Below are positions 1 through 64,000 of a stretch of 64,000 bases of DNA, piece by piece. The notes beneath the pieces are model-generated. The model was not told the DNA's origin and made no database searches. It saw only the letters and a program-made list of their open reading frames with translations. Position 1 is the stretch's first letter. The number at the start of each line of letters is the position of its first letter. Source of the stretch: Bacteroidota bacterium. GTDB lineage: Bacteria; Bacteroidota; Bacteroidia; Chitinophagales; UBA10324. Where the stretch lies: positions 123,664-187,663 of the forward strand of contig BJGQ01000001.1 of assembly GCA_014190575.1 (NCBI GenBank). The letters are read 5' to 3'. The translations under genes and the position numbers were made by a program.

Positions 1-2
1 CA

Positions 3-1595
3 TCAGCAAGTTTGAATTTAACTTCGGGTACGAGTGTGGTTGCAACTCCATCATCGACTACAACTTATACCATAACTGGAACATCAAATGGTTGTTCGAA
101 TACAAAAACAATTTCGGTTTCAGTTAACACAACTCCTGTAATTTCTTCTTCTCCAAACACAAGTATTTGCACAGGTTCATCTACTACGCTGACTGCAAGC
201 GGAGCAACAACCTATACATGGTCACCGTCGGCCGGTTTAAATATTACAACCGGTACGAGTGTAAATGCGAATCCTGTTTTATCAAATACCTACACTGTTA
301 CCGGAACTTCAAATGGTTGTTCAAATTCAAAAACAATTACAGTTTCAGTTTCATCGAGTTTGGTTTTAAGTGTTAGTGGAACAACTACAATTTGTTCTGG
401 GAGTTCAACTTCATTAACTGTTTCAGGAGCTTCAAATTATACCTGGTCTCCTTCCACAGCATTGAATACAACAACAGGAGCAACAGTTTCTTCTACACCA
501 ATTTCAAATATCACTTACACCATCACAGGAACTTCGGGGGCATGCAATGCAAACAAAACAGTTGTTTTGACAGTTAATTCTTTGCCAACAATTTCAGTGA
601 GCGGTAATTCAACAACATGCTCAGGTACGAGTGTAAGTTTAACAGCAAGTGGCGCATCAACTTACTCATGGTCACCATCAACAGGTTTGAATTTAACTAC
701 CGGTTCAATTGTAATTGCAAATCCTGTTTCTACAATCACCTATTCAGTTACCGGGACAGCAGCAAATGGATGTACTAAAACTTCTACCAAAATAATAACA
801 GTAAATGTGTTGCCTTCGTTAACCTATACTTCCATCAACCCAACAAGCGGACAATCAAACGGAGCAATAAATATTACAGTAAGTGGCGGACAAACTCCAT
901 ATACTTATCTGTGGAGTAATGGTGCTACAACTGAAGACCTTACTACTGTTGCAGCTGGAACATTTACGATTACGGTAACTTCTTCAGGTGGCTGCATTAA
1001 AACACAAAGTGTAATTCTTACGAATACAAGTTCAAACTGCAATGTAACTTCTACAGCAAGTTTTATGAATACAAATTCAACAAGTACAATTGCCATGTGG
1101 GGAAGTGTAACAGGTGCTTACAAATATAATTTAAGAACCAGACCCGTTGGTTCAACGCTTTGGACTTTGCAATCAACCAATGGAAATAATACAGCTGCAA
1201 CCGTTAGCGGATTAATGCCAACTACACAATATGAAATTCAAATTCAAACACAATGTGATGCAGCCGGAACTAATCTTTCTGCATTTTCTGCTTCTTATAA
1301 TTTCACAACATCAGCGGCTGCAAGAATGGAAGTTATGGAAAATGAAAATAATTTAGACTTTGGTCTTTTTCCAAATCCTACATCTGATATTATTCATCTG
1401 GAACTCTCCAATCAGGGTGAAGAAACTTATGACATCCGCATTTATGATATGGCCGGAAGAGAAATGAAAATTGAATCGATGGAAAAAGGGCAAACGGAAT
1501 TGCTCATCCAACTACAGGATTTCCCGCAGGGATTATACAGTCTGGTAATCATAGGTCAGAACCTGAGAGAAGTTCGAAAGATGCTAAAGCAATAA
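3..1595 (+). CDS. T9SS type-A-CTD secreted repeat protein, 5'-truncated by window edge (Ig-like repeats + SprB-like repeat + FN3-like + sorting domain)
   Basis: The frame is open from base 3. The track start at 12 is an in-frame TTG, and the upstream codons (S-A-S) continue the repeat. There are 3 complete and 1 partial ~77-aa repeats of the form 'ICxGxSxxLxASGAxxYxWSPSxGLNxTTG...YT(V/I)TGTxxxGC'. 'NGAINITVSGGQTPYTYLWSNG' resembles a SprB repeat. 'YKYNLRTRPVGSTLW...QYEIQIQTQC' looks FN3-like. The C-terminus 'FPNPTSDIIHLEL...GLYSLVIIG' resembles the T9SS type A sorting domain. Confidence 0.8.
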   Translation, partial: SASLNLTSGTSVVATPSSTTTYTITGTSNGCSNTKTISVSVNTTPVISSSPNTSICTGSSTTLTASGATTYTWSPSAGLNITTGTSVNANPVLSNTYTVTGTSNGCSNSKTITVSVSSSLVLSVSGTTTICSGSSTSLTVSGASNYTWSPSTALNTTTGATVSSTPISNITYTITGTSGACNANKTVVLTVNSLPTISVSGNSTTCSGTSVSLTASGASTYSWSPSTGLNLTTGSIVIANPVSTITYSVTGTAANGCTKTSTKIITVNVLPSLTYTSINPTSGQSNGAINITVSGGQTPYTYLWSNGATTEDLTTVAAGTFTITVTSSGGCIKTQSVILTNTSSNCNVTSTASFMNTNSTSTIAMWGSVTGAYKYNLRTRPVGSTLWTLQSTNGNNTAATVSGLMPTTQYEIQIQTQCDAAGTNLSAFSASYNFTTSAAARMEVMENENNLDFGLFPNPTSDIIHLELSNQGEETYDIRIYDMAGREMKIESMEKGQTELLIQLQDFPQGLYSLVIIGQNLREVRKMLKQ

Positions 1596-1601
1596 GCTTT
1601 T

Positions 1602-1913
1602 TCAGATATAATTTTCTCTGAACACCATCTCTGTTGGTGACTGAATTCCTGCCAGAGGAATTTGATTTTCGTGTGTGTGTACCGGAATTAATTTGCCCAA
1701 ATCGCTAAAGTCGTTGGCAGGCGAGTTTACAGGATAGATGGTCCAGCCATAGATGGAATCAACATTGTTGAAGTCCTTCTTGCGAATCCAGCAACCCTGC
1801 ATATCGAGTCGAAACAGCTCAGCATCCTGACCATGAATTGGAGAAGCTTTCTCCCAAACCCGTCGGATTAATTGTCCATTTACTTCCATTGCCCGAGTAA
1901 GGTAGTAAAACAT
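1602..1913 (-). CDS. small hypothetical protein; N-terminal half resembles small HNH nucleases but the HNH core looks eroded
   Basis: The ATG at 1913 gives 103 aa (MFYYLTRAMEVNG...). The track ORF extends to 2114 through low-complexity AT-rich sequence. 'RRVWEKASPIHGQDAELFRLDMQGCWIRK...YGWTI' recalls the 'VWEKG..V.G.D...R.D..G..I....YGWEIDHI.P..GG' family. Here 'DHI' is replaced by 'YPV' and the GG/NL.PL elements are absent. Confidence 0.45.
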   Translation of the reverse strand: MFYYLTRAMEVNGQLIRRVWEKASPIHGQDAELFRLDMQGCWIRKKDFNNVDSIYGWTIYPVNSPANDFSDLGKLIPVHTHENQIPLAGIQSPTEMVFRENYI

Positions 1914-2149
1914 TTTATAAATTTTTAAATTATTTGTTAAAGGATGTTGATTACGGAACTTAAATTTTATTCGACTTCGAAAATTTATGAAGTTTAAAAT
2001 TGAATGTGTGTAATACGAACAAGCATGATGTTTTATTACAAATTGAATTGTAAAATTTTTATGACAATCGGAAATCTGATTTTCTCCGTTGGTAAATTGA
2101 AACAACAAAGCCACTACTCGGTCGTTTGAAAGATATAAGTTTACAATAG

Positions 2150-2302
2150 ATGAAAACTCAAATCAAAAATTCAATAAAAAAAATTATTTCTGTTTTAATA
2201 CTCGGAATATTTCTGAGTTCCGTTTTTTCATCTTGTGCCACAACTAAAAAAGATTGCAAGGGGCACACCAAGCATCGGCTGGCTAATGGTGTTTGGTTTT
2301 AA
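2150..2302 (+). CDS. putative small lipoprotein (50 aa), below the ORF-track size cut-off
   Basis: ATG at 2150, TAA at 2300-2302. Translation: MKTQIKNSIKKIISVLILGIFLSSVFSSCATTKKDCKGHTKHRLANGVWF. It has a basic N-terminus, a hydrophobic core and a lipobox-like 'FSSC'. There is no homology evidence. Confidence 0.35.
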   Translation: MKTQIKNSIKKIISVLILGIFLSSVFSSCATTKKDCKGHTKHRLANGVWF

Positions 2303-2435
2303 TTTTTGTTTTCTTCCAATGAAAAATAAACATTTGAATAATTGAACATTTGAATAAAAGAATGTTGAATTATTTGTTGTAGTTAAATAATCCATCCATG
2401 AAATAAATGTTGCTGATTTAAAAGTTCCAGTTTGG

Positions 2436-2498
2436 AAAAAAGTGGAACTTCTGTTTGCGTTAATTGAAGTTCCACTTTTCTTTTTAAAGTGGAACTTC
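2436..2498. terminator. three-arm hairpin element / probable bidirectional terminator between convergent genes
   Basis: Arm 1 'aaaagtggaacttc' (ends at 2451) pairs perfectly over 14 bp with arm 2 'gaagttccactttt' (2466-2479). A T-run follows at 2476-2485. A third copy 'aaagtggaacttc' (2486-2498) can pair with arm 2 instead. The element lies just downstream of the minus-strand stop at 2517. Confidence 0.45.
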
Positions 2499-2516
2499 TA
2501 TAAAAGCGAATATTTT

Positions 2517-3491
2517 TTAACTCTCTCGATCTAACAGTGATTTTGCAAAACTTCTCAATCCGGTTTTACTTATTTCCGGAATATCAATTTCATCTAAAGT
2601 CAGCATCGCATCTTCATAATACTTGAGCATTTCAGTTTCTGCTACATCACGAATATTTAATTCATAATATAAATCCATGATTGCTTTTACTTTTTCTTTA
2701 GGGTCGAAAGTTTTTTTCTCTAACCAATTTGCTAATTGATTTCGCTGTTCAGGATTTGCTTTCTCCATAGCTTCAATCAGCAACAATGTTTTTTTATTTT
2801 GAATAATATCACCACCGGTTTGCTTGCCGAATTTTTTTTCATCACCAAACGAATCGAGAATATCATCTTGCAACTGAAATGCTATTCCTAATTTTTTCCC
2901 GACTTCATACAATCGTTGTGCATCTTCTTCGTTGGCCTCTCCTACTATTGCTCCCATCTTCATTGCACAACCTAACAACACGGCAGTTTTCAGTTCTATC
3001 ATTTTCAAATACTGAGAAACACTTACTGCATTTTCATTTTCAAAATTCATATCCCACTGCTGACCTTCACAAACTTCCATTGCAGTTTTGTTAAACAACT
3101 GTATTAATTTTTCAATTGAACCACCTGAATTTTTTATTAAATATTCATAAGCATACACCAACATACTATCACCGGAAAGTATAGCACTGTTGCTATTATA
3201 TTTTTCGTGAACTGTTGATTGTCCTCTACGCTTCGGGGCATTATCCATAATGTCATCGTGTATCAAAGAGAAATTATGAAACAACTCAACAGCCATTGAT
3301 TGTGGTAATGCCTTCTCTGCATCGTGACTGAACATTTCGCAGCCGAGTAAAACCATTGTAGGTCTCATACGCTTGCCTCCCAATGAAAGTATGTAATTGA
3401 AAGGTTCATATAATTCTTTCGGTTGCTTTTCGAAAGATTGTTTTGCTAAATAGCGATTGAATATTTCCTGTAATTCACTGATTGATTTCAT
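2517..3491 (-). CDS. polyprenyl (isoprenyl) diphosphate synthase family protein
   Basis: 324 aa with an ATG start. The first Asp-rich motif is 'LIHDDIMD' and the second is 'FQLQDDILD', typical of trans-prenyl diphosphate synthases. Chain length cannot be told from the sequence. Confidence 0.9.
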   Translation of the reverse strand: MKSISELQEIFNRYLAKQSFEKQPKELYEPFNYILSLGGKRMRPTMVLLGCEMFSHDAEKALPQSMAVELFHNFSLIHDDIMDNAPKRRGQSTVHEKYNSNSAILSGDSMLVYAYEYLIKNSGGSIEKLIQLFNKTAMEVCEGQQWDMNFENENAVSVSQYLKMIELKTAVLLGCAMKMGAIVGEANEEDAQRLYEVGKKLGIAFQLQDDILDSFGDEKKFGKQTGGDIIQNKKTLLLIEAMEKANPEQRNQLANWLEKKTFDPKEKVKAIMDLYYELNIRDVAETEMLKYYEDAMLTLDEIDIPEISKTGLRSFAKSLLDRES

Positions 3492-3612
3492 CGGTGTAAA
3501 TATCAGTACGAATTTTCAGAAAGTGGATTCGTAATTTTTTTTACTAACAAACAAAGTTTGAATATTTATAACATTGGAAAATTAATGGTTACTAAACCTC
3601 AGAAAATTATTG

Positions 3613-4734
3613 CTAATTTTCATTATTTTCTTTATATAAATTCATCAATTCATCAGCCAATCTTTTACTGTTAAATTTTGCTGAGTGAGCAATAGCCAAA
3701 GCAGACAGTTGTTTATGTAATATCGGTTCATTAATTAATCTTGAAATGGCGCTGGCTGTTTCACTTTCACTCTTTGGATCAATGTATATTGCTCCCTTTC
3801 CTGCTGCTTCTTCCATGCACGAATCTCTTGAAGTAATTGATGGAACACCATGTGTGGCAGCCTCAATCAATGGAATACCAAAACCCTCAATAAGCGAAGT
3901 ATAAATAAATACAAATGCCAGTGAATAAATTACATTCAGATCTTCGTTACCTGCATCATGAATAAATATTATCTTCAAATGAGGAGCATAATCATGCAGG
4001 TAATTTTTTATTTCTTTCAAGTACTTTGTTGGTTTACCTACAACAACAAGCGGAAGGTGTTGTGCTCTTAAATTATTAAGGGCTTTAATAATTGTTAAAA
4101 GGTTTTTTCTTTTTTCAATGGTTCCGACATATAATAAAAATTTTTCCGGAAGGCGAAAACGGGTTTTTACCTCTTCGGTTTTATCTACTGAAATCATTCG
4201 AGTGATATGAGACGGCAATGAAGTGTAAATAACTTTAATCTTGCTATCAGGCACTTTATAAAAATGCATCACCTCTTTTTTTGTTTGCTCGCTTACACAA
4301 ATAATTTTATCAGAATGAATGCAGGCATGTTTTGTTTTGATATCATAAATAATCCGGTCAACAAAAGAATAAAACTCCGGATGCTTTTTAAAAATCACAT
4401 CGTGAATGGTTACAATGGTTTTTGTTTTGGCCCTGTTTAATCCAAATGGCAACTCGTTACTTAAACCATGAAATAAATCAATCTTTAATTTTTTCCAATC
4501 ATTTACCTGCGAATAACTTCTCCAGTATGATTTCAGCAAGGAAGAGGAATAAATGGTTTCAATACTTTTTCTAAATTGAATTTGTTCGAATAATTTATTA
4601 TTCCTGTCAGCTGAAAACAAAAAATAATTTTCATCAGGATAGTATTGAACAAGTGATTCAATGGCAACACGACTATAATTTCCTAAACCAGAAAAATTAT
4701 TAAATGCCCGTTTTGCATCAAAACCTATTTTCAT
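3613..4734 (-). CDS. glycosyltransferase family 4 (GT-B fold)
   Basis: Motifs 'YTSLIEGFGIPLIEAATHGVPSITS' and the E-x7-E-like C-terminal half are typical of GT4. The track start at 4737 is a TTG; the adjacent ATG at 4734 (MKIGFDAKRAF) is the more likely start. Confidence 0.85.
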   Translation of the reverse strand: MKIGFDAKRAFNNFSGLGNYSRVAIESLVQYYPDENYFLFSADRNNKLFEQIQFRKSIETIYSSSLLKSYWRSYSQVNDWKKLKIDLFHGLSNELPFGLNRAKTKTIVTIHDVIFKKHPEFYSFVDRIIYDIKTKHACIHSDKIICVSEQTKKEVMHFYKVPDSKIKVIYTSLPSHITRMISVDKTEEVKTRFRLPEKFLLYVGTIEKRKNLLTIIKALNNLRAQHLPLVVVGKPTKYLKEIKNYLHDYAPHLKIIFIHDAGNEDLNVIYSLAFVFIYTSLIEGFGIPLIEAATHGVPSITSRDSCMEEAAGKGAIYIDPKSESETASAISRLINEPILHKQLSALAIAHSAKFNSKRLADELMNLYKENNEN

Positions 4735-4797
4735 CAATCACTTATTAAACCTTGAATTTTTTACTAATTAACTTTCAATAAAAAACATAAAACATAG

Positions 4798-4881
4798 TGC
4801 CGGCGGAGAGATTCGAACTCTCATGCCCTTGCGGGCGCTGCGTTCTGAGCACAGTATGTCTACCAGTTTCACCACGCCGAC
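4798..4881 (-). tRNA. tRNA-Leu (anticodon CAG), type II with long variable arm
   Basis: The reverse complement is GTCGGCGTGGTGAAACTGGTAGACATACTGTGCTCAGAACGCAGCGCCCGCAAGGGCATGAGAGTTCGAATCTCTCCGCCGGCA. The acceptor stem GTCGGCG pairs with CGCCGGC. The anticodon stem is CTGTG/CGCAG with loop CTCAGAA. The T-arm is GAGAG-TTCGAAT-CTCTC. CCA is not encoded. Confidence 0.9.
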
Positions 4882-5003
4882 TTTTAAGAGCGGCAAATTT
4901 AACGGGAAGATTCAATTGGAGAAATTACGGCTGAATTAATAACTGCCCTTTCAATTTCAATTCATTTATGCAGAATGCAATATCATATCAATCAGAAAAA
5001 AAT

Positions 5004-7811
5004 TTATCTGATAAGTGTTACATCACCGGAATTGGTACGGTTAACTGAAACACTTCGGCCATCCCTGTCTTTCCCTCTGAACATCCAGACAAAAACACCG
5101 GTACTGAATGGTTTACCGTTAAAAGTTCCATCCCAACCTTCATTCTGATCATTGGTATGAAACACCATTTGCCCCCAACGATCAAAAACCATCAATGTAA
5201 AATCTGTCACTACAAAACCTATTGGAAATTCAACTTTGAAAAATTGGTTAACATTATCTCCATTGGGTGTGAATGCAGATGGAACAAAAACATCTGGACA
5301 TTTAATATTAACTAAAACTGTGGCAGTGCCGGTGCAACTTCCTGAAGTTCCTGTTACTGTATAAAGAGTTGTATCAGATGGATCAGCAAGCGGGTTCGGG
5401 CAATCCAGACAACTCAGATGCAAATCAGGCGACCACGAATAGGTATCGGCTCCGCTTGCGTTTAAAGCAACCGGCATTGTCCAGCAGGTGGTGAGTGTAT
5501 CCGGATCAACTGTAATGACTAATGTTGGATTTACAGTTATGAAAATGGTGTTTGAAGTTGCTGGATTGTTGTTTACACAATTTGCATTTGATAACAACAC
5601 ACAGGTAATATTATCACCATCATTAAATACACTTGTATAAGAAGAGCCGGTGTTAGTAATGATTGTACCGTTAACCAACCAGGTAAATACAGGAGCTGTT
5701 CCGCCATTTAAAAATGATGCGGTGATGGTGGCGGTCATGCCTTCGCAAATAGATGTGTTGTCAGCAGATAAAGTTATTGATGCATCAGTTTGTGGTGTTA
5801 CGGCTATTGTAATTGTATTTGAAGTAGCAGGATTATTTGAAACACAATTTGCATTGGAAGTAATAATACAGGTAACCACATCATTATCGGCAAGAGTAGT
5901 TGAACTGAAGGTTGCTGAATTGGTTCCGATATTTACTCCATTCACCTGCCATTGAAATGATGGCGCAGCACCTCCGTTAGTTGGTGTAGCCGTAAACACC
6001 ACTATATCACCAGAGCAAATGGATGTGGATGTTGCCGAAATTAAAACGGATGCCGGAGCACCGGTTGTTACAGTCATTGCAATTGCATTTGAGGTGGCCG
6101 GCGAACCCGAAACACAACTCAGACTTGAAGTCATGATACAGGTTACTACATCGCCATTGTTCAATGTTGTTGAACTGAAAACAGAAGAATTAGTACCTGC
6201 GTTTACTCCGTTCACTTTCCATTGAAAAGTTGAAGCTCCTCCCCCGTTAACCGCAGTTGCAATAAAATTCACCAGATCGCCAAAACAAATTGTTGTGCTA
6301 TCAGCAGTAATCGTAACCGATGCCACCAATCCAGTAGTAACTGTAACAGTAATGGCATTTGAAACATCAGGAGAATTGGTAACACAGTTTGCATTTGAAG
6401 TGAGAATACAGGTAACCACATCACCATTGTTTAAAGTTGATGATGCATAAATGGTTGAATTGCTTCCAACATTGGCTCCATTCAATTGCCATTGATAAGT
6501 TGGATTGGAACCGCCATTGGTTGCTGTTGATGTAAATATTACAGGATCACCCGAACAAATAACCACCGGATTTGGAACTGAGGTAATCGTATCAGAAGCA
6601 ACTACTGATGGTGTAACAATAATAGGAATTGCATTTGAAGTGGCCGGATTTCCTGTTGAACATAAATTACTTGAAGTCATGATACAGGTAACCACATCGC
6701 CGTTATTTAAGGTAGTGGAACTGAATGTTGTACTGTTAGCTCCCACATTACCACTGTTCACCTGCCACTGATAGGATGGAGTATTACCTCCGTTTACGGG
6801 TGTTGCAGTAAAATCAACCTGATCGCCTGAACAAATTGTTGTTGGAGTGTTTGCCACGATGCTTACTAATGCAGGTGCAATTGGATTTACAGTTATTGAT
6901 ACTGCATTTGATGTAGCCGGTGAACCGGTTGCACATGCCAAATTCGAAGTCATGATACAGGTTACCACATCGCCATTATTCAATGTTGTAGTGCTGAACT
7001 GATCGCTGTTGGTTCCAACATTACTTCCGTTTATCTGCCATTGATAATCCGGCGGTGTGCCTCCATTCGTAGGTGTGGCTGTAAAATCTACCTGACCACC
7101 GGTACAGATTGTAGTGATGTTTGCAAATACGCTGACCGATGCAACAACACTTGCGTTCACAGTTATTATTTCTGTATTGGATGTGGCTGGCGAACCAGAA
7201 ACACAATTTGCGTTAGAGGTCATTATACAGGTAACCAAATCGCCGTTTGCTAAAGTTGTAGTACTAAAGGTTGAGCTATTGCTTCCAACATTTCCACCAT
7301 TAACCTGCCATTGATAATTTGGTGTTGAACCGCCATTGAACGGAACTGCTGTAAAGTCAAGTTGTTGATTAGCGCAAATAATATTTTGCGGAGCCGAAAT
7401 AGTTACAGATGCGGTTACGGCAGAGTCAATTTGTAAATCAATTCCATTATCGGTTCCGATCGCTGAAGGGTTATCGCTAGTAACTCTGATTCTGTAAAGA
7501 GTTCCTGCAATTGTATTGCATGGAATAGTTGCAGCTATGCTTCCAATATTCAGTGTGCTTGGGAAACTGCCAATAGAAGTCGGCAGGGCGAAACTTCCTG
7601 CTGCATCTGATAGTTCAGCGGTATAAATATTTCCGGCGTTAAAAATTCCGGTGCTTGTAAACGGAACAGTTATAGCACCACATTGACAAAACGGGCTTCC
7701 GATAATTATGCCGGTGGTAATTGTTTGCGCATTTGCATTTGAAATAAAGAGTAATGAAATTAAAATGGTAATAAAAAATCTGCCGGTTTTATTCATTGAA
7801 ATAAAATTCAT
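5004..7811 (-). CDS. T9SS type-B-CTD (gliding motility-associated C-terminal domain) repeat adhesin-like protein
   Basis: The signal peptide is 'MNKTGRFFITILISLLFISNANAQ'. The start is ambiguous between ATGs at 7811 and 7796; the track starts at 7835. The protein has an N-terminal head ending in 'GTLYRIRVTS', then 7 tandem ~90-aa modules. The C-terminus 'VFVPSAFTPNGDNVNQFF...FDRWGQMVFHT...GWDGTFNGK...SGDVTLIR' matches the type B sorting domain pattern. Confidence 0.85.
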   Translation of the reverse strand: MNFISMNKTGRFFITILISLLFISNANAQTITTGIIIGSPFCQCGAITVPFTSTGIFNAGNIYTAELSDAAGSFALPTSIGSFPSTLNIGSIAATIPCNTIAGTLYRIRVTSDNPSAIGTDNGIDLQIDSAVTASVTISAPQNIICANQQLDFTAVPFNGGSTPNYQWQVNGGNVGSNSSTFSTTTLANGDLVTCIMTSNANCVSGSPATSNTEIITVNASVVASVSVFANITTICTGGQVDFTATPTNGGTPPDYQWQINGSNVGTNSDQFSTTTLNNGDVVTCIMTSNLACATGSPATSNAVSITVNPIAPALVSIVANTPTTICSGDQVDFTATPVNGGNTPSYQWQVNSGNVGANSTTFSSTTLNNGDVVTCIMTSSNLCSTGNPATSNAIPIIVTPSVVASDTITSVPNPVVICSGDPVIFTSTATNGGSNPTYQWQLNGANVGSNSTIYASSTLNNGDVVTCILTSNANCVTNSPDVSNAITVTVTTGLVASVTITADSTTICFGDLVNFIATAVNGGGASTFQWKVNGVNAGTNSSVFSSTTLNNGDVVTCIMTSSLSCVSGSPATSNAIAMTVTTGAPASVLISATSTSICSGDIVVFTATPTNGGAAPSFQWQVNGVNIGTNSATFSSTTLADNDVVTCIITSNANCVSNNPATSNTITIAVTPQTDASITLSADNTSICEGMTATITASFLNGGTAPVFTWLVNGTIITNTGSSYTSVFNDGDNITCVLLSNANCVNNNPATSNTIFITVNPTLVITVDPDTLTTCWTMPVALNASGADTYSWSPDLHLSCLDCPNPLADPSDTTLYTVTGTSGSCTGTATVLVNIKCPDVFVPSAFTPNGDNVNQFFKVEFPIGFVVTDFTLMVFDRWGQMVFHTNDQNEGWDGTFNGKPFSTGVFVWMFRGKDRDGRSVSVNRTNSGDVTLIR
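5510..7424 (-). repeat. 7 tandem in-frame coding repeats, period ~270-276 bp
   Basis: The module is 'ICxGDxVxFTATPxNGGxxPxYQWQVNGxNVGxNSxxFSSTTLNNGDVVTCIMTSxxxCxxGxPATSNAIxITV'. The '(Y/F)QWQ' anchors are about 90 aa apart. The antisense track ORFs ending at 5955, 6225, 6771 and 7314 (spacing 270, 546 and 543 bp) reflect the same periodicity. Boundaries are approximate. Confidence 0.7.
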
Positions 7812-7929
7812 TTTTAAAATTCTGAAGAAGCACAAAATTAACTCACAGAAAGTGTATTTCTGATTTTCGAATTGAACACTAAATTACTTGTTCATGCTAA
7901 GATTCGTTCAAAAAAGAAAGTAAAAAATA

Positions 7930-8727
7930 CTAACGGCCAGTTAATAAATTTTTAAGTGATAAATCTGATTCATGAACGGCAATAAAATTAGGGCCTATAA
8001 AATCTTCGTGTTTGAATTTATAATTTCTGAAATCAACAGTTTTCGGATAAATTTTTCCAAGTATGTAATTGTATTTTTTAAAGAAATCGTAATAATCAAC
8101 CAGTAAATTTTTTGAGGTAATGTTGATGTAACCATATTCAAACTGTATCATTCTGATTTTATTTTCTGATAAAGCTTTTTCAAATCCCTGCATTGCATTC
8201 AATTCTGCTCCTTCAATATCCAATTTCAGAAAATCAATTTTTTCAATTTTATTTTCTTTCATGAATGAATCACCAGTCACCAATTCTATCATTTCTGTTT
8301 TTTGCACCGAATAATCAATTCCTTTTATTTCATACAACGATGAATGAGTGTGTGAATCGTATATTTTTATTTCCTTCTTCACCAGTTCATTATACAATCC
8401 GGCGTTTATGGGAATTATGTTTTGATGAGCGGAAATTTTTTTCTTCAATAATTCAAAAGTGGTAACCACCGGTTCAAAGGCATAAATTTTTGCATCAGTG
8501 CAAAACTCAGCAGCCAACAAACTGTATTTTCCAACATTGGCGCCACCATCAATAATTATTTTAGGTTGAAGTGTTTCTAATTTTTTCAGAATAGTTGCTT
8601 CGCCATTGCTGTCAGAATCATAATTGCGGTTTTCGTACAATCGGTTAATGGCGCGCCCAAATCCGGCAAGGCCCTTCAGAATAACATTGTGTGTATTTCG
8701 CTTATAAAATTTTTTAAGTGTACCCAT
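7930..8727 (-). CDS. FkbM-family SAM-dependent methyltransferase
   Basis: 265 aa. 'IIIDGGANVGKYS' is the SAM-binding glycine motif and 'IDFLKLDIEGAELNA' is typical of the FkbM family. Confidence 0.8.
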   Translation of the reverse strand: MGTLKKFYKRNTHNVILKGLAGFGRAINRLYENRNYDSDSNGEATILKKLETLQPKIIIDGGANVGKYSLLAAEFCTDAKIYAFEPVVTTFELLKKKISAHQNIIPINAGLYNELVKKEIKIYDSHTHSSLYEIKGIDYSVQKTEMIELVTGDSFMKENKIEKIDFLKLDIEGAELNAMQGFEKALSENKIRMIQFEYGYINITSKNLLVDYYDFFKKYNYILGKIYPKTVDFRNYKFKHEDFIGPNFIAVHESDLSLKNLLTGR

Positions 8728-8757
8728 TATTTGATTTTAAAAAACAGTTTATTCAAT

Positions 8758-11334
8758 TTATGATTTCACAAATCGGATTAACTGTTTTCCTGAATTTGAT
8801 TCCGCTTCCATAAAATAAATTCCGGCAGTAAATTTTTTAACATCAAGTTTTATATCGGAAGAAATGTTTTTTTCTAAAACAAGAATTCCTTTTTCATCCG
8901 AAATTTTTATTTGAATTTTTTCTTTCCGTTCAATCATCGAAACGAAAATAAAATCGTGCGCAGGGTTAGGTGATACAGAAATCAGTTGAATAACATTTTT
9001 TATGGTTGCCACTGTTGAAGTATGCAAAACAATTTCAACTGAATGATTCCCGTTTGTAAGTGCTATATCTTTTTCAAGTACTCCACTGCTGTCAGATGAT
9101 GCAATCGCGGTTTGAATATTATCAATTAACAAATCAAACTGAGTGAGTGGTTTTAAATCGGCAGCCACAATTTTCAAAACTCTGCCTCCCGGAATATTTT
9201 CAGCAATGTGATGTACAACTCCGGTATCACCATTTGCATTGAAATAAAACAATTCGGTATTCCAGTCAACTGCAATACTGATGTTATTCTGATGAAGAAT
9301 TCCGCCGGGTGCTGATGCAATTGCTGTATCGCCAATGCTGATAGTGTGAAGAAAAATCAGTGAGTCGGTAACTGTTGTTGGCGAAACTTCTATCCTCCAT
9401 TTTCCGGGAGTAGTGTGAATACTATCCATCACTGAAGTACAGGTATAATTTACTCCATCAACAAAAAATTCATAACCGCTTCCGCCTATTCTTGTGGTTG
9501 TTGTGTTAAGTGGAAGCAATGTTCTGATGGAAACATTTCCTGCACCGTTTGTTTGTGAAATATCTTTTCCGTCAAACGATTCAATGTGATTTGGAACTGT
9601 GGTGACTACTAAATTTCCACTGATGCTTGGTTCATTCTGAAAATGTAAAATCCATTTAGCATCGCGCTGATGTGTTGCCACATTATTCAGGTGAACAAAG
9701 TCGAGCACAATTACTTTATCAGGTTTATAAAAAAATAATCGTCGAGTGAACTGATCCAGTTTTGTTGAATCATAACTCTGCGCTGCATCAGAAATATTGT
9801 AACAATAATCAGTTCCGCTTCCCCACAAAATCCACTTGCCTTTTTGAAACTGTGGTTCCGAAATATTGGTGAAGTTCATTAATGTCGGTGATTCATTTTG
9901 CCCGCCATCGTTGCTCACATTTACTCCCCAGTTCATGTATTGTTCACTTGAATCATACACGCAAATGCTGTTGTTGGCAATGGTGCGCATGTAATAATTT
10001 ATATAATGACTGTTTCCATACGAATCATAATATCCGGAATTAATTATTTGCGGCGCGTTTTTATAAATGCAAAACGAATTGTTATTGCGGTGGTCGTGCG
10101 CTGATTTTTTATTGGGCGCATCATAATTCCAAACCAATGTTGCGCTGCTGTCCCAACTTGTTCTGCTCACACTCAATCCTGTTTTATCGCTGAACCAATC
10201 GTGCGCAAGATCGGGCTTGGTAACAGCGGACATATTAAAATCTTTGTACATCAGCTTCTGATAAATGGGCCATGTCCAGGTTATGTTTTGCGGCAATGAA
10301 TAATACTGCGCCAACCACTGACTTCGAACATCATTAAAATATCTTGCATGTAAGTAAGTAACTCTGTCGCCCTGCAAATTTGAAAAACCATCGCCCCAGT
10401 TTATGGTCCATCCATCGGGCTGAATAAAATACCAGTACTGATTAATAGAATTTTTTACCCACGATAATTCATTATAAAAATCATTGCCGGTTGCAATGCG
10501 CATGTTTTCAAACAACTGAAACTGATCAACCAAACTCCACATTGCATAAGCGGCAGTCCAGTTCCAACCACCATCATCATCACGATAATAACTGTAACAT
10601 GGATTGAAACCATTCATCCATTTATCATAAGTAATTTCATACCACTGCTGCACTGTATCTTGTTGCAAAGCAGTTAATCCATCAGCATGCGCAAGCACGA
10701 GTGCATATTGATTTGCATAAAAAGTATTCCATGCATTGTGACTGCTTACATAACTGTTTCCTGACGAAGAAGTGATATAAGTATTCATGAAGTATCGTGC
10801 AACTTTGTAATAATTCTGCGCCAGGTGTTGCCGCATTATTTGCGGAATATCATTGTAACACCAATCGAGCAGCAGACCTCCTGCATCACCGAAATCGCGT
10901 ATGTAATCTTCGTTGGTGTACCAACTGTAATTTGCAAAATCAAGTGTATCGAAACGATTATTTAATTGCGTTATTAAAAAACGACAACGCATCAACTCTG
11001 ATAAATCGCCATTGATTTTAAAAAGTGATGGAACAAATTTTATCTGGTACGGCTCCCAGTTTGAATTGAAATCCCAGGTCCATAAAGTTGAATCGCTGCC
11101 GAGCAAGTACAGTTGCGGATCGTTGTACCAATTACCATAAACCGCATTGTGAAATGAATTGTAAGTGGTTTGACAATCACCCGAAGTAATGTTCGCACCC
11201 AGCCACGCGAATCGTGCCGAGTCAATATAAATTCTTGGTCGCGATTGATGAATGACCGGATAGGTTTGCGCCTGTGAGAAATGAAAAACTAAAAATGAAA
11301 AATTAAGAATGAGAGCGAGCGATTTCAATTTCAT
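8758..11334 (-). CDS. T9SS type-A-CTD secreted protein, heparinase II/III-like (polysaccharide-lyase-type) N-terminal region
   Basis: The signal peptide ends 'FHFSQAQ'. 'SRPRIYIDSARFAWL' and 'SAHDHRNNNSFCIYKNAPQIINSGYYDSYG' resemble heparinase II/III or alginate-lyase-type proteins. The C-terminus 'ISVSPNPAHDFIFVSM...AGIYFMEAESNSGKQLIRFVKS' resembles a type A sorting domain. The functional call is tentative. Confidence 0.6.
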   Translation of the reverse strand: MKLKSLALILNFSFLVFHFSQAQTYPVIHQSRPRIYIDSARFAWLGANITSGDCQTTYNSFHNAVYGNWYNDPQLYLLGSDSTLWTWDFNSNWEPYQIKFVPSLFKINGDLSELMRCRFLITQLNNRFDTLDFANYSWYTNEDYIRDFGDAGGLLLDWCYNDIPQIMRQHLAQNYYKVARYFMNTYITSSSGNSYVSSHNAWNTFYANQYALVLAHADGLTALQQDTVQQWYEITYDKWMNGFNPCYSYYRDDDGGWNWTAAYAMWSLVDQFQLFENMRIATGNDFYNELSWVKNSINQYWYFIQPDGWTINWGDGFSNLQGDRVTYLHARYFNDVRSQWLAQYYSLPQNITWTWPIYQKLMYKDFNMSAVTKPDLAHDWFSDKTGLSVSRTSWDSSATLVWNYDAPNKKSAHDHRNNNSFCIYKNAPQIINSGYYDSYGNSHYINYYMRTIANNSICVYDSSEQYMNWGVNVSNDGGQNESPTLMNFTNISEPQFQKGKWILWGSGTDYCYNISDAAQSYDSTKLDQFTRRLFFYKPDKVIVLDFVHLNNVATHQRDAKWILHFQNEPSISGNLVVTTVPNHIESFDGKDISQTNGAGNVSIRTLLPLNTTTTRIGGSGYEFFVDGVNYTCTSVMDSIHTTPGKWRIEVSPTTVTDSLIFLHTISIGDTAIASAPGGILHQNNISIAVDWNTELFYFNANGDTGVVHHIAENIPGGRVLKIVAADLKPLTQFDLLIDNIQTAIASSDSSGVLEKDIALTNGNHSVEIVLHTSTVATIKNVIQLISVSPNPAHDFIFVSMIERKEKIQIKISDEKGILVLEKNISSDIKLDVKKFTAGIYFMEAESNSGKQLIRFVKS

Positions 11335-11548
11335 GAAACGGATTTTGATATTTCAGCGGGCAAGTTATATAACAAGATGAGATAGAAAAATGACTAATGA
11401 ATATTGTTTCAGTTTTCTGTCCCAGCAGATTTACACGAAGTGAACCTTGCTTCAAATAAAGCAGCAGCCCTAATACATTAACCCTGCTGGCACAGAAACT
11501 TATAATTGAAATTGTTTTCCCCATTGAATTAAATTATCATTTGAAGTT

Positions 11549-11556
11549 TACATTTG
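11549..11556 (+). promoter_or_regulatory. candidate Bacteroidota -7 promoter element (TAnnTTTG) for ettA
   Basis: 'TACATTTG' lies 44 nt upstream of the ettA ATG. This is a motif match only, and the motif is expected by chance fairly often in AT-rich DNA. Confidence 0.3.
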
Positions 11557-11599
11557 CGCCTCTCAAAAAACAGAAGAAGAATTAAAAAAATAAAATCAA

Positions 11600-13276
11600 A
11601 TGGCTGATCAGAAAATAATTTTCTCCATGCTTGGTGTCGGAAAAATTTACCCCGGAAACAAGCAGGTGCTCAAAGATATTTACCTCTCGTTTTATTACGG
11701 AGCAAAAATCGGAATCGTGGGTTTAAACGGTTCGGGTAAATCAACACTCTTAAAAATCATTGCCGGTCTCGATAATAATTATGTGGGCAAAGTAGAGTTC
11801 AGTAAAGAATATTCCGTTGGCTACTTAGCGCAGGAACCGGAACTCGACAAAACAAAAACGGTAAAAGAAATTGTACAGGAAGGTGTGAAACCCGTAATGG
11901 ATTTGCTTCGCGAGTTTGAAGAAGTGAGTAACAAATTCAGCGAGCCGATGAGCGATACTGAGATGGATAAACTACTCACGCGCCAGGGAAATTTGCAGGA
12001 AAAAATTGAAGCCTGCGATGGTTGGGAAATAGATTCGAAACTGGAACGCGCAATGGATGCATTGCAATGTCCCGATGGAGATTCGTCAGTTGAGAATCTT
12101 AGTGGAGGTGAAAGAAGGCGAGTTGCTTTGTGTCGTTTGCTGTTGCAGACTCCTGATATTTTATTGTTGGATGAACCGACGAATCACCTGGATGCTGAAT
12201 CGGTTTTATGGTTGGAGCAACATTTACATGATTATAAAGGAACTGTGATTTGCATTACGCACGATCGTTATTTCTTGGATAATGTTGCCGGTTGGATTTT
12301 AGAATTGGATCGTGGCGAAGGAATTCCATGGAAAGGAAATTATACTTTATGGTTGGAGCAGAAAGCTGCGCGATTGGCAATGGAAGAAAAGGTAGAGAGC
12401 AAGCGCCGAAAAAATTTATTGCGTGAGTTAGAGTGGGTGAGAATGGGTGCAAAAGGGCGACAGGCAAAATCGAAATCGCGATTACAGAACTACGATAAAA
12501 TGGCGGGCGAAGAAGTTCGTGAGAAGGAAGCGAAGTTGGAATTTTATATTCCGCCCGGCCCGAGATTAGGTGCCAATGTGATTGAGTTTGACAATGTGAG
12601 CAAAAGCTTCGGTGATAAATTGTTGTATGAAAATTTATCGTTCAAGTTGCCGCAAAACGGAATTGTTGGAATCATTGGTCCGAACGGCGCAGGTAAAACC
12701 ACTTTGTTCCGCATGATTTTGGGAAGTGAAAAACCAGACACCGGAACTATTGCTATCGGTGAAACTGTAAAGCTTTCTTATGTTGATCAGCAACACGCTG
12801 ATATTGATCCGAACAAAACTGTTTGGCAGCAAGTGAGTGGCGGCAACGAATACATTGAGTTCGGAAAAACTAAACTGAACTCGCGCGCTTATGTGGGCAA
12901 GTTCAACTTCAACGGACAGGATCAGGAAAAGAAAATTGAAGTGCTGAGTGGTGGAGAGCGCAATCGTTTGCACCTTGCATTATCACTGCGCCAAGAGGCG
13001 AATGTGTTGTTGCTGGATGAACCGAATAATGATCTGGATATAAATACCATGCGCGCACTGGAAGAAGCGTTGGATGATTTTGCAGGTTGCGCCGTAATTA
13101 TTTCGCACGACCGTTGGTTTTTAGATCGCGTGGCTACACACATTTTATCTTTTGAAGGTGATTCAAAGGTTGTATTCTTCGAAGGAAGTTTTTCTGATTA
13201 CGAAGAACACAAGCACAAGAAGTTAGGCGATGCTCCTCCGAAAAGATTCCGTTATAAAAAATTAGTGGCGGGATAA
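11600..13276 (+). CDS. ettA: energy-dependent translational throttle protein EttA (ABC-F ATPase)
   Basis: 558 aa with two ABC cassettes (Walker A 'GLNGSGKST' and 'GPNGAGKTT'; signatures 'LSGGERRR' and 'LSGGERNR'). The N-terminus 'IIFSMLGVGKIYPGNKQVLKDIYLSFYYGAKIGIVGLNGSGKSTLLKIIAG' is collinear with E. coli EttA/YjjK. Confidence 0.95.
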   Translation: MADQKIIFSMLGVGKIYPGNKQVLKDIYLSFYYGAKIGIVGLNGSGKSTLLKIIAGLDNNYVGKVEFSKEYSVGYLAQEPELDKTKTVKEIVQEGVKPVMDLLREFEEVSNKFSEPMSDTEMDKLLTRQGNLQEKIEACDGWEIDSKLERAMDALQCPDGDSSVENLSGGERRRVALCRLLLQTPDILLLDEPTNHLDAESVLWLEQHLHDYKGTVICITHDRYFLDNVAGWILELDRGEGIPWKGNYTLWLEQKAARLAMEEKVESKRRKNLLRELEWVRMGAKGRQAKSKSRLQNYDKMAGEEVREKEAKLEFYIPPGPRLGANVIEFDNVSKSFGDKLLYENLSFKLPQNGIVGIIGPNGAGKTTLFRMILGSEKPDTGTIAIGETVKLSYVDQQHADIDPNKTVWQQVSGGNEYIEFGKTKLNSRAYVGKFNFNGQDQEKKIEVLSGGERNRLHLALSLRQEANVLLLDEPNNDLDINTMRALEEALDDFAGCAVIISHDRWFLDRVATHILSFEGDSKVVFFEGSFSDYEEHKHKKLGDAPPKRFRYKKLVAG

Positions 13277-13299
13277 TTTTTAAAAAAAATTTATTTCAT

Positions 13300-13331
13300 A
13301 AGCTGACTGAAGAAATTCAGTCGGCTTTTTT
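13300..13331. terminator. rho-independent terminator shared by convergent ettA and the response-regulator gene
   Basis: A 12-bp stem pairs 'aagctgactgaa' with 'ttcagtcggctt' (one G-U pair) around a GAAA loop. It is followed by a T6 run. Confidence 0.7.
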
Positions 13332-13758
13332 ATGCTTCAAAAAGAAAATATGTTTTCTCTTTATCATGCAGTGATTTTAATTTATCAGGAGTTAACGGCT
13401 TCGAAATAAAATTTGAAATCATGTTATATGAAATTGATTTTTGAATATCCACAATATCAATAGAGGAAGAAAGCATTATCACTTTACATCTATTAAAATG
13501 CATTTCTGGAATTGAAAGCAATTCATCCAGAAATTTCCATCCATTCATTTCGGGCATATTGATATCTAAAAATATCAGATCCGGAAAATTATTTTCACTC
13601 GATGAAAATAAAATCGTTCTGAGCATATCCAAAGCATTAATTGCATTTGTAAATTTCTGAACCGAATCAGCAATGTTATGTTTCAGAATGATTTTTTCAT
13701 TCAGCAAATTGGTTATCTCATCATCATCAATTAACAAAACGGTTTTATAGATGCTCAT
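13330..13758 (-). CDS. single-domain response regulator (receiver only)
   Basis: 'VLLIDDDEI...', 'DLIFLDINMPEMNGWKFL' and 'FISKPL' are receiver-domain hallmarks, and there is no output domain. The ATG at 13758 (MSIYKT...) is preferred over the track TTG at 13764. Confidence 0.85.
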   Translation of the reverse strand: MSIYKTVLLIDDDEITNLLNEKIILKHNIADSVQKFTNAINALDMLRTILFSSSENNFPDLIFLDINMPEMNGWKFLDELLSIPEMHFNRCKVIMLSSSIDIVDIQKSISYNMISNFISKPLTPDKLKSLHDKEKTYFLFEA

Positions 13759-13793
13759 AAACAAAGGGGCTTTTTATTTTTGAGAAATAATAA

Positions 13794-14558
13794 TTAATAC
13801 TTCGGGAAATAAATTTTGAAAGTAGTTCCTTCATTCACTTCACTTTCAATCTGAATGTTTCCGCCAAGCGATTCGGTTTCTGCTTTCACCAGGTACAAAC
13901 CGGTTCCCTTCCCTTTTACATGGTCATGAAAACGATTGTATAAACCAAAAACCCGGGTACGGTATTTTTTTAAATCAATTCCTAACCCATTATCCTGAAT
14001 CATCAAACATGAATAATTCCCTTCTTCATACGATTGAATATTTAACATCAGCTGACGATCAGGAGATCGATATTTTATAGCGTTAGAAATCAACTTCTGC
14101 ATCAGGTGCAACACATATTCATTCACTGTAAAAACACCCCTGGTATCGCTGAATTCTGAATGAATAATTGCATTACTTTCTTTAATTTCATTTTCCAATA
14201 ATGCGCAGGTTTCAATTAATTTTTTTTTCAGGTTTACATATTTTTTTATTTCCTGTTTTGAATACACCTCCAGAATTTTATTGAGGTCAAAAATTATTTC
14301 ATCCAGTTTATCTGCTTCATTCGAAACATTATCTAGCAGATTTTGTGTGGTTTCATTACCAAAAAACACTTCATCACTTTTAATGTGATTCATTATACTT
14401 TTAATTTTAACGATGGGAGAACGCAGGTAATGAGATACAATTTGTGAAAACTGCAACAGCTCATTGTTATGAATTAAATCTTTGTCGGCCATTTCTTTTG
14501 ATTTATAAATTTCAGCTTTACCGCTGCTATTTTTTTTCAACTGACCTGTAGTATTCAT
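13794..14558 (-). CDS. cytoplasmic histidine kinase (HisKA + HATPase_c only; no TM or sensor domain)
   Basis: 254 aa. The H-box is 'VSHYLRSPI', the N-box 'LISNAIKY', the G1 box 'IQDNGLGI' and the G2 box 'GKGTGLYL'. No hydrophobic segment is present. Confidence 0.85.
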   Translation of the reverse strand: MNTTGQLKKNSSGKAEIYKSKEMADKDLIHNNELLQFSQIVSHYLRSPIVKIKSIMNHIKSDEVFFGNETTQNLLDNVSNEADKLDEIIFDLNKILEVYSKQEIKKYVNLKKKLIETCALLENEIKESNAIIHSEFSDTRGVFTVNEYVLHLMQKLISNAIKYRSPDRQLMLNIQSYEEGNYSCLMIQDNGLGIDLKKYRTRVFGLYNRFHDHVKGKGTGLYLVKAETESLGGNIQIESEVNEGTTFKIYFPKY

Positions 14559-14768
14559 TACAATATCTTGGTTTGGTGTGATAAACTTAACTGAACTGCC
14601 ATCTTCAATCCAAGTAATACTCAGCAGAAACCATTCGCAAAAGCATGAACAGGCAAAATCAACTGTTCAATGAGATTTAGATATATTATTTAAATTGATC
14701 AAAAGAATGATATTCTGCAATGGGCTGAATTATCCTTTACTTTTTTTCACCAGTACTGTACAGAAATT

Positions 14769-14776
14769 TATTTTTG
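14769..14776 (+). promoter_or_regulatory. candidate -7 promoter element (TAnnTTTG) for the 14853 lipoprotein gene
   Basis: 'TATTTTTG' lies 77 nt upstream of the ATG. Motif match only. Confidence 0.25.
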
Positions 14777-14852
14777 TGAATAATTAAAAATCATTTGACA
14801 ACTGTGTTTCCCCCAACAACAATTAATTTTTCACTTCGTTAAAACGGTTGTT

Positions 14853-15560
14853 ATGAATTTAAAAAACACCTTACTCACCCTTAGCGCATTTATTTTCATT
14901 CTTTCTTCGTGCAAGAAAGATCCGATTACTTCTGCTAATGACGAAAGCCAGAAATATTTTCCGCTGCAGGTTGGTCGATATTTAATTTATACCGTCGACA
15001 GCATTCATTTCAATGATGTAACAATGACAAGTGACACCATTCACTTTCAATTGAAAGAAGAAGTTGGCTCCTCTTTTATTGATAGTACCGGAGGAACTAC
15101 TTACATACTTATTCGTTCTCGCCGTATGAACGATACTCTCAGTTGGTACGAAACTGATCAGTGGAGTGCAACTGTAAATAAAAGTCATGCTGAAAAAACA
15201 GAAGAGAATCTCCGTTTTGTAAAAATGATTTTCCCGATTGGTGATGGAATAAAATGGAACGGCAATCAATACATTGATACCTCAAACGGATTAGCAGCAT
15301 TTTCAGGATGGGAATATAAATATTCAGAATTACACATCGGAAAAATTTTAAACGGGCTTGGATTTGATTCAACAGTTACCGTAACTGAACTGGACAATGA
15401 AAATCTGATTGAAAAAGATTTTGAACAGGAAGTTTATGCAAAAAATTATGGCTTGATTTATCGCATACAACAACATATATCAAAACAAAATGTAAGTACA
15501 CCTTGGAGCAATCCTGAGAAAGGAACCATTGTAATTTATACAGTGAAAGAGGTGCACTGA
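14853..15560 (+). CDS. hypothetical lipoprotein
   Basis: 235 aa. The signal peptide has a lipobox ('FIFILSSCKKD'). I recognise no other motif. Confidence 0.6.
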   Translation: MNLKNTLLTLSAFIFILSSCKKDPITSANDESQKYFPLQVGRYLIYTVDSIHFNDVTMTSDTIHFQLKEEVGSSFIDSTGGTTYILIRSRRMNDTLSWYETDQWSATVNKSHAEKTEENLRFVKMIFPIGDGIKWNGNQYIDTSNGLAAFSGWEYKYSELHIGKILNGLGFDSTVTVTELDNENLIEKDFEQEVYAKNYGLIYRIQQHISKQNVSTPWSNPEKGTIVIYTVKEVH

Positions 15561-15630
15561 TCAGGTGTTGTTAATAATTCAATAGCAATGTCGTTTATTT
15601 GAAAGCCAATAAAATCGTACGGCTTTCGGC

Positions 15631-17310
15631 ATGAAGAAAATTATTTCGATTATCGTTTTTTCTATTTTACTTTTTACTTTTCAGTTTTCAGTTTCTCAAA
15701 CTACAGCTATTTATCGTTACCAGATTCGGTTTACTGATAAAAACAACAATCCTTTTTCCATTTCGCTACCACAAGAATATCTTTCACAAAAAGCAATTGA
15801 CCGCAGAGAGAAGCAACACCTATTAATTGATTCATTGGATTTACCTGTTACTCCAGCTTATATCGACAGTGTAAAAAATACCGGAGTAATAGTTCTCTAT
15901 TCTTCAAAATGGTTAAACTCAGTTACAATTTTTACCACTGATTCACTAGCACTTGTTCACATCAATTCATTTTCGTTTGTTAAATCAATAAAAGCTGTCG
16001 GAAAAATACTTCCTCATCAAAATAATTCCCCTCAATATTTTAATTCTTCACTAAGAACAGAATGTGGTATTGATAATTATTATGGTTTTGCTTTTGACCA
16101 GATAAAACAAGTGCATGGCCAGGCATTGCACGAAAAAGGTTTTAAAGGACAAGGAATGTTAATCGCATATCTCGATGCAGGTTTTCAACATGTTGATTTA
16201 ATTCCAGCGTTTGATTCACTTCGTAAGCGCAACGGAATTATTGCTACACACGATTTTATAACAGGTGGTGATTCTGTTTATGAAGACAACTCACATGGTG
16301 CTTACTGTCTTTCCATTGTTGCGGGTAATGAGCCGGGCTATTATGTTGGCACTGCTCCGAATGCTGATTTTGTTTTAATCAGAACTGAATATGCTTCCAC
16401 CGAATTTCCAATAGAAGAAATTAACTGGGCAGCAGGTGCTGAGTTTGCCGACAGCATTGGGGCTGATGTAATAACAAGTTCACTTGGCTATAGCACTTTT
16501 GATACTGTTTTTTCAGGAGGAAATACAATCATTTTCGATCACACATTTTTAGATATGGATGGAAAAACAAATCCATCTTCTATAGCAGCAAACATTGCAT
16601 CCACTCGCGGATTGATTGTGTGTAACAGCGCTGGAAACAGTGGAGGCGAATCATCTTGGCGCTTTATTACCGCTCCTTCCGATGCTGATAATATTTTGAC
16701 GGTTGGCGCCATTGACAGTTCAAATAATTATGCTTTGTTCAGTGGTCATGGCCCAACTTTCGATGGGAGAATAAAACCTGATGTGGTTGGTCGTGGAGTT
16801 TCAACCTGGTACATTAATACCAGTTATGGATCAGCAAGCGAAGGAAACGGAACTTCATTTTCGTGCCCGCTTATTGCAGGATTAACCGCATGTTTGTGGG
16901 AGGCGCATCCCGATAAATCAAATCTTGAAATTATGAATGCAATTAGAAGAAGCGCTTCAAAGTATTTTAGACCTGATAACAACATTGGTTACGGCATTCC
17001 GAATTTTGCATATGCTGATTTGTTATTGAGTGGATTTAATGAACAAAGTTTGTTGTCACTCGATTCAATTATTGTATATCCAACAATTTTTTCCGGCGAA
17101 ATAAAAATTAACCTGAAATTAAATGTCGCAGAAGAAATCTCTATTCAGTTGTTTGATTTATCAGGAAGGTTGGTGGATGAAGAATGTGCAAATGCTTATA
17201 TCGGTTTTAACGAACTCTCCTTTCAACCGGCAAATCTTACTGCCGGAGTTTATATGTTAAAGGTAATTGCCGGCAATAAAATTCATTATGAGAAGTTAGT
17301 TAAAATCTGA
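15631..17310 (+). CDS. S8 (subtilisin-family) serine peptidase with T9SS type-A CTD
   Basis: Catalytic triad contexts are 'IAYLDAGF' (Asp), 'NSHGAYCLSIVAG' (His) and 'GNGTSFSCPLIAGL' (Ser). A signal peptide is present. The C-terminus 'IIVYPTIFSGEIKINL...AGVYMLKVIAGNKIHYEKLVKI' resembles a type A sorting domain. Confidence 0.9.
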   Translation: MKKIISIIVFSILLFTFQFSVSQTTAIYRYQIRFTDKNNNPFSISLPQEYLSQKAIDRREKQHLLIDSLDLPVTPAYIDSVKNTGVIVLYSSKWLNSVTIFTTDSLALVHINSFSFVKSIKAVGKILPHQNNSPQYFNSSLRTECGIDNYYGFAFDQIKQVHGQALHEKGFKGQGMLIAYLDAGFQHVDLIPAFDSLRKRNGIIATHDFITGGDSVYEDNSHGAYCLSIVAGNEPGYYVGTAPNADFVLIRTEYASTEFPIEEINWAAGAEFADSIGADVITSSLGYSTFDTVFSGGNTIIFDHTFLDMDGKTNPSSIAANIASTRGLIVCNSAGNSGGESSWRFITAPSDADNILTVGAIDSSNNYALFSGHGPTFDGRIKPDVVGRGVSTWYINTSYGSASEGNGTSFSCPLIAGLTACLWEAHPDKSNLEIMNAIRRSASKYFRPDNNIGYGIPNFAYADLLLSGFNEQSLLSLDSIIVYPTIFSGEIKINLKLNVAEEISIQLFDLSGRLVDEECANAYIGFNELSFQPANLTAGVYMLKVIAGNKIHYEKLVKI

Positions 17311-17368
17311 TTTTTGATTCTGAAAATTATTTTTGAATCAGTAATTCTTTTCAACTGTCAACTTCTTT

Positions 17369-17376
17369 TATATTTG
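17369..17376 (+). promoter_or_regulatory. candidate -7 promoter element (TAnnTTTG) placing the TSS at or next to the pyrR ATG
   Basis: 'TATATTTG' ends 5 nt before the ATG at 17382, which would make the pyrR-pyrB mRNA leaderless or nearly so. Motif match only. Confidence 0.3.
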
Positions 17377-17381
17377 CACCA

Positions 17382-17930
17382 ATGCAGCCTCGCATTATTC
17401 TTACACCCGAAAAATTCTCTTTCACTATTGAAAGATTATGCAGGCAGTTAATTGAAGTTCACGGCGATTTCACAAACTCCATTCTTATCGGTGTTCAGCC
17501 TCGCGGTATAATTTTAGGCAAGCGCATTCAGTCTCGACTTTCAGAATTATTGAAAAAGGAAATCACATTCGGAACCATTGACCCGACCTTTTACAGAGAT
17601 GATTTTCGTTCATCAGAAAAACAACTCACCCCTGCACAAACCGAAATAGATTTTATGGTGGAAGGAAAAAAAGTAGTGCTCGTTGATGATGTGTTGTATT
17701 CCGGTAGAACTATTCGTGCTGCGATGGATGCATTGCTTGATTTTGGTAGAGCAGAAAAAGTTGAACTGTTGGTGTTGGTTGACCGAAGATTTACAAGGCA
17801 TTTACCGATACAACCTGATTATGTAGGGAAAAGTATTGATAGCATCAGCAGCGAGAAAGTAAAAGTGGAGTGGAAAGAAAAAGAAGGACACGACCAAATC
17901 TGGATCATACCTAAAACTGATAAAGAATGA
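17382..17930 (+). CDS. pyrR: PyrR (bifunctional pyr regulator / uracil phosphoribosyltransferase family)
   Basis: 182 aa. The PRPP-binding motif is 'VVLVDDVLYSGRTIRAAMDAL'. The overall layout is PyrR-like. The gene overlaps pyrB by 4 nt (ATGA). Confidence 0.9.
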   Translation: MQPRIILTPEKFSFTIERLCRQLIEVHGDFTNSILIGVQPRGIILGKRIQSRLSELLKKEITFGTIDPTFYRDDFRSSEKQLTPAQTEIDFMVEGKKVVLVDDVLYSGRTIRAAMDALLDFGRAEKVELLVLVDRRFTRHLPIQPDYVGKSIDSISSEKVKVEWKEKEGHDQIWIIPKTDKE

Positions 17931-18850
17931 GTGCACTCAGCGTTAAACATTTACTTGGAATAAAGTATTTAACCGTTGACGACATTGAACTCATTTTTAA
18001 AACCACTGATAGTTTCAAGGAAGTTATTAATCGTCCGATAAAAAAAGTTCCGACACTTCGCGACACAACTGTGGTGAATTTATTTTTTGAGAACAGTACA
18101 CGCACACGCATTTCATTTGAATTGGCGGAGCGAAGATTGAGTGCTGATATAGTAAATTTCAGTGCAAGTTCTTCATCAGTCAGCAAGGGAGAAACCCTGA
18201 TTGATACAGTTAATAATATTCTTGCCATGAAAGTGGATATGGTGGTGATGCGGCATCCTGCTCCAGGTGCTCCTGTTTTTTTATCGCGACACATTGATGC
18301 AAGTATTATTAACGCAGGCGATGGCACTCACGAACACCCAACACAGGCTTTACTCGATGCTTATTCCATCAGAGAAAAACTTGGAAGTATAAAAGGAAAA
18401 AAGATTTGCATCATTGGAGATATTCGACACAGCAGGGTAGCATTATCTAATATTTATTGTTTGAAAAAATTAGGTGCTGAAGTAATGCTGGTTGGCCCTC
18501 CTACTCTGATGCCAACATACATTGAATCACTTGGTGTTAAAGTGGAATACAATTTAAAGAAAGCATTGGAATGGTGCGATGTGGCCAATGTGTTGCGCAT
18601 TCAATTAGAAAGACAAGACATAAAATATTTTCCATCGCTGCGCGAGTATGCATTGTACTTCGGAATCAATAAACCTTTACTCGACTCATTGAAAAAAGAA
18701 ATTGTAATCATGCACCCGGGCCCTATTAACCGTGGTGTTGAAATAACCAGTGATGTTGCTGACAGTGCTCATTCAATTATTCTCGATCAAGTTGAGAATG
18801 GGGTTGCAATAAGAATGGCCACACTTTATTTATTGAGCGGAAGAAGATAA
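17927..18850 (+). CDS. pyrB: aspartate carbamoyltransferase catalytic subunit
   Basis: 307 aa. It carries 'FFENSTRTRISFELA' (the carbamoyl-phosphate-binding STRTR motif), 'HPTQALLD' and 'HPGPINRGVE'. Confidence 0.95.
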   Translation: MSALSVKHLLGIKYLTVDDIELIFKTTDSFKEVINRPIKKVPTLRDTTVVNLFFENSTRTRISFELAERRLSADIVNFSASSSSVSKGETLIDTVNNILAMKVDMVVMRHPAPGAPVFLSRHIDASIINAGDGTHEHPTQALLDAYSIREKLGSIKGKKICIIGDIRHSRVALSNIYCLKKLGAEVMLVGPPTLMPTYIESLGVKVEYNLKKALEWCDVANVLRIQLERQDIKYFPSLREYALYFGINKPLLDSLKKEIVIMHPGPINRGVEITSDVADSAHSIILDQVENGVAIRMATLYLLSGRR

Positions 18851-18916
18851 TAAAACTTGTAATTCATGAATGTTGGATAGTAAAAAAAATTATTAAACAA
18901 CTAATTTCCGGTTTAA

Positions 18917-19933
18917 TTAAAACCTCGGACAAAAAACTATTTTCTTATTAAAGTGAGGGATACATCCGATATATATTATAGAAAGCTCAGGTCCTCCTTT
19001 TGATTCGCTTGGTGAAGAAAAATCTGATATTGTTATATCATAATTGAAAGCGAAGCTAAATTGATCAACATCAAAACGAGTAACAATAACCCAAGCATCA
19101 TTCCATCTTAGCCATGGGCCAAGATATACACCATACTTACTGTTTTTCATCTTATCCAAATTTATTCTTACAAAACTCCCCATTACTAATTCATGATTTG
19201 GCCCTTGAAGTGAATATTGCAGTTTCGGATAAAATTCAAACCTTGAACTTGCATGTAAGTTAGCACCCATATTAAATACTAACTTTCTGAAAACTTTGGA
19301 GCTATCATCATCCAAAAAAGATTTTTTTGGTTTATTAATATGAAAGACAGCCAATCCCATTGTAAAACTATTTTGAAAAGTCGGGGGTATAAAATTATAA
19401 GCAACTCCTGCTGACAAATCAAAATAAGTCAAAGTACTTAATGCAACATTTTCTTGTGTAGCAACTTGTGATTGAAAAGGAATGTATTGATCACTGAATA
19501 AAAGATTGGTGTAATCAATATTTGCCGATGTCATTCCCAGCATAATTCCTCCTCCTAAATAATGATGACTGAATTTATCTAATGTCCGATGAACACTTCC
19601 GGCAAATCCAAATTGTGTAGTTGTAAATTTTGAATCGCCGGCCTTATCAACCGATGCATCTAAACCAAGGCCTATAATATTTTTATTTTTTCCTTTTATT
19701 CGTCGAATATCTCCTGATGCATGAAAAGTTGTAAATGGCTTAGTTACACTTCTCCATTGATTTCTATAATTAGCGATTAGTCGATAATCACAATTAAAAA
19801 ATCCTGCGTTCGCCGGGTTCTGCAACAAAGGAGTAGTATAAAATTGAGAGAAATGAATGTCCTGAGCTTTCACATTTAAGAAGGTGAAAAAAAAAATTAA
19901 ATTCAACACTAAAATTTTCACATTTCTTGTCAT
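18917..19933 (-). CDS. T9SS membrane protein, PorP/SprF family (adaptor candidate for the upstream giant)
   Basis: 338 aa. After the signal peptide comes 'AQDIHFSQFYTTPLLQNPANAGF...DYRLIANYRNQW', the family hallmark. It ends '...FCPRF'. Its start codon overlaps the stop of the 19930-25647 gene (ATGA). Confidence 0.9.
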   Translation of the reverse strand: MTRNVKILVLNLIFFFTFLNVKAQDIHFSQFYTTPLLQNPANAGFFNCDYRLIANYRNQWRSVTKPFTTFHASGDIRRIKGKNKNIIGLGLDASVDKAGDSKFTTTQFGFAGSVHRTLDKFSHHYLGGGIMLGMTSANIDYTNLLFSDQYIPFQSQVATQENVALSTLTYFDLSAGVAYNFIPPTFQNSFTMGLAVFHINKPKKSFLDDDSSKVFRKLVFNMGANLHASSRFEFYPKLQYSLQGPNHELVMGSFVRINLDKMKNSKYGVYLGPWLRWNDAWVIVTRFDVDQFSFAFNYDITISDFSSPSESKGGPELSIIYIGCIPHFNKKIVFCPRF

Positions 19934-22900
19934 CTTATTAAAGTAATATTTCCTTGTTTGCGTATCAATTCACCAGTACTGCATACTGCTTCTAAAAAAT
20001 AATCAAAAACTTCAGGCTCACTTTTCTTTCCATTAATTTTTCCATCCCAAGTTGCATTAAAATCAGTCGTTTCAAAAACCAATTGCCCCCATCGATTATA
20101 AATTTTTAAAAAGTGAAGTTCAGTAATACCAACTCCATTTAAATGAAATTCATCATTCTTTCCATCTCCGTTTGGAGTAAATGCATTGGGCACAAATAGC
20201 ACATTGTCATTACAATAAACATTTACCTTAGTTGTATCTTCATCTTTACATCCATTCAAATCAGTTAATGTAACAATATAAATAGTTGTTTGTAATGGAT
20301 TCGCAATTGGATTTTCACAAACATAACAGGTTAATGTTGAATCAGGCAACCATTGGAAATTTCCAGTTCCAGGAGTTAAGGAGTTGTAACCAGATAATTG
20401 TGCTGTTGTTCCAACTAAAATAGTTTGATCAGGACCGGCAACAACAACTGGCAAAGGATAAATGCAAACTTCAACATCACCTGTATCAGCATAACAACCC
20501 AACGAATCTGATACATAAATTGTGTAGGTTGTTGCAGTTAAAGGTGTTGCAGTTACACATGAATTTGTTGAGGAATCCAACCCAATTATTGGCTTCCATT
20601 TAAAAGTACTTTGGGTTGAAGAAATTGCACATAGTTCTGCTGTTTCACCAATGCAGAAACAAGTATCAGTTGGATAGGTTACAGTAAATGGAAATAAAAC
20701 AAATACTGTGATTGAATCAATACCCTCACAGCCATAAACATCAGTTCCTGTTACAGTATAAATAGTTGTATCAAATCCAGGCCCGCCACAAATCGGATTT
20801 GAAATTGATGTATTCAACAAACCATTTGAAGGCGACCAACTATAAAAAATTGCTCCTGTAACTGTTAACTGGGTATATGTATCTGAACAAATTTTCCTGT
20901 CTGGTCCGGCATTAACATTGGGTAATGGATGAACAGTAATGATTACTGAATCACTATTTGTACAACCATTCGCATCGGTTACAGTTAATGTATAGGTTGT
21001 TGTAATCGTTGGGCTTGCAATTGGATTAAAAATCGTACTGTCATTTAGTGAGTTTGATGGTTTCCATAAATAAATATTCGCATTTGAAGTTCCATTCAAT
21101 TGCGTAGAAAGCCCATAACAAAATTCATCAGAGTCTCCTGCATCAACAGTTGGAAATGGAAGAACGACAATGGTAGCTGAAGTATCATCACCACAAGTAC
21201 CAACAAAGGCGGTTACAGTAAATATTAAAGTTGTGTCATCTATATTTGGAGTAACGGTAATTGAAGAGGTTGTTTCACCAGTATTCCAATGATAAGTTAA
21301 TCCACCACTTGCAGTTAAAGTAATAGAACTACCCGGACAAATTGAATCCCCTGCTGTAATTGTTGCAGTTGGTGGTGGAGTAATTGTTATAGAAACGCTA
21401 TCCTTACCCGTGCATCCTGCAGCATCAGTTACTGTTAAATAATATGTGGAGTTTGCAATTGGAGACACAGTAATTGAAATAGTTGTTTCTCCTGTACTCC
21501 ATAAAAAACCAGTTCCACCTGTTCCATTTAAAATTGTTGATGAGTCGCTACAAATTATAACATTGGTTCCTGCATCAGCAATTGGTGGTGGTGATATAGT
21601 AACTGTAGTTGCAGCAGAATCATTGCAACCATTACAACCATATACAATAAAAGATATGGAATATGTACCTGGATTTAGGTATAAATGTGCAGGATTAAAT
21701 AAAGTTGAGGTTGTGCCATCACCAAAATCCCAAAGCACATTGCAAACTGTACTTGAACCACTTGTATCCGCAACAAAATTTGTTGAATCGCCAAAACATA
21801 ACGCATTAACTGGCGGAACAGGAATTGCTGTCGGGGCTTCTGTTACATGAATAGTATCGCGGGCAGTATCAGTGCATCCACCAACTGATGTAATAACCAA
21901 TGAAACAATAAAATCACCAAAAGTATTAAAGTAAACAGGTGGTGGATTTTGAAGATTGGAAGTTCCCTGACCACCAAAATCCCATTGCCAACTTACAATA
22001 TGATTGATTGGAACTCCTGAAAAATCATTTCCTCCGAATGACCATGAATTATCAGTGAAAGTAACAGTACCATTAGAACATAAATCATTTGTACTTGAGT
22101 TAAATTTTGCAAGAGGATGTACCAAAACTAAAGTATCAACTATTCTGGAATAAGTGCAATTAATACCATCACTTAAAACTACAGTAGGATAAAAAACTCC
22201 CGTATCAGGCATTGTGTAAGTATGACTTGCAGCAGAATAAATGAGCCCTGTTCCACCATACAATGGACTACCATCTCCAAATGACCAAAAAAAGCTAACG
22301 GAGTTCGTTGGGTTTAAATCAAAACTAATTAACTGCGGTAAACAGGTTGTATCTGGCGTTGCACTTGGATTTGCAAATGGGCCACCAATATTTATATAAT
22401 TTGGTTTTACAACAATGGTAGAACATCCAAGACAGGTATCGGTTGCGATAAGACCAACTGTAAATGATCCTGAATAAAGGTAAATATGAAATGGATTTTC
22501 AATTGATGAATGTGTACCATCACCAAAGCTCCAATAATATTTACCGCAACCATTAGGAATTAATGGTGATACAAAAAAAGTATCTTGTAATTCAGGACAA
22601 TTTGTACCAAGGCTTGTAGCATAAAAATCAACACTTACCTGCCCAACAATAATATAATTTATCTTAGTTAATGTACTGGAACATCCATTGCTATCAGTAC
22701 AAGTTAACGAAACTGTATAGGTTCCGGCGCTTTGGTAAGTATGGCATGGGAAAGCTAGAATGGATGAATCACCATCTCCAAAATCCCATACATAAGTTAA
22801 AAGAAGTCCGGTTGAATTATTAATAAAACATGCCTCAAATCCTAAACAAATAGTTGTATCAGGAACATAAAAATTAACAACTGGTACTTGAGCATTTACA

Positions 22901-25647
22901 TATGCAACAGTTGAATCAATACTAACACACCCATACTGATCAGTAACTTTTTCAGTAACTGTAAAGGTTCCGTTGGTTGTATAGTTATGAGTTACAACCG
23001 GATTGGTTGAAGGAGGAGTAAAACCCTGGCCATCTCCAAAATTAAAACTGTACAATGTTGGTGTAGAAACACAGTTCGCATTTGTGGTGTCGGTAAATGT
23101 TACTACAAAAGGGGCGCAGCCACTCAACACATCCCCGAAAAATCCAGGATTAACACCACGAACAACAACATCCCATTCCAAACTATCCACGCATCCATTT
23201 AAAGCAAAAACTTTTAATTTAACATGATACTTTCCGGGGCCAGGAAAATGTATAGAACTATCAGAAGGGAACCAAACAGGGGAAGTACTGAACAAGGCAG
23301 GCAGGTAAGCGCCCCCATTACATGAATCATAAATTTTCCACGCATAGTTTGAAGCACCAATTGTATGATTGACGACATGCGAAGTATTTGGAAAACAAAC
23401 AATGGTATCTATTGTTGCATCAGGTTGAAGATTTCGTAAAAAAACTATAACCGATACCGAATCACAACACCCTGAAGCAATATTGCAGATTTTTAACTTA
23501 GCCAGATACGATGCATTAGGATTCGGCATTGGATAAGTTACTGTAACCAAACCATTTGAAGAAGTACTTGGTGTTCCCCCTACAAAAGTCCATATATATA
23601 CATCAGCGCCAACAGAACTGGTACCATCATAATAAACCACATTAGGGCTATCGCAATTAACTGTAAATTCTAATTTAGGAATTGGAGGCAAAATGCACAC
23701 ATATTTTATTTTGGTAAGTGTATCGTTACATCCACAATTTTTTGAAATTAACATCACATCAAAACAACCGGTATCCTGATATAAATGTGATGGACACGGA
23801 TTAAAATCCTGACACCCCGGACCATCTCCAAAATTCCAACACCATGCCTGACAAGGTTTAAAACAAATTCCATTTGGGCACGCCGGATTACCACAAGTAT
23901 CAATTGTACAATTTGTAAACACAACAGGAACCGGGGCGCAAGTAGTTAATGGAGTTGCAGAAAAACATGGGTTCGTGTGTTCACCAACACAAATAGGAAT
24001 TCCGGGGAAATAATTTGTTACAGAATCTTTACAGCCTAAAGCATTTACAATTTTCAATTTTACATTATAACATCCCGCAGTTGGGAAATTTAAAGTAGGA
24101 GTTGGACCTAAGTTCTGGTTCGCAATGCAAGGAGGTGCTCCTACTTCCTGCACACACCACAAATATTGAGTAGGACTTCCGGTGCTGCAACCTGCATTAA
24201 AATTTAACGATAATGGTGCGCAGTATTTTCCGGCAGTTGGTAAATTTGTTATTGTATAACAAGCATGCGGGCAATCAATTTTCACAGTATCGTTTAAATA
24301 AACTGAAGAGTCGCAACCACCTGGACCTGTTACGGTAAGAGATATTCCATATTGCCCACAGGCATTGTAAGTTATATTTCCTGGATTTTGTAATGTAGAT
24401 GAACTTGGTGTACCACCAGGGAACTGCCAATTATATGTCCAAGGGCCGGCAGCTCCGCAATACTGAACATTTACTGTTTGAGGATAAGAACATGCAGGAG
24501 CATTACTAGTAAGATTTATACAGGCAACCGGTTTAGCATATACATGAATTGTTCTTGGAGGTGCAACTACCGCGCAGCCATTAACAATTGCACTAAGCGA
24601 AATTGAATAAGTTCCAGGGCAAGAAAAACAATAATCAACTGCTGCTGTATTTTGAGTTGTATTTGGTGTTACACATGTTGTTGGGCTAATATTCCATGTA
24701 TAAGATGTTGAAGGGCCTGTACCGGCATGAACGCATTCACCAACGCACAAATTCGTATCACTTAAAATTATTGAAGTGGAACTATTTCCAACATTAATCA
24801 TGTTGGGAACAAATTCAGTACTGGTACATCCGTTTTGGTCGGTTACAACGCAAGTTACATCCCATGAGCCAGGGCCATAAACTATTCCGTTCGGACATGG
24901 TAAAGCTGAAGTTCCAGGTGTTCCTCCCTGAAAAGTCCATGAATAGGTATAAGGAGGAGCACCGTTAACAACAGGTGGCGCACAAAAATCAACCGTTAAA
25001 TTATTGAGACAAGTTGTTGTAATACCTAATGCACTAATTGTAAACGAAGGAGGTGGTGTGATACAAACGGCATTGGCAATAGAAGTATCATCATTACAAC
25101 CATGATTGTTTGTAATTACCAAAGTAGCGCAAAAGCAACCTGAATCTTCGGGATAGGTATAGCTTGGATTCGCACTGTTTAATTGTTGTCCGTTGCACAT
25201 ATCCCATACATAACTTAACGAACTTGAACCGGCACCAACAGTTGAACAACTGCTGTTAAAAGAAAATTGTGTTCCTGCACAAGCTGCAGGTATGTTTACT
25301 ATAAAACAAGCATGAGGATCACAGTAAATTGGAACCGGTTTTGTTTTTGTTAAAATCGCCGAACCTCCTCCATTAATTACCAATGTTACTTGCAATGCAG
25401 GATTACAAACTGGAAAATTTACAATTATAGGCCCTTGTGATGTAGAAGTTGAAGGCACTGCTCCTGCTCCAAAATCCCAACTCCAACTTGTTGCGCCAAC
25501 AGAAGCATCAGAAAAAATAACAGTTACCCCTTCGCAATAAGGTGTATTAGCCGGAGTTGAAGCTTTGGTAAAATCAGCACTCTGTGCAAGTATGTTGCTG
25601 ACAGAAAAAAAAGAAATAAATATTGTGAGTTGTAAAAGTTTTCTCAT
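19930..25647 (-). CDS. giant (1905 aa) PKD-like/Ig-like repeat protein with T9SS type-B CTD
   Basis: It has a signal peptide and many PKD-like modules (recurring 'W(D/S/N)FGDG...' with paired Cys). These are followed by Ig-like 'ICxGxSxxLxAxGGxxYxW' modules. The terminal sequence is 'VLFVPNAFTPNGDGKNDEF...YNRWGQLVFET...WDGKINGK...GNITLIR'. Confidence 0.9.
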   Translation of the reverse strand: MRKLLQLTIFISFFSVSNILAQSADFTKASTPANTPYCEGVTVIFSDASVGATSWSWDFGAGAVPSTSTSQGPIIVNFPVCNPALQVTLVINGGGSAILTKTKPVPIYCDPHACFIVNIPAACAGTQFSFNSSCSTVGAGSSSLSYVWDMCNGQQLNSANPSYTYPEDSGCFCATLVITNNHGCNDDTSIANAVCITPPPSFTISALGITTTCLNNLTVDFCAPPVVNGAPPYTYSWTFQGGTPGTSALPCPNGIVYGPGSWDVTCVVTDQNGCTSTEFVPNMINVGNSSTSIILSDTNLCVGECVHAGTGPSTSYTWNISPTTCVTPNTTQNTAAVDYCFSCPGTYSISLSAIVNGCAVVAPPRTIHVYAKPVACINLTSNAPACSYPQTVNVQYCGAAGPWTYNWQFPGGTPSSSTLQNPGNITYNACGQYGISLTVTGPGGCDSSVYLNDTVKIDCPHACYTITNLPTAGKYCAPLSLNFNAGCSTGSPTQYLWCVQEVGAPPCIANQNLGPTPTLNFPTAGCYNVKLKIVNALGCKDSVTNYFPGIPICVGEHTNPCFSATPLTTCAPVPVVFTNCTIDTCGNPACPNGICFKPCQAWCWNFGDGPGCQDFNPCPSHLYQDTGCFDVMLISKNCGCNDTLTKIKYVCILPPIPKLEFTVNCDSPNVVYYDGTSSVGADVYIWTFVGGTPSTSSNGLVTVTYPMPNPNASYLAKLKICNIASGCCDSVSVIVFLRNLQPDATIDTIVCFPNTSHVVNHTIGASNYAWKIYDSCNGGAYLPALFSTSPVWFPSDSSIHFPGPGKYHVKLKVFALNGCVDSLEWDVVVRGVNPGFFGDVLSGCAPFVVTFTDTTNANCVSTPTLYSFNFGDGQGFTPPSTNPVVTHNYTTNGTFTVTEKVTDQYGCVSIDSTVAYVNAQVPVVNFYVPDTTICLGFEACFINNSTGLLLTYVWDFGDGDSSILAFPCHTYQSAGTYTVSLTCTDSNGCSSTLTKINYIIVGQVSVDFYATSLGTNCPELQDTFFVSPLIPNGCGKYYWSFGDGTHSSIENPFHIYLYSGSFTVGLIATDTCLGCSTIVVKPNYINIGGPFANPSATPDTTCLPQLISFDLNPTNSVSFFWSFGDGSPLYGGTGLIYSAASHTYTMPDTGVFYPTVVLSDGINCTYSRIVDTLVLVHPLAKFNSSTNDLCSNGTVTFTDNSWSFGGNDFSGVPINHIVSWQWDFGGQGTSNLQNPPPVYFNTFGDFIVSLVITSVGGCTDTARDTIHVTEAPTAIPVPPVNALCFGDSTNFVADTSGSSTVCNVLWDFGDGTTSTLFNPAHLYLNPGTYSISFIVYGCNGCNDSAATTVTISPPPIADAGTNVIICSDSSTILNGTGGTGFLWSTGETTISITVSPIANSTYYLTVTDAAGCTGKDSVSITITPPPTATITAGDSICPGSSITLTASGGLTYHWNTGETTSSITVTPNIDDTTLIFTVTAFVGTCGDDTSATIVVLPFPTVDAGDSDEFCYGLSTQLNGTSNANIYLWKPSNSLNDSTIFNPIASPTITTTYTLTVTDANGCTNSDSVIITVHPLPNVNAGPDRKICSDTYTQLTVTGAIFYSWSPSNGLLNTSISNPICGGPGFDTTIYTVTGTDVYGCEGIDSITVFVLFPFTVTYPTDTCFCIGETAELCAISSTQSTFKWKPIIGLDSSTNSCVTATPLTATTYTIYVSDSLGCYADTGDVEVCIYPLPVVVAGPDQTILVGTTAQLSGYNSLTPGTGNFQWLPDSTLTCYVCENPIANPLQTTIYIVTLTDLNGCKDEDTTKVNVYCNDNVLFVPNAFTPNGDGKNDEFHLNGVGITELHFLKIYNRWGQLVFETTDFNATWDGKINGKKSEPEVFDYFLEAVCSTGELIRKQGNITLIR

Positions 25648-25808
25648 CCGCTACTAATTGAATTCTAAAATTACTTCATTCAAATTCATAAAAAAAAATA
25701 CCTGCTACATTTTTTCACAAATCGTTTTTTTGTATTACGCAATCAATTATTGGCGCAAGTTAGTTTATAAACTTTACACAACGAACAAACAGAACTTTCA
25801 TTATCTGT

Positions 25809-25816
25809 TATTTTTG
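25809..25816 (+). promoter_or_regulatory. candidate -7 promoter element (TAnnTTTG) for the C40 peptidase gene
   Basis: 'TATTTTTG' lies 19 nt upstream of the proposed GTG start at 25835. Motif match only. Confidence 0.25.
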
Positions 25817-25834
25817 TTCAAACTTTTATACATC

Positions 25835-26608
25835 GTGTCGTTTGGAATTTGCCCGCTTGCAGTGGTACCTGTCAGAATTGAACCTTCTGATAAATCTGAA
25901 ATGGTTACGCAACTGTTATTCGGAGAAGGATTTGAAATTTTAGATGCACAACCCAAGTGGACAAAAGTGCAATTGCATTGGGATGGTTACATGGGATGGA
26001 TTGATTCCAACACAATACACACTGCTTCTTTTTCCGATATTGACGAAGAAGAGAAAAACTTTTTTTATTGCAATGACATATCAGCAATTGTCAATTCTTC
26101 ATTTGGAAAACAGGTTATTACTTTGGGTTCTTCACTACCACAACTTAAAAAAAACAAACTGAAATTAGGTGCCGAAGAATTTTCGTTTGAAGGAACTGCA
26201 TTGAACTCATCAGCCATTGAACACACTGAAATTTCAATTGAAGAACTGGCAAAAAAATATTTGAATGCTCCATACTTGTGGGGTGGAAGAAGCATATGGG
26301 GAATCGATTGCAGCGGATTCACACAACTGGTTTATAAAATGCTTGGAGAAAAACTTCGTCGTGATGCTTACCAACAAGCCGATCAGGGAATGCTGGTAAA
26401 TTTTGTTGACGAAGCTCATACCGGTGATTTAGCATTTTTTAATAATGAAGATGGAAAAATAATTCATGTTGGAATGGTGCTGAGTAAAAACAGAATCATA
26501 CATGCGAGCGGGCGTGTTCGCATTGATGTTTTGGATCATTATGGAATTTACAACCAGCAAAAAAAATCTTACTCGCACCAACTTCGTTTTATAAAAAGAA
26601 TTTTGTGA
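25835..26608 (+). CDS. C40 (NlpC/P60) family peptidase with N-terminal SH3-like domain
   Basis: 'GIDCSGFTQLVYK' carries the catalytic Cys, and 'IIHVGMV...IIHAS' the His. The N-terminal 'ICPLAVVPVRIEPSDKSEMVTQLLFGE' is typical of the start of these proteins. I prefer the in-frame GTG at 25835 (MSFGICPLAV...). The track start at 25658 is a TTG that adds 59 low-complexity residues and abuts the divergent gene. Confidence 0.8.
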   Translation: MSFGICPLAVVPVRIEPSDKSEMVTQLLFGEGFEILDAQPKWTKVQLHWDGYMGWIDSNTIHTASFSDIDEEEKNFFYCNDISAIVNSSFGKQVITLGSSLPQLKKNKLKLGAEEFSFEGTALNSSAIEHTEISIEELAKKYLNAPYLWGGRSIWGIDCSGFTQLVYKMLGEKLRRDAYQQADQGMLVNFVDEAHTGDLAFFNNEDGKIIHVGMVLSKNRIIHASGRVRIDVLDHYGIYNQQKKSYSHQLRFIKRIL

Positions 26609-28107
26609 AAAAAATATTAAGCGCCACTCAACTTCGCGAAGCCGATCAGTTTACAATTGAACACGAACCCATCAGCAGTATTGAATTGATGGAGCGCGCT
26701 GTAAATGCATTTACAAAAACTTATTGCAAACAATTTAATAAATCTCGTTCCGTTAAAATTTTTTGTGGCCCCGGTAATAATGGAGGTGATGGATTAGCGA
26801 TTGCACGATTACTTACCAAAAAAAAATACGATGTTCAGGTTTATATTTTACAAAATGATTTTTCGTTCAGCGAAGATTTTATTCTGAATGAAGCAAGACT
26901 TAAAAATAAAAACCGAGTTCCGTTGCATTATATTTCTGACAGCAACTTCCCTCCTATTCAGGAACGCGATGTGGTGATTGATGCATTGTGGGGAAGTGGT
27001 TTATCACGACCACTCACGGGTATTGCTGAAGCTTTGGTGAAATACATTAATGAACACAAGTCAACTACTGTGGCAGTTGATATTCCATCCGGAATGTTTG
27101 CTGATGGACCAACAACAGGAACTGCGATACAAGCGGATTTCACTTACACTTTCGAATTGCCAAAACTCGGATTTTTGTTTGCTGAGAATTATGAATATGT
27201 GGGTGAATGGAAAGCATTGGATATTGGTTTGGATAAGTTTTTTATTTCTGAAATTGCTTCTTCTCAATTTATTCTTCAGGAAAAAGATATCAGAAAAATT
27301 CTTCGTCCTCGAAAAAAATTTGATCACAAAGGAAAATTCGGTCATGCATTAATAGTTGCGGGAAGCTCCGGAAAAATTGGTGCTGCATTGTTGTGTTCCA
27401 CTGCTTGTTTAAAAAGCGGAGCCGGATTAGTGACTGCACACATTCCACGAATAGGAAATAATATTTTGCAAACCGGATTGCCTGATGCAATGATTACATT
27501 GGATGATCATGAAAACATGATTACTAAAATTCCTGCGACAGAAAATTATACAACCATTGGAATAGGTTCGGGAATAGGAATTGAAAGTTTAACTCAACAG
27601 GCATTCATTAATTTATTAAGTCGTTACCGCAGACCAATGGTAATTGATGCCGATGCAATAAATATTTTATCGCTGAATAAAGGTTGGCTGGAGTATGTAC
27701 CGAAGGGAAGCATTTTAACTCCGCACCCGAAAGAATTTGAAAGGTTGTTTGGAAAATCGCCCAATTCATTTGAGCGGATAAAAAAACAAACAGAACTTTC
27801 CATCGCTCATAAATTTATTATTGTATTAAAAGGTGCTTACACCAGTATCAGCACACCTGAAGGAAATATTTTTTTTAATCCAACCGGAAATCCGGGAATG
27901 GCGAAAGGCGGAAGCGGTGATGTGCTCACCGGAATGATTACCGCTTTTTTATCTCAAGGTTACTCATCGGAACAAGCCGCGATGATGGGAGTATATTTGC
28001 ACGGATTGGCAGGTAATCTTGCTTTAAAAAACAAAACCAACTACAACATCACTGCAAGTGATCAGATTCAACACATAGCGAATGCATTTAAAAAAATATT
28101 GTCCTGA
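26605..28107 (+). CDS. nnr: bifunctional NAD(P)H-hydrate repair enzyme Nnr (epimerase + ADP-dependent dehydratase)
   Basis: 500 aa. The N-terminal YjeF_N motif is 'CGPGNNGGDGLAIAR' and the C-terminal carbohydrate-kinase-type motif is 'GNPGMAKGGSGDVLTG'. The GTG start overlaps the previous stop (GTGA). Confidence 0.9.
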   Translation: MKKILSATQLREADQFTIEHEPISSIELMERAVNAFTKTYCKQFNKSRSVKIFCGPGNNGGDGLAIARLLTKKKYDVQVYILQNDFSFSEDFILNEARLKNKNRVPLHYISDSNFPPIQERDVVIDALWGSGLSRPLTGIAEALVKYINEHKSTTVAVDIPSGMFADGPTTGTAIQADFTYTFELPKLGFLFAENYEYVGEWKALDIGLDKFFISEIASSQFILQEKDIRKILRPRKKFDHKGKFGHALIVAGSSGKIGAALLCSTACLKSGAGLVTAHIPRIGNNILQTGLPDAMITLDDHENMITKIPATENYTTIGIGSGIGIESLTQQAFINLLSRYRRPMVIDADAINILSLNKGWLEYVPKGSILTPHPKEFERLFGKSPNSFERIKKQTELSIAHKFIIVLKGAYTSISTPEGNIFFNPTGNPGMAKGGSGDVLTGMITAFLSQGYSSEQAAMMGVYLHGLAGNLALKNKTNYNITASDQIQHIANAFKKILS

Positions 28108-28738
28108 TTATCTATTCATTTTTCTTTTTGCATTCACATTGTTGTTTTCGCAGTCGTGTAACACTGCTTCAAAAGTTCAGGCCACACAAGTTGTCATTGC
28201 TCCAAGAAATAATTCACCGGTAGAAAAACTTTCAACCAAAACAATAGCGATAAACGACACCCAAAAAGTTGATTTAAAACTTTCAGTCAATCACAACGAA
28301 AATGTTTATGCTTCAACTTTATTTACAAAGTATGCTGATATACTTGGAGTGAAATCAACTGAACTCACCAATGAAAAATTATATAAACTGATTGATGAAT
28401 GGTGGAATGTACCATATAAATATGCAGGTAATGGCAAGAGCGGAATTGATTGCAGCGGATTTTCATGCATGGTTTTAAAAACTGTTTACAACAAAGAAAT
28501 TGTCAGGGGCTCAGCAGAAATGTATAATGAAACCGAGCGTGTGCAAAAAGAAGATTTAATAGAAGGTGATTTGGTTTTTTTTAGAATTCGTCGCGGACAC
28601 ATATCACATGTTGGTGTTTATCTTATGAATAACATGTTCGTGCACGCGAGTGTAAAACACGGAGTATCCATCAGCAGCCTCGATGATCCCTTTTATAAAA
28701 AAGTATTTGCTTCAGGAGGCCGGTTGAATAAAAAATAG
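28082..28738 (+). CDS. C40 (NlpC/P60) family lipoprotein
   Basis: 218 aa. The lipobox is 'LLFSQSC'. The catalytic Cys lies in 'GIDCSGFSCMVLK' and the His in 'ISHVGVY...FVHAS'. It overlaps the 3' end of nnr by 26 nt. Confidence 0.85.
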   Translation: MHLKKYCPDYLFIFLFAFTLLFSQSCNTASKVQATQVVIAPRNNSPVEKLSTKTIAINDTQKVDLKLSVNHNENVYASTLFTKYADILGVKSTELTNEKLYKLIDEWWNVPYKYAGNGKSGIDCSGFSCMVLKTVYNKEIVRGSAEMYNETERVQKEDLIEGDLVFFRIRRGHISHVGVYLMNNMFVHASVKHGVSISSLDDPFYKKVFASGGRLNKK

Positions 28739-28795
28739 CTTCAGAATAATTTTTCTGCCAAGTCTATATTCAAGAAACAATTTATTGTTAAATTT

Positions 28796-28996
28796 TTATT
28801 GAATGATATAACAGGATGTAGTTGCTGTTTCTAAAACAATGCACTTGCTTGAAGCATCATTCGCATTTTTTGCAGTAACTGTTGTAGTAGAAACAACAGT
28901 GCTGTTTGAATTAGTTAAACACTTACAGGTATAACTTTTCATGCAGGAACATAAAGTTAATGCCATAAAACCAAGTAGAAGAAATATCTTTTTCAA
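28796..28996 (-). CDS. small Cys-rich putative lipoprotein (66 aa)
   Basis: The sequence begins 'MKKIFLLLGFMALTLCSC...' (signal peptide plus lipobox). The mature part is S/T-rich with 5 further Cys. The start codon is TTG, and the only internal ATG would destroy the signal peptide. No homology evidence. Confidence 0.45.
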   Translation of the reverse strand: MKKIFLLLGFMALTLCSCMKSYTCKCLTNSNSTVVSTTTVTAKNANDASSKCIVLETATTSCYIIQ

Positions 28997-29135
28997 AAAA
29001 TTTATTTAGAAAGTCCAAAACAATTTTGATTGACAATTATACAATCAATAATTTCTTATTCATTAAAGTAATTGATTGAATAAATTTTTTGATTTTCTGT
29101 TGAACAGGATATTCCTGTTGAAATAATTTTAATTG

Positions 29136-29221
29136 TGCCCGGGGCGGGAATCGAACCCGCACCGCCGTTTCGGGCGACAGGATTTTAAGTCCTGCGTGTC
29201 TACCAGTTCCACCACCCGGGC
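29136..29221 (-). tRNA. tRNA-Leu (anticodon TAA), type II
   Basis: The reverse complement is GCCCGGGTGGTGGAACTGGTAGACACGCAGGACTTAAAATCCTGTCGCCCGAAACGGCGGTGCGGGTTCGATTCCCGCCCCGGGCA. The anticodon stem is CAGGA/TCCTG with loop CTTAAAA. The T-arm is GCGGG-TTCGATT-CCCGC. Confidence 0.9.
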
Positions 29222-29334
29222 GCTTCACTTGCGTGAAAAATTCCAGTAGAAGATTATTTGTCAATCATAAAAATCATTAGAAGAAAACTACATTTCTAAT
29301 AACTAAACAGATAAAACAAATAACTTAAATAATG

Positions 29335-29407
<73 letters not shown>

Positions 29408-29535
29408 TTAAATTATTATTTCAAAAAAACTACTTTCTGATTTGATAAAAAAACTGCGCTGTGTTGCAATCAAATTTTATCGAGCCGCAAATATAGAGTT
29501 TGACTCTAAAAATCATAATGAAGAAAAAAGAATTT

Positions 29536-32139
29536 TCAATCGTCTAAACTCTTCTTCAGCTCGTGTAGTTTCAATAATGCTTCTACAGGGGTTAAAGTAT
29601 TAATTTCTATTTGCTCAATTTGTTCTTTTATTTTTTTTAACTGCGGATTTCCAGCTTCAAAAATGCTGAGTTGAATTTCTTTTGGCTTTAATTCTCGTGT
29701 AATTTTTTTCAAATCACTGCCAATTGATTTGGATTCCATTTGAGCTAAAATATCATTGGCTCGTTCCACCACCGAAGTTGGTATACCTGCAATCTTAGCC
29801 ACATGAATACCAAATGAATGTTGGCTTCCACCTTCAACCAATTTCCTAAGAAAAATAATTTTATTACCACTCTCGCGAATTGATACATTAAAACTTCGTA
29901 TCCGTGGAAATTTTTCTTCCAATTCATTCAGCTCATGATAGTGAGTGGCGAAAAGTGTTTTGGGTTTTCCCTTTGAATTGGTATGCAGGTATTCTGCAAT
30001 TGCCCATGCAATACTGATTCCATCGAATGTGCTTGTTCCTCTTCCGATTTCATCCAATAAGATTAAACTGCGCTCACTGATGTTGTTCAGAATGCTGGCG
30101 GTTTCACTCATCTCCACCATAAATGTTGATTCGCCTGAAGAAATATTATCGGAAGCCCCTACCCTCGTAAATATTTTATCAACCATTCCTATTCGTGCCG
30201 AAGCAGCAGGAACAAAGCATCCCATCTGCGCCATCAATACAATTAAAGCAGTTTGGCGAATCAATGCTGATTTACCTGCCATGTTTGGTCCTGTGATAAT
30301 GATAATTTGCTGTGATTCATTATCCAGAAAAATATCATTTGGAACATACTGTTCTCCCAATGGAAGTTGCTGTTCAATAACAGGATGTCTTCCATCTTTT
30401 ATATCAATCACAAAACTGTCATCTAGTTTTGGTTTGTGATAATTGTGTTTTAACGAAATAGTAGTGAACGATTGCAAACAATCTAATCGAGCAAGCACTG
30501 ATGCATTCAATTGAATCACTTGTACATAGTCATTCAGTTCGTTTACCAATTCAGAAAAAAGTTGTTGTTCGAGTTCCAGGATTTTTTCTTCAGCCCCAAG
30601 AATTTTTTCTTCATACTCTTTCAATGCCGGAGTTACATATCGCTCGGCACTCACTAATGTCTGTTTGCGAATCCAATCTGCAGGCACACGACTCTTGTGC
30701 GTGTTGGTCACTTCCAAATAATAGCCATGAATATTATTGAAACCGATTTTCAATGAAGTGATTCCGGTTTTTTCAATTTCATCTTTCTGAATCTGCAGTA
30801 AATATTCTTTACCTGAGTAAGCGAGATTTCTATATTCATCTAACTGAACGGAGACACCATTTTTTATTACTCCGCCTTTTTGAATTATTGCTGGTGCTTC
30901 ATCATGCAAAGTTTTTTCAATTTTTTCTCTGATATAAATGCATGGATTCAACTGACCTGAAACATTCTGTAATGCTTCATGTGATTGAAAATCATTAATT
31001 AGTTTTTCAACTGAAATCAATGCTCTTCGTAACTGAATAACTTCACGCGGATTTATTTTCCCCAATGGAACGCGTGCAATCAATCGTTCTAAATCGCCAG
31101 CTTGCTTTAATCCTGTTTGCAAATGTTTTAACAATTCAGTTTCACGGATAAATAATTCCACCATTTCCAACCGCTCTTCAATCTGGTGTTTATCTTTTAA
31201 CGGAAGCACCACCCACTTGCGCATCATTCGTGAACCCATTGGGCTCAGCGTGTGATCCATCACCTGCAACAATGACTTTCCATGTTCGTGCTGGCATTGT
31301 AAAAGTTCGAGGTTGCGAATAGTGAAGCGATCTAACCACATATATCGCTCCTCTTCAATTCTTGAAATGGATGTGATGTGACCAATGTTCGGATGTTCAG
31401 TATCAGATAAATATTGAAGTGCTGCACCACAGGCAATGATTGCCGGTTTCATTTCATCAATGCCAAAACCCTTTAACGACTGAACCTGAAAATGCCGTTG
31501 TAATAATTCATTGGTATAATCAAACTGAAAAATCCAATCGTCAATGGAATAAGTATAAAATCGCGAACCGAACTGTGTGATAAAATCTTTTTTATACGAC
31601 TTGCTGAAAATAATTTCACTTGGTTTTAAACTCTGCAACATTTTATCGGCATACTCTGCATTTCCTTGCGCTGCATAAAATTCTCCTGTGCTGATATCTA
31701 AAAATGCTAAACCAAAAAACTGCCCATCGAAGTGAATGGCACACAAAAAATTATTTGCTCTGTGATCAAGTAGTTTTTCATTGTCAGTTACACCCGGAGT
31801 AATCATTTCAGTAACCCCTCGCTTAACAATGGTCTTAGTTAATTTCGGATCCTCCAGTTGATCGCATATCGCAACGCGATAACCAGCCTTAACTAATTTC
31901 GGCAAATAATTATCAAGTGAATGATATGGAAATCCTGCCAATTCAACAAAAGATGCTGAACCATTTGCTCTGCGTGTTAAAACAATTCCTAAAACTTTTG
32001 AAGTAGTTACAGCATCCTGTTCAAATGTTTCATAAAAATCTCCTACTCTGAATAACAAGATTGCATCGGGATACTTCCCCTTTATCTTATTATACTGAGC
32101 CATCAAAGGCGTTTCTTTTATTTCTTTAACCTTGTTCAA
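29536..32139 (-). CDS. mutS: DNA mismatch repair protein MutS
   Basis: 867 aa. It carries 'TPLMAQYNKIKGKYPDAILLFRVGDFYE' (mismatch-binding N-terminus), Walker A 'GPNMAGKS' and 'STFMVEM'. The annotated start is a TTG at 32139, with no ATG upstream of the conserved N-terminus. Confidence 0.95.
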   Translation of the reverse strand: MNKVKEIKETPLMAQYNKIKGKYPDAILLFRVGDFYETFEQDAVTTSKVLGIVLTRRANGSASFVELAGFPYHSLDNYLPKLVKAGYRVAICDQLEDPKLTKTIVKRGVTEMITPGVTDNEKLLDHRANNFLCAIHFDGQFFGLAFLDISTGEFYAAQGNAEYADKMLQSLKPSEIIFSKSYKKDFITQFGSRFYTYSIDDWIFQFDYTNELLQRHFQVQSLKGFGIDEMKPAIIACGAALQYLSDTEHPNIGHITSISRIEEERYMWLDRFTIRNLELLQCQHEHGKSLLQVMDHTLSPMGSRMMRKWVVLPLKDKHQIEERLEMVELFIRETELLKHLQTGLKQAGDLERLIARVPLGKINPREVIQLRRALISVEKLINDFQSHEALQNVSGQLNPCIYIREKIEKTLHDEAPAIIQKGGVIKNGVSVQLDEYRNLAYSGKEYLLQIQKDEIEKTGITSLKIGFNNIHGYYLEVTNTHKSRVPADWIRKQTLVSAERYVTPALKEYEEKILGAEEKILELEQQLFSELVNELNDYVQVIQLNASVLARLDCLQSFTTISLKHNYHKPKLDDSFVIDIKDGRHPVIEQQLPLGEQYVPNDIFLDNESQQIIIITGPNMAGKSALIRQTALIVLMAQMGCFVPAASARIGMVDKIFTRVGASDNISSGESTFMVEMSETASILNNISERSLILLDEIGRGTSTFDGISIAWAIAEYLHTNSKGKPKTLFATHYHELNELEEKFPRIRSFNVSIRESGNKIIFLRKLVEGGSQHSFGIHVAKIAGIPTSVVERANDILAQMESKSIGSDLKKITRELKPKEIQLSIFEAGNPQLKKIKEQIEQIEINTLTPVEALLKLHELKKSLDD

Positions 32140-32188
32140 TTTGAATCACTAAATATGCAGGCAAAATAAATCACTGAATTTAAAATTC

Positions 32189-32722
32189 ATGAGAAAAATA
32201 TTAAATGAAGAATTAGGTCGAATTTCCATTGCTGAATTTCGAAAGAAAGAAAAATTAAATGTGGTAATCGTGTTGGATAATATCAGAAGTGCTCACAATG
32301 GAGGAAGTGTTTTCAGAACTGCCGATGCATTTGCTGTTAAAGCAATTCATTGCTGCGGAATAACCGCTGTGCCGCCTAATCGTGATTTATTAAAAGCATC
32401 TTTGGGTTCACAGGATTCAATTGAATGGAAATACTTTAAAACAACAATGGATTCCATTTCAGAATTAAAAAAAGTTGGTTTTAAAATTATAGGAGTTGAA
32501 CAAATTGATAAAAGTATATCACTTACCAATTTTCAATTTTCAGGAAAAGAAAAAATTGCTTTTGTATTTGGAAATGAAGTTCACGGTTTAAGTGATGAAA
32601 TTTTAAATGAGTTGGATTCAGCGATAGAAATTCCGCAATTCGGAACCAAGCATTCATTTAATATTTCAGTGTCGGCAGGAATTGTTCTTTGGGATTATTT
32701 CTCGAAAATATATTCTGAATAA
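32189..32722 (+). CDS. TrmH/SpoU-family RNA 2'-O-methyltransferase
   Basis: 177 aa. 'NIRSAHNGGSVFRTADAF', 'FVFGNEVHGLS' and 'IEIPQFGTKHSFNISVSAGIVLW' are the three SpoU motifs. Confidence 0.85.
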   Translation: MRKILNEELGRISIAEFRKKEKLNVVIVLDNIRSAHNGGSVFRTADAFAVKAIHCCGITAVPPNRDLLKASLGSQDSIEWKYFKTTMDSISELKKVGFKIIGVEQIDKSISLTNFQFSGKEKIAFVFGNEVHGLSDEILNELDSAIEIPQFGTKHSFNISVSAGIVLWDYFSKIYSE

Positions 32723-32755
32723 CTACAAATGCCTTTCATCAATTCATAAAAAGAA

Positions 32756-32785
32756 GAAGGGCGATTCGAAAACGAATCGCCCTTC
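32756..32785. terminator. rho-independent terminator between convergent trmH-like and ompA-like genes
   Basis: A perfect 13-bp GC-rich stem pairs 'gaagggcgattcg' with 'cgaatcgcccttc' around an AAAA loop. On the minus strand it is followed by 'ttcttcttttt', so it best fits the ompA-like gene. Confidence 0.65.
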
Positions 32786-32809
32786 ATTCAACATCAAAAC
32801 TGTTTTTAT

Positions 32810-34435
32810 TTACTTGCTTATTTCAACATCAACACGACGGTTAACATTGTAAGCAGATTTCATTAATGGGCTCTTTTCACCCTGTGAAGAAGCAGTAATT
32901 CTACCACCATCAACACCATAATATTTTACTAAGTAATCTTTAACAGCATTTGCACGCTTCATTCCAAGATCATTGTTGTAACCATCAGAACCTCTTTCAT
33001 CAGCATTACCAACAACATTAATTTTTACAGTTGCATTTGCCTTCATGTATTTTGCCAACTCGCTCAACTCAGGATAATACATTCCTTTAATTTCGCTCTT
33101 ATTCAAATCAAAATAAATGGTTGGTGGGATATAGCCGCTTGAAGTATTTCCAGTTGCAAAGTCTTGCTTAATAGTTTTACCCTGATAATTTACTAAAGCA
33201 CCTGGTTTAGAATTTGGCTCTTTATCGTTTACATCTGCAACACCATCACCATCTGCATCGTTTGGTTTTCCATCAGCGTCAACAGTTGCACCTTTAGGCG
33301 AGAACAAATCTGAATCTTTTGCATCAGGAACACCATCACCATCAACATCTAAACTTACACCTGATCCATCAACCTTATTTCCTGCAGCTGTATTAGGTTC
33401 TTTGTCAAAAATATCAGCAACACCATCGTTATCAGAATCGGTAGTCATTTTTCTCATTTTATCAGCAAGCAACTGATACTCGTCATACATTGTTTCAGTT
33501 GGGTCCATCCATTCTACATAATCCTTATTTTCATCTTTACCAACAAACTTGTAAGTAAGAGTCAAGTTAGTCATCATGTATTTATCATTATTCTTTTTAA
33601 CTGCATTTCTTAGATCGGCAACATAACCGTCAAGTTTATCAGTAACAACAAAATGCATGGTGTTTTCTAAACCTAAATCAAATGAACGAGAAAGTTTATA
33701 TTTAATACCTAATGCAACTGGAAATTCCATCTCCAAAGTTTTGCCTGAATATCCACGAAGATATCCTCCAATATGGTCGCTTGAACTACCATAACGAACT
33801 GAATCATAATTATTAAAATGAACAAATGGTAAGGTTGAATCCATTCCAGTTGGTCTCTTACTGTAAAGAGATTTAATTTTTGAATCGAAAGAAACAAATC
33901 CAATTCCAAATGAAGTATAAACTCCGATTTTTCTGCTGCTCTTAGGTTTTTGATTTGCCTTTTTTAAACTCATGGCAAGATTTGAAAGATTAATATACAA
34001 ATCAGCACTTCCATGAATGATATTGGTTTCAAAATAAATTGGTTCTGAAAAACCAACCTTCTTCCAGATATTAGCATCTTCAAAAAATTTTCCAGCCTTT
34101 ACATCTACCTTATTTTGATAATCAGAAATGCCTGTTAGTTTTCCATAAAGGAAATTTCCTTGGATTCCGAAAACGCTACTACACATTTGATTTAATGAAA
34201 TTCCAAATCCAGGTTTCCACTCTGAAACTTTTGGATCCCCAGCGGAAACACGAGCAAAATCAAATGATCTAATGTCAGTGTAAGCACTTGTAATTCCACC
34301 TTTAAGAGTAATAGAAGTTCCTTTGTAGTACTTCTTTGCATCCTGCATCATTTGAGCCTTAACAGGCAAGCAATGAGTAAGCACAAGTGTAAAGAGTGCC
34401 GAGACAAGGAAAATTTTTGTTGATTTCATAAGCAT
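32810..34435 (-). CDS. OmpA-family outer membrane protein with thrombospondin type-3 (Asp-rich Ca-binding) repeats
   Basis: The C-terminal OmpA domain contains 'VVGNADERGSDGYNNDLGMKRANAVKDYLV'. The TSP3-like repeats are 'DSDNDGVADIFDKEPNT', 'DVDGDGVPDAKDSD' and 'DADGDGVADVNDKEPN'. The ATG at 34435 (MLMKSTKIFLVSALF...) gives a normal signal peptide; the track start at 34495 is an upstream extension. Confidence 0.85.
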   Translation of the reverse strand: MLMKSTKIFLVSALFTLVLTHCLPVKAQMMQDAKKYYKGTSITLKGGITSAYTDIRSFDFARVSAGDPKVSEWKPGFGISLNQMCSSVFGIQGNFLYGKLTGISDYQNKVDVKAGKFFEDANIWKKVGFSEPIYFETNIIHGSADLYINLSNLAMSLKKANQKPKSSRKIGVYTSFGIGFVSFDSKIKSLYSKRPTGMDSTLPFVHFNNYDSVRYGSSSDHIGGYLRGYSGKTLEMEFPVALGIKYKLSRSFDLGLENTMHFVVTDKLDGYVADLRNAVKKNNDKYMMTNLTLTYKFVGKDENKDYVEWMDPTETMYDEYQLLADKMRKMTTDSDNDGVADIFDKEPNTAAGNKVDGSGVSLDVDGDGVPDAKDSDLFSPKGATVDADGKPNDADGDGVADVNDKEPNSKPGALVNYQGKTIKQDFATGNTSSGYIPPTIYFDLNKSEIKGMYYPELSELAKYMKANATVKINVVGNADERGSDGYNNDLGMKRANAVKDYLVKYYGVDGGRITASSQGEKSPLMKSAYNVNRRVDVEISK

Positions 34436-34554
34436 TGTTTTGATGTTTGAAACAGTTATTTTTTTATTGAGCACAAAGATAATCAGAAAGAACAAAAAAC
34501 AAGGTTTTCAAAAAATAATCAGCACACAAATTTGTTCATTGTCTAAATATTTTA

Positions 34555-37410
34555 TTAACGGAATTTAATAGTAATCCCAAAACTAAAATGGAATGGAGCA
34601 TCAAATCGTGCCGGATTATCAGGAGGAGTATTAAATGAACGGTAATCTCTCGGATCTATAAATTCAGGATCTCTCCAGTCAGATGGAACAGCATCGCCTT
34701 TATAGTAAGCATTTCCTGTAACCGGATTTATTATCAACGGATTTTTAATATTTAAAATATTGATTGCTTCCAATGTAAATGAAATATCAATTCTTCTAAT
34801 TTTTATCCATTTGCGCAATGTGGCATTCAGCCAAAATGATGGGACAGAGATTTTATTGAATTGATGTTCAGGATTTCCATCAATATTATAAATTGGCCTT
34901 CCAGAATATTCTTCGAGTCCTTCAAAGAGGTACGGTGTATATCTTTTTCCTGTTCTGAAAATTGCTTCGGTATAGAAACTGAAGTGGTTAAATATCTTAG
35001 AATTGAATAAGCCCTTATTTTTATTTACAGTGAAAATGGCAAACCCTTTTGCATCAATTGGTGAGTCCCATGCAAGCGGAGTTTCCTTTGTGCTTACTGA
35101 ATTTCCAGTTGCTAAAATTTGTGCTAAGCTTTGTGAAGCTGATGAACTTTGGCCTGATGCAGCACTGTATGAAAATGAAAGTTGACCACTAAACCATTTA
35201 GCTACACGCTTAATGTATCCGATTTCAAAACCACGCACCCGAGCATAATCAGCGTTTATTCTTATGGTGCGAGCAACTTCTCTTCCAGTTGCATCTTTTA
35301 AATAAAGAGTATTGCTAGTTATGAAATCGTATTTGTCTTTCCAGTATGCTGAAACATTTAAAGCATCATTACTTCCTATTTGCGATTTCAATCCTAACTC
35401 ATAGGAGATATCAACTTCGGGATTCAAATCAGGATTTCCAACGCGCGCAAGAGTTGACCGATCAGCATAATAGGGATCAAGACTGGTGTATATATATGAT
35501 GGGTGTGGCTCAACCATACTGTGCCCATAGTTAAAATACATAACCTGATTTTCTTTTATTGGAAAACTAGCAGCGAGTTTCGGCAACATTCGCATTTTCA
35601 TTCTGCTTCCAAAAACACTTACTGTGTGCTTTAAATATTCTTCTCGTATTGCATCAGCAATTGGTGCATTAACATTTTCTATTGCATCATTCAAAAATTT
35701 TCCGGCAAACCAATATTCATATCTCAATCCAATATCAGCAATTAACCCGCGGAATTTATATTTATCAGAAACATAAAAAGCTCCTCGAACCGGTACTACA
35801 TGCCAAGCATCACTCAAATCTCCAAGGCGAAATGATTGGGTGTAATTTCCATCTGGCAATTGAATAGGAGCACCTATCCAAGGTCGAGTAATATCAATCC
35901 ATTGCATTTCTCTTCTTTTTAATTCGCCTCCCACATAAAATCGATTAGTAGTGTTTTTGGAGTAAAAAGTTGCTGAAGATTTTAAAGTATATTCTTCTAC
36001 AAAGTGATCGTGCCATAAAGTTGCAATTCCATCATTATTAAATAATCCGGGTCCGGGCAAAACAAAAACAATACTATCATCCGGATTAAAATACTGTGTT
36101 GGAAATGTAACGATGCTAGATGGATCAAATTCGCTGTTTACTTGTTGTGGTCTCCAGTCTCTTCCATTGGCATCAGCACGGAGGTGAACAAACAATCGAG
36201 ATAAAGTTATTCTATAGGAGAAGGATGGTTTTGGTGTTTGGATCCAAACCAATGTTTCAAGATTGGTATCGTGCGTATAAGAATTTGCATTATCAGGTTG
36301 CAAGGCGAAATTAAATTGATATCCAGGAGCAAATCCAACATCATTTCCAGTAATACGAAGCATATTAAAATCCTGATTGATGGTTAGGCTTTTTAAATAA
36401 GTGAACGATAACTTTTTAGTCGATGAATAATCATAGTTGATTTTAAACATTCCTGCCCAACGATTATCTTCAAACGGACTCCAGAATGTATTGGGGTAAA
36501 TTGATGAAACTACTTGTTCGGCAGGATTATGAAAATAATTATCAGTAAAATTAAATTTGAATGAGGTATAGTATTTCAATTTCGGTACAGCAACTTTTTT
36601 AAATTTTAATGGACCACCCAGTCCAAATTCGTAAATGGAATTATTGAAAGTTGAATTCCAATCTTTATTAAAACCAAAGTTGTCGCGCTTATGCGAAGCA
36701 TTTATTGAAAATTTATCTCCACCACTTTTTGTTTTTGCATTCACAGTGCCTGAAGTGGAGTTTCCGTATTCAACCGACGAACTGCTGGTGCTAACTTCTA
36801 TATCATCAATGGCATTGCTGCCTAAATCAATTCCGAACCCGGTGCCTGCAAGTGGATCTGTGGCTGATACATCGTCAATAAAAAATCCGGTTTCATAAGT
36901 GCGACCTCCACGAATGTGAATACCTTCAGCATTTTGAACTACACCGGAAGATGTATTTATAATGCCTTGTATTTGTCGAGACGGTGCTGATTCAATTTGA
37001 TCCTTGCCAATTTTTTGAGTGCTCTTTGAATCTTCAACATCAACTAATGGTTTCTCTCCTATTACAATTATATTATCATCAAGTGTTATAGCACTAACGC
37101 CCATTTGCACATCAAGTTTTTTTTCTTCCCCGCCTGAAATTTTTATACCGGTTATAAAAATGCGTTCATAACCAAGATAACTGCATTCAATATTATATAT
37201 GCCATTTGGGATATTATTTATGGAATAATTACCATCAATATCAGTAACAGTTCCAAAGGATGTTCCTTTTAATGCAATTGTAACACCAATGAGGGTGCTT
37301 TTATCTGCTTTATCTGTAACGGTTCCGGAAATTTTTCCTGCCTTCTGAGCGAAGAGAAATTGAACAGAAAGCAACATAAAAACTACTACTGCTACTATTT
37401 TATTTGACAT
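34555..37410 (-). CDS. TonB-dependent receptor with N-terminal carboxypeptidase-regulatory-like domain
   Basis: 951 aa with a signal peptide. 'GKISGTVTDKADKSTLIGVTIALKGTSFGTVTDIDGNYSINNIPNGIYNIECSYLGYE' is the CarboxypepD_reg-like domain, followed by plug and beta-barrel regions. No SusD-like gene is adjacent. Confidence 0.9.
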   Translation of the reverse strand: MSNKIVAVVVFMLLSVQFLFAQKAGKISGTVTDKADKSTLIGVTIALKGTSFGTVTDIDGNYSINNIPNGIYNIECSYLGYERIFITGIKISGGEEKKLDVQMGVSAITLDDNIIVIGEKPLVDVEDSKSTQKIGKDQIESAPSRQIQGIINTSSGVVQNAEGIHIRGGRTYETGFFIDDVSATDPLAGTGFGIDLGSNAIDDIEVSTSSSSVEYGNSTSGTVNAKTKSGGDKFSINASHKRDNFGFNKDWNSTFNNSIYEFGLGGPLKFKKVAVPKLKYYTSFKFNFTDNYFHNPAEQVVSSIYPNTFWSPFEDNRWAGMFKINYDYSSTKKLSFTYLKSLTINQDFNMLRITGNDVGFAPGYQFNFALQPDNANSYTHDTNLETLVWIQTPKPSFSYRITLSRLFVHLRADANGRDWRPQQVNSEFDPSSIVTFPTQYFNPDDSIVFVLPGPGLFNNDGIATLWHDHFVEEYTLKSSATFYSKNTTNRFYVGGELKRREMQWIDITRPWIGAPIQLPDGNYTQSFRLGDLSDAWHVVPVRGAFYVSDKYKFRGLIADIGLRYEYWFAGKFLNDAIENVNAPIADAIREEYLKHTVSVFGSRMKMRMLPKLAASFPIKENQVMYFNYGHSMVEPHPSYIYTSLDPYYADRSTLARVGNPDLNPEVDISYELGLKSQIGSNDALNVSAYWKDKYDFITSNTLYLKDATGREVARTIRINADYARVRGFEIGYIKRVAKWFSGQLSFSYSAASGQSSSASQSLAQILATGNSVSTKETPLAWDSPIDAKGFAIFTVNKNKGLFNSKIFNHFSFYTEAIFRTGKRYTPYLFEGLEEYSGRPIYNIDGNPEHQFNKISVPSFWLNATLRKWIKIRRIDISFTLEAINILNIKNPLIINPVTGNAYYKGDAVPSDWRDPEFIDPRDYRSFNTPPDNPARFDAPFHFSFGITIKFR

Positions 37411-37565
37411 AATTTTTATTGCAAATTTTCACAGGGCTAAATGTAATCCAATGGAATAATCTTTATATGAAGTTGGATGTTATAAAATAATTATTTCAAA
37501 CTAAATATTTCAATTCTTTATAAGAATTTAATAATTCGTTTAGTAGTTAAGTAGCTTTAACTGAT

Positions 37566-38687
37566 TCATATTTCATTTGATTTATTTTTTGAAATATTCT
37601 GGTGCTTTTTTTCTAATTTCAAAATTATTTTCTTGCCAAAACTTTGAAAAGGAACTTCCACTATTTTATATAAAAAAGTAGAAATTAAAATTGAAATTAT
37701 AACTACAATAAAAAACTTTAAAAAATAATTTACTGTTCCAATTTCTGAAACAACATCTAATTTAAAATAATTGAGCCAATGCAAAACTGCAAAATGCACG
37801 AGATACATGCTAAAACTAATTTTACCTATAAAAGTGATTACCCTATTAACAAACAGAAAAGAATTATACCTGCTTATTGAAACTGCAAACAAGAAAAAAA
37901 CAAGACCAAAAATCACATGGCGCTCAAAAATTAAACTCGAATTTGTTACTAATTGTAAATAGGCTAATACACAAAGAGCCAAAACAGAATTAGCAGAAAT
38001 TTTTGAGAGTTCTTGCTTTTCAATAACAACGAAATACAATAAAATTCCCAAGCTAAAAATTGGTAACTGTCTTGGAAAATAGAAAAATAAATATCCATTC
38101 CAAAACTGTTCATTGCCAATTAATGGATACTTTATAAAAAAATAAGTCACTACCAATTTTATAATCAGACTTAAAATAAAGAAGTTGAATGCCTGGTTAA
38201 TATTTTTTATTCTTAAAAACAAAATAGGAAGCAAAGCATAAAAAATCATTTCAATGGCAATCGACCATCCGCCGGGAACGAGACTGTTTACCCAATAAGG
38301 ATTAAACCCATGAGTGAAAGTAATGTTGGATATAATATTTGAAATAGTTATTTCGGTTTTATCACCAAGCCAGTACCGAGGCCCAAATCCATCTTGAAGC
38401 AGGTAATAAAAAATTGCCAGGTAATACATTGGGGCAATTCTAAAAAACCGTCTAATAAAAAAATTTCTTACCGGATTAATTTCATTTTTATATCTGGTGT
38501 TAAAGGAAATATAAAGAGTAAAGGCACTGGTTAGAAAAAACAATTGCACACCATAAATACCTGAAGATGAAATTTTATTTAGAATTTCAGGAGCTAATAG
38601 ATGCCTTCCAATCTGATTTGAATGAAACAATATAACTGCCAGCACCGCAATACCTCTCAGTGAATCTACATATTCTAACTTTTTCAT
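37566..38687 (-). CDS. acyltransferase family 3 integral membrane protein
   Basis: 373 aa. It carries the 'LEYVDSLRGIAVLAVILFH' N-terminal motif and about 10 hydrophobic segments. Confidence 0.85.
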   Translation of the reverse strand: MKKLEYVDSLRGIAVLAVILFHSNQIGRHLLAPEILNKISSSGIYGVQLFFLTSAFTLYISFNTRYKNEINPVRNFFIRRFFRIAPMYYLAIFYYLLQDGFGPRYWLGDKTEITISNIISNITFTHGFNPYWVNSLVPGGWSIAIEMIFYALLPILFLRIKNINQAFNFFILSLIIKLVVTYFFIKYPLIGNEQFWNGYLFFYFPRQLPIFSLGILLYFVVIEKQELSKISANSVLALCVLAYLQLVTNSSLIFERHVIFGLVFFLFAVSISRYNSFLFVNRVITFIGKISFSMYLVHFAVLHWLNYFKLDVVSEIGTVNYFLKFFIVVIISILISTFLYKIVEVPFQSFGKKIILKLEKKHQNISKNKSNEI

Positions 38688-39086
38688 AATGCATGATAAA
38701 TAGTAAACATAATTTTTTCACTTTTAAATATGCAATTTTAAAATTGAATTATGCTAAACAAAAACCAAAACAGGATTTTATTCAACTATGATGTATTGAA
38801 ATAATGAATTGAATTGAAATAAAGAATTTTGAATTGGTTTTAGTTAAACTAATTGAACTTACAACTTAAAAAAGTTCATCAAGTATATCAATCAAATTTT
38901 TTAACCAAAGTATAATTCGGTTCCAATCAAAATATGTGACATACTTATAAATTCCTGAAAATTTTTCAGTAATGAATTGAATAATAAGAAATTTCATTTT
39001 TTACTGGAAATTAATTGATTCTAATATTTACTATTTAATTACCTATAAGTTTCAATAATTAAATACGAAATATTTTTAAAATCAAA

Positions 39087-42000
39087 TCAAGCAACTTTCC
39101 GTTTTGATTCATCAAGAAAGAATTGCAATTCATTCATCAGTTTTTCAACCGATGTTTTTGCTAAAGCATATATTTCATCAATATTTTCCCAGCTATTTTC
39201 TTTTCCCATGGCTTCGAGTATGAATAATAAATCGCCGGTTGCTTTTGCACCGAATGGTGAAATGCTACCGCGCATTTTGTGTGTGATGCGGTTGAGGTCG
39301 AATGATTCGCGTATTGCAATTGCCTTATCGAGTGAATCGAGCTGAGGTGTTACACTTTTTAAAAACATTTTTATAAGTTCGCTCATCAACATTTTATCGC
39401 CAACACATTGTTCGCTGAAAAAATCGAGGTTGAAAAACTGAAAAGAATTCTCCTCGTCTTTTGTTACCTGTTGTTCGGCCTCTTTCATTGCAATTTCTTT
39501 CCCTTCGAACAACTTCGCCATTACTTTAAAAACCTCATCGGTTTTAATGGGTTTACTCACATAATCATCCATGCCTACTTCAATGCAACGATCGCGGTGC
39601 ATTTTCATAGCGTGTGCGGTCATGGCAATAATGGGTATGTGCTCTCCTGTAACAGTTTCTGCATCGCGAATTCTTAAAGTGGTTTCATAGCCATCCAATT
39701 CCGGCATCTGCACATCCATAAAAATCAAATCGAACTTATCTTTTTGCATCAGATCGAGCACTTCCAATCCGTTATTAGCGAGTGTTACTTTAAATCCGTT
39801 TTTCTCCAATACAGTTATCGCAAGTTTCTGATTGATTAAATCATCTTCAGCCAATAAAGTATTGAGCGACCTATGCTGGTAAACTTTTACTGTTTGAGTT
39901 TGAGAAGCACTATTTACATTTTCGCAAATTGACTTTCCGAACAGATGGAACAATTCATCGAGCAATTCCTGATAGGTAACCGGCTTGGCCATGAATGCCG
40001 TAACATTTAAACGCTGACGCTCACTTTGATCAATGTTATCGGCAACACTTGACATTACAAATATTTTTGTGGTACTGAAGTTCGAGTTCTCTCTCATTTT
40101 ACGAGCTACATCCCATCCATCCATACCAGGCATCTGAATATCGAGCAACATTAAATCGTAAGGTCTTCCGTCATTATAGGCTTTACTTAATTCAAATAAT
40201 GCGTTTCGACCACTATCAGCACAAACGATCTGATCAACAAGATTGCGTAGTTGTCCTTCCAATATTCTTCGGTTGGTAATGTTGTCGTCAACTATCAACA
40301 CTTTTAATTTCCGCAATACTTCAAAGTCGGCAGGCAAGTACCGAGTGATGTTTTGTCCAATTCCGAATTCAGCATTGAAATGAAATTCACTTCCTTTTCC
40401 AAATTCACTTGATACATAAATATCTCCCTGCATTAACCCGATTAATTTCCGGGTAATGGTTAATCCCAAACCTGTTCCGCCAAACTTGCGTGTAGTAGAT
40501 CCATCAGCTTGTGTGAACGGTTCGAAAATAGATTTCAATTTTGTTTCTGGAATTCCCATTCCTGTATCACTGATGGTGAAATCAATTACTGATTTTCCGT
40601 TTTCAGTTTTATTCAGCCTTGCACGCAATCCAATCTCACCGTTCTCAGTAAACTTTAATGCATTGCCTACAAGGTTAATCATGATTTGACGCAAACGACC
40701 TGCATCACCAACAATTACTTTCGGAATCTCTTCGTCAATGTCCAAGATCATTTCGATGCTCTTATTCTTTTTACGCAAGGCAAGCAGCTTCATTGTTTTA
40801 CTCATCATGTCGCGTAAATCGAAATCAATTTCTTCGAGTTCCATTTTACCAGCTTCAATTTTACTGAAGTCAAGTATGTCGTTAATTACAATTAATAAAT
40901 TATCTGCTGATGTTTTTACCAGCTCTAAATATTCGCGTTGTTCTTCGGTGCAATTTGTGGCGAGTGTGAGTTCGGTCATTCCCATAATTCCGTTCATAGG
41001 TGTACGGATCTCGTGACTCATGTTTGCGAGAAATTCACTCTTTGCAAGATTTGCACTCTCAGCCAATTCCTTCGCCTGACGCAACTCTTCTTCAAATTGT
41101 TTTTGTGCCGTCACATCTTGTCCGGTTCCACGGAAACCAACCACTTCATTTTGTTCATTTACCATCGGAGTTCCGCTAATACGCATAAATCCAATAGAAC
41201 CATCCTTTCTTACAAATTTAAATTCGACATTCTTAAATGACTGTGTTGTTTTCGCAAACTCATGAAACAAATCTTTTATTTTACTTAGATCATCCTCTCC
41301 AATAATTTCAATGAACGAAGAGCCAATGCATTCGTCAATTGTGTACCCGGTAGCTTCTAATATTTTAGAAGAGATGTAAAGAACATTTGAACTAATGTCT
41401 GTTTCCCATACAAATTCTCCCGCAGCTTCGGTAACATCAATAAATCTTTTTTCACTATTACGCAATGCCTGTTCTTTCTGCTGTCGCATTTCAATTTCAT
41501 AATGCAAATCTTCTTTTTGCTTGAAGAAATTAATAATGAGTTGTGCCAGTTTTCCGAATTCATTTTTGAATTTTGAAAGTTTCAAAATTGAAACCGGACT
41601 ATTGTTATTTAAACTTTGCGAAATGTGAAACAGCGGATTGCGAACCCAACTGATAAATGCTCCTGTAACTAATGAAAATAAAATGATACAGAAAATAATA
41701 AATACCGCACTGGTGTTAAGATTACTTGTATTTAACTGCGAATAAAATGGAGTAGGATAATTAATTATTGTATGCGCAATTACAGAGCCATCAAATCCCG
41801 AGTAATTACGAGAACTAACCAATGTACCATTTGTGTGGACTAACTTAATTTCAGAATCAGAATGAAAATTAGACGAATCAAAAGAAACATTTATAAAAGC
41901 CGAATTCAGATCTCCTAGTTCTTTCATATATTTATCATCCCAGAGTTTTGCCACAAATAAATATCCCGAAGGAGCGTCCTTTCTATCGTTATCCAAGGTG

Positions 42001-42542
42001 CCCTGAATGCATGCACCGCGCACTTCCATTAAATCACCATTTTTAGTTTTGATAAAAAAGTGTGTGAAGCAATTCCCTTTTCCTTCGTTTTGTTTTAAAA
42101 ATGCTTTTGATAAATCAAATCGCGAGAGTGGAATTTTAGTGGTTGTATCTTCATCAAAATCTTCGTGCGCATACAAGCAACTGTAGTTGATATCATAAAC
42201 CCATACACCACAAAATTTATATTGTCCCAATAAAAAATCAATGCTGTTTTCTTCAAACTCTTTTTTCTTTTCGGTTTCTGATTCGGTAAGTATTGCGGCA
42301 GATGCAAGTTTTGTATAGTCAACCATTTCATCCCAGATTGAATATTCGTAACTGGCAATCATGTATAAACTATGTGATTTCAAATCGAGAATCTTATCGT
42401 AGATACTGTCTTTTTCGGCTAATCGGTTTTTAAGCAGCAGCGACATTTTATCCTCATCCGATTTCCGCATATAGGTAATCGTCAATATTCCACCCGTGAG
42501 GATAATGGAAAGCAGTAAGATAATTCGTATCTCGATTTTCAT
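39087..42542 (-). CDS. hybrid sensor histidine kinase / response regulator (periplasmic sensor-TM-PAS-HisKA-HATPase-REC-REC-HPt)
   Basis: 1151 aa. There is an N-terminal TM segment, a ~250-aa extracytoplasmic region (possibly CHASE4-like) and a second TM segment 'AVFIIFCIILFSLVTGAFISWV'. A PAS-like region follows. The H-box is 'MSHEIRTPMNGI', the G-boxes 'DTGMGI' and 'GGTGLGL'. Two receivers are marked by 'LIVDDN...LLDIQMPGMDG' and 'LLAEDD...FMDVQMPELDG'. The C-terminal HPt contains 'THKMRGS'. Confidence 0.9.
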   Translation of the reverse strand: MKIEIRIILLLSIILTGGILTITYMRKSDEDKMSLLLKNRLAEKDSIYDKILDLKSHSLYMIASYEYSIWDEMVDYTKLASAAILTESETEKKKEFEENSIDFLLGQYKFCGVWVYDINYSCLYAHEDFDEDTTTKIPLSRFDLSKAFLKQNEGKGNCFTHFFIKTKNGDLMEVRGACIQGTLDNDRKDAPSGYLFVAKLWDDKYMKELGDLNSAFINVSFDSSNFHSDSEIKLVHTNGTLVSSRNYSGFDGSVIAHTIINYPTPFYSQLNTSNLNTSAVFIIFCIILFSLVTGAFISWVRNPLFHISQSLNNNSPVSILKLSKFKNEFGKLAQLIINFFKQKEDLHYEIEMRQQKEQALRNSEKRFIDVTEAAGEFVWETDISSNVLYISSKILEATGYTIDECIGSSFIEIIGEDDLSKIKDLFHEFAKTTQSFKNVEFKFVRKDGSIGFMRISGTPMVNEQNEVVGFRGTGQDVTAQKQFEEELRQAKELAESANLAKSEFLANMSHEIRTPMNGIMGMTELTLATNCTEEQREYLELVKTSADNLLIVINDILDFSKIEAGKMELEEIDFDLRDMMSKTMKLLALRKKNKSIEMILDIDEEIPKVIVGDAGRLRQIMINLVGNALKFTENGEIGLRARLNKTENGKSVIDFTISDTGMGIPETKLKSIFEPFTQADGSTTRKFGGTGLGLTITRKLIGLMQGDIYVSSEFGKGSEFHFNAEFGIGQNITRYLPADFEVLRKLKVLIVDDNITNRRILEGQLRNLVDQIVCADSGRNALFELSKAYNDGRPYDLMLLDIQMPGMDGWDVARKMRENSNFSTTKIFVMSSVADNIDQSERQRLNVTAFMAKPVTYQELLDELFHLFGKSICENVNSASQTQTVKVYQHRSLNTLLAEDDLINQKLAITVLEKNGFKVTLANNGLEVLDLMQKDKFDLIFMDVQMPELDGYETTLRIRDAETVTGEHIPIIAMTAHAMKMHRDRCIEVGMDDYVSKPIKTDEVFKVMAKLFEGKEIAMKEAEQQVTKDEENSFQFFNLDFFSEQCVGDKMLMSELIKMFLKSVTPQLDSLDKAIAIRESFDLNRITHKMRGSISPFGAKATGDLLFILEAMGKENSWENIDEIYALAKTSVEKLMNELQFFLDESKRKVA

Positions 42543-42548
42543 GGTGTA

Positions 42549-43337
42549 TTAAAATTCGGCACCAATTGAAATGGCTATATTCAATTGATTAGTGTTTAAG
42601 TAATTTTTAAAATCAGATCCAATTATGTGAAAGAAGTTGAATGAAGGTTTTATGTAAATCGTTTCATTTAATTTCTGTTTTGTGTATCCGTTAATATCAA
42701 TTAATTTATAAAATGAAATTGTATTGTTTGCTTCATTTTCGAAAATGTTAAAGTCTGAAAACTTCTTATTTCCTGTTCCGAAAGCAATGTTTGCAACAGT
42801 ATGTGACTTATTAGTTTCATGGTCATACGAAAATCCGGTTTCAGAAAACGCCCCCCCTGCATTTAATAAAATATCAGTTGAAGGGTTTATAAATATTCCA
42901 AAGTCGCCTTTATAAAATCCTGCAAACAATGATGCTTCCGCGGTAGCTGTAAAAGATTTTTTAATTGGATATGTATAAAGTAAAAGCGCAGGTTCAAAAT
43001 AAAAATTACCAGCCTCAATTGATTTTGAAATTGAATAATCTATTTCCTGAGAAACTGAGTTCCCTTTTGTTTCTAAAATGCTGGTTGAGTTCCAACAATT
43101 AAATGTGAACCCCTTGTATGATAGGTTAATTGATGGTTGAAGAATTAAACCGTGATTGAATTCTATGCCACGCCACACATAAGAATTTGTAAAAGCTGAT
43201 TCAACAGAAATTAATAATTGTGATTCAGTGTTTTGAGATGTGTCGGCATATGTAGTTTTTGTGCCACCACCTTCCTGTGCAAATACAATAGAAGAAATGA
43301 AAGTAAAACCAAGTGTTTTTAGTATAGTTTTTTTCAC
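42549..43337 (-). CDS. putative outer-membrane beta-barrel porin, TorF/Gcw_chp-like
   Basis: 262 aa with a GTG start. The signal peptide ends 'SIVFAQ' and the C-terminal residue is aromatic ('IGAEF'). 'SVESAFTNSYVWRGIEFNHGLILQPSINLSYKGFTFNCWNS' resembles the 'SDYvFRGisq...aiQg..d....GfY.g.WaS' signature of the TorF/Gcw_chp family, recalled from memory. The stop lies 6 nt before the hybrid HK start. Confidence 0.55.
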   Translation of the reverse strand: MKKTILKTLGFTFISSIVFAQEGGGTKTTYADTSQNTESQLLISVESAFTNSYVWRGIEFNHGLILQPSINLSYKGFTFNCWNSTSILETKGNSVSQEIDYSISKSIEAGNFYFEPALLLYTYPIKKSFTATAEASLFAGFYKGDFGIFINPSTDILLNAGGAFSETGFSYDHETNKSHTVANIAFGTGNKKFSDFNIFENEANNTISFYKLIDINGYTKQKLNETIYIKPSFNFFHIIGSDFKNYLNTNQLNIAISIGAEF

Positions 43338-43428
43338 AAAAAAGGTGTTTTGTCTTTTCAGATTACACCTCTTTACTTACATATTTTATAAAAGTTGTGG
43401 CCTTTAGTTAAAAAGGATTATCAATTAA

Positions 43429-44106
43429 TTATTCAGTTTTTCGAAATGGAGAGCTCTGTTGATGCAAACGAATTGCTTTCTGAGAAAAAACGATTCCATA
43501 TCTTAAAGACAGCAAAGCTCCGATTGCCATGCCGGGATAATAATTGATAAACAGAAAAAAATCATACGCACCATGTAATAATGCTGCATACGCAATTGCT
43601 TTTAATCCAAAGTTTCGATTTAGAGTATCAAATTTTTTCAATCCTAAATAATAACCCATCACAACTCCAAAGGTTGCATGGGCAGGAACGGCGGTCACCA
43701 TTCTTAACAAAGCGGTTTCCATTCCACCATTGTTCAATACATATATCAAATTTTCAACTGTCGCAAAGCCCATTGAAACCATAACGCTATAAGTTATGCC
43801 ATCAAATGGTTCGTTGAATGATTTGTGCGGATACAAAAAATAACGAGTCATAAAATATTTTGAACCTTCTTCTGCTAATCCAACAACCAGAACTGCATTT
43901 ACCGCGTTTGATAAAAGATATATCGGAATTGATTTAGAATAACCTGAAAAAAATTCCTCCAAAACAATTGCCGGAATAATACTAATTGCACCAAGCAAAA
44001 AACTTAAAGCCAGTAAGCGCTTTGGTTCCCGGTCAAATTTATCTTTCCAATAAATAAAAATCATAATTGCTAAACCAGGAGCAAGTGCAAGCGCTATCAA
44101 AATCAT
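43429..44106 (-). CDS. PrsW-family intramembrane protease
   Basis: 225 aa and polytopic. It carries the 'GLAEEGSKY' (EExxK/R) and 'PAHATFG' (HxxxD/x) type motifs characteristic of PrsW. Confidence 0.8.
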   Translation of the reverse strand: MILIALALAPGLAIMIFIYWKDKFDREPKRLLALSFLLGAISIIPAIVLEEFFSGYSKSIPIYLLSNAVNAVLVVGLAEEGSKYFMTRYFLYPHKSFNEPFDGITYSVMVSMGFATVENLIYVLNNGGMETALLRMVTAVPAHATFGVVMGYYLGLKKFDTLNRNFGLKAIAYAALLHGAYDFFLFINYYPGMAIGALLSLRYGIVFSQKAIRLHQQSSPFRKTE

Positions 44107-44139
44107 CTTTCAGAATATTTATTCATAAATACAAATGAA

Positions 44140-44901
44140 TTAAAAAGTTGCGCTATCAATTTCATTTATATAAGTCAAAAACAATTTCATTGCCTTTGTT
44201 TTTTCATCATCAAGAATAAAATCAATTCCATTCGTGAGGTAATCTTTCACATCAATTGAACTATAATTTACTTGTTCTTCAATTACAACTTTGCCAATAG
44301 AGTTAACCCCGAATTGAAATGCGCTTGTTAATTCAACTTCAATATCGTCAGGAATTTTAGTTGCACTAATCCACGCTGCAAATACAAAAGGAAGGTTTGT
44401 CAACTTCTTCCATTCTACACTTAAATCATAAACAAACGGAAATTTATTTTTTAACTCAAGCGCTCTGTCACCAATAACCAATGCAGCTGTTTTATCTTTT
44501 ATATTTTGCTCGTACCCTTCATTTGTTGAAACAAATTCAGGTTTCAGTTTCCAATGCTTCTGCATTAAAATTTTGGTAAGCATTACAGAAGTGCGAGATT
44601 GATAATCGAGTAAGACTGTTGTACACTTTTCAATGGGCAATTCAGAAAACAAGCAAACCGATTGAACCGAACCATTGGCTCCTATACAAAACCCCTTGAG
44701 CAAATAATATTCTTTCATTTGAGAAAGCACTGCAACCGGAACCAATGCTAAATCAACTTCGCCATTTAATAATTGAATTGCAATGTTTGCAGGTGTATCA
44801 ACTGAATATTCAATTTCAGAATTGAAAGGATAATTTTTTAAACCATACAAAAATGGTTTCGAGTTCAAATAAGAAACAGAGGCAATTTTATACTTCGACA
44901 T
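44140..44901 (-). CDS. mqnA: chorismate dehydratase MqnA (futalosine pathway)
   Basis: 253 aa. 'KIASVSYLNSKPFLYGL...LLNGEVDLALVP' matches the MqnA/MqnD periplasmic-binding-like fold family. It lacks the 'CPND' N-terminal motif I associate with MqnD. Confidence 0.75.
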   Translation of the reverse strand: MSKYKIASVSYLNSKPFLYGLKNYPFNSEIEYSVDTPANIAIQLLNGEVDLALVPVAVLSQMKEYYLLKGFCIGANGSVQSVCLFSELPIEKCTTVLLDYQSRTSVMLTKILMQKHWKLKPEFVSTNEGYEQNIKDKTAALVIGDRALELKNKFPFVYDLSVEWKKLTNLPFVFAAWISATKIPDDIEVELTSAFQFGVNSIGKVVIEEQVNYSSIDVKDYLTNGIDFILDDEKTKAMKLFLTYINEIDSATF

Positions 44902-45502
44902 GCAAGTGCGTCAGATCGTTGAATGCAGTGAGTTTAAATTCTGTTCCATCAAACTGAACACGATAAAGTGATAAGTTGTAATGCGGAAATTCATCCATCT
45001 CACATAATGATTTATTTAACAATGTGCAAAGCAATATGCGCATGGCTCTGCCATGCATACACACTAATATTTTTTTTTGAGGTCGTGATTGCAATACTTT
45101 AATAAATCGATTATGTTTTTCCTGCAACTCTAATGGACTTTCGCCATTGGAAGTTTTAACATAAAGATTTCCTGATTTCCATTCACCTATTATTCTTTTA
45201 AACTCGCTGTGGAAATAATTATCAACTTCTCTTCCTTCAAAATCTCCCCAACCTATTTCATCCAGTTCCGAAAATTTTTCATGCGGAATTTTTAAATCAA
45301 TAAATGACTGGACCGATTCAATTGCACGCTGCAAAGTTGAAGTGTAAACAATTTCAAATGGTTCGTTTTGATATTTTTGAAAGAAAGAATCAGCTTGTGA
45401 CCTTCCTTTTTCATTTAATGAAGGGTTAACCCCACGCCCCTGAACAATTCCCTTTTTATTATAATCAGTTTCGCCGTGGCGTATTAAAAATATTTCTTTC
45501 AA
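44888..45502 (-). CDS. histidine phosphatase family protein (phosphoglycerate-mutase-like)
   Basis: 204 aa. 'IFLIRHGETDYNKKGIVQG' is the RHG catalytic motif and 'CMHGRAMR' carries the second His. The start is a TTG at 45502, with no in-frame ATG upstream of the RHG motif. The 3' end overlaps the mqnA start by 14 nt. Confidence 0.85.
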   Translation of the reverse strand: MKEIFLIRHGETDYNKKGIVQGRGVNPSLNEKGRSQADSFFQKYQNEPFEIVYTSTLQRAIESVQSFIDLKIPHEKFSELDEIGWGDFEGREVDNYFHSEFKRIIGEWKSGNLYVKTSNGESPLELQEKHNRFIKVLQSRPQKKILVCMHGRAMRILLCTLLNKSLCEMDEFPHYNLSLYRVQFDGTEFKLTAFNDLTHLHVEV

Positions 45503-45529
45503 TTGGTGTGTATTCTTACTTATAACAAA

Positions 45530-46726
45530 TTAATTCAGATATGCTTTTTCATTTTTTTCCTTTTCAAAAGGATTTAAAATAAAATCACGAATAGGTTTAT
45601 ATAAAGTGTCTCTTTCTATTGGTCTGCGATTTACGGCCAAAATTAAATCAACCAATTCTCTAGTATTCATGGTTGGATTTTGCTCCTCTGCTCCTGCCAT
45701 TGCGTAAATTTTTGTTGTATCATCAATGGTTCCGTCAATATCATCAACACCAAAATTTAAGAGCAACTGCGCATTAGCTCTACCAATCATTGGCCAGTAT
45801 GCCTTTATGTGATTGAAGTTATCGAGAAAAACTCTTGACATCGCATAACATTTCATGTCTTCTACAATCGTAGATTCAGGAACATCGCTCATGTCATTAT
45901 CACCGTTACGGAATTTGAGAGGGATGAAAGTATTGAAGCCTTTTGTTCTGTCTTGCAATTCTCTTAATCGATTCATGTGATTTATGCGATTTGAATAATT
46001 TTCAATGTGACCATAAAGCATGGTTGCGTTAGAAGGGATTCCAAGTTTGTGTGCCGTTTCATGAATCGTCAGCCACTCTTCAGATGATGCTTTATCGTTG
46101 CAGATTTTACTTCTAATTTCTTCATCAAAAATTTCAGCGCCACCACCGGGCATCGAATTCATTCCGGCATCTTTCAGTTTCTGCAATCCTTCTGTTACAC
46201 TCACTTTCGCTTTACGGAACATGTATTCCAACTCTACAGCAGTAAAAGCTTTCACATGCAAATCAGGTCGGTGTTTTTTTATTTCACGAATCAGGTTGCA
46301 GAAAAAATCGAGATTCATTTTCGGATGCACACCACCAACGATGTGAACTTCGGTTACAGGTTCGCCATCGTACTTTCGAACAATGTCCATCATTTGTTCA
46401 TGTGATAATTCCCATGATTCATTCTCCTGTTGAATCAATCGGGAATACGAGCAAAAGTTACATGCGAAAACACATTTATTAGTTGGCTCAATGTGAAAAT
46501 TGCGATTGAAGAAAACAGCATCAGAGTTTTTCTTTTTACGAACATAATTGGCGAGTGAACCGAGGAATCCTAAACTTCCATTCTCATATAAATACAAGCC
46601 TTCTTCAGAAGAAATTCTTTCTGATGCAATCACCTTCTCTCCTATTCTTTTCAATTCATTGCTCAGTGTTTCGTCATTCAAAATAAACTGAACAGAATCT
46701 TTATTGCCTATTAATTCATTTGTCAT
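45530..46726 (-). CDS. radical SAM menaquinone-biosynthesis enzyme, MqnE/MqnC (CofH-like) family
   Basis: 398 aa. The cluster-binding motif lies in 'PTNKCVFACNFCSY' (CxxxCxxC). The C-terminal half resembles CofH/MqnE/MqnC. 'NFHIEPTN' leans toward MqnE, but I cannot discriminate the two by eye. Confidence 0.8.
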   Translation of the reverse strand: MTNELIGNKDSVQFILNDETLSNELKRIGEKVIASERISSEEGLYLYENGSLGFLGSLANYVRKKKNSDAVFFNRNFHIEPTNKCVFACNFCSYSRLIQQENESWELSHEQMMDIVRKYDGEPVTEVHIVGGVHPKMNLDFFCNLIREIKKHRPDLHVKAFTAVELEYMFRKAKVSVTEGLQKLKDAGMNSMPGGGAEIFDEEIRSKICNDKASSEEWLTIHETAHKLGIPSNATMLYGHIENYSNRINHMNRLRELQDRTKGFNTFIPLKFRNGDNDMSDVPESTIVEDMKCYAMSRVFLDNFNHIKAYWPMIGRANAQLLLNFGVDDIDGTIDDTTKIYAMAGAEEQNPTMNTRELVDLILAVNRRPIERDTLYKPIRDFILNPFEKEKNEKAYLN

Positions 46727-46750
46727 AACAGTTGAAACAAAAATGTTTGA

Positions 46751-48337
46751 TTACAGTTCGTGTTGAACAATAACTTTTTTTACAACCTTTTCTCCGTTCA
46801 CATTTAATTCAATGAAATAAAGTGCTGATGGGAAATTGCTTAAATCAATCTGGAACTTTGATACTGAAAGTGCTTCCATATTCACCTGCTCCATTTGACC
46901 AAGTACATTGTAAACAGATACTTTTCCATTCAAATCTACAATCTCACCGAAATCAAGTATGATTAAACTACCTGTAGGGTTTGGATAAATTTTTACCGCA
47001 TCAGTTATTGGAGGAAATTGCAAACTCACAATGTAACTTCTGGTTTTAAAATCATTAGTGGTGTCTTCATCCTGATTTCCGTTTGGATTTTTTGTCCATG
47101 CACAAAATAAATTATACCATGAACTGTCAATTATTTTCGGAAGTGTTATATCAACACTTTCGTTTGGTGCGAGTGAACCTGTCCAATGAAAAGTATTGAG
47201 ATGACTCTTCCAGTTTTTCGCATAAAATATTTCTGCAGAAGTAATAGTTTGAGAACCGAAATTATGAATAGTAACAACCGGAACTAAGCTATCACCATAA
47301 ATGAATTCATCCGGATTTAAAATTTTTATAATACCAATATCATTATTATAAGCAGAAACCGAATTGCAACCATTTGAAGTTAAAATACTTGAGCGATATG
47401 CAGTTAAATTCAAAGTAGCTAACATTCTTTCTCTTTGACCAAATGTGAAAATATTCATACAACTATCATTTGTATAATCCATGTAATTCTCAAACATATC
47501 ACTTGTATTATTACAACTCGGAAACGGAAAAACTTCGCAGTGGTAATGTTCTTCTGCCTGAACTGGAGTGTCATCTACATTATCATCGGGGCTACACCCT
47601 GGTGAATCGCCCCAAATATGAACAAGGTTTAACCAATGCCCAATTTCATGAGTAGCAGTTCGACCTTCGTAGTATTTTTTTGAAAAACAATTTATTCGAC
47701 CGAAAGCTTTGTAATGAATAACAACTCCATCGTTTGAATCTATGTTTACAGGAAATGTTGCATACCCAAGCATAGGATATTCAAGAGGACAAACCCAAAT
47801 ATTCAAATATGAGGAATTTGGCCAAGCATCATCTCCTCCTGTTGCGGTTTGTTTAGGTGAAGAAAAATCTTGAAACAAAGTGGTTGTTGAAATTCTTCTG
47901 ATGCCATTTGTTGTGTTTCCATTTGGGTCGCGTGTAGCAAGACAAAACTCAATTTCACAATCAGCCCCAATACTATCAAATAGTGATGGTGTTTTAAATT
48001 TATCTGCATTAAATCTTCTGTAATCTTCATTGAGTGCATCAATCTGCGAAGTGATTTGCCAGTCACTCAACTGATGATTTACGCTATCAGGATTATAAAG
48101 TAAATGAACAACTACAGGAATGATAATAGGTATTTTTCTCGAATGATTTATAGTAAGCGACTTAATATAATTCTGAAAATAAATTTCTGATTGCTCCATC
48201 ATCTCTGCAAATCCAGGAACAGTTGCTTTCAGATATTGCTCGTATTCATAAGAGTTGCATCGTTGTTCTTCCTGAGCAAATAATTTTTGCCCGAAAAGAA
48301 TTCCAAATACTAAAACAAAAATTATTTTTTTATTCAT
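46751..48337 (-). CDS. M43-family zinc metallopeptidase with T9SS type-A CTD (tandem paralog 2)
   Basis: The zinc site is 'THEIGHWLNLVHIWGD' (HExxHxxxxxH). The signal peptide is 'MNKKIIFVLVFGILFGQKLFAQ', from the ATG at 48337; the track start at 48409 is an extension overlapping the upstream gene. The C-terminus 'VKIYPNPTGSLIILDF...ALYFIELNVNGEKVVKKVIVQ' resembles a type A sorting domain. Confidence 0.85.
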   Translation of the reverse strand: MNKKIIFVLVFGILFGQKLFAQEEQRCNSYEYEQYLKATVPGFAEMMEQSEIYFQNYIKSLTINHSRKIPIIIPVVVHLLYNPDSVNHQLSDWQITSQIDALNEDYRRFNADKFKTPSLFDSIGADCEIEFCLATRDPNGNTTNGIRRISTTTLFQDFSSPKQTATGGDDAWPNSSYLNIWVCPLEYPMLGYATFPVNIDSNDGVVIHYKAFGRINCFSKKYYEGRTATHEIGHWLNLVHIWGDSPGCSPDDNVDDTPVQAEEHYHCEVFPFPSCNNTSDMFENYMDYTNDSCMNIFTFGQRERMLATLNLTAYRSSILTSNGCNSVSAYNNDIGIIKILNPDEFIYGDSLVPVVTIHNFGSQTITSAEIFYAKNWKSHLNTFHWTGSLAPNESVDITLPKIIDSSWYNLFCAWTKNPNGNQDEDTTNDFKTRSYIVSLQFPPITDAVKIYPNPTGSLIILDFGEIVDLNGKVSVYNVLGQMEQVNMEALSVSKFQIDLSNFPSALYFIELNVNGEKVVKKVIVQHEL

Positions 48338-48374
48338 GATTGACGCGTTGCCAAATATACTTGCGACCACCCAA

Positions 48375-49967
48375 TTAAAAATCATGTTGAACCAATACTC
48401 TTTTAACAATGGAATTGTTGCTATCCGAAAAACGGATGTAATAAATCCCTGATGTATTCTGACTGAAATTAAAACGATATTTATTTTCCGCTACTTTATA
48501 TATTTCCATTTCAACTAACTGTCCAAGTGAATTATAGACTAAAATATTTTTTTCAGTAAATTCAATATTATTCATCTCAATTGTGAGAAATGAATTAGTC
48601 AGGAAAACAATTTCAGGATTGTTGTGATTCGAAATTTCCTGAATAGAATTAACAGAATCTGAAATAGAATAATAACTGTGCGTTTTAAAATCATTTGTGG
48701 TATCCGCATCTTGATTTCCATTTGGATTTTTCGTCCATGCACAAAAGATATTGTACCAATTACTATCGGCAATTGCAGGGAGAGTAACATCTAAACTTGC
48801 ATCGGGAGCAAGTGACCCACTCCAATTAAATACATTCAAATTACTCTTCCAGTTTTTTTCATAATTGATTTCACAGGAAGTAATTATTTGAGAACCAAAA
48901 TTGTGAAGCGTTACCACCGGAGTGATGCTACCTCCAGAAACAATGTAATCCGGATGAATAATTTTTGTAATGCCAATGTCAAAAGAAAAAGTACCAACTG
49001 CATTACATGCTGTTGAATTTAAAATTGAACTGCGAAATAAATTTATTGCGCTCACCATTCTTTGTTTTTGACCTGCTGTAAAAATATTCATGCAACTATC
49101 GCGGCTGTAATCCATGTAATTCATACTCATATCACCAGAGTTAACGCAACTCACAAATGGAAACGGAATACATTGATAATGTTCTGCATCCTGTAAAGGA
49201 GTATCGCCAACATTATCATCAGTACCACACCCTGATGCATCGCCCCAAATATGAATCAAGTTTAACCAGTGACCGGTTTCGTGAGTTATAGTTCTACCCA
49301 ATTTATATTTAGTTGAAAAAACATTTATTCTACCAAAAGCTTTGAAATGACAAACTACACCATCAGAAGCAGCATCAATACTCGCACTTGGGAAAGTTGA
49401 ATATCCCAATTCAGGATATACAAGTGGACAAACCCAGATGTTTAAATAATCAGTATATGGCCATGGATCATCACCACCATTTGCAGTTTGTTTTGGTGAA
49501 TTGAAATCTGTAAAAACAGTATAAGGTGTTGCAACTCTTCTAATACCTGTAGTTGCATTTCCATTCGGGTCGCGCTTAGCTAAACAAAAATTTATTTCGC
49601 AATCAGCAGCAATGGAATCAAAAAGAGATGGAGTTTTATATCTGTCGGCATTCATTAATCTGTAATCTTCATTTAGGGCATCAATTTGTGAAGTGATTTG
49701 CCAGTCACTTATTTTATGATTTTGGCTATCAACATTATATAATAAATGCACAACTACCGGAATGGTGATGATACTTCGTGAATTGATTTTATGAGTACTG
49801 ATGTAATGCTGCAAAAAAATTTCCGATTGCTCAAACATATTTTCATATGCAGGATTTTCCGCTTTCAGCTTTTGAATTTGTTCAAATGAACGACACCGGA
49901 TTTCTTCTTGAGCAAATAGTGGTTGACTGATGATAACTGAAAAACAAATTAGGAAAATTTTTTTCAT
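48375..49967 (-). CDS. M43-family zinc metallopeptidase with T9SS type-A CTD (tandem paralog 1)
   Basis: The zinc site is 'THETGHWLNLIHIWGD' and a signal peptide is present. It is collinear with and highly similar to the downstream paralog through the catalytic and middle domains. The C-terminus is 'GIYYIRFSDSNNSIVKRVLVQ'. Confidence 0.85.
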   Translation of the reverse strand: MKKIFLICFSVIISQPLFAQEEIRCRSFEQIQKLKAENPAYENMFEQSEIFLQHYISTHKINSRSIITIPVVVHLLYNVDSQNHKISDWQITSQIDALNEDYRLMNADRYKTPSLFDSIAADCEINFCLAKRDPNGNATTGIRRVATPYTVFTDFNSPKQTANGGDDPWPYTDYLNIWVCPLVYPELGYSTFPSASIDAASDGVVCHFKAFGRINVFSTKYKLGRTITHETGHWLNLIHIWGDASGCGTDDNVGDTPLQDAEHYQCIPFPFVSCVNSGDMSMNYMDYSRDSCMNIFTAGQKQRMVSAINLFRSSILNSTACNAVGTFSFDIGITKIIHPDYIVSGGSITPVVTLHNFGSQIITSCEINYEKNWKSNLNVFNWSGSLAPDASLDVTLPAIADSNWYNIFCAWTKNPNGNQDADTTNDFKTHSYYSISDSVNSIQEISNHNNPEIVFLTNSFLTIEMNNIEFTEKNILVYNSLGQLVEMEIYKVAENKYRFNFSQNTSGIYYIRFSDSNNSIVKRVLVQHDF

Positions 49968-50037
49968 TATTACTGTAACAGATTTTGCTCAAATATAGAT
50001 CGAACAACTTTCAGAAAGGAAAAGTCACTCAATGGTT

Positions 50038-51036
50038 CTAAAACCTCGGACAGAAAATTTTCTTCTTGTGCATACCTGGAATATTATTAGTGTACATAAC
50101 TGAAATTTCGGGCCCGCCGCGAGCATGACTCACCAAAGCCAAGCGACTGAAATTAATATCATACGAAATACCCATAGTAAATTTATTCAGGTCAATTTTT
50201 GTAACGAAAATAAATGCATCGTTCCAACGCATCATTGCGCCTATATAAACTCCATAATCGTTCAGGTAATTGTAATTCAAACTATATCGTTGTAGATACC
50301 CAATCACCAATTCGTTAAATGGTCCTTGTTTCTCAAATAACAATTTCGGATATGCGGTAAATTTATTTCCCATTCCAAGATTGGCTCCCACATTCACAAC
50401 CAATTTTCTGAATACTCTTGAGGACGGGTCATCATTAAAGGTTTGATTTGGCTTAAAAACATGATACATCGCCATGCCCGCTGTAAAATTATTTGACTTG
50501 TCAATGAGTTTATTGTATTCTGCTCCTAACGATAGATCGTAATAATCTGAAATACCAATTGGAAAAACTTCAGTGAATGTGCCGCCTTCATATTGCTCAT
50601 CCCATCTTAAATTATCGTAACTAATATTACTTAAACAATAAGCACCCATTAATCCAAAGCCTAAAAAGTCTTTGTTGTATTTACCAATGGCAACATTATA
50701 AGCTTCACTTAATCCAATGTATGAAGTATTAAATCTTGAATCTCCGGCTTTATCATTTATAAACATAAAACCGGTTCCAAAAACATCTTTCTTCTTTTTT
50801 CCTGCTACAAATGAAAGCTCAGCACTTCCAATTGCAGTTGTATAAGGCACAGTTATACTTGACCATTGGTTTCTATAATTACCGGCTAATCTATAATCAC
50901 CGGTAATGAAACCAGTTTTAGCCGGATTTACCTGTAATGGTGTTGCGTAAAATTGTGAGAAATGAATATCCTGAGCCGACGAAAAATTTATCAGAACAGA
51001 AAATAAAATCGTTGATATAAATTTAAATAGTTTCAT
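50038..51036 (-). CDS. T9SS membrane protein, PorP/SprF family (adaptor candidate for giant B)
   Basis: 332 aa. It carries 'AQDIHFSQFYATPLQVNPAKTGF...DYRLAGNYRNQW' and ends '...IFCPRF'. It lies 76 nt downstream of the 51113-56686 gene. Confidence 0.9.
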   Translation of the reverse strand: MKLFKFISTILFSVLINFSSAQDIHFSQFYATPLQVNPAKTGFITGDYRLAGNYRNQWSSITVPYTTAIGSAELSFVAGKKKKDVFGTGFMFINDKAGDSRFNTSYIGLSEAYNVAIGKYNKDFLGFGLMGAYCLSNISYDNLRWDEQYEGGTFTEVFPIGISDYYDLSLGAEYNKLIDKSNNFTAGMAMYHVFKPNQTFNDDPSSRVFRKLVVNVGANLGMGNKFTAYPKLLFEKQGPFNELVIGYLQRYSLNYNYLNDYGVYIGAMMRWNDAFIFVTKIDLNKFTMGISYDINFSRLALVSHARGGPEISVMYTNNIPGMHKKKIFCPRF

Positions 51037-51112
51037 TTTAAAATTTTCTGCAATAAAAAAAATTTAACATTCATCAAATTCAATTCCAGGTAACACACAT
51101 TAATAATCAATC

Positions 51113-54100
51113 TCATCTTACTAAAGTTACATTACCCTGCCGTTCAATAATAAATCCATCGCCACAAATCGCTTTCAAGTAAAAGACATACACAGCCGGG
51201 GGCAATTGCTTTCCTCCAAAGGTTCCATCCCAGCCAATGTTTTGATCAGCAGTTTCAAATACCAGTTCACCCCAACGATCATAAACTCTTAAAAAATTTA
51301 ATTCACGAATTCCTGATGAACGAACTTTGAACACATCGTTCTTTCCGTTTGCATTCGGAGAAAAAACATTCGGAATGTATAACACATCATCATTGCACAT
51401 TACTGTAATAATCATAGAGTCTTCAGCCTTGCATCCAAATTCATTAATTGCTGAAAGTGTATAAGTAGAATTTTGCAATGGAGTTGCAACCGGATCTTCA
51501 CAACCTGTACAACTCAAACCTTCAGGCGGACTCCAACTAAAAGTTCCCGATGCATCAGCATTAATATTGTAACTGTCACCTGAAACCAAGGTTACATCAG
51601 GGCCTGCGTAAGCAGAAGGTATCGGAACAATTGTTATAATCACCTGAAGTGTATCACTTGCCATGCACACATTATCAGTAATGATTACAGAATAAATAGT
51701 TGTGCTAAAAGTCGAAGCTAAAGTTGTTGATTCAGTTGGATTGCTTAATCCTGCTGATGGAGACCATGAATATGATGTTCCACCACTTGCGTATATCTCA
51801 ATCGTTTGCAATTGACAAACAGTAGTATCACCCCAAGCTAAAAATACAGGAGGCGGTAAAACTTTTATCTTAACTGAATCCTGCGCTGAACAATTGTTTG
51901 CATCTGTTACAGTAACCGTGTAAGTCATATCAACCAATGGAGTGCAAATTGGATTTGAAACCAAACTGTTATTTAAATAAGATGGTGGATTCCAATTGTA
52001 AGTAACACCTCCACTTGCATTTAGCTGTCCCGAAAAAGTTAAACAGATGGTATCATTCACTCCTGCATTTGCAAGTGGCAATGGATTTACTAATACAATA
52101 ACATTTGCAGTTCCGATACAGTTATTGCTATCAATGGTTGTTACTGTGTAAGTTGATGTTGATGTTGGATTTGCAATTGGATTTGGAATAACAGTATTAC
52201 TCAACCCAGCTGATGGCGACCACGAATAATTTAATCCACCAGATGCATTTAACTGTGTAGTATCACCAAAACAAATCGTAGTATTTGAACCACCACTAAC
52301 TGTTGGATTCGGCAGAACAATTATTCCAACAAATGCTGTTCCTGTACAACTATTTGCATCGGTTCCAGTAACTGTAAAAGTTGTATTGCTAAAAATTGTA
52401 GCTGTTGGATTTTGAATCAAATTATTATTTAAAACTGCAGATGGTTGCCATACATATTGATTTCCACCTCCTGCACTTAATTGTAATGCGACTCCTGAAC
52501 AAGTTGTATCTGATGAAAGCGATGATGCAGTAATTACAGGAGCATTATAAATTGAAACAGAAACACTGTCTTCATTAATGCAACCATTCGCATCAGTAAT
52601 TGTTACTGTGTATGTAATATTTAATAAAGGAGTTGAAATAGGATTGGAAATATTTGCATTGTTTAAATAGGTTGCCGGCAACCAGGAATAAGTAATTCCA
52701 TTAGCTGAAGAAAGTTGCGCACTCGCATTAGGGCAAATAGGGGTATTGGTCGACACATTCGGATTTGGCAGTGAAAGCACAATCACATCTATAGTTGATG
52801 TATCAGCGCATGAACCAATACCAGATGCAATGAGAGTAACGGTAAATAATCCAACGGCAGAAAAATTATGTGAAGGATTTGATAGTACAGAAGAGTTATT
52901 TCCTCCGCTCGCTAAATCACCAAAATTCCAATTCCAGTTAGTAATTGGTTGATTGGAATTGTAATTAAAATTGACAGGAGTATTAATGCATGGAGTTAAA
53001 TCATCAGCAGTAATTCCAATTGTAGGAGGAGGATAAACAAAAACTGTATCAGATAAAACTCCTGTACATCCATTTTGTGTGTTCACAAAAAGCGTAACAA
53101 TGTAAACTCCAATTGTATCATAATAATGTAATGGGTTTTGTAAAATACTTGTATCCAGAATTCCACTTGTTGAGTCACCAAAAGTCCAGAACCATGAAGT
53201 AATAGGAGAAATACCAAAAGTAGAATCAGTAAAGGTCACAGTTCCAGAATTACACAAGTATGGAATATCAGGATTCCAAAAAACATTTGGGCTCCCTGCA
53301 ACTATTGAATCAATCGGAAATGAATAAATACAACCTGCTCCATTATCCAATAAAAGTGAAGGATAAAATGTTCCGGGGCTTAGATACACATAACATATGC
53401 TATCGTTGGCGAATGGAACAACATTCCCATCGCCAAAATCCCATGTATATGAGGTAGTGGTATTTGAATTTGCCACAAAGCAAACATTCAAAGGATTGCA
53501 ACCACTGGTTGGAGTAACAGAAACTGTTGCAGTTGGGCCAGTTATAGAAATCAATGAATCTATTACTAGCGTATCATCACAACCGTACTGATTGTGAATT
53601 ATTAAAGTCACAGTATAAAAACCAGGTAAGCTATAGATATGAAATGGATTTTGCACATTGCTATTTGATCCGTCACCAAAAATCCAATCATAAGTTGTGT
53701 TGGCATCTACGCCTGTTGATGTGCTTGTGAAATTTACGGGCAGTGGAGGGCAACTTGAATAAGTACTGTCAGCAGTAAAATTTGCCTGAGGATCAGTTAC
53801 ATGAATGTATAGTGTGCGAATCATCGTATCGGCACAGCCTGCCGTATCATTTCCAATTAATGTAACTGTAAAATCACCAACACTTAAATAAGTATGACAT
53901 GGATTCAATTGTGTTGAAGTTGCGTTATCACCAAAATTCCATTGATAAGAAAGACTTCCGCCAAAAGATGAATTAAAAAAACAAGTTGATTCTCCTAAGC
54001 AAACAGTAGAATCAATGGCCACAAAAGAAACATTCGGTTGATACGGATTAACATATTGTGGAATCGTAAGCGTATCATAACATCCATGATTCTCCAATGC

Positions 54101-56686
54101 AACCAGAGTTACATCATAACTTCCAACATCATTATAAATATGATTTGGATTTTGTAAAGATGAGGTATTTAAAACTCCGCTGGCGGTATCACCAAAATTC
54201 CACCAAAAAGATACAACTGTTGAAACAATACTTGAAGCCGCTGCATCAAAATCAACTGATAAAGGTGTACAACCACTCAATGGAATACCTGTAATATTTA
54301 AATTCAATCCATATGCATAAATATAGTAAGGTTTGTACATAGTATCTGTACAACCATTCGCATCAATTGCAATTAGTTCAACACTGAATTTTCCTGCTGC
54401 ATTAAAATTCCGACATGGATTCATAATATTACTATTCAAAATCAAAGTACCATAAGCATTGTAAATTGACCATTGATAAGTTGTGGCATTAACTGAAAGG
54501 TTTGTAAAGCATACCTGATCAGGTATACAAACAACAGTGTCATCAGCTATAAAATCAGCAGACACATTATTGATAATAATATTCTGATCCAGCGTATCAT
54601 AGCATCCGGTTTGAAAATTCTGAACCACTAACTCAACAGGATAAGTACCATTTGATGGATAGGCAACTGTTATTACAGAATCAGAAAGAGAAGAAGGAAT
54701 ACCACCCGGAACACTCCAGAAAAAAGTATCAGCGGCAATTGAACTACCTCCATGAAGGGAAATATTATACGGGTCTGCGCACGAGCTAACAACAAAGAAA
54801 TTAGCAATGGGTGGAAGTATATGAACCATTGAATCAATTGTCAATGTATCACAACATCCATTGTTGCAAATCACAAGTGTTACATCAAACCACCCTGTAT
54901 CAGGATACAAATATTGTGGGTCTGATGAGGTGCTCATAATATCAAAAGGTGGCACTCCGATAAAATCCCATTGATAAGATGTAGTTGAATCAGTGCCAGT
55001 AGAAGAATTGGTGAAAGCAACAGGTTGATAAGCGCAAGTGACAGATGGGCTTGCTGTAAAATTCGGAGTTGGATGATTCCCAACACAAACCTCATTAACA
55101 TGAAAAACAGTGTCTGCACAACCCAATGCATTACTAACTATTAAACGAACATTATAACAACCGACATTATTATAAATGTGTGATGGGTTTTGAAGATTCG
55201 AAGTATTTAGCGGTCCGCTTGATGGATCACCAAAACTCCAAAGCCATGATGTTGGAGCACCTGAATTTCCTGTATAAATAAAATTGGTATTAAGTGGGGT
55301 ACATCCATAAGGAGGCATAGAATTAAAACTTGCAGTTGGACAATCAATAATAGCTGCGCTGTCAAAAACAAATGTATCAACACAACCAGCAGGATTGGTA
55401 ACAGTTAAAGAAGCCGAATAAATTCCACAACTATTATATGTAACATTCGGTGGATTTGGGTTACTCCATGATGCAGGAACTCCCCCTGAAAATTGCCAGT
55501 TGTAACTCAACCCCGGACCACCGGTTGAGGTATTGTTGAAGTCAATTATTTGAGGTGGTTGACAGGTATAAACATTTCCTGTTAAAGTAAAATTAGCATG
55601 AGGGTAATTTGCAACCACAATGGTTGTACACTTATTTGCAATGCACCCACCGGGGTAAGTTATTTGTAAGCACACCTGATAACTTCCTGCACTGTTAAAA
55701 GTAAATTGCGCATTCTGTGTATTCGATGTTGCTGGAACTGCATTAGGTGTTGTTGTCCAACCCCACGATAATGGAGGTGACGAAGATATTCCTTGAACAT
55801 CTAAAACAAATGGTACACAACCGCTTGTTGAGTTAACTGTAAAGTCAGCGATATTACTTGCAATAGCTGCAAAATTTGTTTGCACTATTGTATCAGCACA
55901 ACCAGTTGCGTTTGTTACAATTAAAGTTACATCATATATCCCGGGGGAATTATAGGTTGCCGATGGATTCAAGATATTCGATGTTGCTGGTATGCCACCA
56001 GGGAAAATCCACTGATAATTTAAAACTCCTATGCCTGTAGATGTGTTTGTGTAATCAATGGTAAATGGCGCACTACAGGAAACACTTGTACTTGCTGTGA
56101 ATGAAGCATTAGGTTGGTCAGCAATACAAATCAAGTTCGACATCGTTGTGTCATCATTGCACCCATTTGCATCTGTTACTATTAAAGTAACACTCTTGCA
56201 ACCAGAAATTGTATAAGGGTGATTTGTATTAGCAAAATTCCCTGTGTTACCATCACCAAAGTCCCAGAAATAAGTATTGATTGGAGCTGAACCTAAAGTA
56301 GTGGTACTGTTAAATTGTGTTGTTAAGGGAATGCATCCTGTTAATGGATTAGCAGTAAAAGAGGCAACAGGGTTACAAAAAATATTAATTATTTGAGTAG
56401 ATGTATCAATGACAATTCCATTAGTAGCAATTAATGTAACAACAAAATTCCCACATGTTAAATACGAAAACGAAGGACTTTGGAAAGTTGAATTCACTCC
56501 CGGGTTCACACCGAAATTCCATTCATATGTTAAACCAATACCAACAGATTGGTTTGTAAATGAAACTGTAGTAGGAGCGCAATTTGGGTTTTGATAGTTA
56601 AAAGTAAAAGCAGCAGTAACCTGAGCATCTGCCTTAGAAAAGATAATATTTAAAAAAAGAAATAGTAAAATGCGTGTAACCTTCAT
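51113..56686 (-). CDS. giant (1857 aa) PKD-like/Ig-like repeat protein with T9SS type-B CTD
   Basis: The architecture matches the 19930-25647 protein: signal peptide, many 'W(D/N)FGDG'-type PKD-like modules, Ig-like 'CxGxxxQLxAxGGxxYxWxPxxxL' modules, then 'VLYIPNVFSPNANGKNDVF...YDRWGELVFET...GWDGTFGGK...GNVTLVR'. Confidence 0.9.
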   Translation of the reverse strand: MKVTRILLFLFLNIIFSKADAQVTAAFTFNYQNPNCAPTTVSFTNQSVGIGLTYEWNFGVNPGVNSTFQSPSFSYLTCGNFVVTLIATNGIVIDTSTQIINIFCNPVASFTANPLTGCIPLTTQFNSTTTLGSAPINTYFWDFGDGNTGNFANTNHPYTISGCKSVTLIVTDANGCNDDTTMSNLICIADQPNASFTASTSVSCSAPFTIDYTNTSTGIGVLNYQWIFPGGIPATSNILNPSATYNSPGIYDVTLIVTNATGCADTIVQTNFAAIASNIADFTVNSTSGCVPFVLDVQGISSSPPLSWGWTTTPNAVPATSNTQNAQFTFNSAGSYQVCLQITYPGGCIANKCTTIVVANYPHANFTLTGNVYTCQPPQIIDFNNTSTGGPGLSYNWQFSGGVPASWSNPNPPNVTYNSCGIYSASLTVTNPAGCVDTFVFDSAAIIDCPTASFNSMPPYGCTPLNTNFIYTGNSGAPTSWLWSFGDPSSGPLNTSNLQNPSHIYNNVGCYNVRLIVSNALGCADTVFHVNEVCVGNHPTPNFTASPSVTCAYQPVAFTNSSTGTDSTTSYQWDFIGVPPFDIMSTSSDPQYLYPDTGWFDVTLVICNNGCCDTLTIDSMVHILPPIANFFVVSSCADPYNISLHGGSSIAADTFFWSVPGGIPSSLSDSVITVAYPSNGTYPVELVVQNFQTGCYDTLDQNIIINNVSADFIADDTVVCIPDQVCFTNLSVNATTYQWSIYNAYGTLILNSNIMNPCRNFNAAGKFSVELIAIDANGCTDTMYKPYYIYAYGLNLNITGIPLSGCTPLSVDFDAAASSIVSTVVSFWWNFGDTASGVLNTSSLQNPNHIYNDVGSYDVTLVALENHGCYDTLTIPQYVNPYQPNVSFVAIDSTVCLGESTCFFNSSFGGSLSYQWNFGDNATSTQLNPCHTYLSVGDFTVTLIGNDTAGCADTMIRTLYIHVTDPQANFTADSTYSSCPPLPVNFTSTSTGVDANTTYDWIFGDGSNSNVQNPFHIYSLPGFYTVTLIIHNQYGCDDTLVIDSLISITGPTATVSVTPTSGCNPLNVCFVANSNTTTSYTWDFGDGNVVPFANDSICYVYLSPGTFYPSLLLDNGAGCIYSFPIDSIVAGSPNVFWNPDIPYLCNSGTVTFTDSTFGISPITSWFWTFGDSTSGILDTSILQNPLHYYDTIGVYIVTLFVNTQNGCTGVLSDTVFVYPPPTIGITADDLTPCINTPVNFNYNSNQPITNWNWNFGDLASGGNNSSVLSNPSHNFSAVGLFTVTLIASGIGSCADTSTIDVIVLSLPNPNVSTNTPICPNASAQLSSANGITYSWLPATYLNNANISNPISTPLLNITYTVTITDANGCINEDSVSVSIYNAPVITASSLSSDTTCSGVALQLSAGGGNQYVWQPSAVLNNNLIQNPTATIFSNTTFTVTGTDANSCTGTAFVGIIVLPNPTVSGGSNTTICFGDTTQLNASGGLNYSWSPSAGLSNTVIPNPIANPTSTSTYTVTTIDSNNCIGTANVIVLVNPLPLANAGVNDTICLTFSGQLNASGGVTYNWNPPSYLNNSLVSNPICTPLVDMTYTVTVTDANNCSAQDSVKIKVLPPPVFLAWGDTTVCQLQTIEIYASGGTSYSWSPSAGLSNPTESTTLASTFSTTIYSVIITDNVCMASDTLQVIITIVPIPSAYAGPDVTLVSGDSYNINADASGTFSWSPPEGLSCTGCEDPVATPLQNSTYTLSAINEFGCKAEDSMIITVMCNDDVLYIPNVFSPNANGKNDVFKVRSSGIRELNFLRVYDRWGELVFETADQNIGWDGTFGGKQLPPAVYVFYLKAICGDGFIIERQGNVTLVR

Positions 56687-56762
56687 GTGTGTCGAAAAAC
56701 AATGTGCTCAAAGTAAAGGAATTTCTATTAAGAAAATAAATGACTTTTGCTAATCGGTATTC

Positions 56763-56811
56763 ACCATTCAAAATGAAGCTTAACCATTGATTAAAATTAA
56801 TTTACCATTGA
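56763..56811. promoter_or_regulatory. three phased direct repeats ACCATT(C/G)A in the divergent giant-B / HEAT-gene promoter region
   Basis: 'accattca' is at 56763-56770, 'accattga' at 56783-56790 and 'accattga' at 56804-56811. The spacing is 20 and 21 bp, about two helical turns. Function is unknown. Confidence 0.3.
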
Positions 56812-56832
56812 ATTTATTAAAATTATTTCCCG

Positions 56833-57588
56833 ATGTCTTTTTACCAATTAAATAAAACTGAAAGACAAAAATTAGTTACCAAAATCAGTAATGATATTTT
56901 ATCTGATATTGAAAAAGCAACCAATAAAAAAGTAAGTCAATATTTTTCTGATGATGATACTTACATACGGAAAACTGCATATCTCGCTATTGGTAAAATT
57001 TATAAACAAGATAAAAAGTTAAAAAAAATAATTCTTTCAATGCTTAATTCACTTATCAAATCTGATAATGAAAAAATTCGCCAAACAGTTATAAATGCTT
57101 CCGGTGAAATCGGAATTATTGACTTCCGTACTGTTGAGATATTAATGGAAGAAGGTTTATTCGATTCGCATCACTCCGTTCGCAATGCTGTGATCGGTTC
57201 TATAAAAAAGATGGGTGAGAAAAATCTAAAACCGGTTCTCGCTTTCGCAAAAAAATATCTTCATCATAACGACAAAGAAATCCGTCGGGAAATTTGTCAT
57301 GGCATAGAACTCAGAGGCAGGAAAAATCCTGAAGATATTTTACCGTTGCTTAAAGAATTACAGTTTGATAAAACTGCAAGAGTTCGAAATACATTAGTCC
57401 ATGTACTTGGTCAAATTGCTTACAAAAAAGGTTGTCTTGAAATTGTTATTACTGATTTAAAAAACTGGAACAATAAGGAATTGGTTGCAGATGCGTTGGA
57501 AGAAATTATTGATGTGCATGACCGATATAAAAATTTCGCAGTGAAAACTCAGAACGAGGCGAGAAAATACATTGAGGAGAATATTTGA
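56833..57588 (+). CDS. HEAT/ARM-repeat protein (function unknown)
   Basis: 251 aa. It shows repeated helical-hairpin units with 'D..(Y/E/H/A)(I/V)R' signatures (DDDTYIRKTAYLAIG, DNEKIRQTVINASG, DSHHSVRNAVIGSI, NDKEIRREICHGI, DKTARVRNTLVHVLG). Confidence 0.6.
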   Translation: MSFYQLNKTERQKLVTKISNDILSDIEKATNKKVSQYFSDDDTYIRKTAYLAIGKIYKQDKKLKKIILSMLNSLIKSDNEKIRQTVINASGEIGIIDFRTVEILMEEGLFDSHHSVRNAVIGSIKKMGEKNLKPVLAFAKKYLHHNDKEIRREICHGIELRGRKNPEDILPLLKELQFDKTARVRNTLVHVLGQIAYKKGCLEIVITDLKNWNNKELVADALEEIIDVHDRYKNFAVKTQNEARKYIEENI

Positions 57589-57631
57589 TCTTCAAAATTA
57601 ATTTGCTCATTACATAAATTCCTATTTCACT

Positions 57632-60600
57632 TTATCTGATCAATGAAACATTCCCATGTTTTAAAACTTCTTGCCCATTCGCACAAGTTCCTTCAAGGTA
57701 GTAAACAAAAACTGCAGGAGCACATGCTTGTCCATTCCAATTTCCATCCCAACCCTGATTCACATCGTAAGTTTCGAAAACCATTTCTCCCCAGCGGTTA
57801 AATACTCTGAACGCTTTTACCTCACTTAATCCATAAGTTCTTATTCTAAAAACATCATTTTTATTGTCGCCATTCGGAGTGAAAGCATTCGGAACATATA
57901 CCAAGTCCTCATTACAAGTTAAACTGATATGAACTTCAGCTTCTGCACGACAACCTGAAGAGTCGGTTGCAGTCATCACATAAGTCATTGGCGTATTTAA
58001 ATGATTTACAACCGGGTCAATACATGAAGTGCAACTTAGAAAATCAGAAGGTGACCATTGAACATTGCTTGCATTTGTGTAACCATAAAGTTGATAAGTT
58101 GAGCCATACAATAAATCAACATCAGCGCCTGCACTTACGATTGGCAATTGATTAACTGTTACCACCACCGTGTCGGAAGAAGAGAAGCAAATTCCATCGG
58201 TAGAATTTACAATGTATGTTGTAGTTACAGTTGGAGAAGCTGTTGGATTTTGTATGTACGGATTATCCAATCCGGCAGAAGGTGTCCATAAATAATTATT
58301 TCCTCCGAAAGCATTTAACTGTGTTGCGTCATTTCTGCAAAGTGTAATATCAGGGTCGGCAGTTATTGCAAATGGCCTTTTAACTTTTACAGAAACAGTA
58401 TCAGAAGCAGAACATCCGAAACTATCATTCACAGTTAATGTGTAAGTAATATCAAACATTGGAGTGCAGGTAGGAACCTGCAAGGCCGTATCATCTAAAT
58501 AATCTGCAGGCGACCAGTTATAGAACGAAGCTCCATCGCCATGTAATTGTGTAGAATTCGGATAACAAACTGTTTGGGATGGTCCAGCATTTACATTCGG
58601 TTTCAAATGAATATTTATGTTGATGGTATCTTGTCGGTAACAACCATTTTGATTACCTACATTAACTATGTATGTTGTAGATAATGATGGAGACGCCATT
58701 GGGTTAGAGATATACGGGTTATCCAATCCTGTTTGCGGAGACCATTCGTATGATGTTCCACCGTTTGCATTCAGCTGTACAAAACCACCTTCACACAAAT
58801 CAACATCAGGCCCGGCTGCTGCCATTGGTATTTGATAAACTACTATTTCAATAGTTGTTGAATCAGTACAACCAGTACCATTATTTCCGATAATAGTGTA
58901 AGTGGTAGAAACAATCGGAGTTGCATTCACTGTATTTCCGGTGGTTGTATTTAATCCATAAGCCGGATACCATTCATAATAATTTGCGCCACTTGCTGTG
59001 AGAACAGAAGTTTGTCCAACACAAAGATTATTTTGATTTGAAACGGCAGAAATTGTTGGAACAGGATTAATGGTTACTAAGGTTGTATCACTTGCAGTGC
59101 ATCCGTTAGCATCCGTTCCAATTACAGAATATGATGTATTTACTACAGGATTAACTGCAATAGAATCTCCCAGTGCATTTGTTGACCATAAATAATTTAC
59201 TGCACCAGTTGCAGCTAGAGTTGCAAAATCTCCTGGACAAATTACTGGAACTGATGGTATAACAACAGAAGCTATCGGATTAATTAGCACAGGTATTGTT
59301 GTGGCAGACTGACAACCAAAATTATCAAATCCTATTATCTGATAAGTTGTATTTACACTTGGATTTGCTGTTACAAAATTTCCGGTTGTTGCACTTAATC
59401 CTACTGAAGGACTCCAGTTATAAGTTGTTCCGCCAATTACAGAAAGTATTGTTGATTGACCAATACATAAAGTTGAGTCAAGAGCTGAAGAAATAATTAC
59501 AGGTAAAGGCTGAACAGTTACAACGGATGAAGAAGTTGCAGTACACCCATTCGAGTCAATTGTACTGACTGAATAAGTTGTAGTAACTGTTGGATTCGCG
59601 ATTACAGATGCTGTTGTTGTTGAATTCAAATTTGTTGATGGTGACCATGAATAGGTGCTTGAACCCAAAGCATTCAATGTTGCATTTGCGCCTAAACAAA
59701 TCACCGGATTCGTGCTTGTGATTGAGATTGAAGGGACAGGATACACTAAAATATTTACCAACGAAGAAGCTGAACAACCAAGCATATCAACTCCTGTTAC
59801 AGTATATGTGATTGATGAATTCGGTTGCGCCTGAATTGTATTTCCAGTTGTGGTATTCAATCCAATTGACGGGCTCCAGAAATAGTTTGCAGCACCTGTT
59901 GCACTCAATGTTGCTGTTGAAGAAGAGCACAAAGTTGCTGAAGTTGAAGAAGACACTATTACAGGAATCGGATTAACATTTACAACAATCATTGCAATAG
60001 CAGTACATCCATTAATATCAGTTCCGATAACTGTGTAAGTTGTTGTTACAATTGGATTTGCTATAACTGTTGTTCCTGTTGTGGATGATAATCCGGTTGA
60101 TGGACTCCATAAGAAATTACTTGCACCATTCACATTCAATGCAACAGATTGTCCAATACAAATAGAGGTGTCAGAAGAATTTGTAGTGATAATAACCGGC
60201 AATGCTACATCAACCGGTACCGATTGAATATTTGCACAACCATTTCCATCAATTCCACTAACAGTATAAGTTGTTGATGAAGTTAATGAAGCAGAAACAG
60301 TTGCACCAGTTGTGGTATTCAATCCTGTTGATGGAGTCCAAACATAAGTTGAAGCACCGCTTGCATTAATCTGAATTGTGCCACCATTGCAAATGAAATT
60401 ACCTGATGAAATTGCATTGATAATTGGCAAAGGATTTACAGTAACAATGGTAACGACAGTATCAGCACAAGCGCCATTCATTCCAATAACAATATATGCC
60501 GTTGTCGAAGCAGGGTTTACTGAAATAGTATTACCTAAAGCATTGGTCGACCAATGATAATTAGCAGCACCACTTGCAACCAATGTAGCAAATTGACCTG

Positions 60601-63600
60601 CACAAATTGTATCAGTTGAAACTGTTACAATTGGATTTGGAAGTAAAACAATAGGAATAATAGTTTGACCTGAACAACCTGTTGCATTTGTTGCAACTAC
60701 TGTATAAGTAATGTTTGATGTTGGTTGCGCCGAAACTGTATTTCCTGAAGTAGAATTTAAGAAAGTTGAAGGCGACCAAGAATAATTTGTTCCGCCGGTT
60801 GCAGTCATTGTTATAGCTTGCCCTAAACAAATACTGTCGTTAGTTGCAACAATATTTATTAAAAGATTTGGAGCAATAATTACTTCTGAAGTTGTTTGAC
60901 CAGCACAACCACTTGCACTGATTCCTGAAACCGTGTAAGTAGTATTTACTGATGGAGATGCAATAACCACATCACCAGTTGTAACATTCAATCCTGTTGA
61001 AGGTGCCCATGTGTATGTGTTCGCACCACTTGCCATAATTGTAGCAGTTGATGCATTGCATATTGTACTTATGGAAGGATTTACAGTAATAAATGTACTA
61101 CCATTCATGGTGGTAGTTTGTGTATCAATAGCTGAACAACCATTTACATCAGTGTAAGTATAGGTTACTGTTGTAGTTGCCCCTGCAACTTGTGATGGAT
61201 TAAAAATATTTCCGTTCACTCCTACTCCACTAAAAATTCCACCTGCAGGAATTCCAACCAGTGTATCAGCAAGGTTGTTTGTACAATACGAATTATTTAA
61301 ACCGCTTAATGTTGCAACCGGTGAAAGATTAATAGTTACTACAGCAAATGCTGTATCAGTGCATGAACCGTTATTTCCTATTACAGTGTATGTAGTATTC
61401 ACCAATGGAGAAACTGAAACTGTTGCTCCAATCATATTCCCTGGATACCAGGTAAAATTCGCTGCACCAGTTGCAATCAATGTTGCAGATGTACCTGAAC
61501 AAATATTTGCATTATTAACCAAAACAGTTGGAGGTGCAAGCATACTAACAACTGCAACAGCAGTATCAGAGCATGTATTTGCAAATCCGATTACTGAATA
61601 TGAAGTGGTAACTAATGGCTGAACAGTTACTGAATCATTGGTTGATGCAAGTGAAATCCAATCGTAAGTGGTTGCGCCTTGTACAATTAATATAGCAGCA
61701 TCACCTGAACATATTGCCGGATTGTTTACTATAACAACAGGTATAGGGTTTATTATTGCATCCATAGCAGTATCAGCAAAACAGCCATTCGGATCCGTAT
61801 ATGAATAAGTAATTGTTGCAGAAGAACCAACTGCCAGATTAGGATAAAAAATATTTCCACTCACTCCTACTCCACTGAAAATTCCACCAAGCGGATTTCC
61901 GATTAAAGTATCTGCAATTGAATTTGCGCAATAAGAATTATTTAATCCACTGAAATTGACAAGTGGAATTGGATTAACAAATACTATTGCCAATGTTGTA
62001 TCAGTACATGAACCATTGTTTCCGATTACAGTGTAAGTAGTATTTACCGTTGGAGAAACTGATAATGTATTTCCGAATGTTCCAATTGGCAACCATGAAT
62101 AATTTGCCGCGCCATTTGCAACAAGTGTTGCTGATGAACCAGAACAAATTGTATCGTTAACTACAGAAACTATCGGAGGTGCAAGCATACTCACAACTGC
62201 GACTGCCGTATCAGAACATGTATTTGCATATCCGATAACAGTGTATGAAGTTGTAATAATTGGTTGAACAATTATTGAATCATTTGTTGATGAAGGTGAA
62301 ATCCAATTGTAACTTGTTGCACCTTGCCCAATCAATGTTGCTGAATCGCCTGAACAAATTGAAGAATTGTTTGCCACCACATTTGGTTGCGGAATAATAT
62401 TTATCACAACAATTGTATCAGCAAAACATCCGTTTGAATCTATTCCTGAAATTGAATAGGTAGTTGTTACAATCGGTGCAACTGTAACTGAATCACCATT
62501 AATATTTGATGATTGAACTGAAGGTGACCATGAATAGGTAATTGCTCCACTAACAGAAATTGTTGTTGCTGTTCCGGCACATATTGAATCAATTGCAGCT
62601 GCAATTGAAAGTTGAATTGGTGTTGAAACCGAAACAACAACCGAATCTGAACCAATACAACCATTGGCATTTGTTCCATTAACAAAGTAAGTTGTTGTAA
62701 TAAATGGATTTGCTGTTACTACAGAACCAGTAGAATCGCTCAATCCAATTGTTGGTGACCAGCTATATGAAATTCCCCCCGAGGCAGTCAGCGCAGTTGA
62801 TATGCCATTACAAATTGTTGCGTTTGCTGAAGCAACAGAAATTAATGCGCCATTGAGAACCACAGTAGTGTCATTATCAAAATTCGAACAACCAAAAGAA
62901 TCGGTATAAGAATATGTTACATAATATGGACCGCCTGTTCCGGCAATCGCAGGATCAAATGTACTTCCAACTACACCGGTACCAAAAAGAATTCCTCCAA
63001 TAGGGTCTACTATTAATGTATCAATTGATGCATTGGTGCAATAATCAGGTTGCAATCCATTTACTGCAACAATAGGCAATGGATTAACTGTTACTGAATA
63101 CAATGCGGTATCCATACATCCATACATATTCATTCCAGTAAGCGTGTATGTTGTGCTAATTAACGGCGATGCAATTACTGTTGAATCATAATAACTATTC
63201 AATGTGGGGTCAGGAGTCCACATATAAAAATAGGCTCCGCTTGAATAAAGCGTTACATTTTGTCCAATGCAAACTGACTCATTTGCACCATAAATAATAA
63301 GGTTTGGATTAATGGTTATATCAATGGTTGTAAAGCCAGTGCAGCCATTTGCATCTGTACCTATCACTAAATAATTAGTTGATGAAGTTGGTGTAGCAAC
63401 CACTGTTGAACCGGTAGAAGTATTTAAACCGGTAGAAGGAGTCCATTGATAAGTTGATGCACCACTCAAAGTAATAATAAGACTATCACCTAAACAAAGT
63501 GATGGATAAATAGGCGTATTAATAATTGTTACAGGCGCTCCTACATATACAATTGCAGTAACTGAATTTGTGCAACCAATTGTATCAGTTCCAAAAATTG

Positions 63601-64000
63601 TATAAGTTGTATTCACTAGAGGTTGCGCCGTAATAAATGCTCCTGTAGTAGCACTTAATCCTGATGTTGGAGTCCATGAATAAGTTAATGCACCGGTAGC
63701 TGTAATGGTTGCTGAACTTCCATTGCAGATGGAAGTGACAGATGGAGTTGCCAATAAAACCGGCAATGGATTTACAATGAATACTGATTGAGTAGTATCA
63801 GCACATCCATTCAAATCGGTTCCGATAATGGTATAAGTGGTTGTTGAAACAGGTGCTGCAATTTGTGTATTACTTGTTGAGTTGCTTAATCCAACTGAAG
63901 GAAACCAAGTATAATTTACTGCACCACTAACTGTAAGTGCAGTTGAAGTTCCAAAACATGCGGTTGCGTTAGTTGAAGAAATTGTTGGAGGTGTATTTAC
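57632..64000 (-). CDS. giant Ig-like-repeat protein with T9SS type-B CTD, 5'-truncated by window edge (>2122 aa)
   Basis: The track start at 63814 is an in-frame TTG. I translated 63815-64000 and it stays open, continuing the repeat (...TACFGTSTALTVSGAVNYTWFPSVGLSNSTSNTQIAAPVSTTTYTIIGTDLNGCADTT...). There are more than 20 ~75-80-aa modules of the form 'ICxGxSAxLxAxGAxxYxWxPxxGLxxTTGxxVxAxPxxxTTYTVxGxDxNGC'. The C-terminus is 'LVYVPNAFTPNGDNKNDVF...FNRWGEMVFET...GWDGNWNGQ...GNVSLIR'. Confidence 0.9.
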   Translation of the reverse strand, partial: VNTPPTISSTNATACFGTSTALTVSGAVNYTWFPSVGLSNSTSNTQIAAPVSTTTYTIIGTDLNGCADTTQSVFIVNPLPVLLATPSVTSICNGSSATITATGALTYSWTPTSGLSATTGAFITAQPLVNTTYTIFGTDTIGCTNSVTAIVYVGAPVTIINTPIYPSLCLGDSLIITLSGASTYQWTPSTGLNTSTGSTVVATPTSSTNYLVIGTDANGCTGFTTIDITINPNLIIYGANESVCIGQNVTLYSSGAYFYMWTPDPTLNSYYDSTVIASPLISTTYTLTGMNMYGCMDTALYSVTVNPLPIVAVNGLQPDYCTNASIDTLIVDPIGGILFGTGVVGSTFDPAIAGTGGPYYVTYSYTDSFGCSNFDNDTTVVLNGALISVASANATICNGISTALTASGGISYSWSPTIGLSDSTGSVVTANPFITTTYFVNGTNANGCIGSDSVVVSVSTPIQLSIAAAIDSICAGTATTISVSGAITYSWSPSVQSSNINGDSVTVAPIVTTTYSISGIDSNGCFADTIVVINIIPQPNVVANNSSICSGDSATLIGQGATSYNWISPSSTNDSIIVQPIITTSYTVIGYANTCSDTAVAVVSMLAPPIVSVVNDTICSGSSATLVANGAANYSWLPIGTFGNTLSVSPTVNTTYTVIGNNGSCTDTTLAIVFVNPIPLVNFSGLNNSYCANSIADTLIGNPLGGIFSGVGVSGNIFYPNLAVGSSATITYSYTDPNGCFADTAMDAIINPIPVVIVNNPAICSGDAAILIVQGATTYDWISLASTNDSVTVQPLVTTSYSVIGFANTCSDTAVAVVSMLAPPTVLVNNANICSGTSATLIATGAANFTWYPGNMIGATVSVSPLVNTTYTVIGNNGSCTDTAFAVVTINLSPVATLSGLNNSYCTNNLADTLVGIPAGGIFSGVGVNGNIFNPSQVAGATTTVTYTYTDVNGCSAIDTQTTTMNGSTFITVNPSISTICNASTATIMASGANTYTWAPSTGLNVTTGDVVIASPSVNTTYTVSGISASGCAGQTTSEVIIAPNLLINIVATNDSICLGQAITMTATGGTNYSWSPSTFLNSTSGNTVSAQPTSNITYTVVATNATGCSGQTIIPIVLLPNPIVTVSTDTICAGQFATLVASGAANYHWSTNALGNTISVNPASTTAYIVIGMNGACADTVVTIVTVNPLPIINAISSGNFICNGGTIQINASGASTYVWTPSTGLNTTTGATVSASLTSSTTYTVSGIDGNGCANIQSVPVDVALPVIITTNSSDTSICIGQSVALNVNGASNFLWSPSTGLSSTTGTTVIANPIVTTTYTVIGTDINGCTAIAMIVVNVNPIPVIVSSSTSATLCSSSTATLSATGAANYFWSPSIGLNTTTGNTIQAQPNSSITYTVTGVDMLGCSASSLVNILVYPVPSISITSTNPVICLGANATLNALGSSTYSWSPSTNLNSTTTASVIANPTVTTTYSVSTIDSNGCTATSSSVVTVQPLPVIISSALDSTLCIGQSTILSVIGGTTYNWSPSVGLSATTGNFVTANPSVNTTYQIIGFDNFGCQSATTIPVLINPIASVVIPSVPVICPGDFATLAATGAVNYLWSTNALGDSIAVNPVVNTSYSVIGTDANGCTASDTTLVTINPVPTISAVSNQNNLCVGQTSVLTASGANYYEWYPAYGLNTTTGNTVNATPIVSTTYTIIGNNGTGCTDSTTIEIVVYQIPMAAAGPDVDLCEGGFVQLNANGGTSYEWSPQTGLDNPYISNPMASPSLSTTYIVNVGNQNGCYRQDTININIHLKPNVNAGPSQTVCYPNSTQLHGDGASFYNWSPADYLDDTALQVPTCTPMFDITYTLTVNDSFGCSASDTVSVKVKRPFAITADPDITLCRNDATQLNAFGGNNYLWTPSAGLDNPYIQNPTASPTVTTTYIVNSTDGICFSSSDTVVVTVNQLPIVSAGADVDLLYGSTYQLYGYTNASNVQWSPSDFLSCTSCIDPVVNHLNTPMTYVMTATDSSGCRAEAEVHISLTCNEDLVYVPNAFTPNGDNKNDVFRIRTYGLSEVKAFRVFNRWGEMVFETYDVNQGWDGNWNGQACAPAVFVYYLEGTCANGQEVLKHGNVSLIR
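61100..62390 (-). repeat. higher-order ~645-bp (215-aa) tandem duplication inside the giant gene
   Basis: A three-module block is present twice in tandem ('...ICSGD(S/A)A(T/I)L..QGAT(S/T)Y(N/D)WIS...ANTCSDTAVAVVSMLAPP...GNNGSCTDT...LSGLNNSYC...GGIFSGVGV(S/N)GNIF...Y(S/T)YTD.NGC'). The anchor 'ggaggtgcaagcatact' occurs at 62175 and 61530, an offset of 645 bp. By eye the copies diverge at roughly one base in five. Boundaries are approximate. Confidence 0.6.

Follow-up and report, generated by a model that had tools for sequence, protein, structure and literature searches.

A type-B CTD cargo gene and a PorP/SprF-family carrier gene as a probable two-gene operon conserved in Chitinophagales

The two genes described here very probably form an operon that encodes a T9SS type-B cargo, a giant protein, together with its own carrier of the PorP/SprF family. 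Both are located on the minus strand of the window, i.e., the whole stretch of 64,000 nucleotides that was analyzed, and the coordinates of their features are collected in Table 1. Two-gene units of this kind are ordinary in the Bacteroidota and well understood. The pair is regarded as a dedicated one because it was duplicated as a unit, has been kept in 8/8 orthologous loci, and shows the same adjacency in distant relatives.

Table 1. Features of the cargo/carrier pair and of its upstream region.
Feature	Coordinates	Strand	Details and basis
Carrier gene, PorP/SprF-family outer-membrane protein (predicted)	18917..19933	(-)	ORF, ATG start, 338 aa
C-terminal tail of carrier, CIPHFNKKIVFCPRF, aa 324-338, predicted periplasmic	18920..18964	(-)	Beyond last modelled strand
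ATGA stop/start overlap of cargo and carrier	19930..19933	(-)	4 bases common to both ORFs
Cargo gene, putative surface-filament protein	19930..25647	(-)	ORF, ATG start, 1905 aa
Type-B C-terminal sorting domain of cargo, aa 1819-1905, ends ...KQGNITLIR	19933..20193	(-)	TIGR04131 and PF13585
Six shorter Ig-like domains of cargo, CHU_C-associated (Ig_7-like), aa 1360-1806	20230..21570	(-)	Self-derived HMM
Fifteen PKD-type Ig-like domains of cargo, aa 36-1346	21610..25542	(-)	Pfam and self-derived HMM
Sec signal peptide of cargo, MRKLLQLTIFISFFSVSNILAQ/S, aa 1-22	25582..25647	(-)	Inspection of translation
Candidate -7 box, TAATTTTA	25666..25673	(-)	7/8 match to TAnnTTTG
Conserved non-coding block, TTTATAAACTAACTTGCGCCAATAATTGATTGCGTAATACA	25731..25771	(-)	Alignment of 8 orthologous upstream regions

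A sequence-only reading of this DNA had proposed that the stop codon of a giant gene with a type-B C-terminal sorting domain (CTD) overlaps the start codon of a PorP/SprF-family gene. Both open reading frames and the ATGA overlap were confirmed: the cargo gene ends with ...TTA ATA AGA TGA and the carrier gene starts one base out of frame with ATG ACA AGA, the cargo TGA occupying 19932-19930 and the carrier ATG 19933-19931. The proposed families were borne out by curated profiles as well. The cargo CTD was matched by TIGR04131 with 52.2 bits (cut-off 35) over model positions 3-85 of 85, and by PF13585 (CHU_C) with 60.1 bits (cut-off 27). For the carrier, TIGR03519 gave 151.3 bits (cut-off 90.55; residues 6-321, model positions 3-290 of 292) and PF11751 gave 119.6 bits (cut-off 22.3). 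The passenger is PKD-rich, as had been claimed (PKD_4, E = 4.7e-102; PKD, E = 1.5e-63), and the claim that it is not of the SprB-repeat type agrees with a Pfam search in which PF13573 had no match on the giant at E <= 0.01.

From its N-terminus, the cargo consists of a signal peptide, 21 diverged Ig/PKD-like domains (a total obtained with an HMM that was built from the cargo itself and iterated on the same protein) and the type-B CTD. The PKD-type array has a period of ~85 aa, and no tandem repeat was found in this region at the DNA level. Within the region of the six shorter domains, Pfam Ig_7 gave a weak match (residues 1425-1497, E = 0.0022), which is under the gathering score. The protein contains 97 cysteines (5.1%). 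Its orthologs are colinear, with identities of 50-66% in the protein alignment, and keep the N-terminal sequence MRK.LQLT. Conservation within the cargo is highest in the CTD (74-95% identity among orthologs versus 49-64% for the PKD part), which is in keeping with a conserved contact between CTD and carrier.

The carrier starts with a signal peptide, read by inspection (aa 1-23, ...NVKA/QD), and the N-terminus of the mature protein, QDIHFSQFY, is conserved. An AlphaFold2 model based on a 110-sequence alignment has 14 strands, with a barrel at aa 50-323 (pLDDT 87.1, pTM 0.81). When this model was compared with the PDB using Foldseek, the best match was chain F of the T9SS translocon entries 8gl6 and 6h3i, which we take to be PorV, followed by FadL. 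The TM-score to chain F was 0.51-0.58, at a sequence identity of just 11-12%. The carrier is thus predicted from its model to be an outer-membrane, 14-strand FadL-like barrel.

The surroundings of the pair were then compared among loci. The gene upstream of the cargo gene encodes an SH3-NlpC/P60 protein and is divergently transcribed, so that sprC and sprD are absent, as the sequence-only reading had pointed out. Downstream of the carrier gene lies a convergent pyrB in the window; in the seven orthologous loci, the downstream neighbours are a glycosyltransferase, small CHU_C proteins, sdh genes, another giant, or a pseudouridine synthase. No PorE-like gene (OmpA_C with TPR/WD40) adjoins the carrier gene in any of the 8 loci. 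Likewise, no T9SS core or gld genes, including gldK/porK, L, M and N, were found within the window, so that the T9SS machinery is implied only through its CTD proteins, namely four type-B proteins (this cargo included) and five type-A proteins.

All seven orthologous loci, which were found in Chitinophagales MAGs, retain the pair, with carriers 62-83% identical, and a CHU_C giant of ~1900 aa is encoded immediately upstream of the carrier in 8/8 loci when the window locus is counted. The relatives are planktonic freshwater MAGs. The window also contains a full-length paralogous cargo and PorP pair at 50038-56686; over their full length, the two barrels are 43% and the two giants 35% identical, and on these sequence comparisons cargo and carrier were duplicated as one unit. 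Additionally, three barrel relatives at 36-41% identity are encoded directly downstream of CHU_C/PKD giants, and three orthologs of the paralogous carrier likewise directly follow such giants, so the position of the carrier holds for 8/8 orthologs and for all six other relatives examined. The dedicated cargo-adaptor pair that the sequence-only reading had proposed is therefore supported by the joint duplication, by the 8/8 loci and by the three distant relatives. The carrier could instead be the general PorP of the T9SS (P. gingivalis porPKLMN type), standing beside the giant incidentally. General and dedicated members are not told apart by the family models, and no PorP gene adjoins two other type-B giants of the window (5004-7835 and 57632-63814), from which it follows that some sharing of carriers must occur. 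However, no homologs of gldK, L, M or N flank the carrier gene. The 64 kb contain two PorP paralogs, and each of them immediately follows a giant of its own; moreover, cargo and carrier were duplicated jointly, and their adjacency holds in 8 orthologs, three distant relatives and three paralog orthologs. We consider a general PorP very improbable.

Overlaps of four bases are not rare in the window: they were found at 3 of the 23 same-strand junctions, the pyrR/pyrB junction (17927-17930) being another example. The ATGA at the cargo/carrier junction is present in all seven orthologous loci too, and the residues that directly follow the carrier ATG are unconserved among the orthologs; by these counts, it is the conservation of the overlap, not its presence, that exceeds chance. 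The overlap demands an Arg codon ending in A and a TGA stop, in an AT-rich genome. In the paralogous cassette and its orthologs, the genes are separated by gaps of 76, 39, 4 and 0 nt, with TAA or TAG also serving as stops, and in the distant cassettes the gaps amount to 11-137 nt. The lack of an overlap in the paralogous cassette indicates that such pairs do not require it. Moreover, no conserved Bacteroidota-type -7 box was found within 400 nt upstream of the carrier ATG in any ortholog set. The two genes are presumably co-transcribed, and their translation is probably coupled. As an alternative, the ATGA may reflect tight packing without any coupling role, in which case translation of the carrier would be initiated independently or the carrier gene would be served by an internal promoter. 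The frequency of 4-base overlaps in the window and the gaps with which paralogous and distant cassettes function speak for this explanation, but the ATGA has been kept in 8/8 orthologs while the following codons diverged, it needs a particular codon and a TGA where paralogs often have TAA or TAG, and the carrier ATG is not preceded by a conserved -7 box. An overlap without a coupling role is therefore considered unlikely.

The conserved block TTTATAAACTAACTTGCGCCAATAATTGATTGCGTAATACA is located in the intergenic region that separates the cargo gene from the divergent NlpC/P60 gene. Its core, TGAyTGCGTAATA, is invariant in the 8 aligned upstream regions while the flanks drift, and it occurs once in the window without mismatch. 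No Rfam family matched the block, which, judging from the alignment, is a candidate for a shared regulatory site. The consensus of the Bacteroidota -7 promoter box is TAnnTTTG, and the sequence TAATTTTA, located ~20 nt upstream of the cargo ATG, resembles it; at this position, the pattern T.A.TTTTA is invariant in 8/8 aligned loci. TAATTTTA is likely to be the promoter of the two-gene unit, although this assignment is tentative, because no -33 TTTG was found at the proper spacing from it.

Taken together, these features suggest the following route. The cargo would enter the periplasm by means of its Sec signal peptide. At the T9SS translocon, the 14-strand barrel encoded by the neighbouring gene would recognize the type-B CTD (the last ~90 residues), extract the cargo from the translocon and remain bound to it. 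In this way, the chain of Ig/PKD-like domains could stay attached to the cell surface in the form of a long filament rich in disulfides, which is most likely an adhesin. Binding of the cargo by the carrier, dependence of secretion on it and anchoring by it are all proposed by analogy with what has been published for F. johnsoniae and P. gingivalis. Bacteroidota make little use of Shine-Dalgarno sites, and ribosomes that finish the 1905-codon cargo gene may restart on the carrier gene through the ATGA overlap, an arrangement that would suit a 1:1 cargo-carrier complex.

The tail of the carrier bears on whether such a filament moves. It comprises Cys324, the sequence IPHFNKKIVF, Cys335 and the terminal PRF, and Cys335 (codon 18929-18931) is part of a motif Cys-Pro-x-aromatic. 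This cysteine is kept in 113 of 120 homologs (94%), down to 34% identity. Cys324 co-occurs with Cys48: both are present in 31 sequences, Cys324 alone in two and Cys48 alone in none. In F. johnsoniae, the SprF tail Cys324-Pro-Cys326 bonds to GldK, the partner residue being Cys343, and the tail cysteines of SprF are dispensable for SprB export (PMC12635249). The SprF tail reads ...SNCPCTQSPV, as decoded from primer priXL332. The vicinal Cys-x-Cys of the SprF type is absent from the carrier tail, a single Cys-Pro being common to both; in the register set by the proline, the conserved cysteine of the carrier corresponds to the first, helper cysteine of SprF, and the bond to GldK uses the second. 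One relative (P0084, ending ...YSPRF) has no tail cysteine and yet adjoins a type-B giant, so the cysteine is not needed for pairing.

In F. johnsoniae, static type-B substrates are encoded in operons with a PorE-like gene, and mobile ones in operons without it (PMC12618676). The conserved tail cysteine (CPRF-COOH) and the absence of a PorE-like gene would place the present pair, by analogy, in the mobile class, in which a disulfide may tie the carrier to GldK and the filament travels on the gliding track; this placement is tentative, at slightly less than even odds. The other reading, which we regard as quite possible, retains the cognate pair but makes it static: the carrier anchors the filament at a fixed surface site for cell-cell or particle adhesion, and the tail cysteine has another role, e.g., in folding or in docking transiently to the GldK/PorK structure in the course of export. 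Some type-B substrates of F. johnsoniae are indeed static (Fjoh_3952), the tail motif differs from the SprF Cys-x-Cys, and gliding may matter little to planktonic freshwater relatives; moreover, SprB export is independent of the SprF tail cysteines, so that a tail cysteine alone is no proof of movement. Against a static filament, the 8 loci have no PorE-like gene in the operon, whereas the static F. johnsoniae example has one, and a cysteine with 94% conservation in relatives down to 34% identity calls for a function. Beyond the mobile placement of this pair, the Cys-Pro-x-aromatic end might be a general disulfide hook by which not SprF alone but most PorP/SprF-like carriers attach to the invariant GldK/PorK cysteine, a generalization that we consider rather doubtful. 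If it held, the presence or absence of a single residue in the sequence would tell type-B adhesins that ride the gliding track from static ones. The PKD filament would then be an adhesin driven along the track in a lineage of freshwater Chitinophagales, and the clade-specific, co-varying Cys48 and Cys324 would act as a staple within the molecule, at the seam of the barrel.

The arrangement of a cargo gene followed by a carrier gene is already the rule in the literature (PMC12618676, PMC9143113). Cognate shuttles are encoded directly downstream of type-B cargo and are required for its secretion (Paillat et al. 2025, PMC12618676), and SprB binds SprF just as PG1035 binds PorP (Gorasia et al. 2022, PMC9143113); the dependence of SprB on SprF and of type-B CTD proteins on cognate PorP/SprF-like proteins, which the sequence-only reading had cited, is thus more firmly grounded than it was stated there. 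The closest likeness is to the Fjoh_4750-type pairs of F. johnsoniae (PMC12618676), in which, again, a putative adhesin that is large and repetitive and has a TIGR04131 CTD is combined with a PorP/SprF-family gene immediately downstream, with no PorE-like gene. Unlike these, the window pair comes from a Chitinophagales MAG lineage, its passenger is made of 21 PKD/Ig-like domains and its stop/start overlap is conserved, the comparison of both passenger and overlap being by description and not by sequence. In sprCDBF of F. johnsoniae, a type-B CTD cargo is likewise followed by a PorP/SprF-family carrier, and the periplasmic C-tails of SprF and of the window carrier both have a Cys followed by a Pro. 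However, the window locus lacks sprC, sprD and SprB repeats, its cargo of 1905 aa is far shorter than SprB, and the carrier tail is Cys-x10-Cys-Pro-Arg-Phe versus Cys-Pro-Cys in SprF. In P. gingivalis PG1035-PorP-PorE and in Fjoh_3952/3951/3950, a PorP-like barrel holds a type-B CTD protein at the surface (PMC9143113), as is proposed here, but these systems include or use a PorE-like peptidoglycan-binding partner, and none is encoded beside the window pair. Finally, PorV has the 14-strand FadL-like barrel fold that is predicted for the carrier; PorV, however, is a recycled shuttle for all type-A cargo, in contrast to PorP/SprF-like carriers, each of which is specific to its cargo and remains attached to it (PMC12618676).

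The coordinates, sizes and overlap claimed for both genes of cassette 1 in the sequence-only reading proved exact in the ORF calls and the junction sequence. On the minus strand, the gene of the giant, the type-B CTD cargo, ends with TTA ATA AGA TGA and that of its PorP/SprF-family carrier begins with ATG ACA AGA, and the four bases ATGA at 19933-19930 are common to both. The features analyzed are presented in the table below.

Features of cassette 1, of its paralog and of other T9SS-related genes in the window
Feature	Position	Strand	Remarks
Giant gene	19930..25647	-	ORF of 1905 codons
Carrier gene	18917..19933	-	ORF of 338 codons, directly 3' of giant
PKD-type domains (15)	giant residues 36-1346		self-derived profile
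Shorter domains (6)	giant residues 1360-1806		self-derived profile; weak Pfam Ig_7 match in same region
TAATTTTA	25666-25673	-	window's version of T.A.TTTTA, close to Bacteroidota -7 box TAnnTTTG
Conserved 41-nt non-coding block TTTATAAACTAACTTGCGCCAATAATTGATTGCGTAATACA, around TGATTGCGTAATAC	25731-25771	-	between divergent NlpC/P60 gene and giant
SH3-NlpC/P60 gene, then yjeF, then second NlpC/P60 gene	upstream of giant	opposite	
pyrB and pyrR	downstream of carrier	convergent	
Giant 2 (cassette 2)	51113..56686	-	1857 aa, PKD/CHU_C
PorP 2 (cassette 2)	50038..51036	-	332 aa, PorP/SprF; 76-nt gap to giant 2
Mini-ORF MRLIINVCYLELNLMNVKFFLLQKILK	51116-51033	-	27 codons; bridges giant 2 and PorP 2
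Type-B CTD protein	5004-7835	-	943 aa; no adjacent PorP/SprF gene in window
Type-B CTD protein	57632-63814	-	2060 aa, Ig_7-rich; no adjacent PorP/SprF gene in window
Type-A CTD (Por_Secre_tail) cargo proteins (five)	12-1595, 8758-11334, 15631-17310, 46751-48409, 48375-49967		
PorG-like segment, then OmpA_C/Pal-like peptidoglycan-binding domain	32810-34495	-	561 aa

Profile searches bore out the proposed type-B sorting domain and the PKD-rich, non-SprB passenger of the giant. TIGR04131 matched residues 1819-1905 (52.2 bits, cut-off 35, model positions 3-85 of 85) and PF13585 (CHU_C) the extreme C-terminus (60.1 bits, cut-off 27); PKD_4 (E = 4.7e-102, eight separate stretches) and PKD (E = 1.5e-63) also matched, and the SprB-repeat model did not. 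When the domains were counted using a profile made from the giant's own repeats and iterated on the same protein, 21 consecutive domains of ~85 residues were resolved. A Sec signal peptide can be read at the N-terminus (MRKLLQLTIFISFFSVSNILAQS), and 97 residues (5.1%) are cysteines. The domains have diverged from one another, no DNA tandem repeats were detected in the giant, and the GC content is even across the cassette-1 region, with no anomaly; there is no sign of a recent expansion of repeats or of a foreign origin. In Chitinophagales, a filament of PKD/Ig beads instead of SprB repeats recurs as passenger.

The assignment of the carrier to the PorP/SprF family was likewise confirmed by TIGR03519 (151.3 bits, cut-off 90.55), which, as does PF11751 (119.6 bits), covers its whole length. 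A signal peptide is followed by QDIHFSQFY, the conserved start of the family. The AlphaFold2 model, built with 110 homologs, has 14 strands (mean pLDDT 87.1, pTM 0.81). Compared with solved structures, it matches best chain F of the T9SS translocon entries 8gl6 and 6h3i, and next FadL; judging from its length, we take chain F to be PorV. The carrier sequence matched no PDB chain at E <= 1, and only the fold comparison was informative.

Scanning one genome per species, we found seven orthologous loci in Chitinophagaceae/Chitinophagales MAGs, each with a PorP protein 62-83% identical to the carrier. All seven have the giant as the immediate upstream neighbor and ATGA at the junction, although the carriers start with different residues from locus to locus. 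The orthologous giants are colinear, and the stop/start overlap has been held across their divergence to 50-66% protein identity; their best conserved part is the CTD (74-95% identity, versus 49-64% for the PKD part). Six of them have ~1900 aa, and the seventh is split into two overlapping ORFs (L003, 2328-8004) by a frameshift or an assembly error. Downstream of the carrier, a second type-B giant of 2339 aa is encoded on the same strand in L007 (9116-16135), and a small convergent CHU_C protein (395-570 aa) just past it in L004, L005 and L008 (about 9050-10760).

The window also holds the paralogous cassette 2, whose PorP protein is 43% identical to the carrier (and 100% identical to NCBI entry LBMAG27_01320, Bacteroidota bacterium) and whose giant is 35% identical over the full length. 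Cargo and carrier were therefore duplicated as a pair. CHU_C/PKD giants also directly precede the genes of carrier relatives that are more distant (36-41% identity), the gaps being 137, 51 and 11 nt, and the gaps in the cassette-2 orthologs are 39, 4 and 0 nt. The proposal of a dedicated cargo-adaptor pair is therefore upheld by adjacency in orthologs, paralogs and distant relatives and by duplication of the cassette as a unit; that the carrier is a general PorP was considered and rejected. Overlaps of four bases are common in themselves (3 of the 23 same-strand junctions of the window). Across the loci compared, adjacency is general, whereas the ATGA overlap is fixed in the cassette-1 ortholog group only. 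Such a fixed overlap, in a pair that is inherited and duplicated as one unit, speaks for a need to match the amounts of cargo and carrier.

In cassette 2, the ATG of the mini-ORF overlaps the giant 2 stop and its TGA overlaps the PorP 2 ATG, both as ATGA. The arrangement resembles a translational relay, but the mini-ORF is absent from the three orthologous loci and is probably a chance ORF.

No sprC, sprD or PorE-like gene lies beside cassette 1; as anticipated for sprC and sprD, the upstream neighbor of the giant is the opposite-strand SH3-NlpC/P60 gene. With this divergent gene upstream and convergent pyrB and pyrR downstream, the unit consists of two genes. The upstream NlpC/P60 gene is kept in all orthologous loci, and the downstream neighbor is variable. 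Alignment of the eight upstream regions (window and orthologs) revealed an invariant T.A.TTTTA ~20 nt before the ATG of the giant; no conserved -7 box was found in the 400 nt before that of the carrier. These conserved signals would fit a single promoter for both genes, without proving it. Farther upstream, the 41-nt block is nearly invariant in the eight loci, whose proteins are 50-83% identical, and fully so around TGATTGCGTAATAC; it has TTGCG(C/T)..AATA as an imperfect direct repeat and is a candidate operator common to both divergent promoters. An Rfam scan of 18700-26000 gave nothing except a chance miRNA match (E = 0.82), and a sigma-70 promoter scan, ill-suited to Bacteroidota promoters, found fewer sites than in shuffled sequences and was uninformative. 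No intrinsic terminator was found after the carrier and the folding of the 3' spacer is unexceptional (z = 0.21), so that neither search defined a transcript end.

The window is very rich in T9SS cargo, yet none of its 64 kb encodes a T9SS core or gld gene. The type-A cargo comprises a C-terminal fragment of an M36-like peptidase, a heparinase-like lyase, an S8 subtilase and two tandem M43 metallopeptidases. The two orphan type-B substrates would have to use a carrier encoded elsewhere, a situation described for three orphans of F. johnsoniae. The fusion of a PorG-like segment to an OmpA domain is unusual, the T9SS PorG barrel model NF052316 matching residues 246-320 below threshold (58.7 bits, cut-off 130). 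PorG is the other protein for which disulfide bonding to GldK has been reported.

The first such protein is SprF, whose periplasmic C-tail has Cys324-x-Cys326 (Liu et al. 2025, PMC12635249). According to the same authors, Cys326 forms a disulfide with GldK Cys343, by which the complex of SprF and SprB is attached to the moving track, and this bond is dispensable for export. The SprF tail, decoded from their mutagenic primers, is ...SNCPCTQSPV, and the carrier ends with ...YIG-C324-IPHFNKKIVF-C335-PRF. Of 120 homologs, down to 34% identity, 113 have Cys335, which lies three residues from the end and is always followed by Pro. Both Cys48 and Cys324 occur in 31 sequences, Cys324 alone in two and Cys48 alone in none; in the model they flank the first and last strands, and they are read as a putative intramolecular pair. 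A small subclade (P0074, P0083, P0084) has lost the tail Cys and keeps the Pro-Arg-Phe end (...YNPRF or ...YSPRF); in the more distant locus L010 (9001-9963), a PKD/CHU_C giant of 1436 aa precedes such a carrier by 137 nt. These proteins are candidate non-track-attached carriers.

Type-B substrates have been shown to be mobile on the gliding track in some cases and static in others, the operon of the static example including a PorE-like gene and those of the mobile ones lacking it (Paillat et al., PMC12618676). In none of the eight loci is the carrier followed by a PorE-like gene. Taken together with the tail Cys and the Cys48/Cys324 pattern, this makes the carrier lean towards the mobile, track-attached class, if the organism glides at all. 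Two further caveats are that a Cys-less relative is still paired with a giant and that the tail motif differs from that of SprF: aligned on the Pro, the conserved Cys falls on the helper Cys of SprF and not on its GldK-reactive Cys.

Paillat et al. (PMC12618676) also showed that two substrates require a shuttle encoded immediately downstream, and binding of SprB to SprF and of PG1035 to PorP was found by Gorasia et al. 2022 (PMC9143113). Three defining features of the sprCDBF operon were sought in cassette 1 and all were absent, and therefore it is not an sprCDBF operon. The reading proposed from the sequence is supported and is that of the textbooks. Both genes are already named by standard annotation models, and for type-B T9SS substrates cargo followed by carrier has been described as the rule; as a gene pair, cassette 1 adds little to this knowledge, and it offers a clean natural example of a cargo-carrier pair inherited and duplicated as a unit. 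The tail cysteine is the only lead worth pursuing, as a cheap sequence marker across the family that could bear on the mobile/static split recently described in F. johnsoniae.

Follow-up and report, generated by a model that had tools for sequence, protein, structure and literature searches.

Secretion of type-B cargos requires the T9SS (type IX secretion system) together with a PorP/SprF-like protein, and not PorV; type-A T9SS substrates are PorV-dependent. SprF is a carrier of gliding adhesin that is disulfide-linked to GldK. The closest described systems are those of Flavobacterium johnsoniae, in which cognate pairs of type-B C-terminal sorting domain (CTD) and shuttle, encoded by adjacent genes, have been shown experimentally (PMC12618676), with Kulkarni et al. 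2019 cited there, the pairs including Fjoh_3952/Fjoh_3951 and SprB/SprF. Pairs of type-B CTDs in this organism are typically 20-30% identical, three orphan type-B cargos with CTDs more than 44% identical share the orphan shuttle Fjoh_1677, and Fig. 5A of the same paper gives five conserved motifs of the type-B CTD, A-E, as required for secretion (PMC12618676). SprF and its close homologs carry an invariant Cys-x-Cys in the periplasmic C-tail (PMC12635249), and in P. gingivalis a type-B cargo is anchored by a PorP-like protein (PMC9143113).

We propose that positions 50038-56717, reverse strand, of the window (the whole 64,000-nt stretch of DNA analysed here, from an uncultured lake MAG) very probably make up a type IX secretion unit of two genes, complete in itself, with the two neighbouring M43 peptidases standing apart from it. 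The pair of genes, giant B and PorP B (cassette 2), is an ordinary, well-conserved T9SS unit of known type, composed of a giant surface protein and its presumed outer-membrane carrier. The coordinates and domain calls of the earlier note for this cassette proved exact to the base when compared with ORFs, Pfam and TIGR profiles. The features of cassette 2 and its borders are as follows:

56833..57588 (+), gene for a HEAT-repeat protein, oriented divergently to giant B (Pfam)
56708..56717 (-), TTTACTTTGA, a conserved box some 22 nt 5' of the giant B start codon (8-lineage comparison)
51113..56686 (-), giant B, 1857-aa T9SS type-B cargo (ORF, Pfam, TIGR04131)
56624..56686 (-), putative signal peptide (Sec) of giant B, reading MKVTRILLFLFLNIIFSKADA, then Q (read from the translation; typical look)
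51116..51376 (-), type-B CTD, giant B residues 1771-1857 (TIGR04131)
51037..51112 (-), giant B/PorP B spacer, 76 nt (sequence)
50038..51036 (-), PorP B, PorP/SprF-family outer-membrane beta-barrel, 332 aa (PF11751, TIGR03519)
50041..50055 (-), FCPRF tail at the PorP B C-terminus, one Cys conserved (alignment)

Giant B runs from a putative signal peptide, called by reading, through about 11 PKD domains and an Ig-like stalk to the type-B CTD, as placed by Pfam and TIGR profiles. PKD_4 matches 11 stretches (E 2e-130) and Pfam PKD also matched, the stalk gives a weak Ig_7 match in Pfam, CHU_C (PF13585) scores 58.6 bits against a cutoff of 27, and TIGR04131 scores 56.2 bits (cutoff 35) at the extreme C-terminus, aa 1771-1857 of 1857. 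Orthologs from seven lineages are each exactly 1857 aa, with 63-79% identity and gaps in 2 of 1858 alignment columns, and the same length is found in every locus where the whole B-type gene lies on the contig. An adhesin of 1857 aa that is free of indels suggests a constraint on length or architecture and deserves a look. The CTD, with a mean identity of 85% in the ortholog alignment (77-93% among B orthologs), ranks with the best-conserved regions of the protein. Within the box 5' of giant B, TT..TTTGA is invariant in eight lineages regardless of the upstream gene; the box is probably a Bacteroidota -7-type promoter element. The divergent arrangement of the HEAT-repeat gene and giant B is also present in a related genome, L094 (GCA_038326325.1).

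PorP B, presumed to be the shuttle/anchor cognate to giant B, scores 117.8 bits with PF11751 and 146 bits, full-length, with TIGR03519 (cutoff 90.55). Its AF2 model predicts 14 strands and a disordered C-tail (mean pLDDT 74.4, pTM 0.71), and the best PDB fold matches of the model are 8gl6_F and 6h3i_F, each chain F of a T9SS translocon complex, with OmpG and FadL also matched. The gene begins 76 nt after giant B, confirming the spacing originally noted; no terminator-like hairpin was found in this spacer, which measures 0-61 nt in orthologs. The motifs AQDIHFSQF and terminal CPRF that had been pointed out as common to both PorPs of the window are indeed present in both, but they are family-wide and not specific to the cassettes: a QDxHFSQF-like motif occurs in 202 of 212 PorP homologs, and a Cys within the last 8 residues, typically as CPxF, in 197 of 212. 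C329 of PorP B is invariant in its homolog alignment, and the CxC of SprF is absent from the last 12 residues of PorP A, PorP B and all 212 homologs.

In 8/8 loci the B-type PorP has a B-type giant directly upstream, with spacers of 0-76 nt (the window, L086, L088, L090, L091, L092/L099, L093 and the more distant L008), and in 3/3 A loci the A-type PorP has an A-type giant upstream. Giant and PorP thus behave as a conserved two-gene module, in line with the module of the earlier note. More widely, a type-B CTD ORF is found immediately upstream of 76 of the 103 PorP ORFs in the fetched loci. Over the 64 cassettes, distances between CTDs track those between PorPs (Mantel r=0.75, with a partial r of 0.61 once the pre-CTD domain is taken out), a correlation that is expected because adjacent genes share ancestry; it is no proof of co-evolution. 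The pairing of giant B with PorP B fits the cognate CTD/shuttle pairs of F. johnsoniae (PMC12618676) and is thus known biology, calling for no new inference.

In the proposed mechanism Sec would export giant B, the SprA/Sov translocon would recognise its type-B CTD, and PorP B, a predicted 14-strand barrel encoded immediately downstream, would pull giant B out and then hold it on the cell surface, where giant B would serve as a long PKD/Ig-repeat adhesin. We infer both the binding of the giant B CTD by PorP B and the anchoring from the experiments in F. johnsoniae and P. gingivalis. No PorE-like (OmpA-family peptidoglycan-binding) gene was found beside either cassette among the window genes: PorP B is followed by M43, M43 and radical SAM genes, PorP A by PyrB on the opposite strand, and the sole OmpA-domain gene of the window (32810-34495) is given as more than 13 kb from either cassette. 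Taken with the conserved Cys of the PorP tails, this suggests, speculatively, that the unit may ride a GldK-containing gliding track and not be fixed to the cell wall. Cassette 1 is an old paralog of this unit, and related genomes keep the two side by side.

The genes of cassette 1 and the two further type-B cargos of the window are:

19930..25647 (-), giant A of cassette 1, paralog of giant B (ORF, profiles, alignment)
18917..19933 (-), PorP A of cassette 1, paralog of PorP B (ORF, profiles, alignment)
57632..64000 (-), giant C, a SprB-like type-B cargo of 6571 aa that runs off the window, which holds its C-terminal third (profiles; frame open to nt 64000)
5004..7835 (-), giant D, 943-aa orphan type-B cargo (CHU_C 56.9 bits)

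Giants A and B align collinearly from end to end at 34.9% identity and PorP A and PorP B are 43-45% identical, which upholds the description of cassette 2 as a diverged paralog of cassette 1. PorP A scores 151.3 bits with TIGR03519 and 119.6 bits with PF11751, its start overlaps the giant A stop as ATGA, and it belongs to a separate orthogroup with 76-83% identity; the giant A orthologs of L094 and L095 are 1906 and 1908 aa. The split between the cassettes is old; A and B form separate ortholog sets in related uncultured Bacteroidota, and L094 retains both cassettes side by side. As for the two being each other's closest paralogs, the answer is ambiguous, since groups A and B lie nearest to each other in the 64-cassette sample, but other lineages separate them in the wider PorP tree, where they fall in different subclades.

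Giants C and D are a third and a fourth type-B cargo that the earlier note overlooked. The full length of giant C and its SprB repeats were read from the source contig, and a glycosyltransferase gene lies downstream of giant D. No PorP gene is adjacent to either among the window genes; the window holds four type-B cargos and two PorPs, with 2/4 cargos orphan. The four CTDs share 43-51% mutual identity (that of giant B is 51/48/44% identical to those of giants A/C/D) and have in common the blocks VPNAFTPNGD.KND, RWG..VF.T, GWDG and GNVTLIR; these identities overlap the range at which a shuttle is shared in F. johnsoniae (more than 44%, PMC12618676). With identities of about 50% among CTDs A, B and C, it is conceivable that PorP A and PorP B are used across cassettes. 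The suggestion that each adaptor is specific for its own cargo is not established in its strict form, given CTDs at 43-51% and two orphan cargos.

It is conceivable, if unlikely, that the unit comprises three genes, with PorP B serving both the SprB-like giant C and giant B as one shuttle for two tandem cargos. Giant C carries a genuine type-B CTD and no PorP of its own, and along its strand PorP B is the first PorP to follow. Three lineages (that of the window, L088 and L092/L099) share the order C-type giant, B-type giant, PorP, with the C-type giant directly upstream of the B-type one, two type-B cargos followed by one PorP are seen in 8/64 cassettes, four of them in unrelated lineages, and the 48% identity of CTDs C and B exceeds the more than 44% of the three F. 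johnsoniae orphans with one shuttle (PMC12618676). However, CTD C is equally near to CTD B (48%) and CTD A (47%) and is a conserved type of its own (77-81% identity among C orthologs), a conserved box of its own precedes giant B, and an adjacent C-type giant is absent from four B lineages (L086, L090, L093 and L091, the upstream giant of the last being D-type). The orphan cargos of F. johnsoniae use a separate orphan shuttle and not that of a neighbour, a CTD pair at 43% identity shows no crosstalk there (PMC12618676), and an orphan PorP may be encoded elsewhere in the genome. In its fuller form, in which PorP B would be the shared carrier of a length-variable SprB-like mega-adhesin (3373-6571 aa) and the length-invariant 1857-aa PKD adhesin, both loaded on the gliding track via a single-Cys CPRF tail, we regard the proposal as rather improbable. 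If true, it would define a conserved operon type with two cargos and one shuttle that is undescribed in the F. johnsoniae work cited here.

We are similarly doubtful that PorP A and PorP B are interchangeable, the duplication giving dosage or separate regulation and not specificity. In their last 100 aa CTDs A and B share 51% identity, far above the 20-30% of F. johnsoniae, and crosstalk between similar CTDs has been demonstrated at 68% identity (PMC12618676), but none is seen in F. johnsoniae at 43%. Moreover, in all lineages examined each PorP type keeps to the giant type of its cassette, both cassettes being retained in parallel, and the two PorPs are well diverged members of different subclades. 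The two-gene unit of giant B and PorP B remains our preferred reading.

Downstream of PorP B lie two further genes on the same strand:

48375..49967 (-), M43_1, type-A-CTD M43 metallopeptidase, a neighbour outside the module (profiles, synteny)
46751..48409 (-), M43_2, type-A-CTD M43 metallopeptidase, a neighbour outside the module (profiles, synteny); true start probably Met25, nt 48337

The two proteins are 59% identical and score 59.8 and 55.3 bits with Peptidase_M43 (PF05572, cutoff 23) and 33 and 46.5 bits with the type-A CTD profile TIGR04183 (cutoff 23). Their zinc-binding motifs, by reading, are HETGHWLNLIH and HEIGHWLNLVH; metzincins usually have Gly where these have Asn. They share the HExxHxxxxxH catalytic domain and TIGR04183 CTD of M43 cytophagalysin/pappalysin-family T9SS type-A substrates, and differ in that Asn and in being tandem duplicates conserved beside menaquinone biosynthesis genes. 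L090, L096 and L098 have the orthologous pair in tandem, and in L096, L097 and L098 the M43 gene or genes keep radical SAM, His_Phos, VitK2_biosynth and PrsW downstream with no cassette upstream. An M43 pair follows cassette B in only 2/7 B lineages (the window and L090); these two aside, the only M43 homolog in the fetched PorP loci, with flanks of up to 10 kb, is in L044, 35% identical and 5.6 kb away. The two peptidases are thus independent type-A T9SS substrates of the adjacent menaquinone-gene neighbourhood, and the conjecture of a cargo, adaptor and processing-protease unit fails by the earlier note's own test, as giant-porP-M43-M43 synteny is not conserved in relatives. That giant B, PorP B and both M43s form such an operon is very improbable and largely refuted by comparative synteny: the four genes share a strand, the 70-nt PorP B/M43_1 spacer has no predicted terminator, so that read-through transcription is possible in the window lineage, and the order recurs in L090, but other genes, mostly on the opposite strand, follow PorP B in 5/7 B lineages, L096, with no cassette upstream of its M43 genes, and cassette locus L093 stem from one sample, the same-strand run extends about 20 kb across housekeeping genes, type-A CTD proteins are common enough (five in the window) to make the adjacency unremarkable, and in the spacer TATATTTG matches TAnnTTTG exactly, 30 nt ahead of the M43_1 ATG, a match that L090 does not conserve.

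The main gain is one of annotation, in that giant B may be labelled a type-B T9SS cargo with a cognate PorP/SprF-like carrier and the M43s unrelated type-A substrates. With four CTDs, two PorPs and a recurrent order of two cargos and one PorP, the lineage also provides natural material for how type-B CTDs choose a shuttle.

Among known systems, cassette 2 most resembles Fjoh_3952/Fjoh_3951 and SprB/SprF, with the same large repeat-rich surface protein ending in a TIGR04131 CTD and the barrel gene immediately downstream, and F. johnsoniae likewise has several pairs per genome as well as orphan cargos. It differs in that the window PorPs end in a single-Cys CPRF and not the Cys-x-Cys of SprF (PMC12635249), in that the cassettes have no downstream PorE-like gene such as that of the Fjoh_3952-3950 operon, and in the CTDs of the window, which resemble one another more than is common (43-51%, where 20-30% is usual). 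With PG1035-PorP-PorE of P. gingivalis (PMC9143113) the shared theme would be a type-B CTD protein bound on the surface by a PorP-family barrel; P. gingivalis has one PorP, one type-B cargo and a PorE tie to the cell wall, whereas the window, over its 64 kb, has at least two PorPs and at least four cargos, with no PorE-like gene next to them. Finally, giants C and D resemble the Fjoh_1677 orphans in having no adjacent PorP gene, but giant C, unlike those orphans, is not dispersed and sits directly upstream of a cargo and PorP pair in three lineages.

Cassette 2 (giant B and PorP B) is a type-B T9SS cargo with a PorP/SprF-like carrier, duplicated long ago, and a unit of a kind that is already known. 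The ORF map and the Pfam and NCBIfam calls agree with the earlier note in all its facts, namely the coordinates, the gene order, the domain calls, the 76-nt spacer and the tandem M43 peptidase genes.

Genes of the two cassettes, the M43 peptidase genes and the further type-B cargos (giants, long T9SS cargos ending in a type-B C-terminal sorting domain, CTD)
51113–56686, minus strand: giant B, 1857-aa ORF; PKD_4 in 11 stretches (E 2e-130) and weak Ig_7 (Pfam/NCBIfam)
50038–51036, minus strand: PorP B, 332-aa ORF; PorP_SprF / TIGR03519, 146 bits (cutoff 90.55)
48375–49967, minus strand: M43_1, 530 aa; Peptidase_M43 and type-A sorting domain TIGR04183
46751–48409, minus strand: M43_2, 552 aa as listed; Peptidase_M43 and type-A sorting domain TIGR04183
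19930–25647, minus strand: giant A (cassette 1), family calls as for giant B
18917–19933, minus strand: PorP A (cassette 1), family calls as for PorP B
57632–64000 (window end), minus strand: giant C, TIGR04131 CTD; frame open to nt 64000
5004–7835, minus strand: giant D, 943 aa; Ig_3, PKD_3 and a terminal CHU_C

The type-B sorting domain of giant B (CHU_C / TIGR04131) occupies aa 1771–1857 and scores above the curated Pfam and NCBIfam cutoffs, and the PorP B ORF lies 76 nt 3′ of the giant. Giant A can be aligned with giant B over the full length (34.9% identity) and the two PorPs are 43% identical, bearing out cassette 2 as a diverged, collinear paralog of cassette 1; the two M43 proteins are 59% identical. 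The motifs shared by the PorPs are real but are signatures of the family, with QDxHFSQF present in 202 of 212 homologs and a Cys within the last 8 residues in 197 of them.

For the pairing, loci of six B-type and two A-type PorP orthologs were fetched. In every B lineage (one carrying orthologs of giant B and PorP B) the PorP has upstream of it a B-type giant whose length is exactly 1857 aa (63–79% identity), with 0–76 nt between the two, and the A-type PorPs are preceded by A-type giants of 1905–1908 aa whose stop overlaps the PorP start in ATGA. The seven-way alignment of giant B (the window and loci L086, L088 and L090–L093) has 1858 columns with gaps in only 2, and such near indel-free evolution of a long repetitive protein hints at a constraint on its length or domain register. 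One genome, GCA_038326325.1 (L094), carries both cassettes, 8 kb apart. Over all fetched loci, a type-B CTD ORF is directly upstream of 76 of the 103 PorP ORFs, and counted from the cargo side a PorP is directly downstream of 36 of the 77 type-B ORFs. Around 22 nt 5′ of the giant B ATG is a TT..TTTGA box (TTTACTTTGA, 56708–56717, minus strand), conserved without change in eight lineages irrespective of which gene is upstream, and about 40 nt further upstream several lineages have a second conserved stretch, ACCGAT.AGCAAAAGTCATTT. The box is likely the cassette's own promoter element, and together with the second stretch would form a promoter or 5′ leader. The sigma-70 promoter scan was uninformative (47 found against 53 expected), Bacteroidota promoters being outside its coverage, as was the terminator scan (7 against 6.8). 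A HEAT-repeat gene (56833–57588, plus strand, 251 aa) is divergent from giant B, here and in GCA_038326325.1 (L094 17088–17852), and a block of NlpC/P60+SH3, YjeF (NAD(P)HX repair) and NlpC/P60 genes (25658–28738, plus strand) is divergent from cassette 1 and kept in L094 and L095.

Close PorP orthologs were gathered by exact-protein look-ups; a database look-up finds a 'Bacteroidota bacterium LBMAG27' protein with the same sequence as PorP B, and a profile search of genome contigs with the PorP alignment gave, among the matches listed, distant PorPs of 31–44% identity. The PorP B orthogroup spans 64–80% identity among database homologs, and the PorP A orthogroup 76–83% with one further copy at 99.7%. 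As these orthogroups are distinct and fall into different subclades of a neighbour-joining tree with other lineages between them, the A/B duplication is old. In the 64-cassette sample the A and B groups are mutually nearest (43–46%, against at most 37% for the rest), so that the two cassettes would be closest paralogs by this measure but not by the tree, which separates them.

The dedication of a PorP to the cargo encoded upstream is established biology rather than new here. In F. johnsoniae, a fusion of sfGFP with the CTD of SprB or of Fjoh_3952 is secreted only with the shuttle of the next gene, three orphan cargos use a single orphan shuttle, Fjoh_1677, and there is crosstalk between similar CTDs (PMC12618676); most CTD pairs there are 20–30% identical, the orphans sharing a shuttle exceed 44%, and crosstalk occurs at 68% and not at 43% (PMC12618676). 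PorP-like proteins keep type-B cargos bound (PMC9143113). CTD identity within our orthogroups is 77–93% for B, 74–86% for A and 77–81% for C, and the four window CTDs are 43–51% identical over their last 100 aa, which places them in the F. johnsoniae grey zone and speaks against strict one-to-one specificity. The earlier proposal that each adaptor is specific for its own cargo thus keeps the support of a pairing invariant across lineages and of CTDs conserved within each orthogroup, but is weakened by the likeness of the window CTDs to one another. The co-variation between CTD and adaptor that the earlier note proposed to test is present (Mantel r = 0.75 for CTD against PorP distances; partial r = 0.61 controlling for the pre-CTD domain) and is consistent with co-evolution but no proof of it, because adjacent genes share a history from which it is not separable.

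Four type-B cargos stand against two PorPs in the 64 kb window, giants C and D being additional to those of the earlier note. Giant C, the C-terminal third of a SprB-like cargo of 6571 aa with PKD and SprB repeats (source metagenome contig; L001 1–3405), and giant D have no PorP gene 3′ of them; giant C is followed by the HEAT-repeat gene on the other strand and then giant B, and giant D by a glycosyltransferase. In L091 the B cassette also has a giant with a D-type CTD upstream. Since L088 and L092/L099 have C-type giants (3373 and 5366 aa, respectively) immediately upstream of giant B, with the HEAT gene between the two in the window, and since two type-B cargos followed by one PorP recur in 8 of 64 cassettes, four unrelated lineages among them, PorP B might conceivably serve both giant C and giant B; we consider this unlikely, as CTD C is no nearer to CTD B than to CTD A, giant B is preceded by a conserved box of its own, and the adjacent C-type giant is missing in four B lineages. 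The C-type giants differ widely in length between lineages (3373, 5366 and 6571 aa) and share only about 50% identity, the adjoining giant B being far more constrained. A metagenome scan for C-type giants yielded a single close relative, L099. Being of the same lineage as L092, it adds no independent evidence on the shuttle of giant C.

The cassette of giant B and PorP B has varied neighbours on its 3′ side. PorP B is followed by the M43 pair in the window and L090, by genes on the opposite strand in L086 (response regulator), L088 and L092 (HU-CCDC81) and L091 (EamA), and by a DUF6923 type-A protein in L093. When both M43s were compared by BLAST with every ORF of PorP loci L001–L095, matches came only from L090 and, distantly, L044 (35% identity, 5.6 kb away). 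In L096, L097 and L098 the M43 orthologs are followed by radical-SAM (CofH_C), His_Phos, VitK2_biosynth, PrsW and more genes, as in the window. Upstream of them lies no cassette but a beta-lactamase, an unknown protein of 702 aa or DUF885; L096 and cassette locus L093 stem from one sample, and L098 shares its MAG with cassette-A locus L006. Because these three loci keep the 3′ block without a cassette upstream, the M43 pair belongs to the downstream neighbourhood, and its adjacency to the cassette in the window and L090 amounts to ordinary local synteny. The cargo, adaptor and protease unit envisaged in the earlier note, the sole part of its interpretation that would be new, is thus contradicted by comparative synteny, the ground on which the note itself would have it refuted, with giant-porP-M43-M43 confined to the window and L090 among the seven B lineages and M43s found elsewhere without a cassette. 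The window encodes five type-A CTD proteins, which makes a type-A peptidase an unsurprising neighbour for any of its genes. A TAnnTTTG match in the PorP B–M43_1 spacer, considered as an independent M43 promoter, was given little weight since the L090 spacer lacks it and the motif has a frequency of ~0.34 per kb per strand.

The block of M43, radical-SAM (CofH/MqnC-like), His_Phos, VitK2_biosynth, PrsW and PAS-histidine-kinase genes (39087–49967, minus strand) is conserved in five lineages, with a tandem M43 pair in four of the five and a single gene in L097; such a grouping of secreted proteases with menaquinone genes is odd, yet stable. With its listed TTG start (48409) M43_2 overlaps M43_1, and in the metagenome its gene call (544 aa) has a different start again; the signal peptide, MNKKIIFVLVFGILFGQKLFA, starts at Met25 (nt 48337), 37 nt past the M43_1 stop. 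Both active sites (47500–49200, minus strand) read HExxHWLNLxH, with Asn in place of the usual Gly of metzincin HExxHxxGxxH.

Features to keep in mind are a two-cargo/one-PorP layout that recurs, CTDs that are unusually alike and an 1857-aa adhesin that is indel-free. The AF2 model of PorP B, built on an 18-sequence alignment, is a 14-strand barrel (mean pLDDT 74, pTM 0.71) with a disordered C-terminal tail (residues 318–332); by fold its best matches in the PDB come from two T9SS translocon complexes (chain F of 8GL6 and of 6H3I, a chain that we take to be the PorV shuttle), then OmpG and FadL, and a PDB sequence search gave no match at E ≤ 0.01. The tails of PorP B (50041–50055) and PorP A (18920–18934, both minus strand) are of a single-Cys CPxF type, the Cys being that of the 197/212 homologs. 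Neither cassette has a PorE-like gene beside it, an OmpA-domain gene at 32810–34495 having been rejected as a PorE candidate for its distance from both, and PorE-less cassettes are associated with mobile adhesins (PMC12618676). Given the single conserved tail Cys and no PorE-like gene beside either cassette, attachment to the gliding/T9SS track is a reasonable if speculative idea, and the tail a candidate for making it through a disulfide. None of the 212 PorP/SprF homologs has a CxC tail, and they are therefore not SprF orthologs in the strict sense. The PorP A/B clade ends in a single-Cys CPxF tail, whereas the C-tail of F. johnsoniae SprF has a Cys-x-Cys by which it is disulfide-linked to GldK of the gliding track (PMC12635249).
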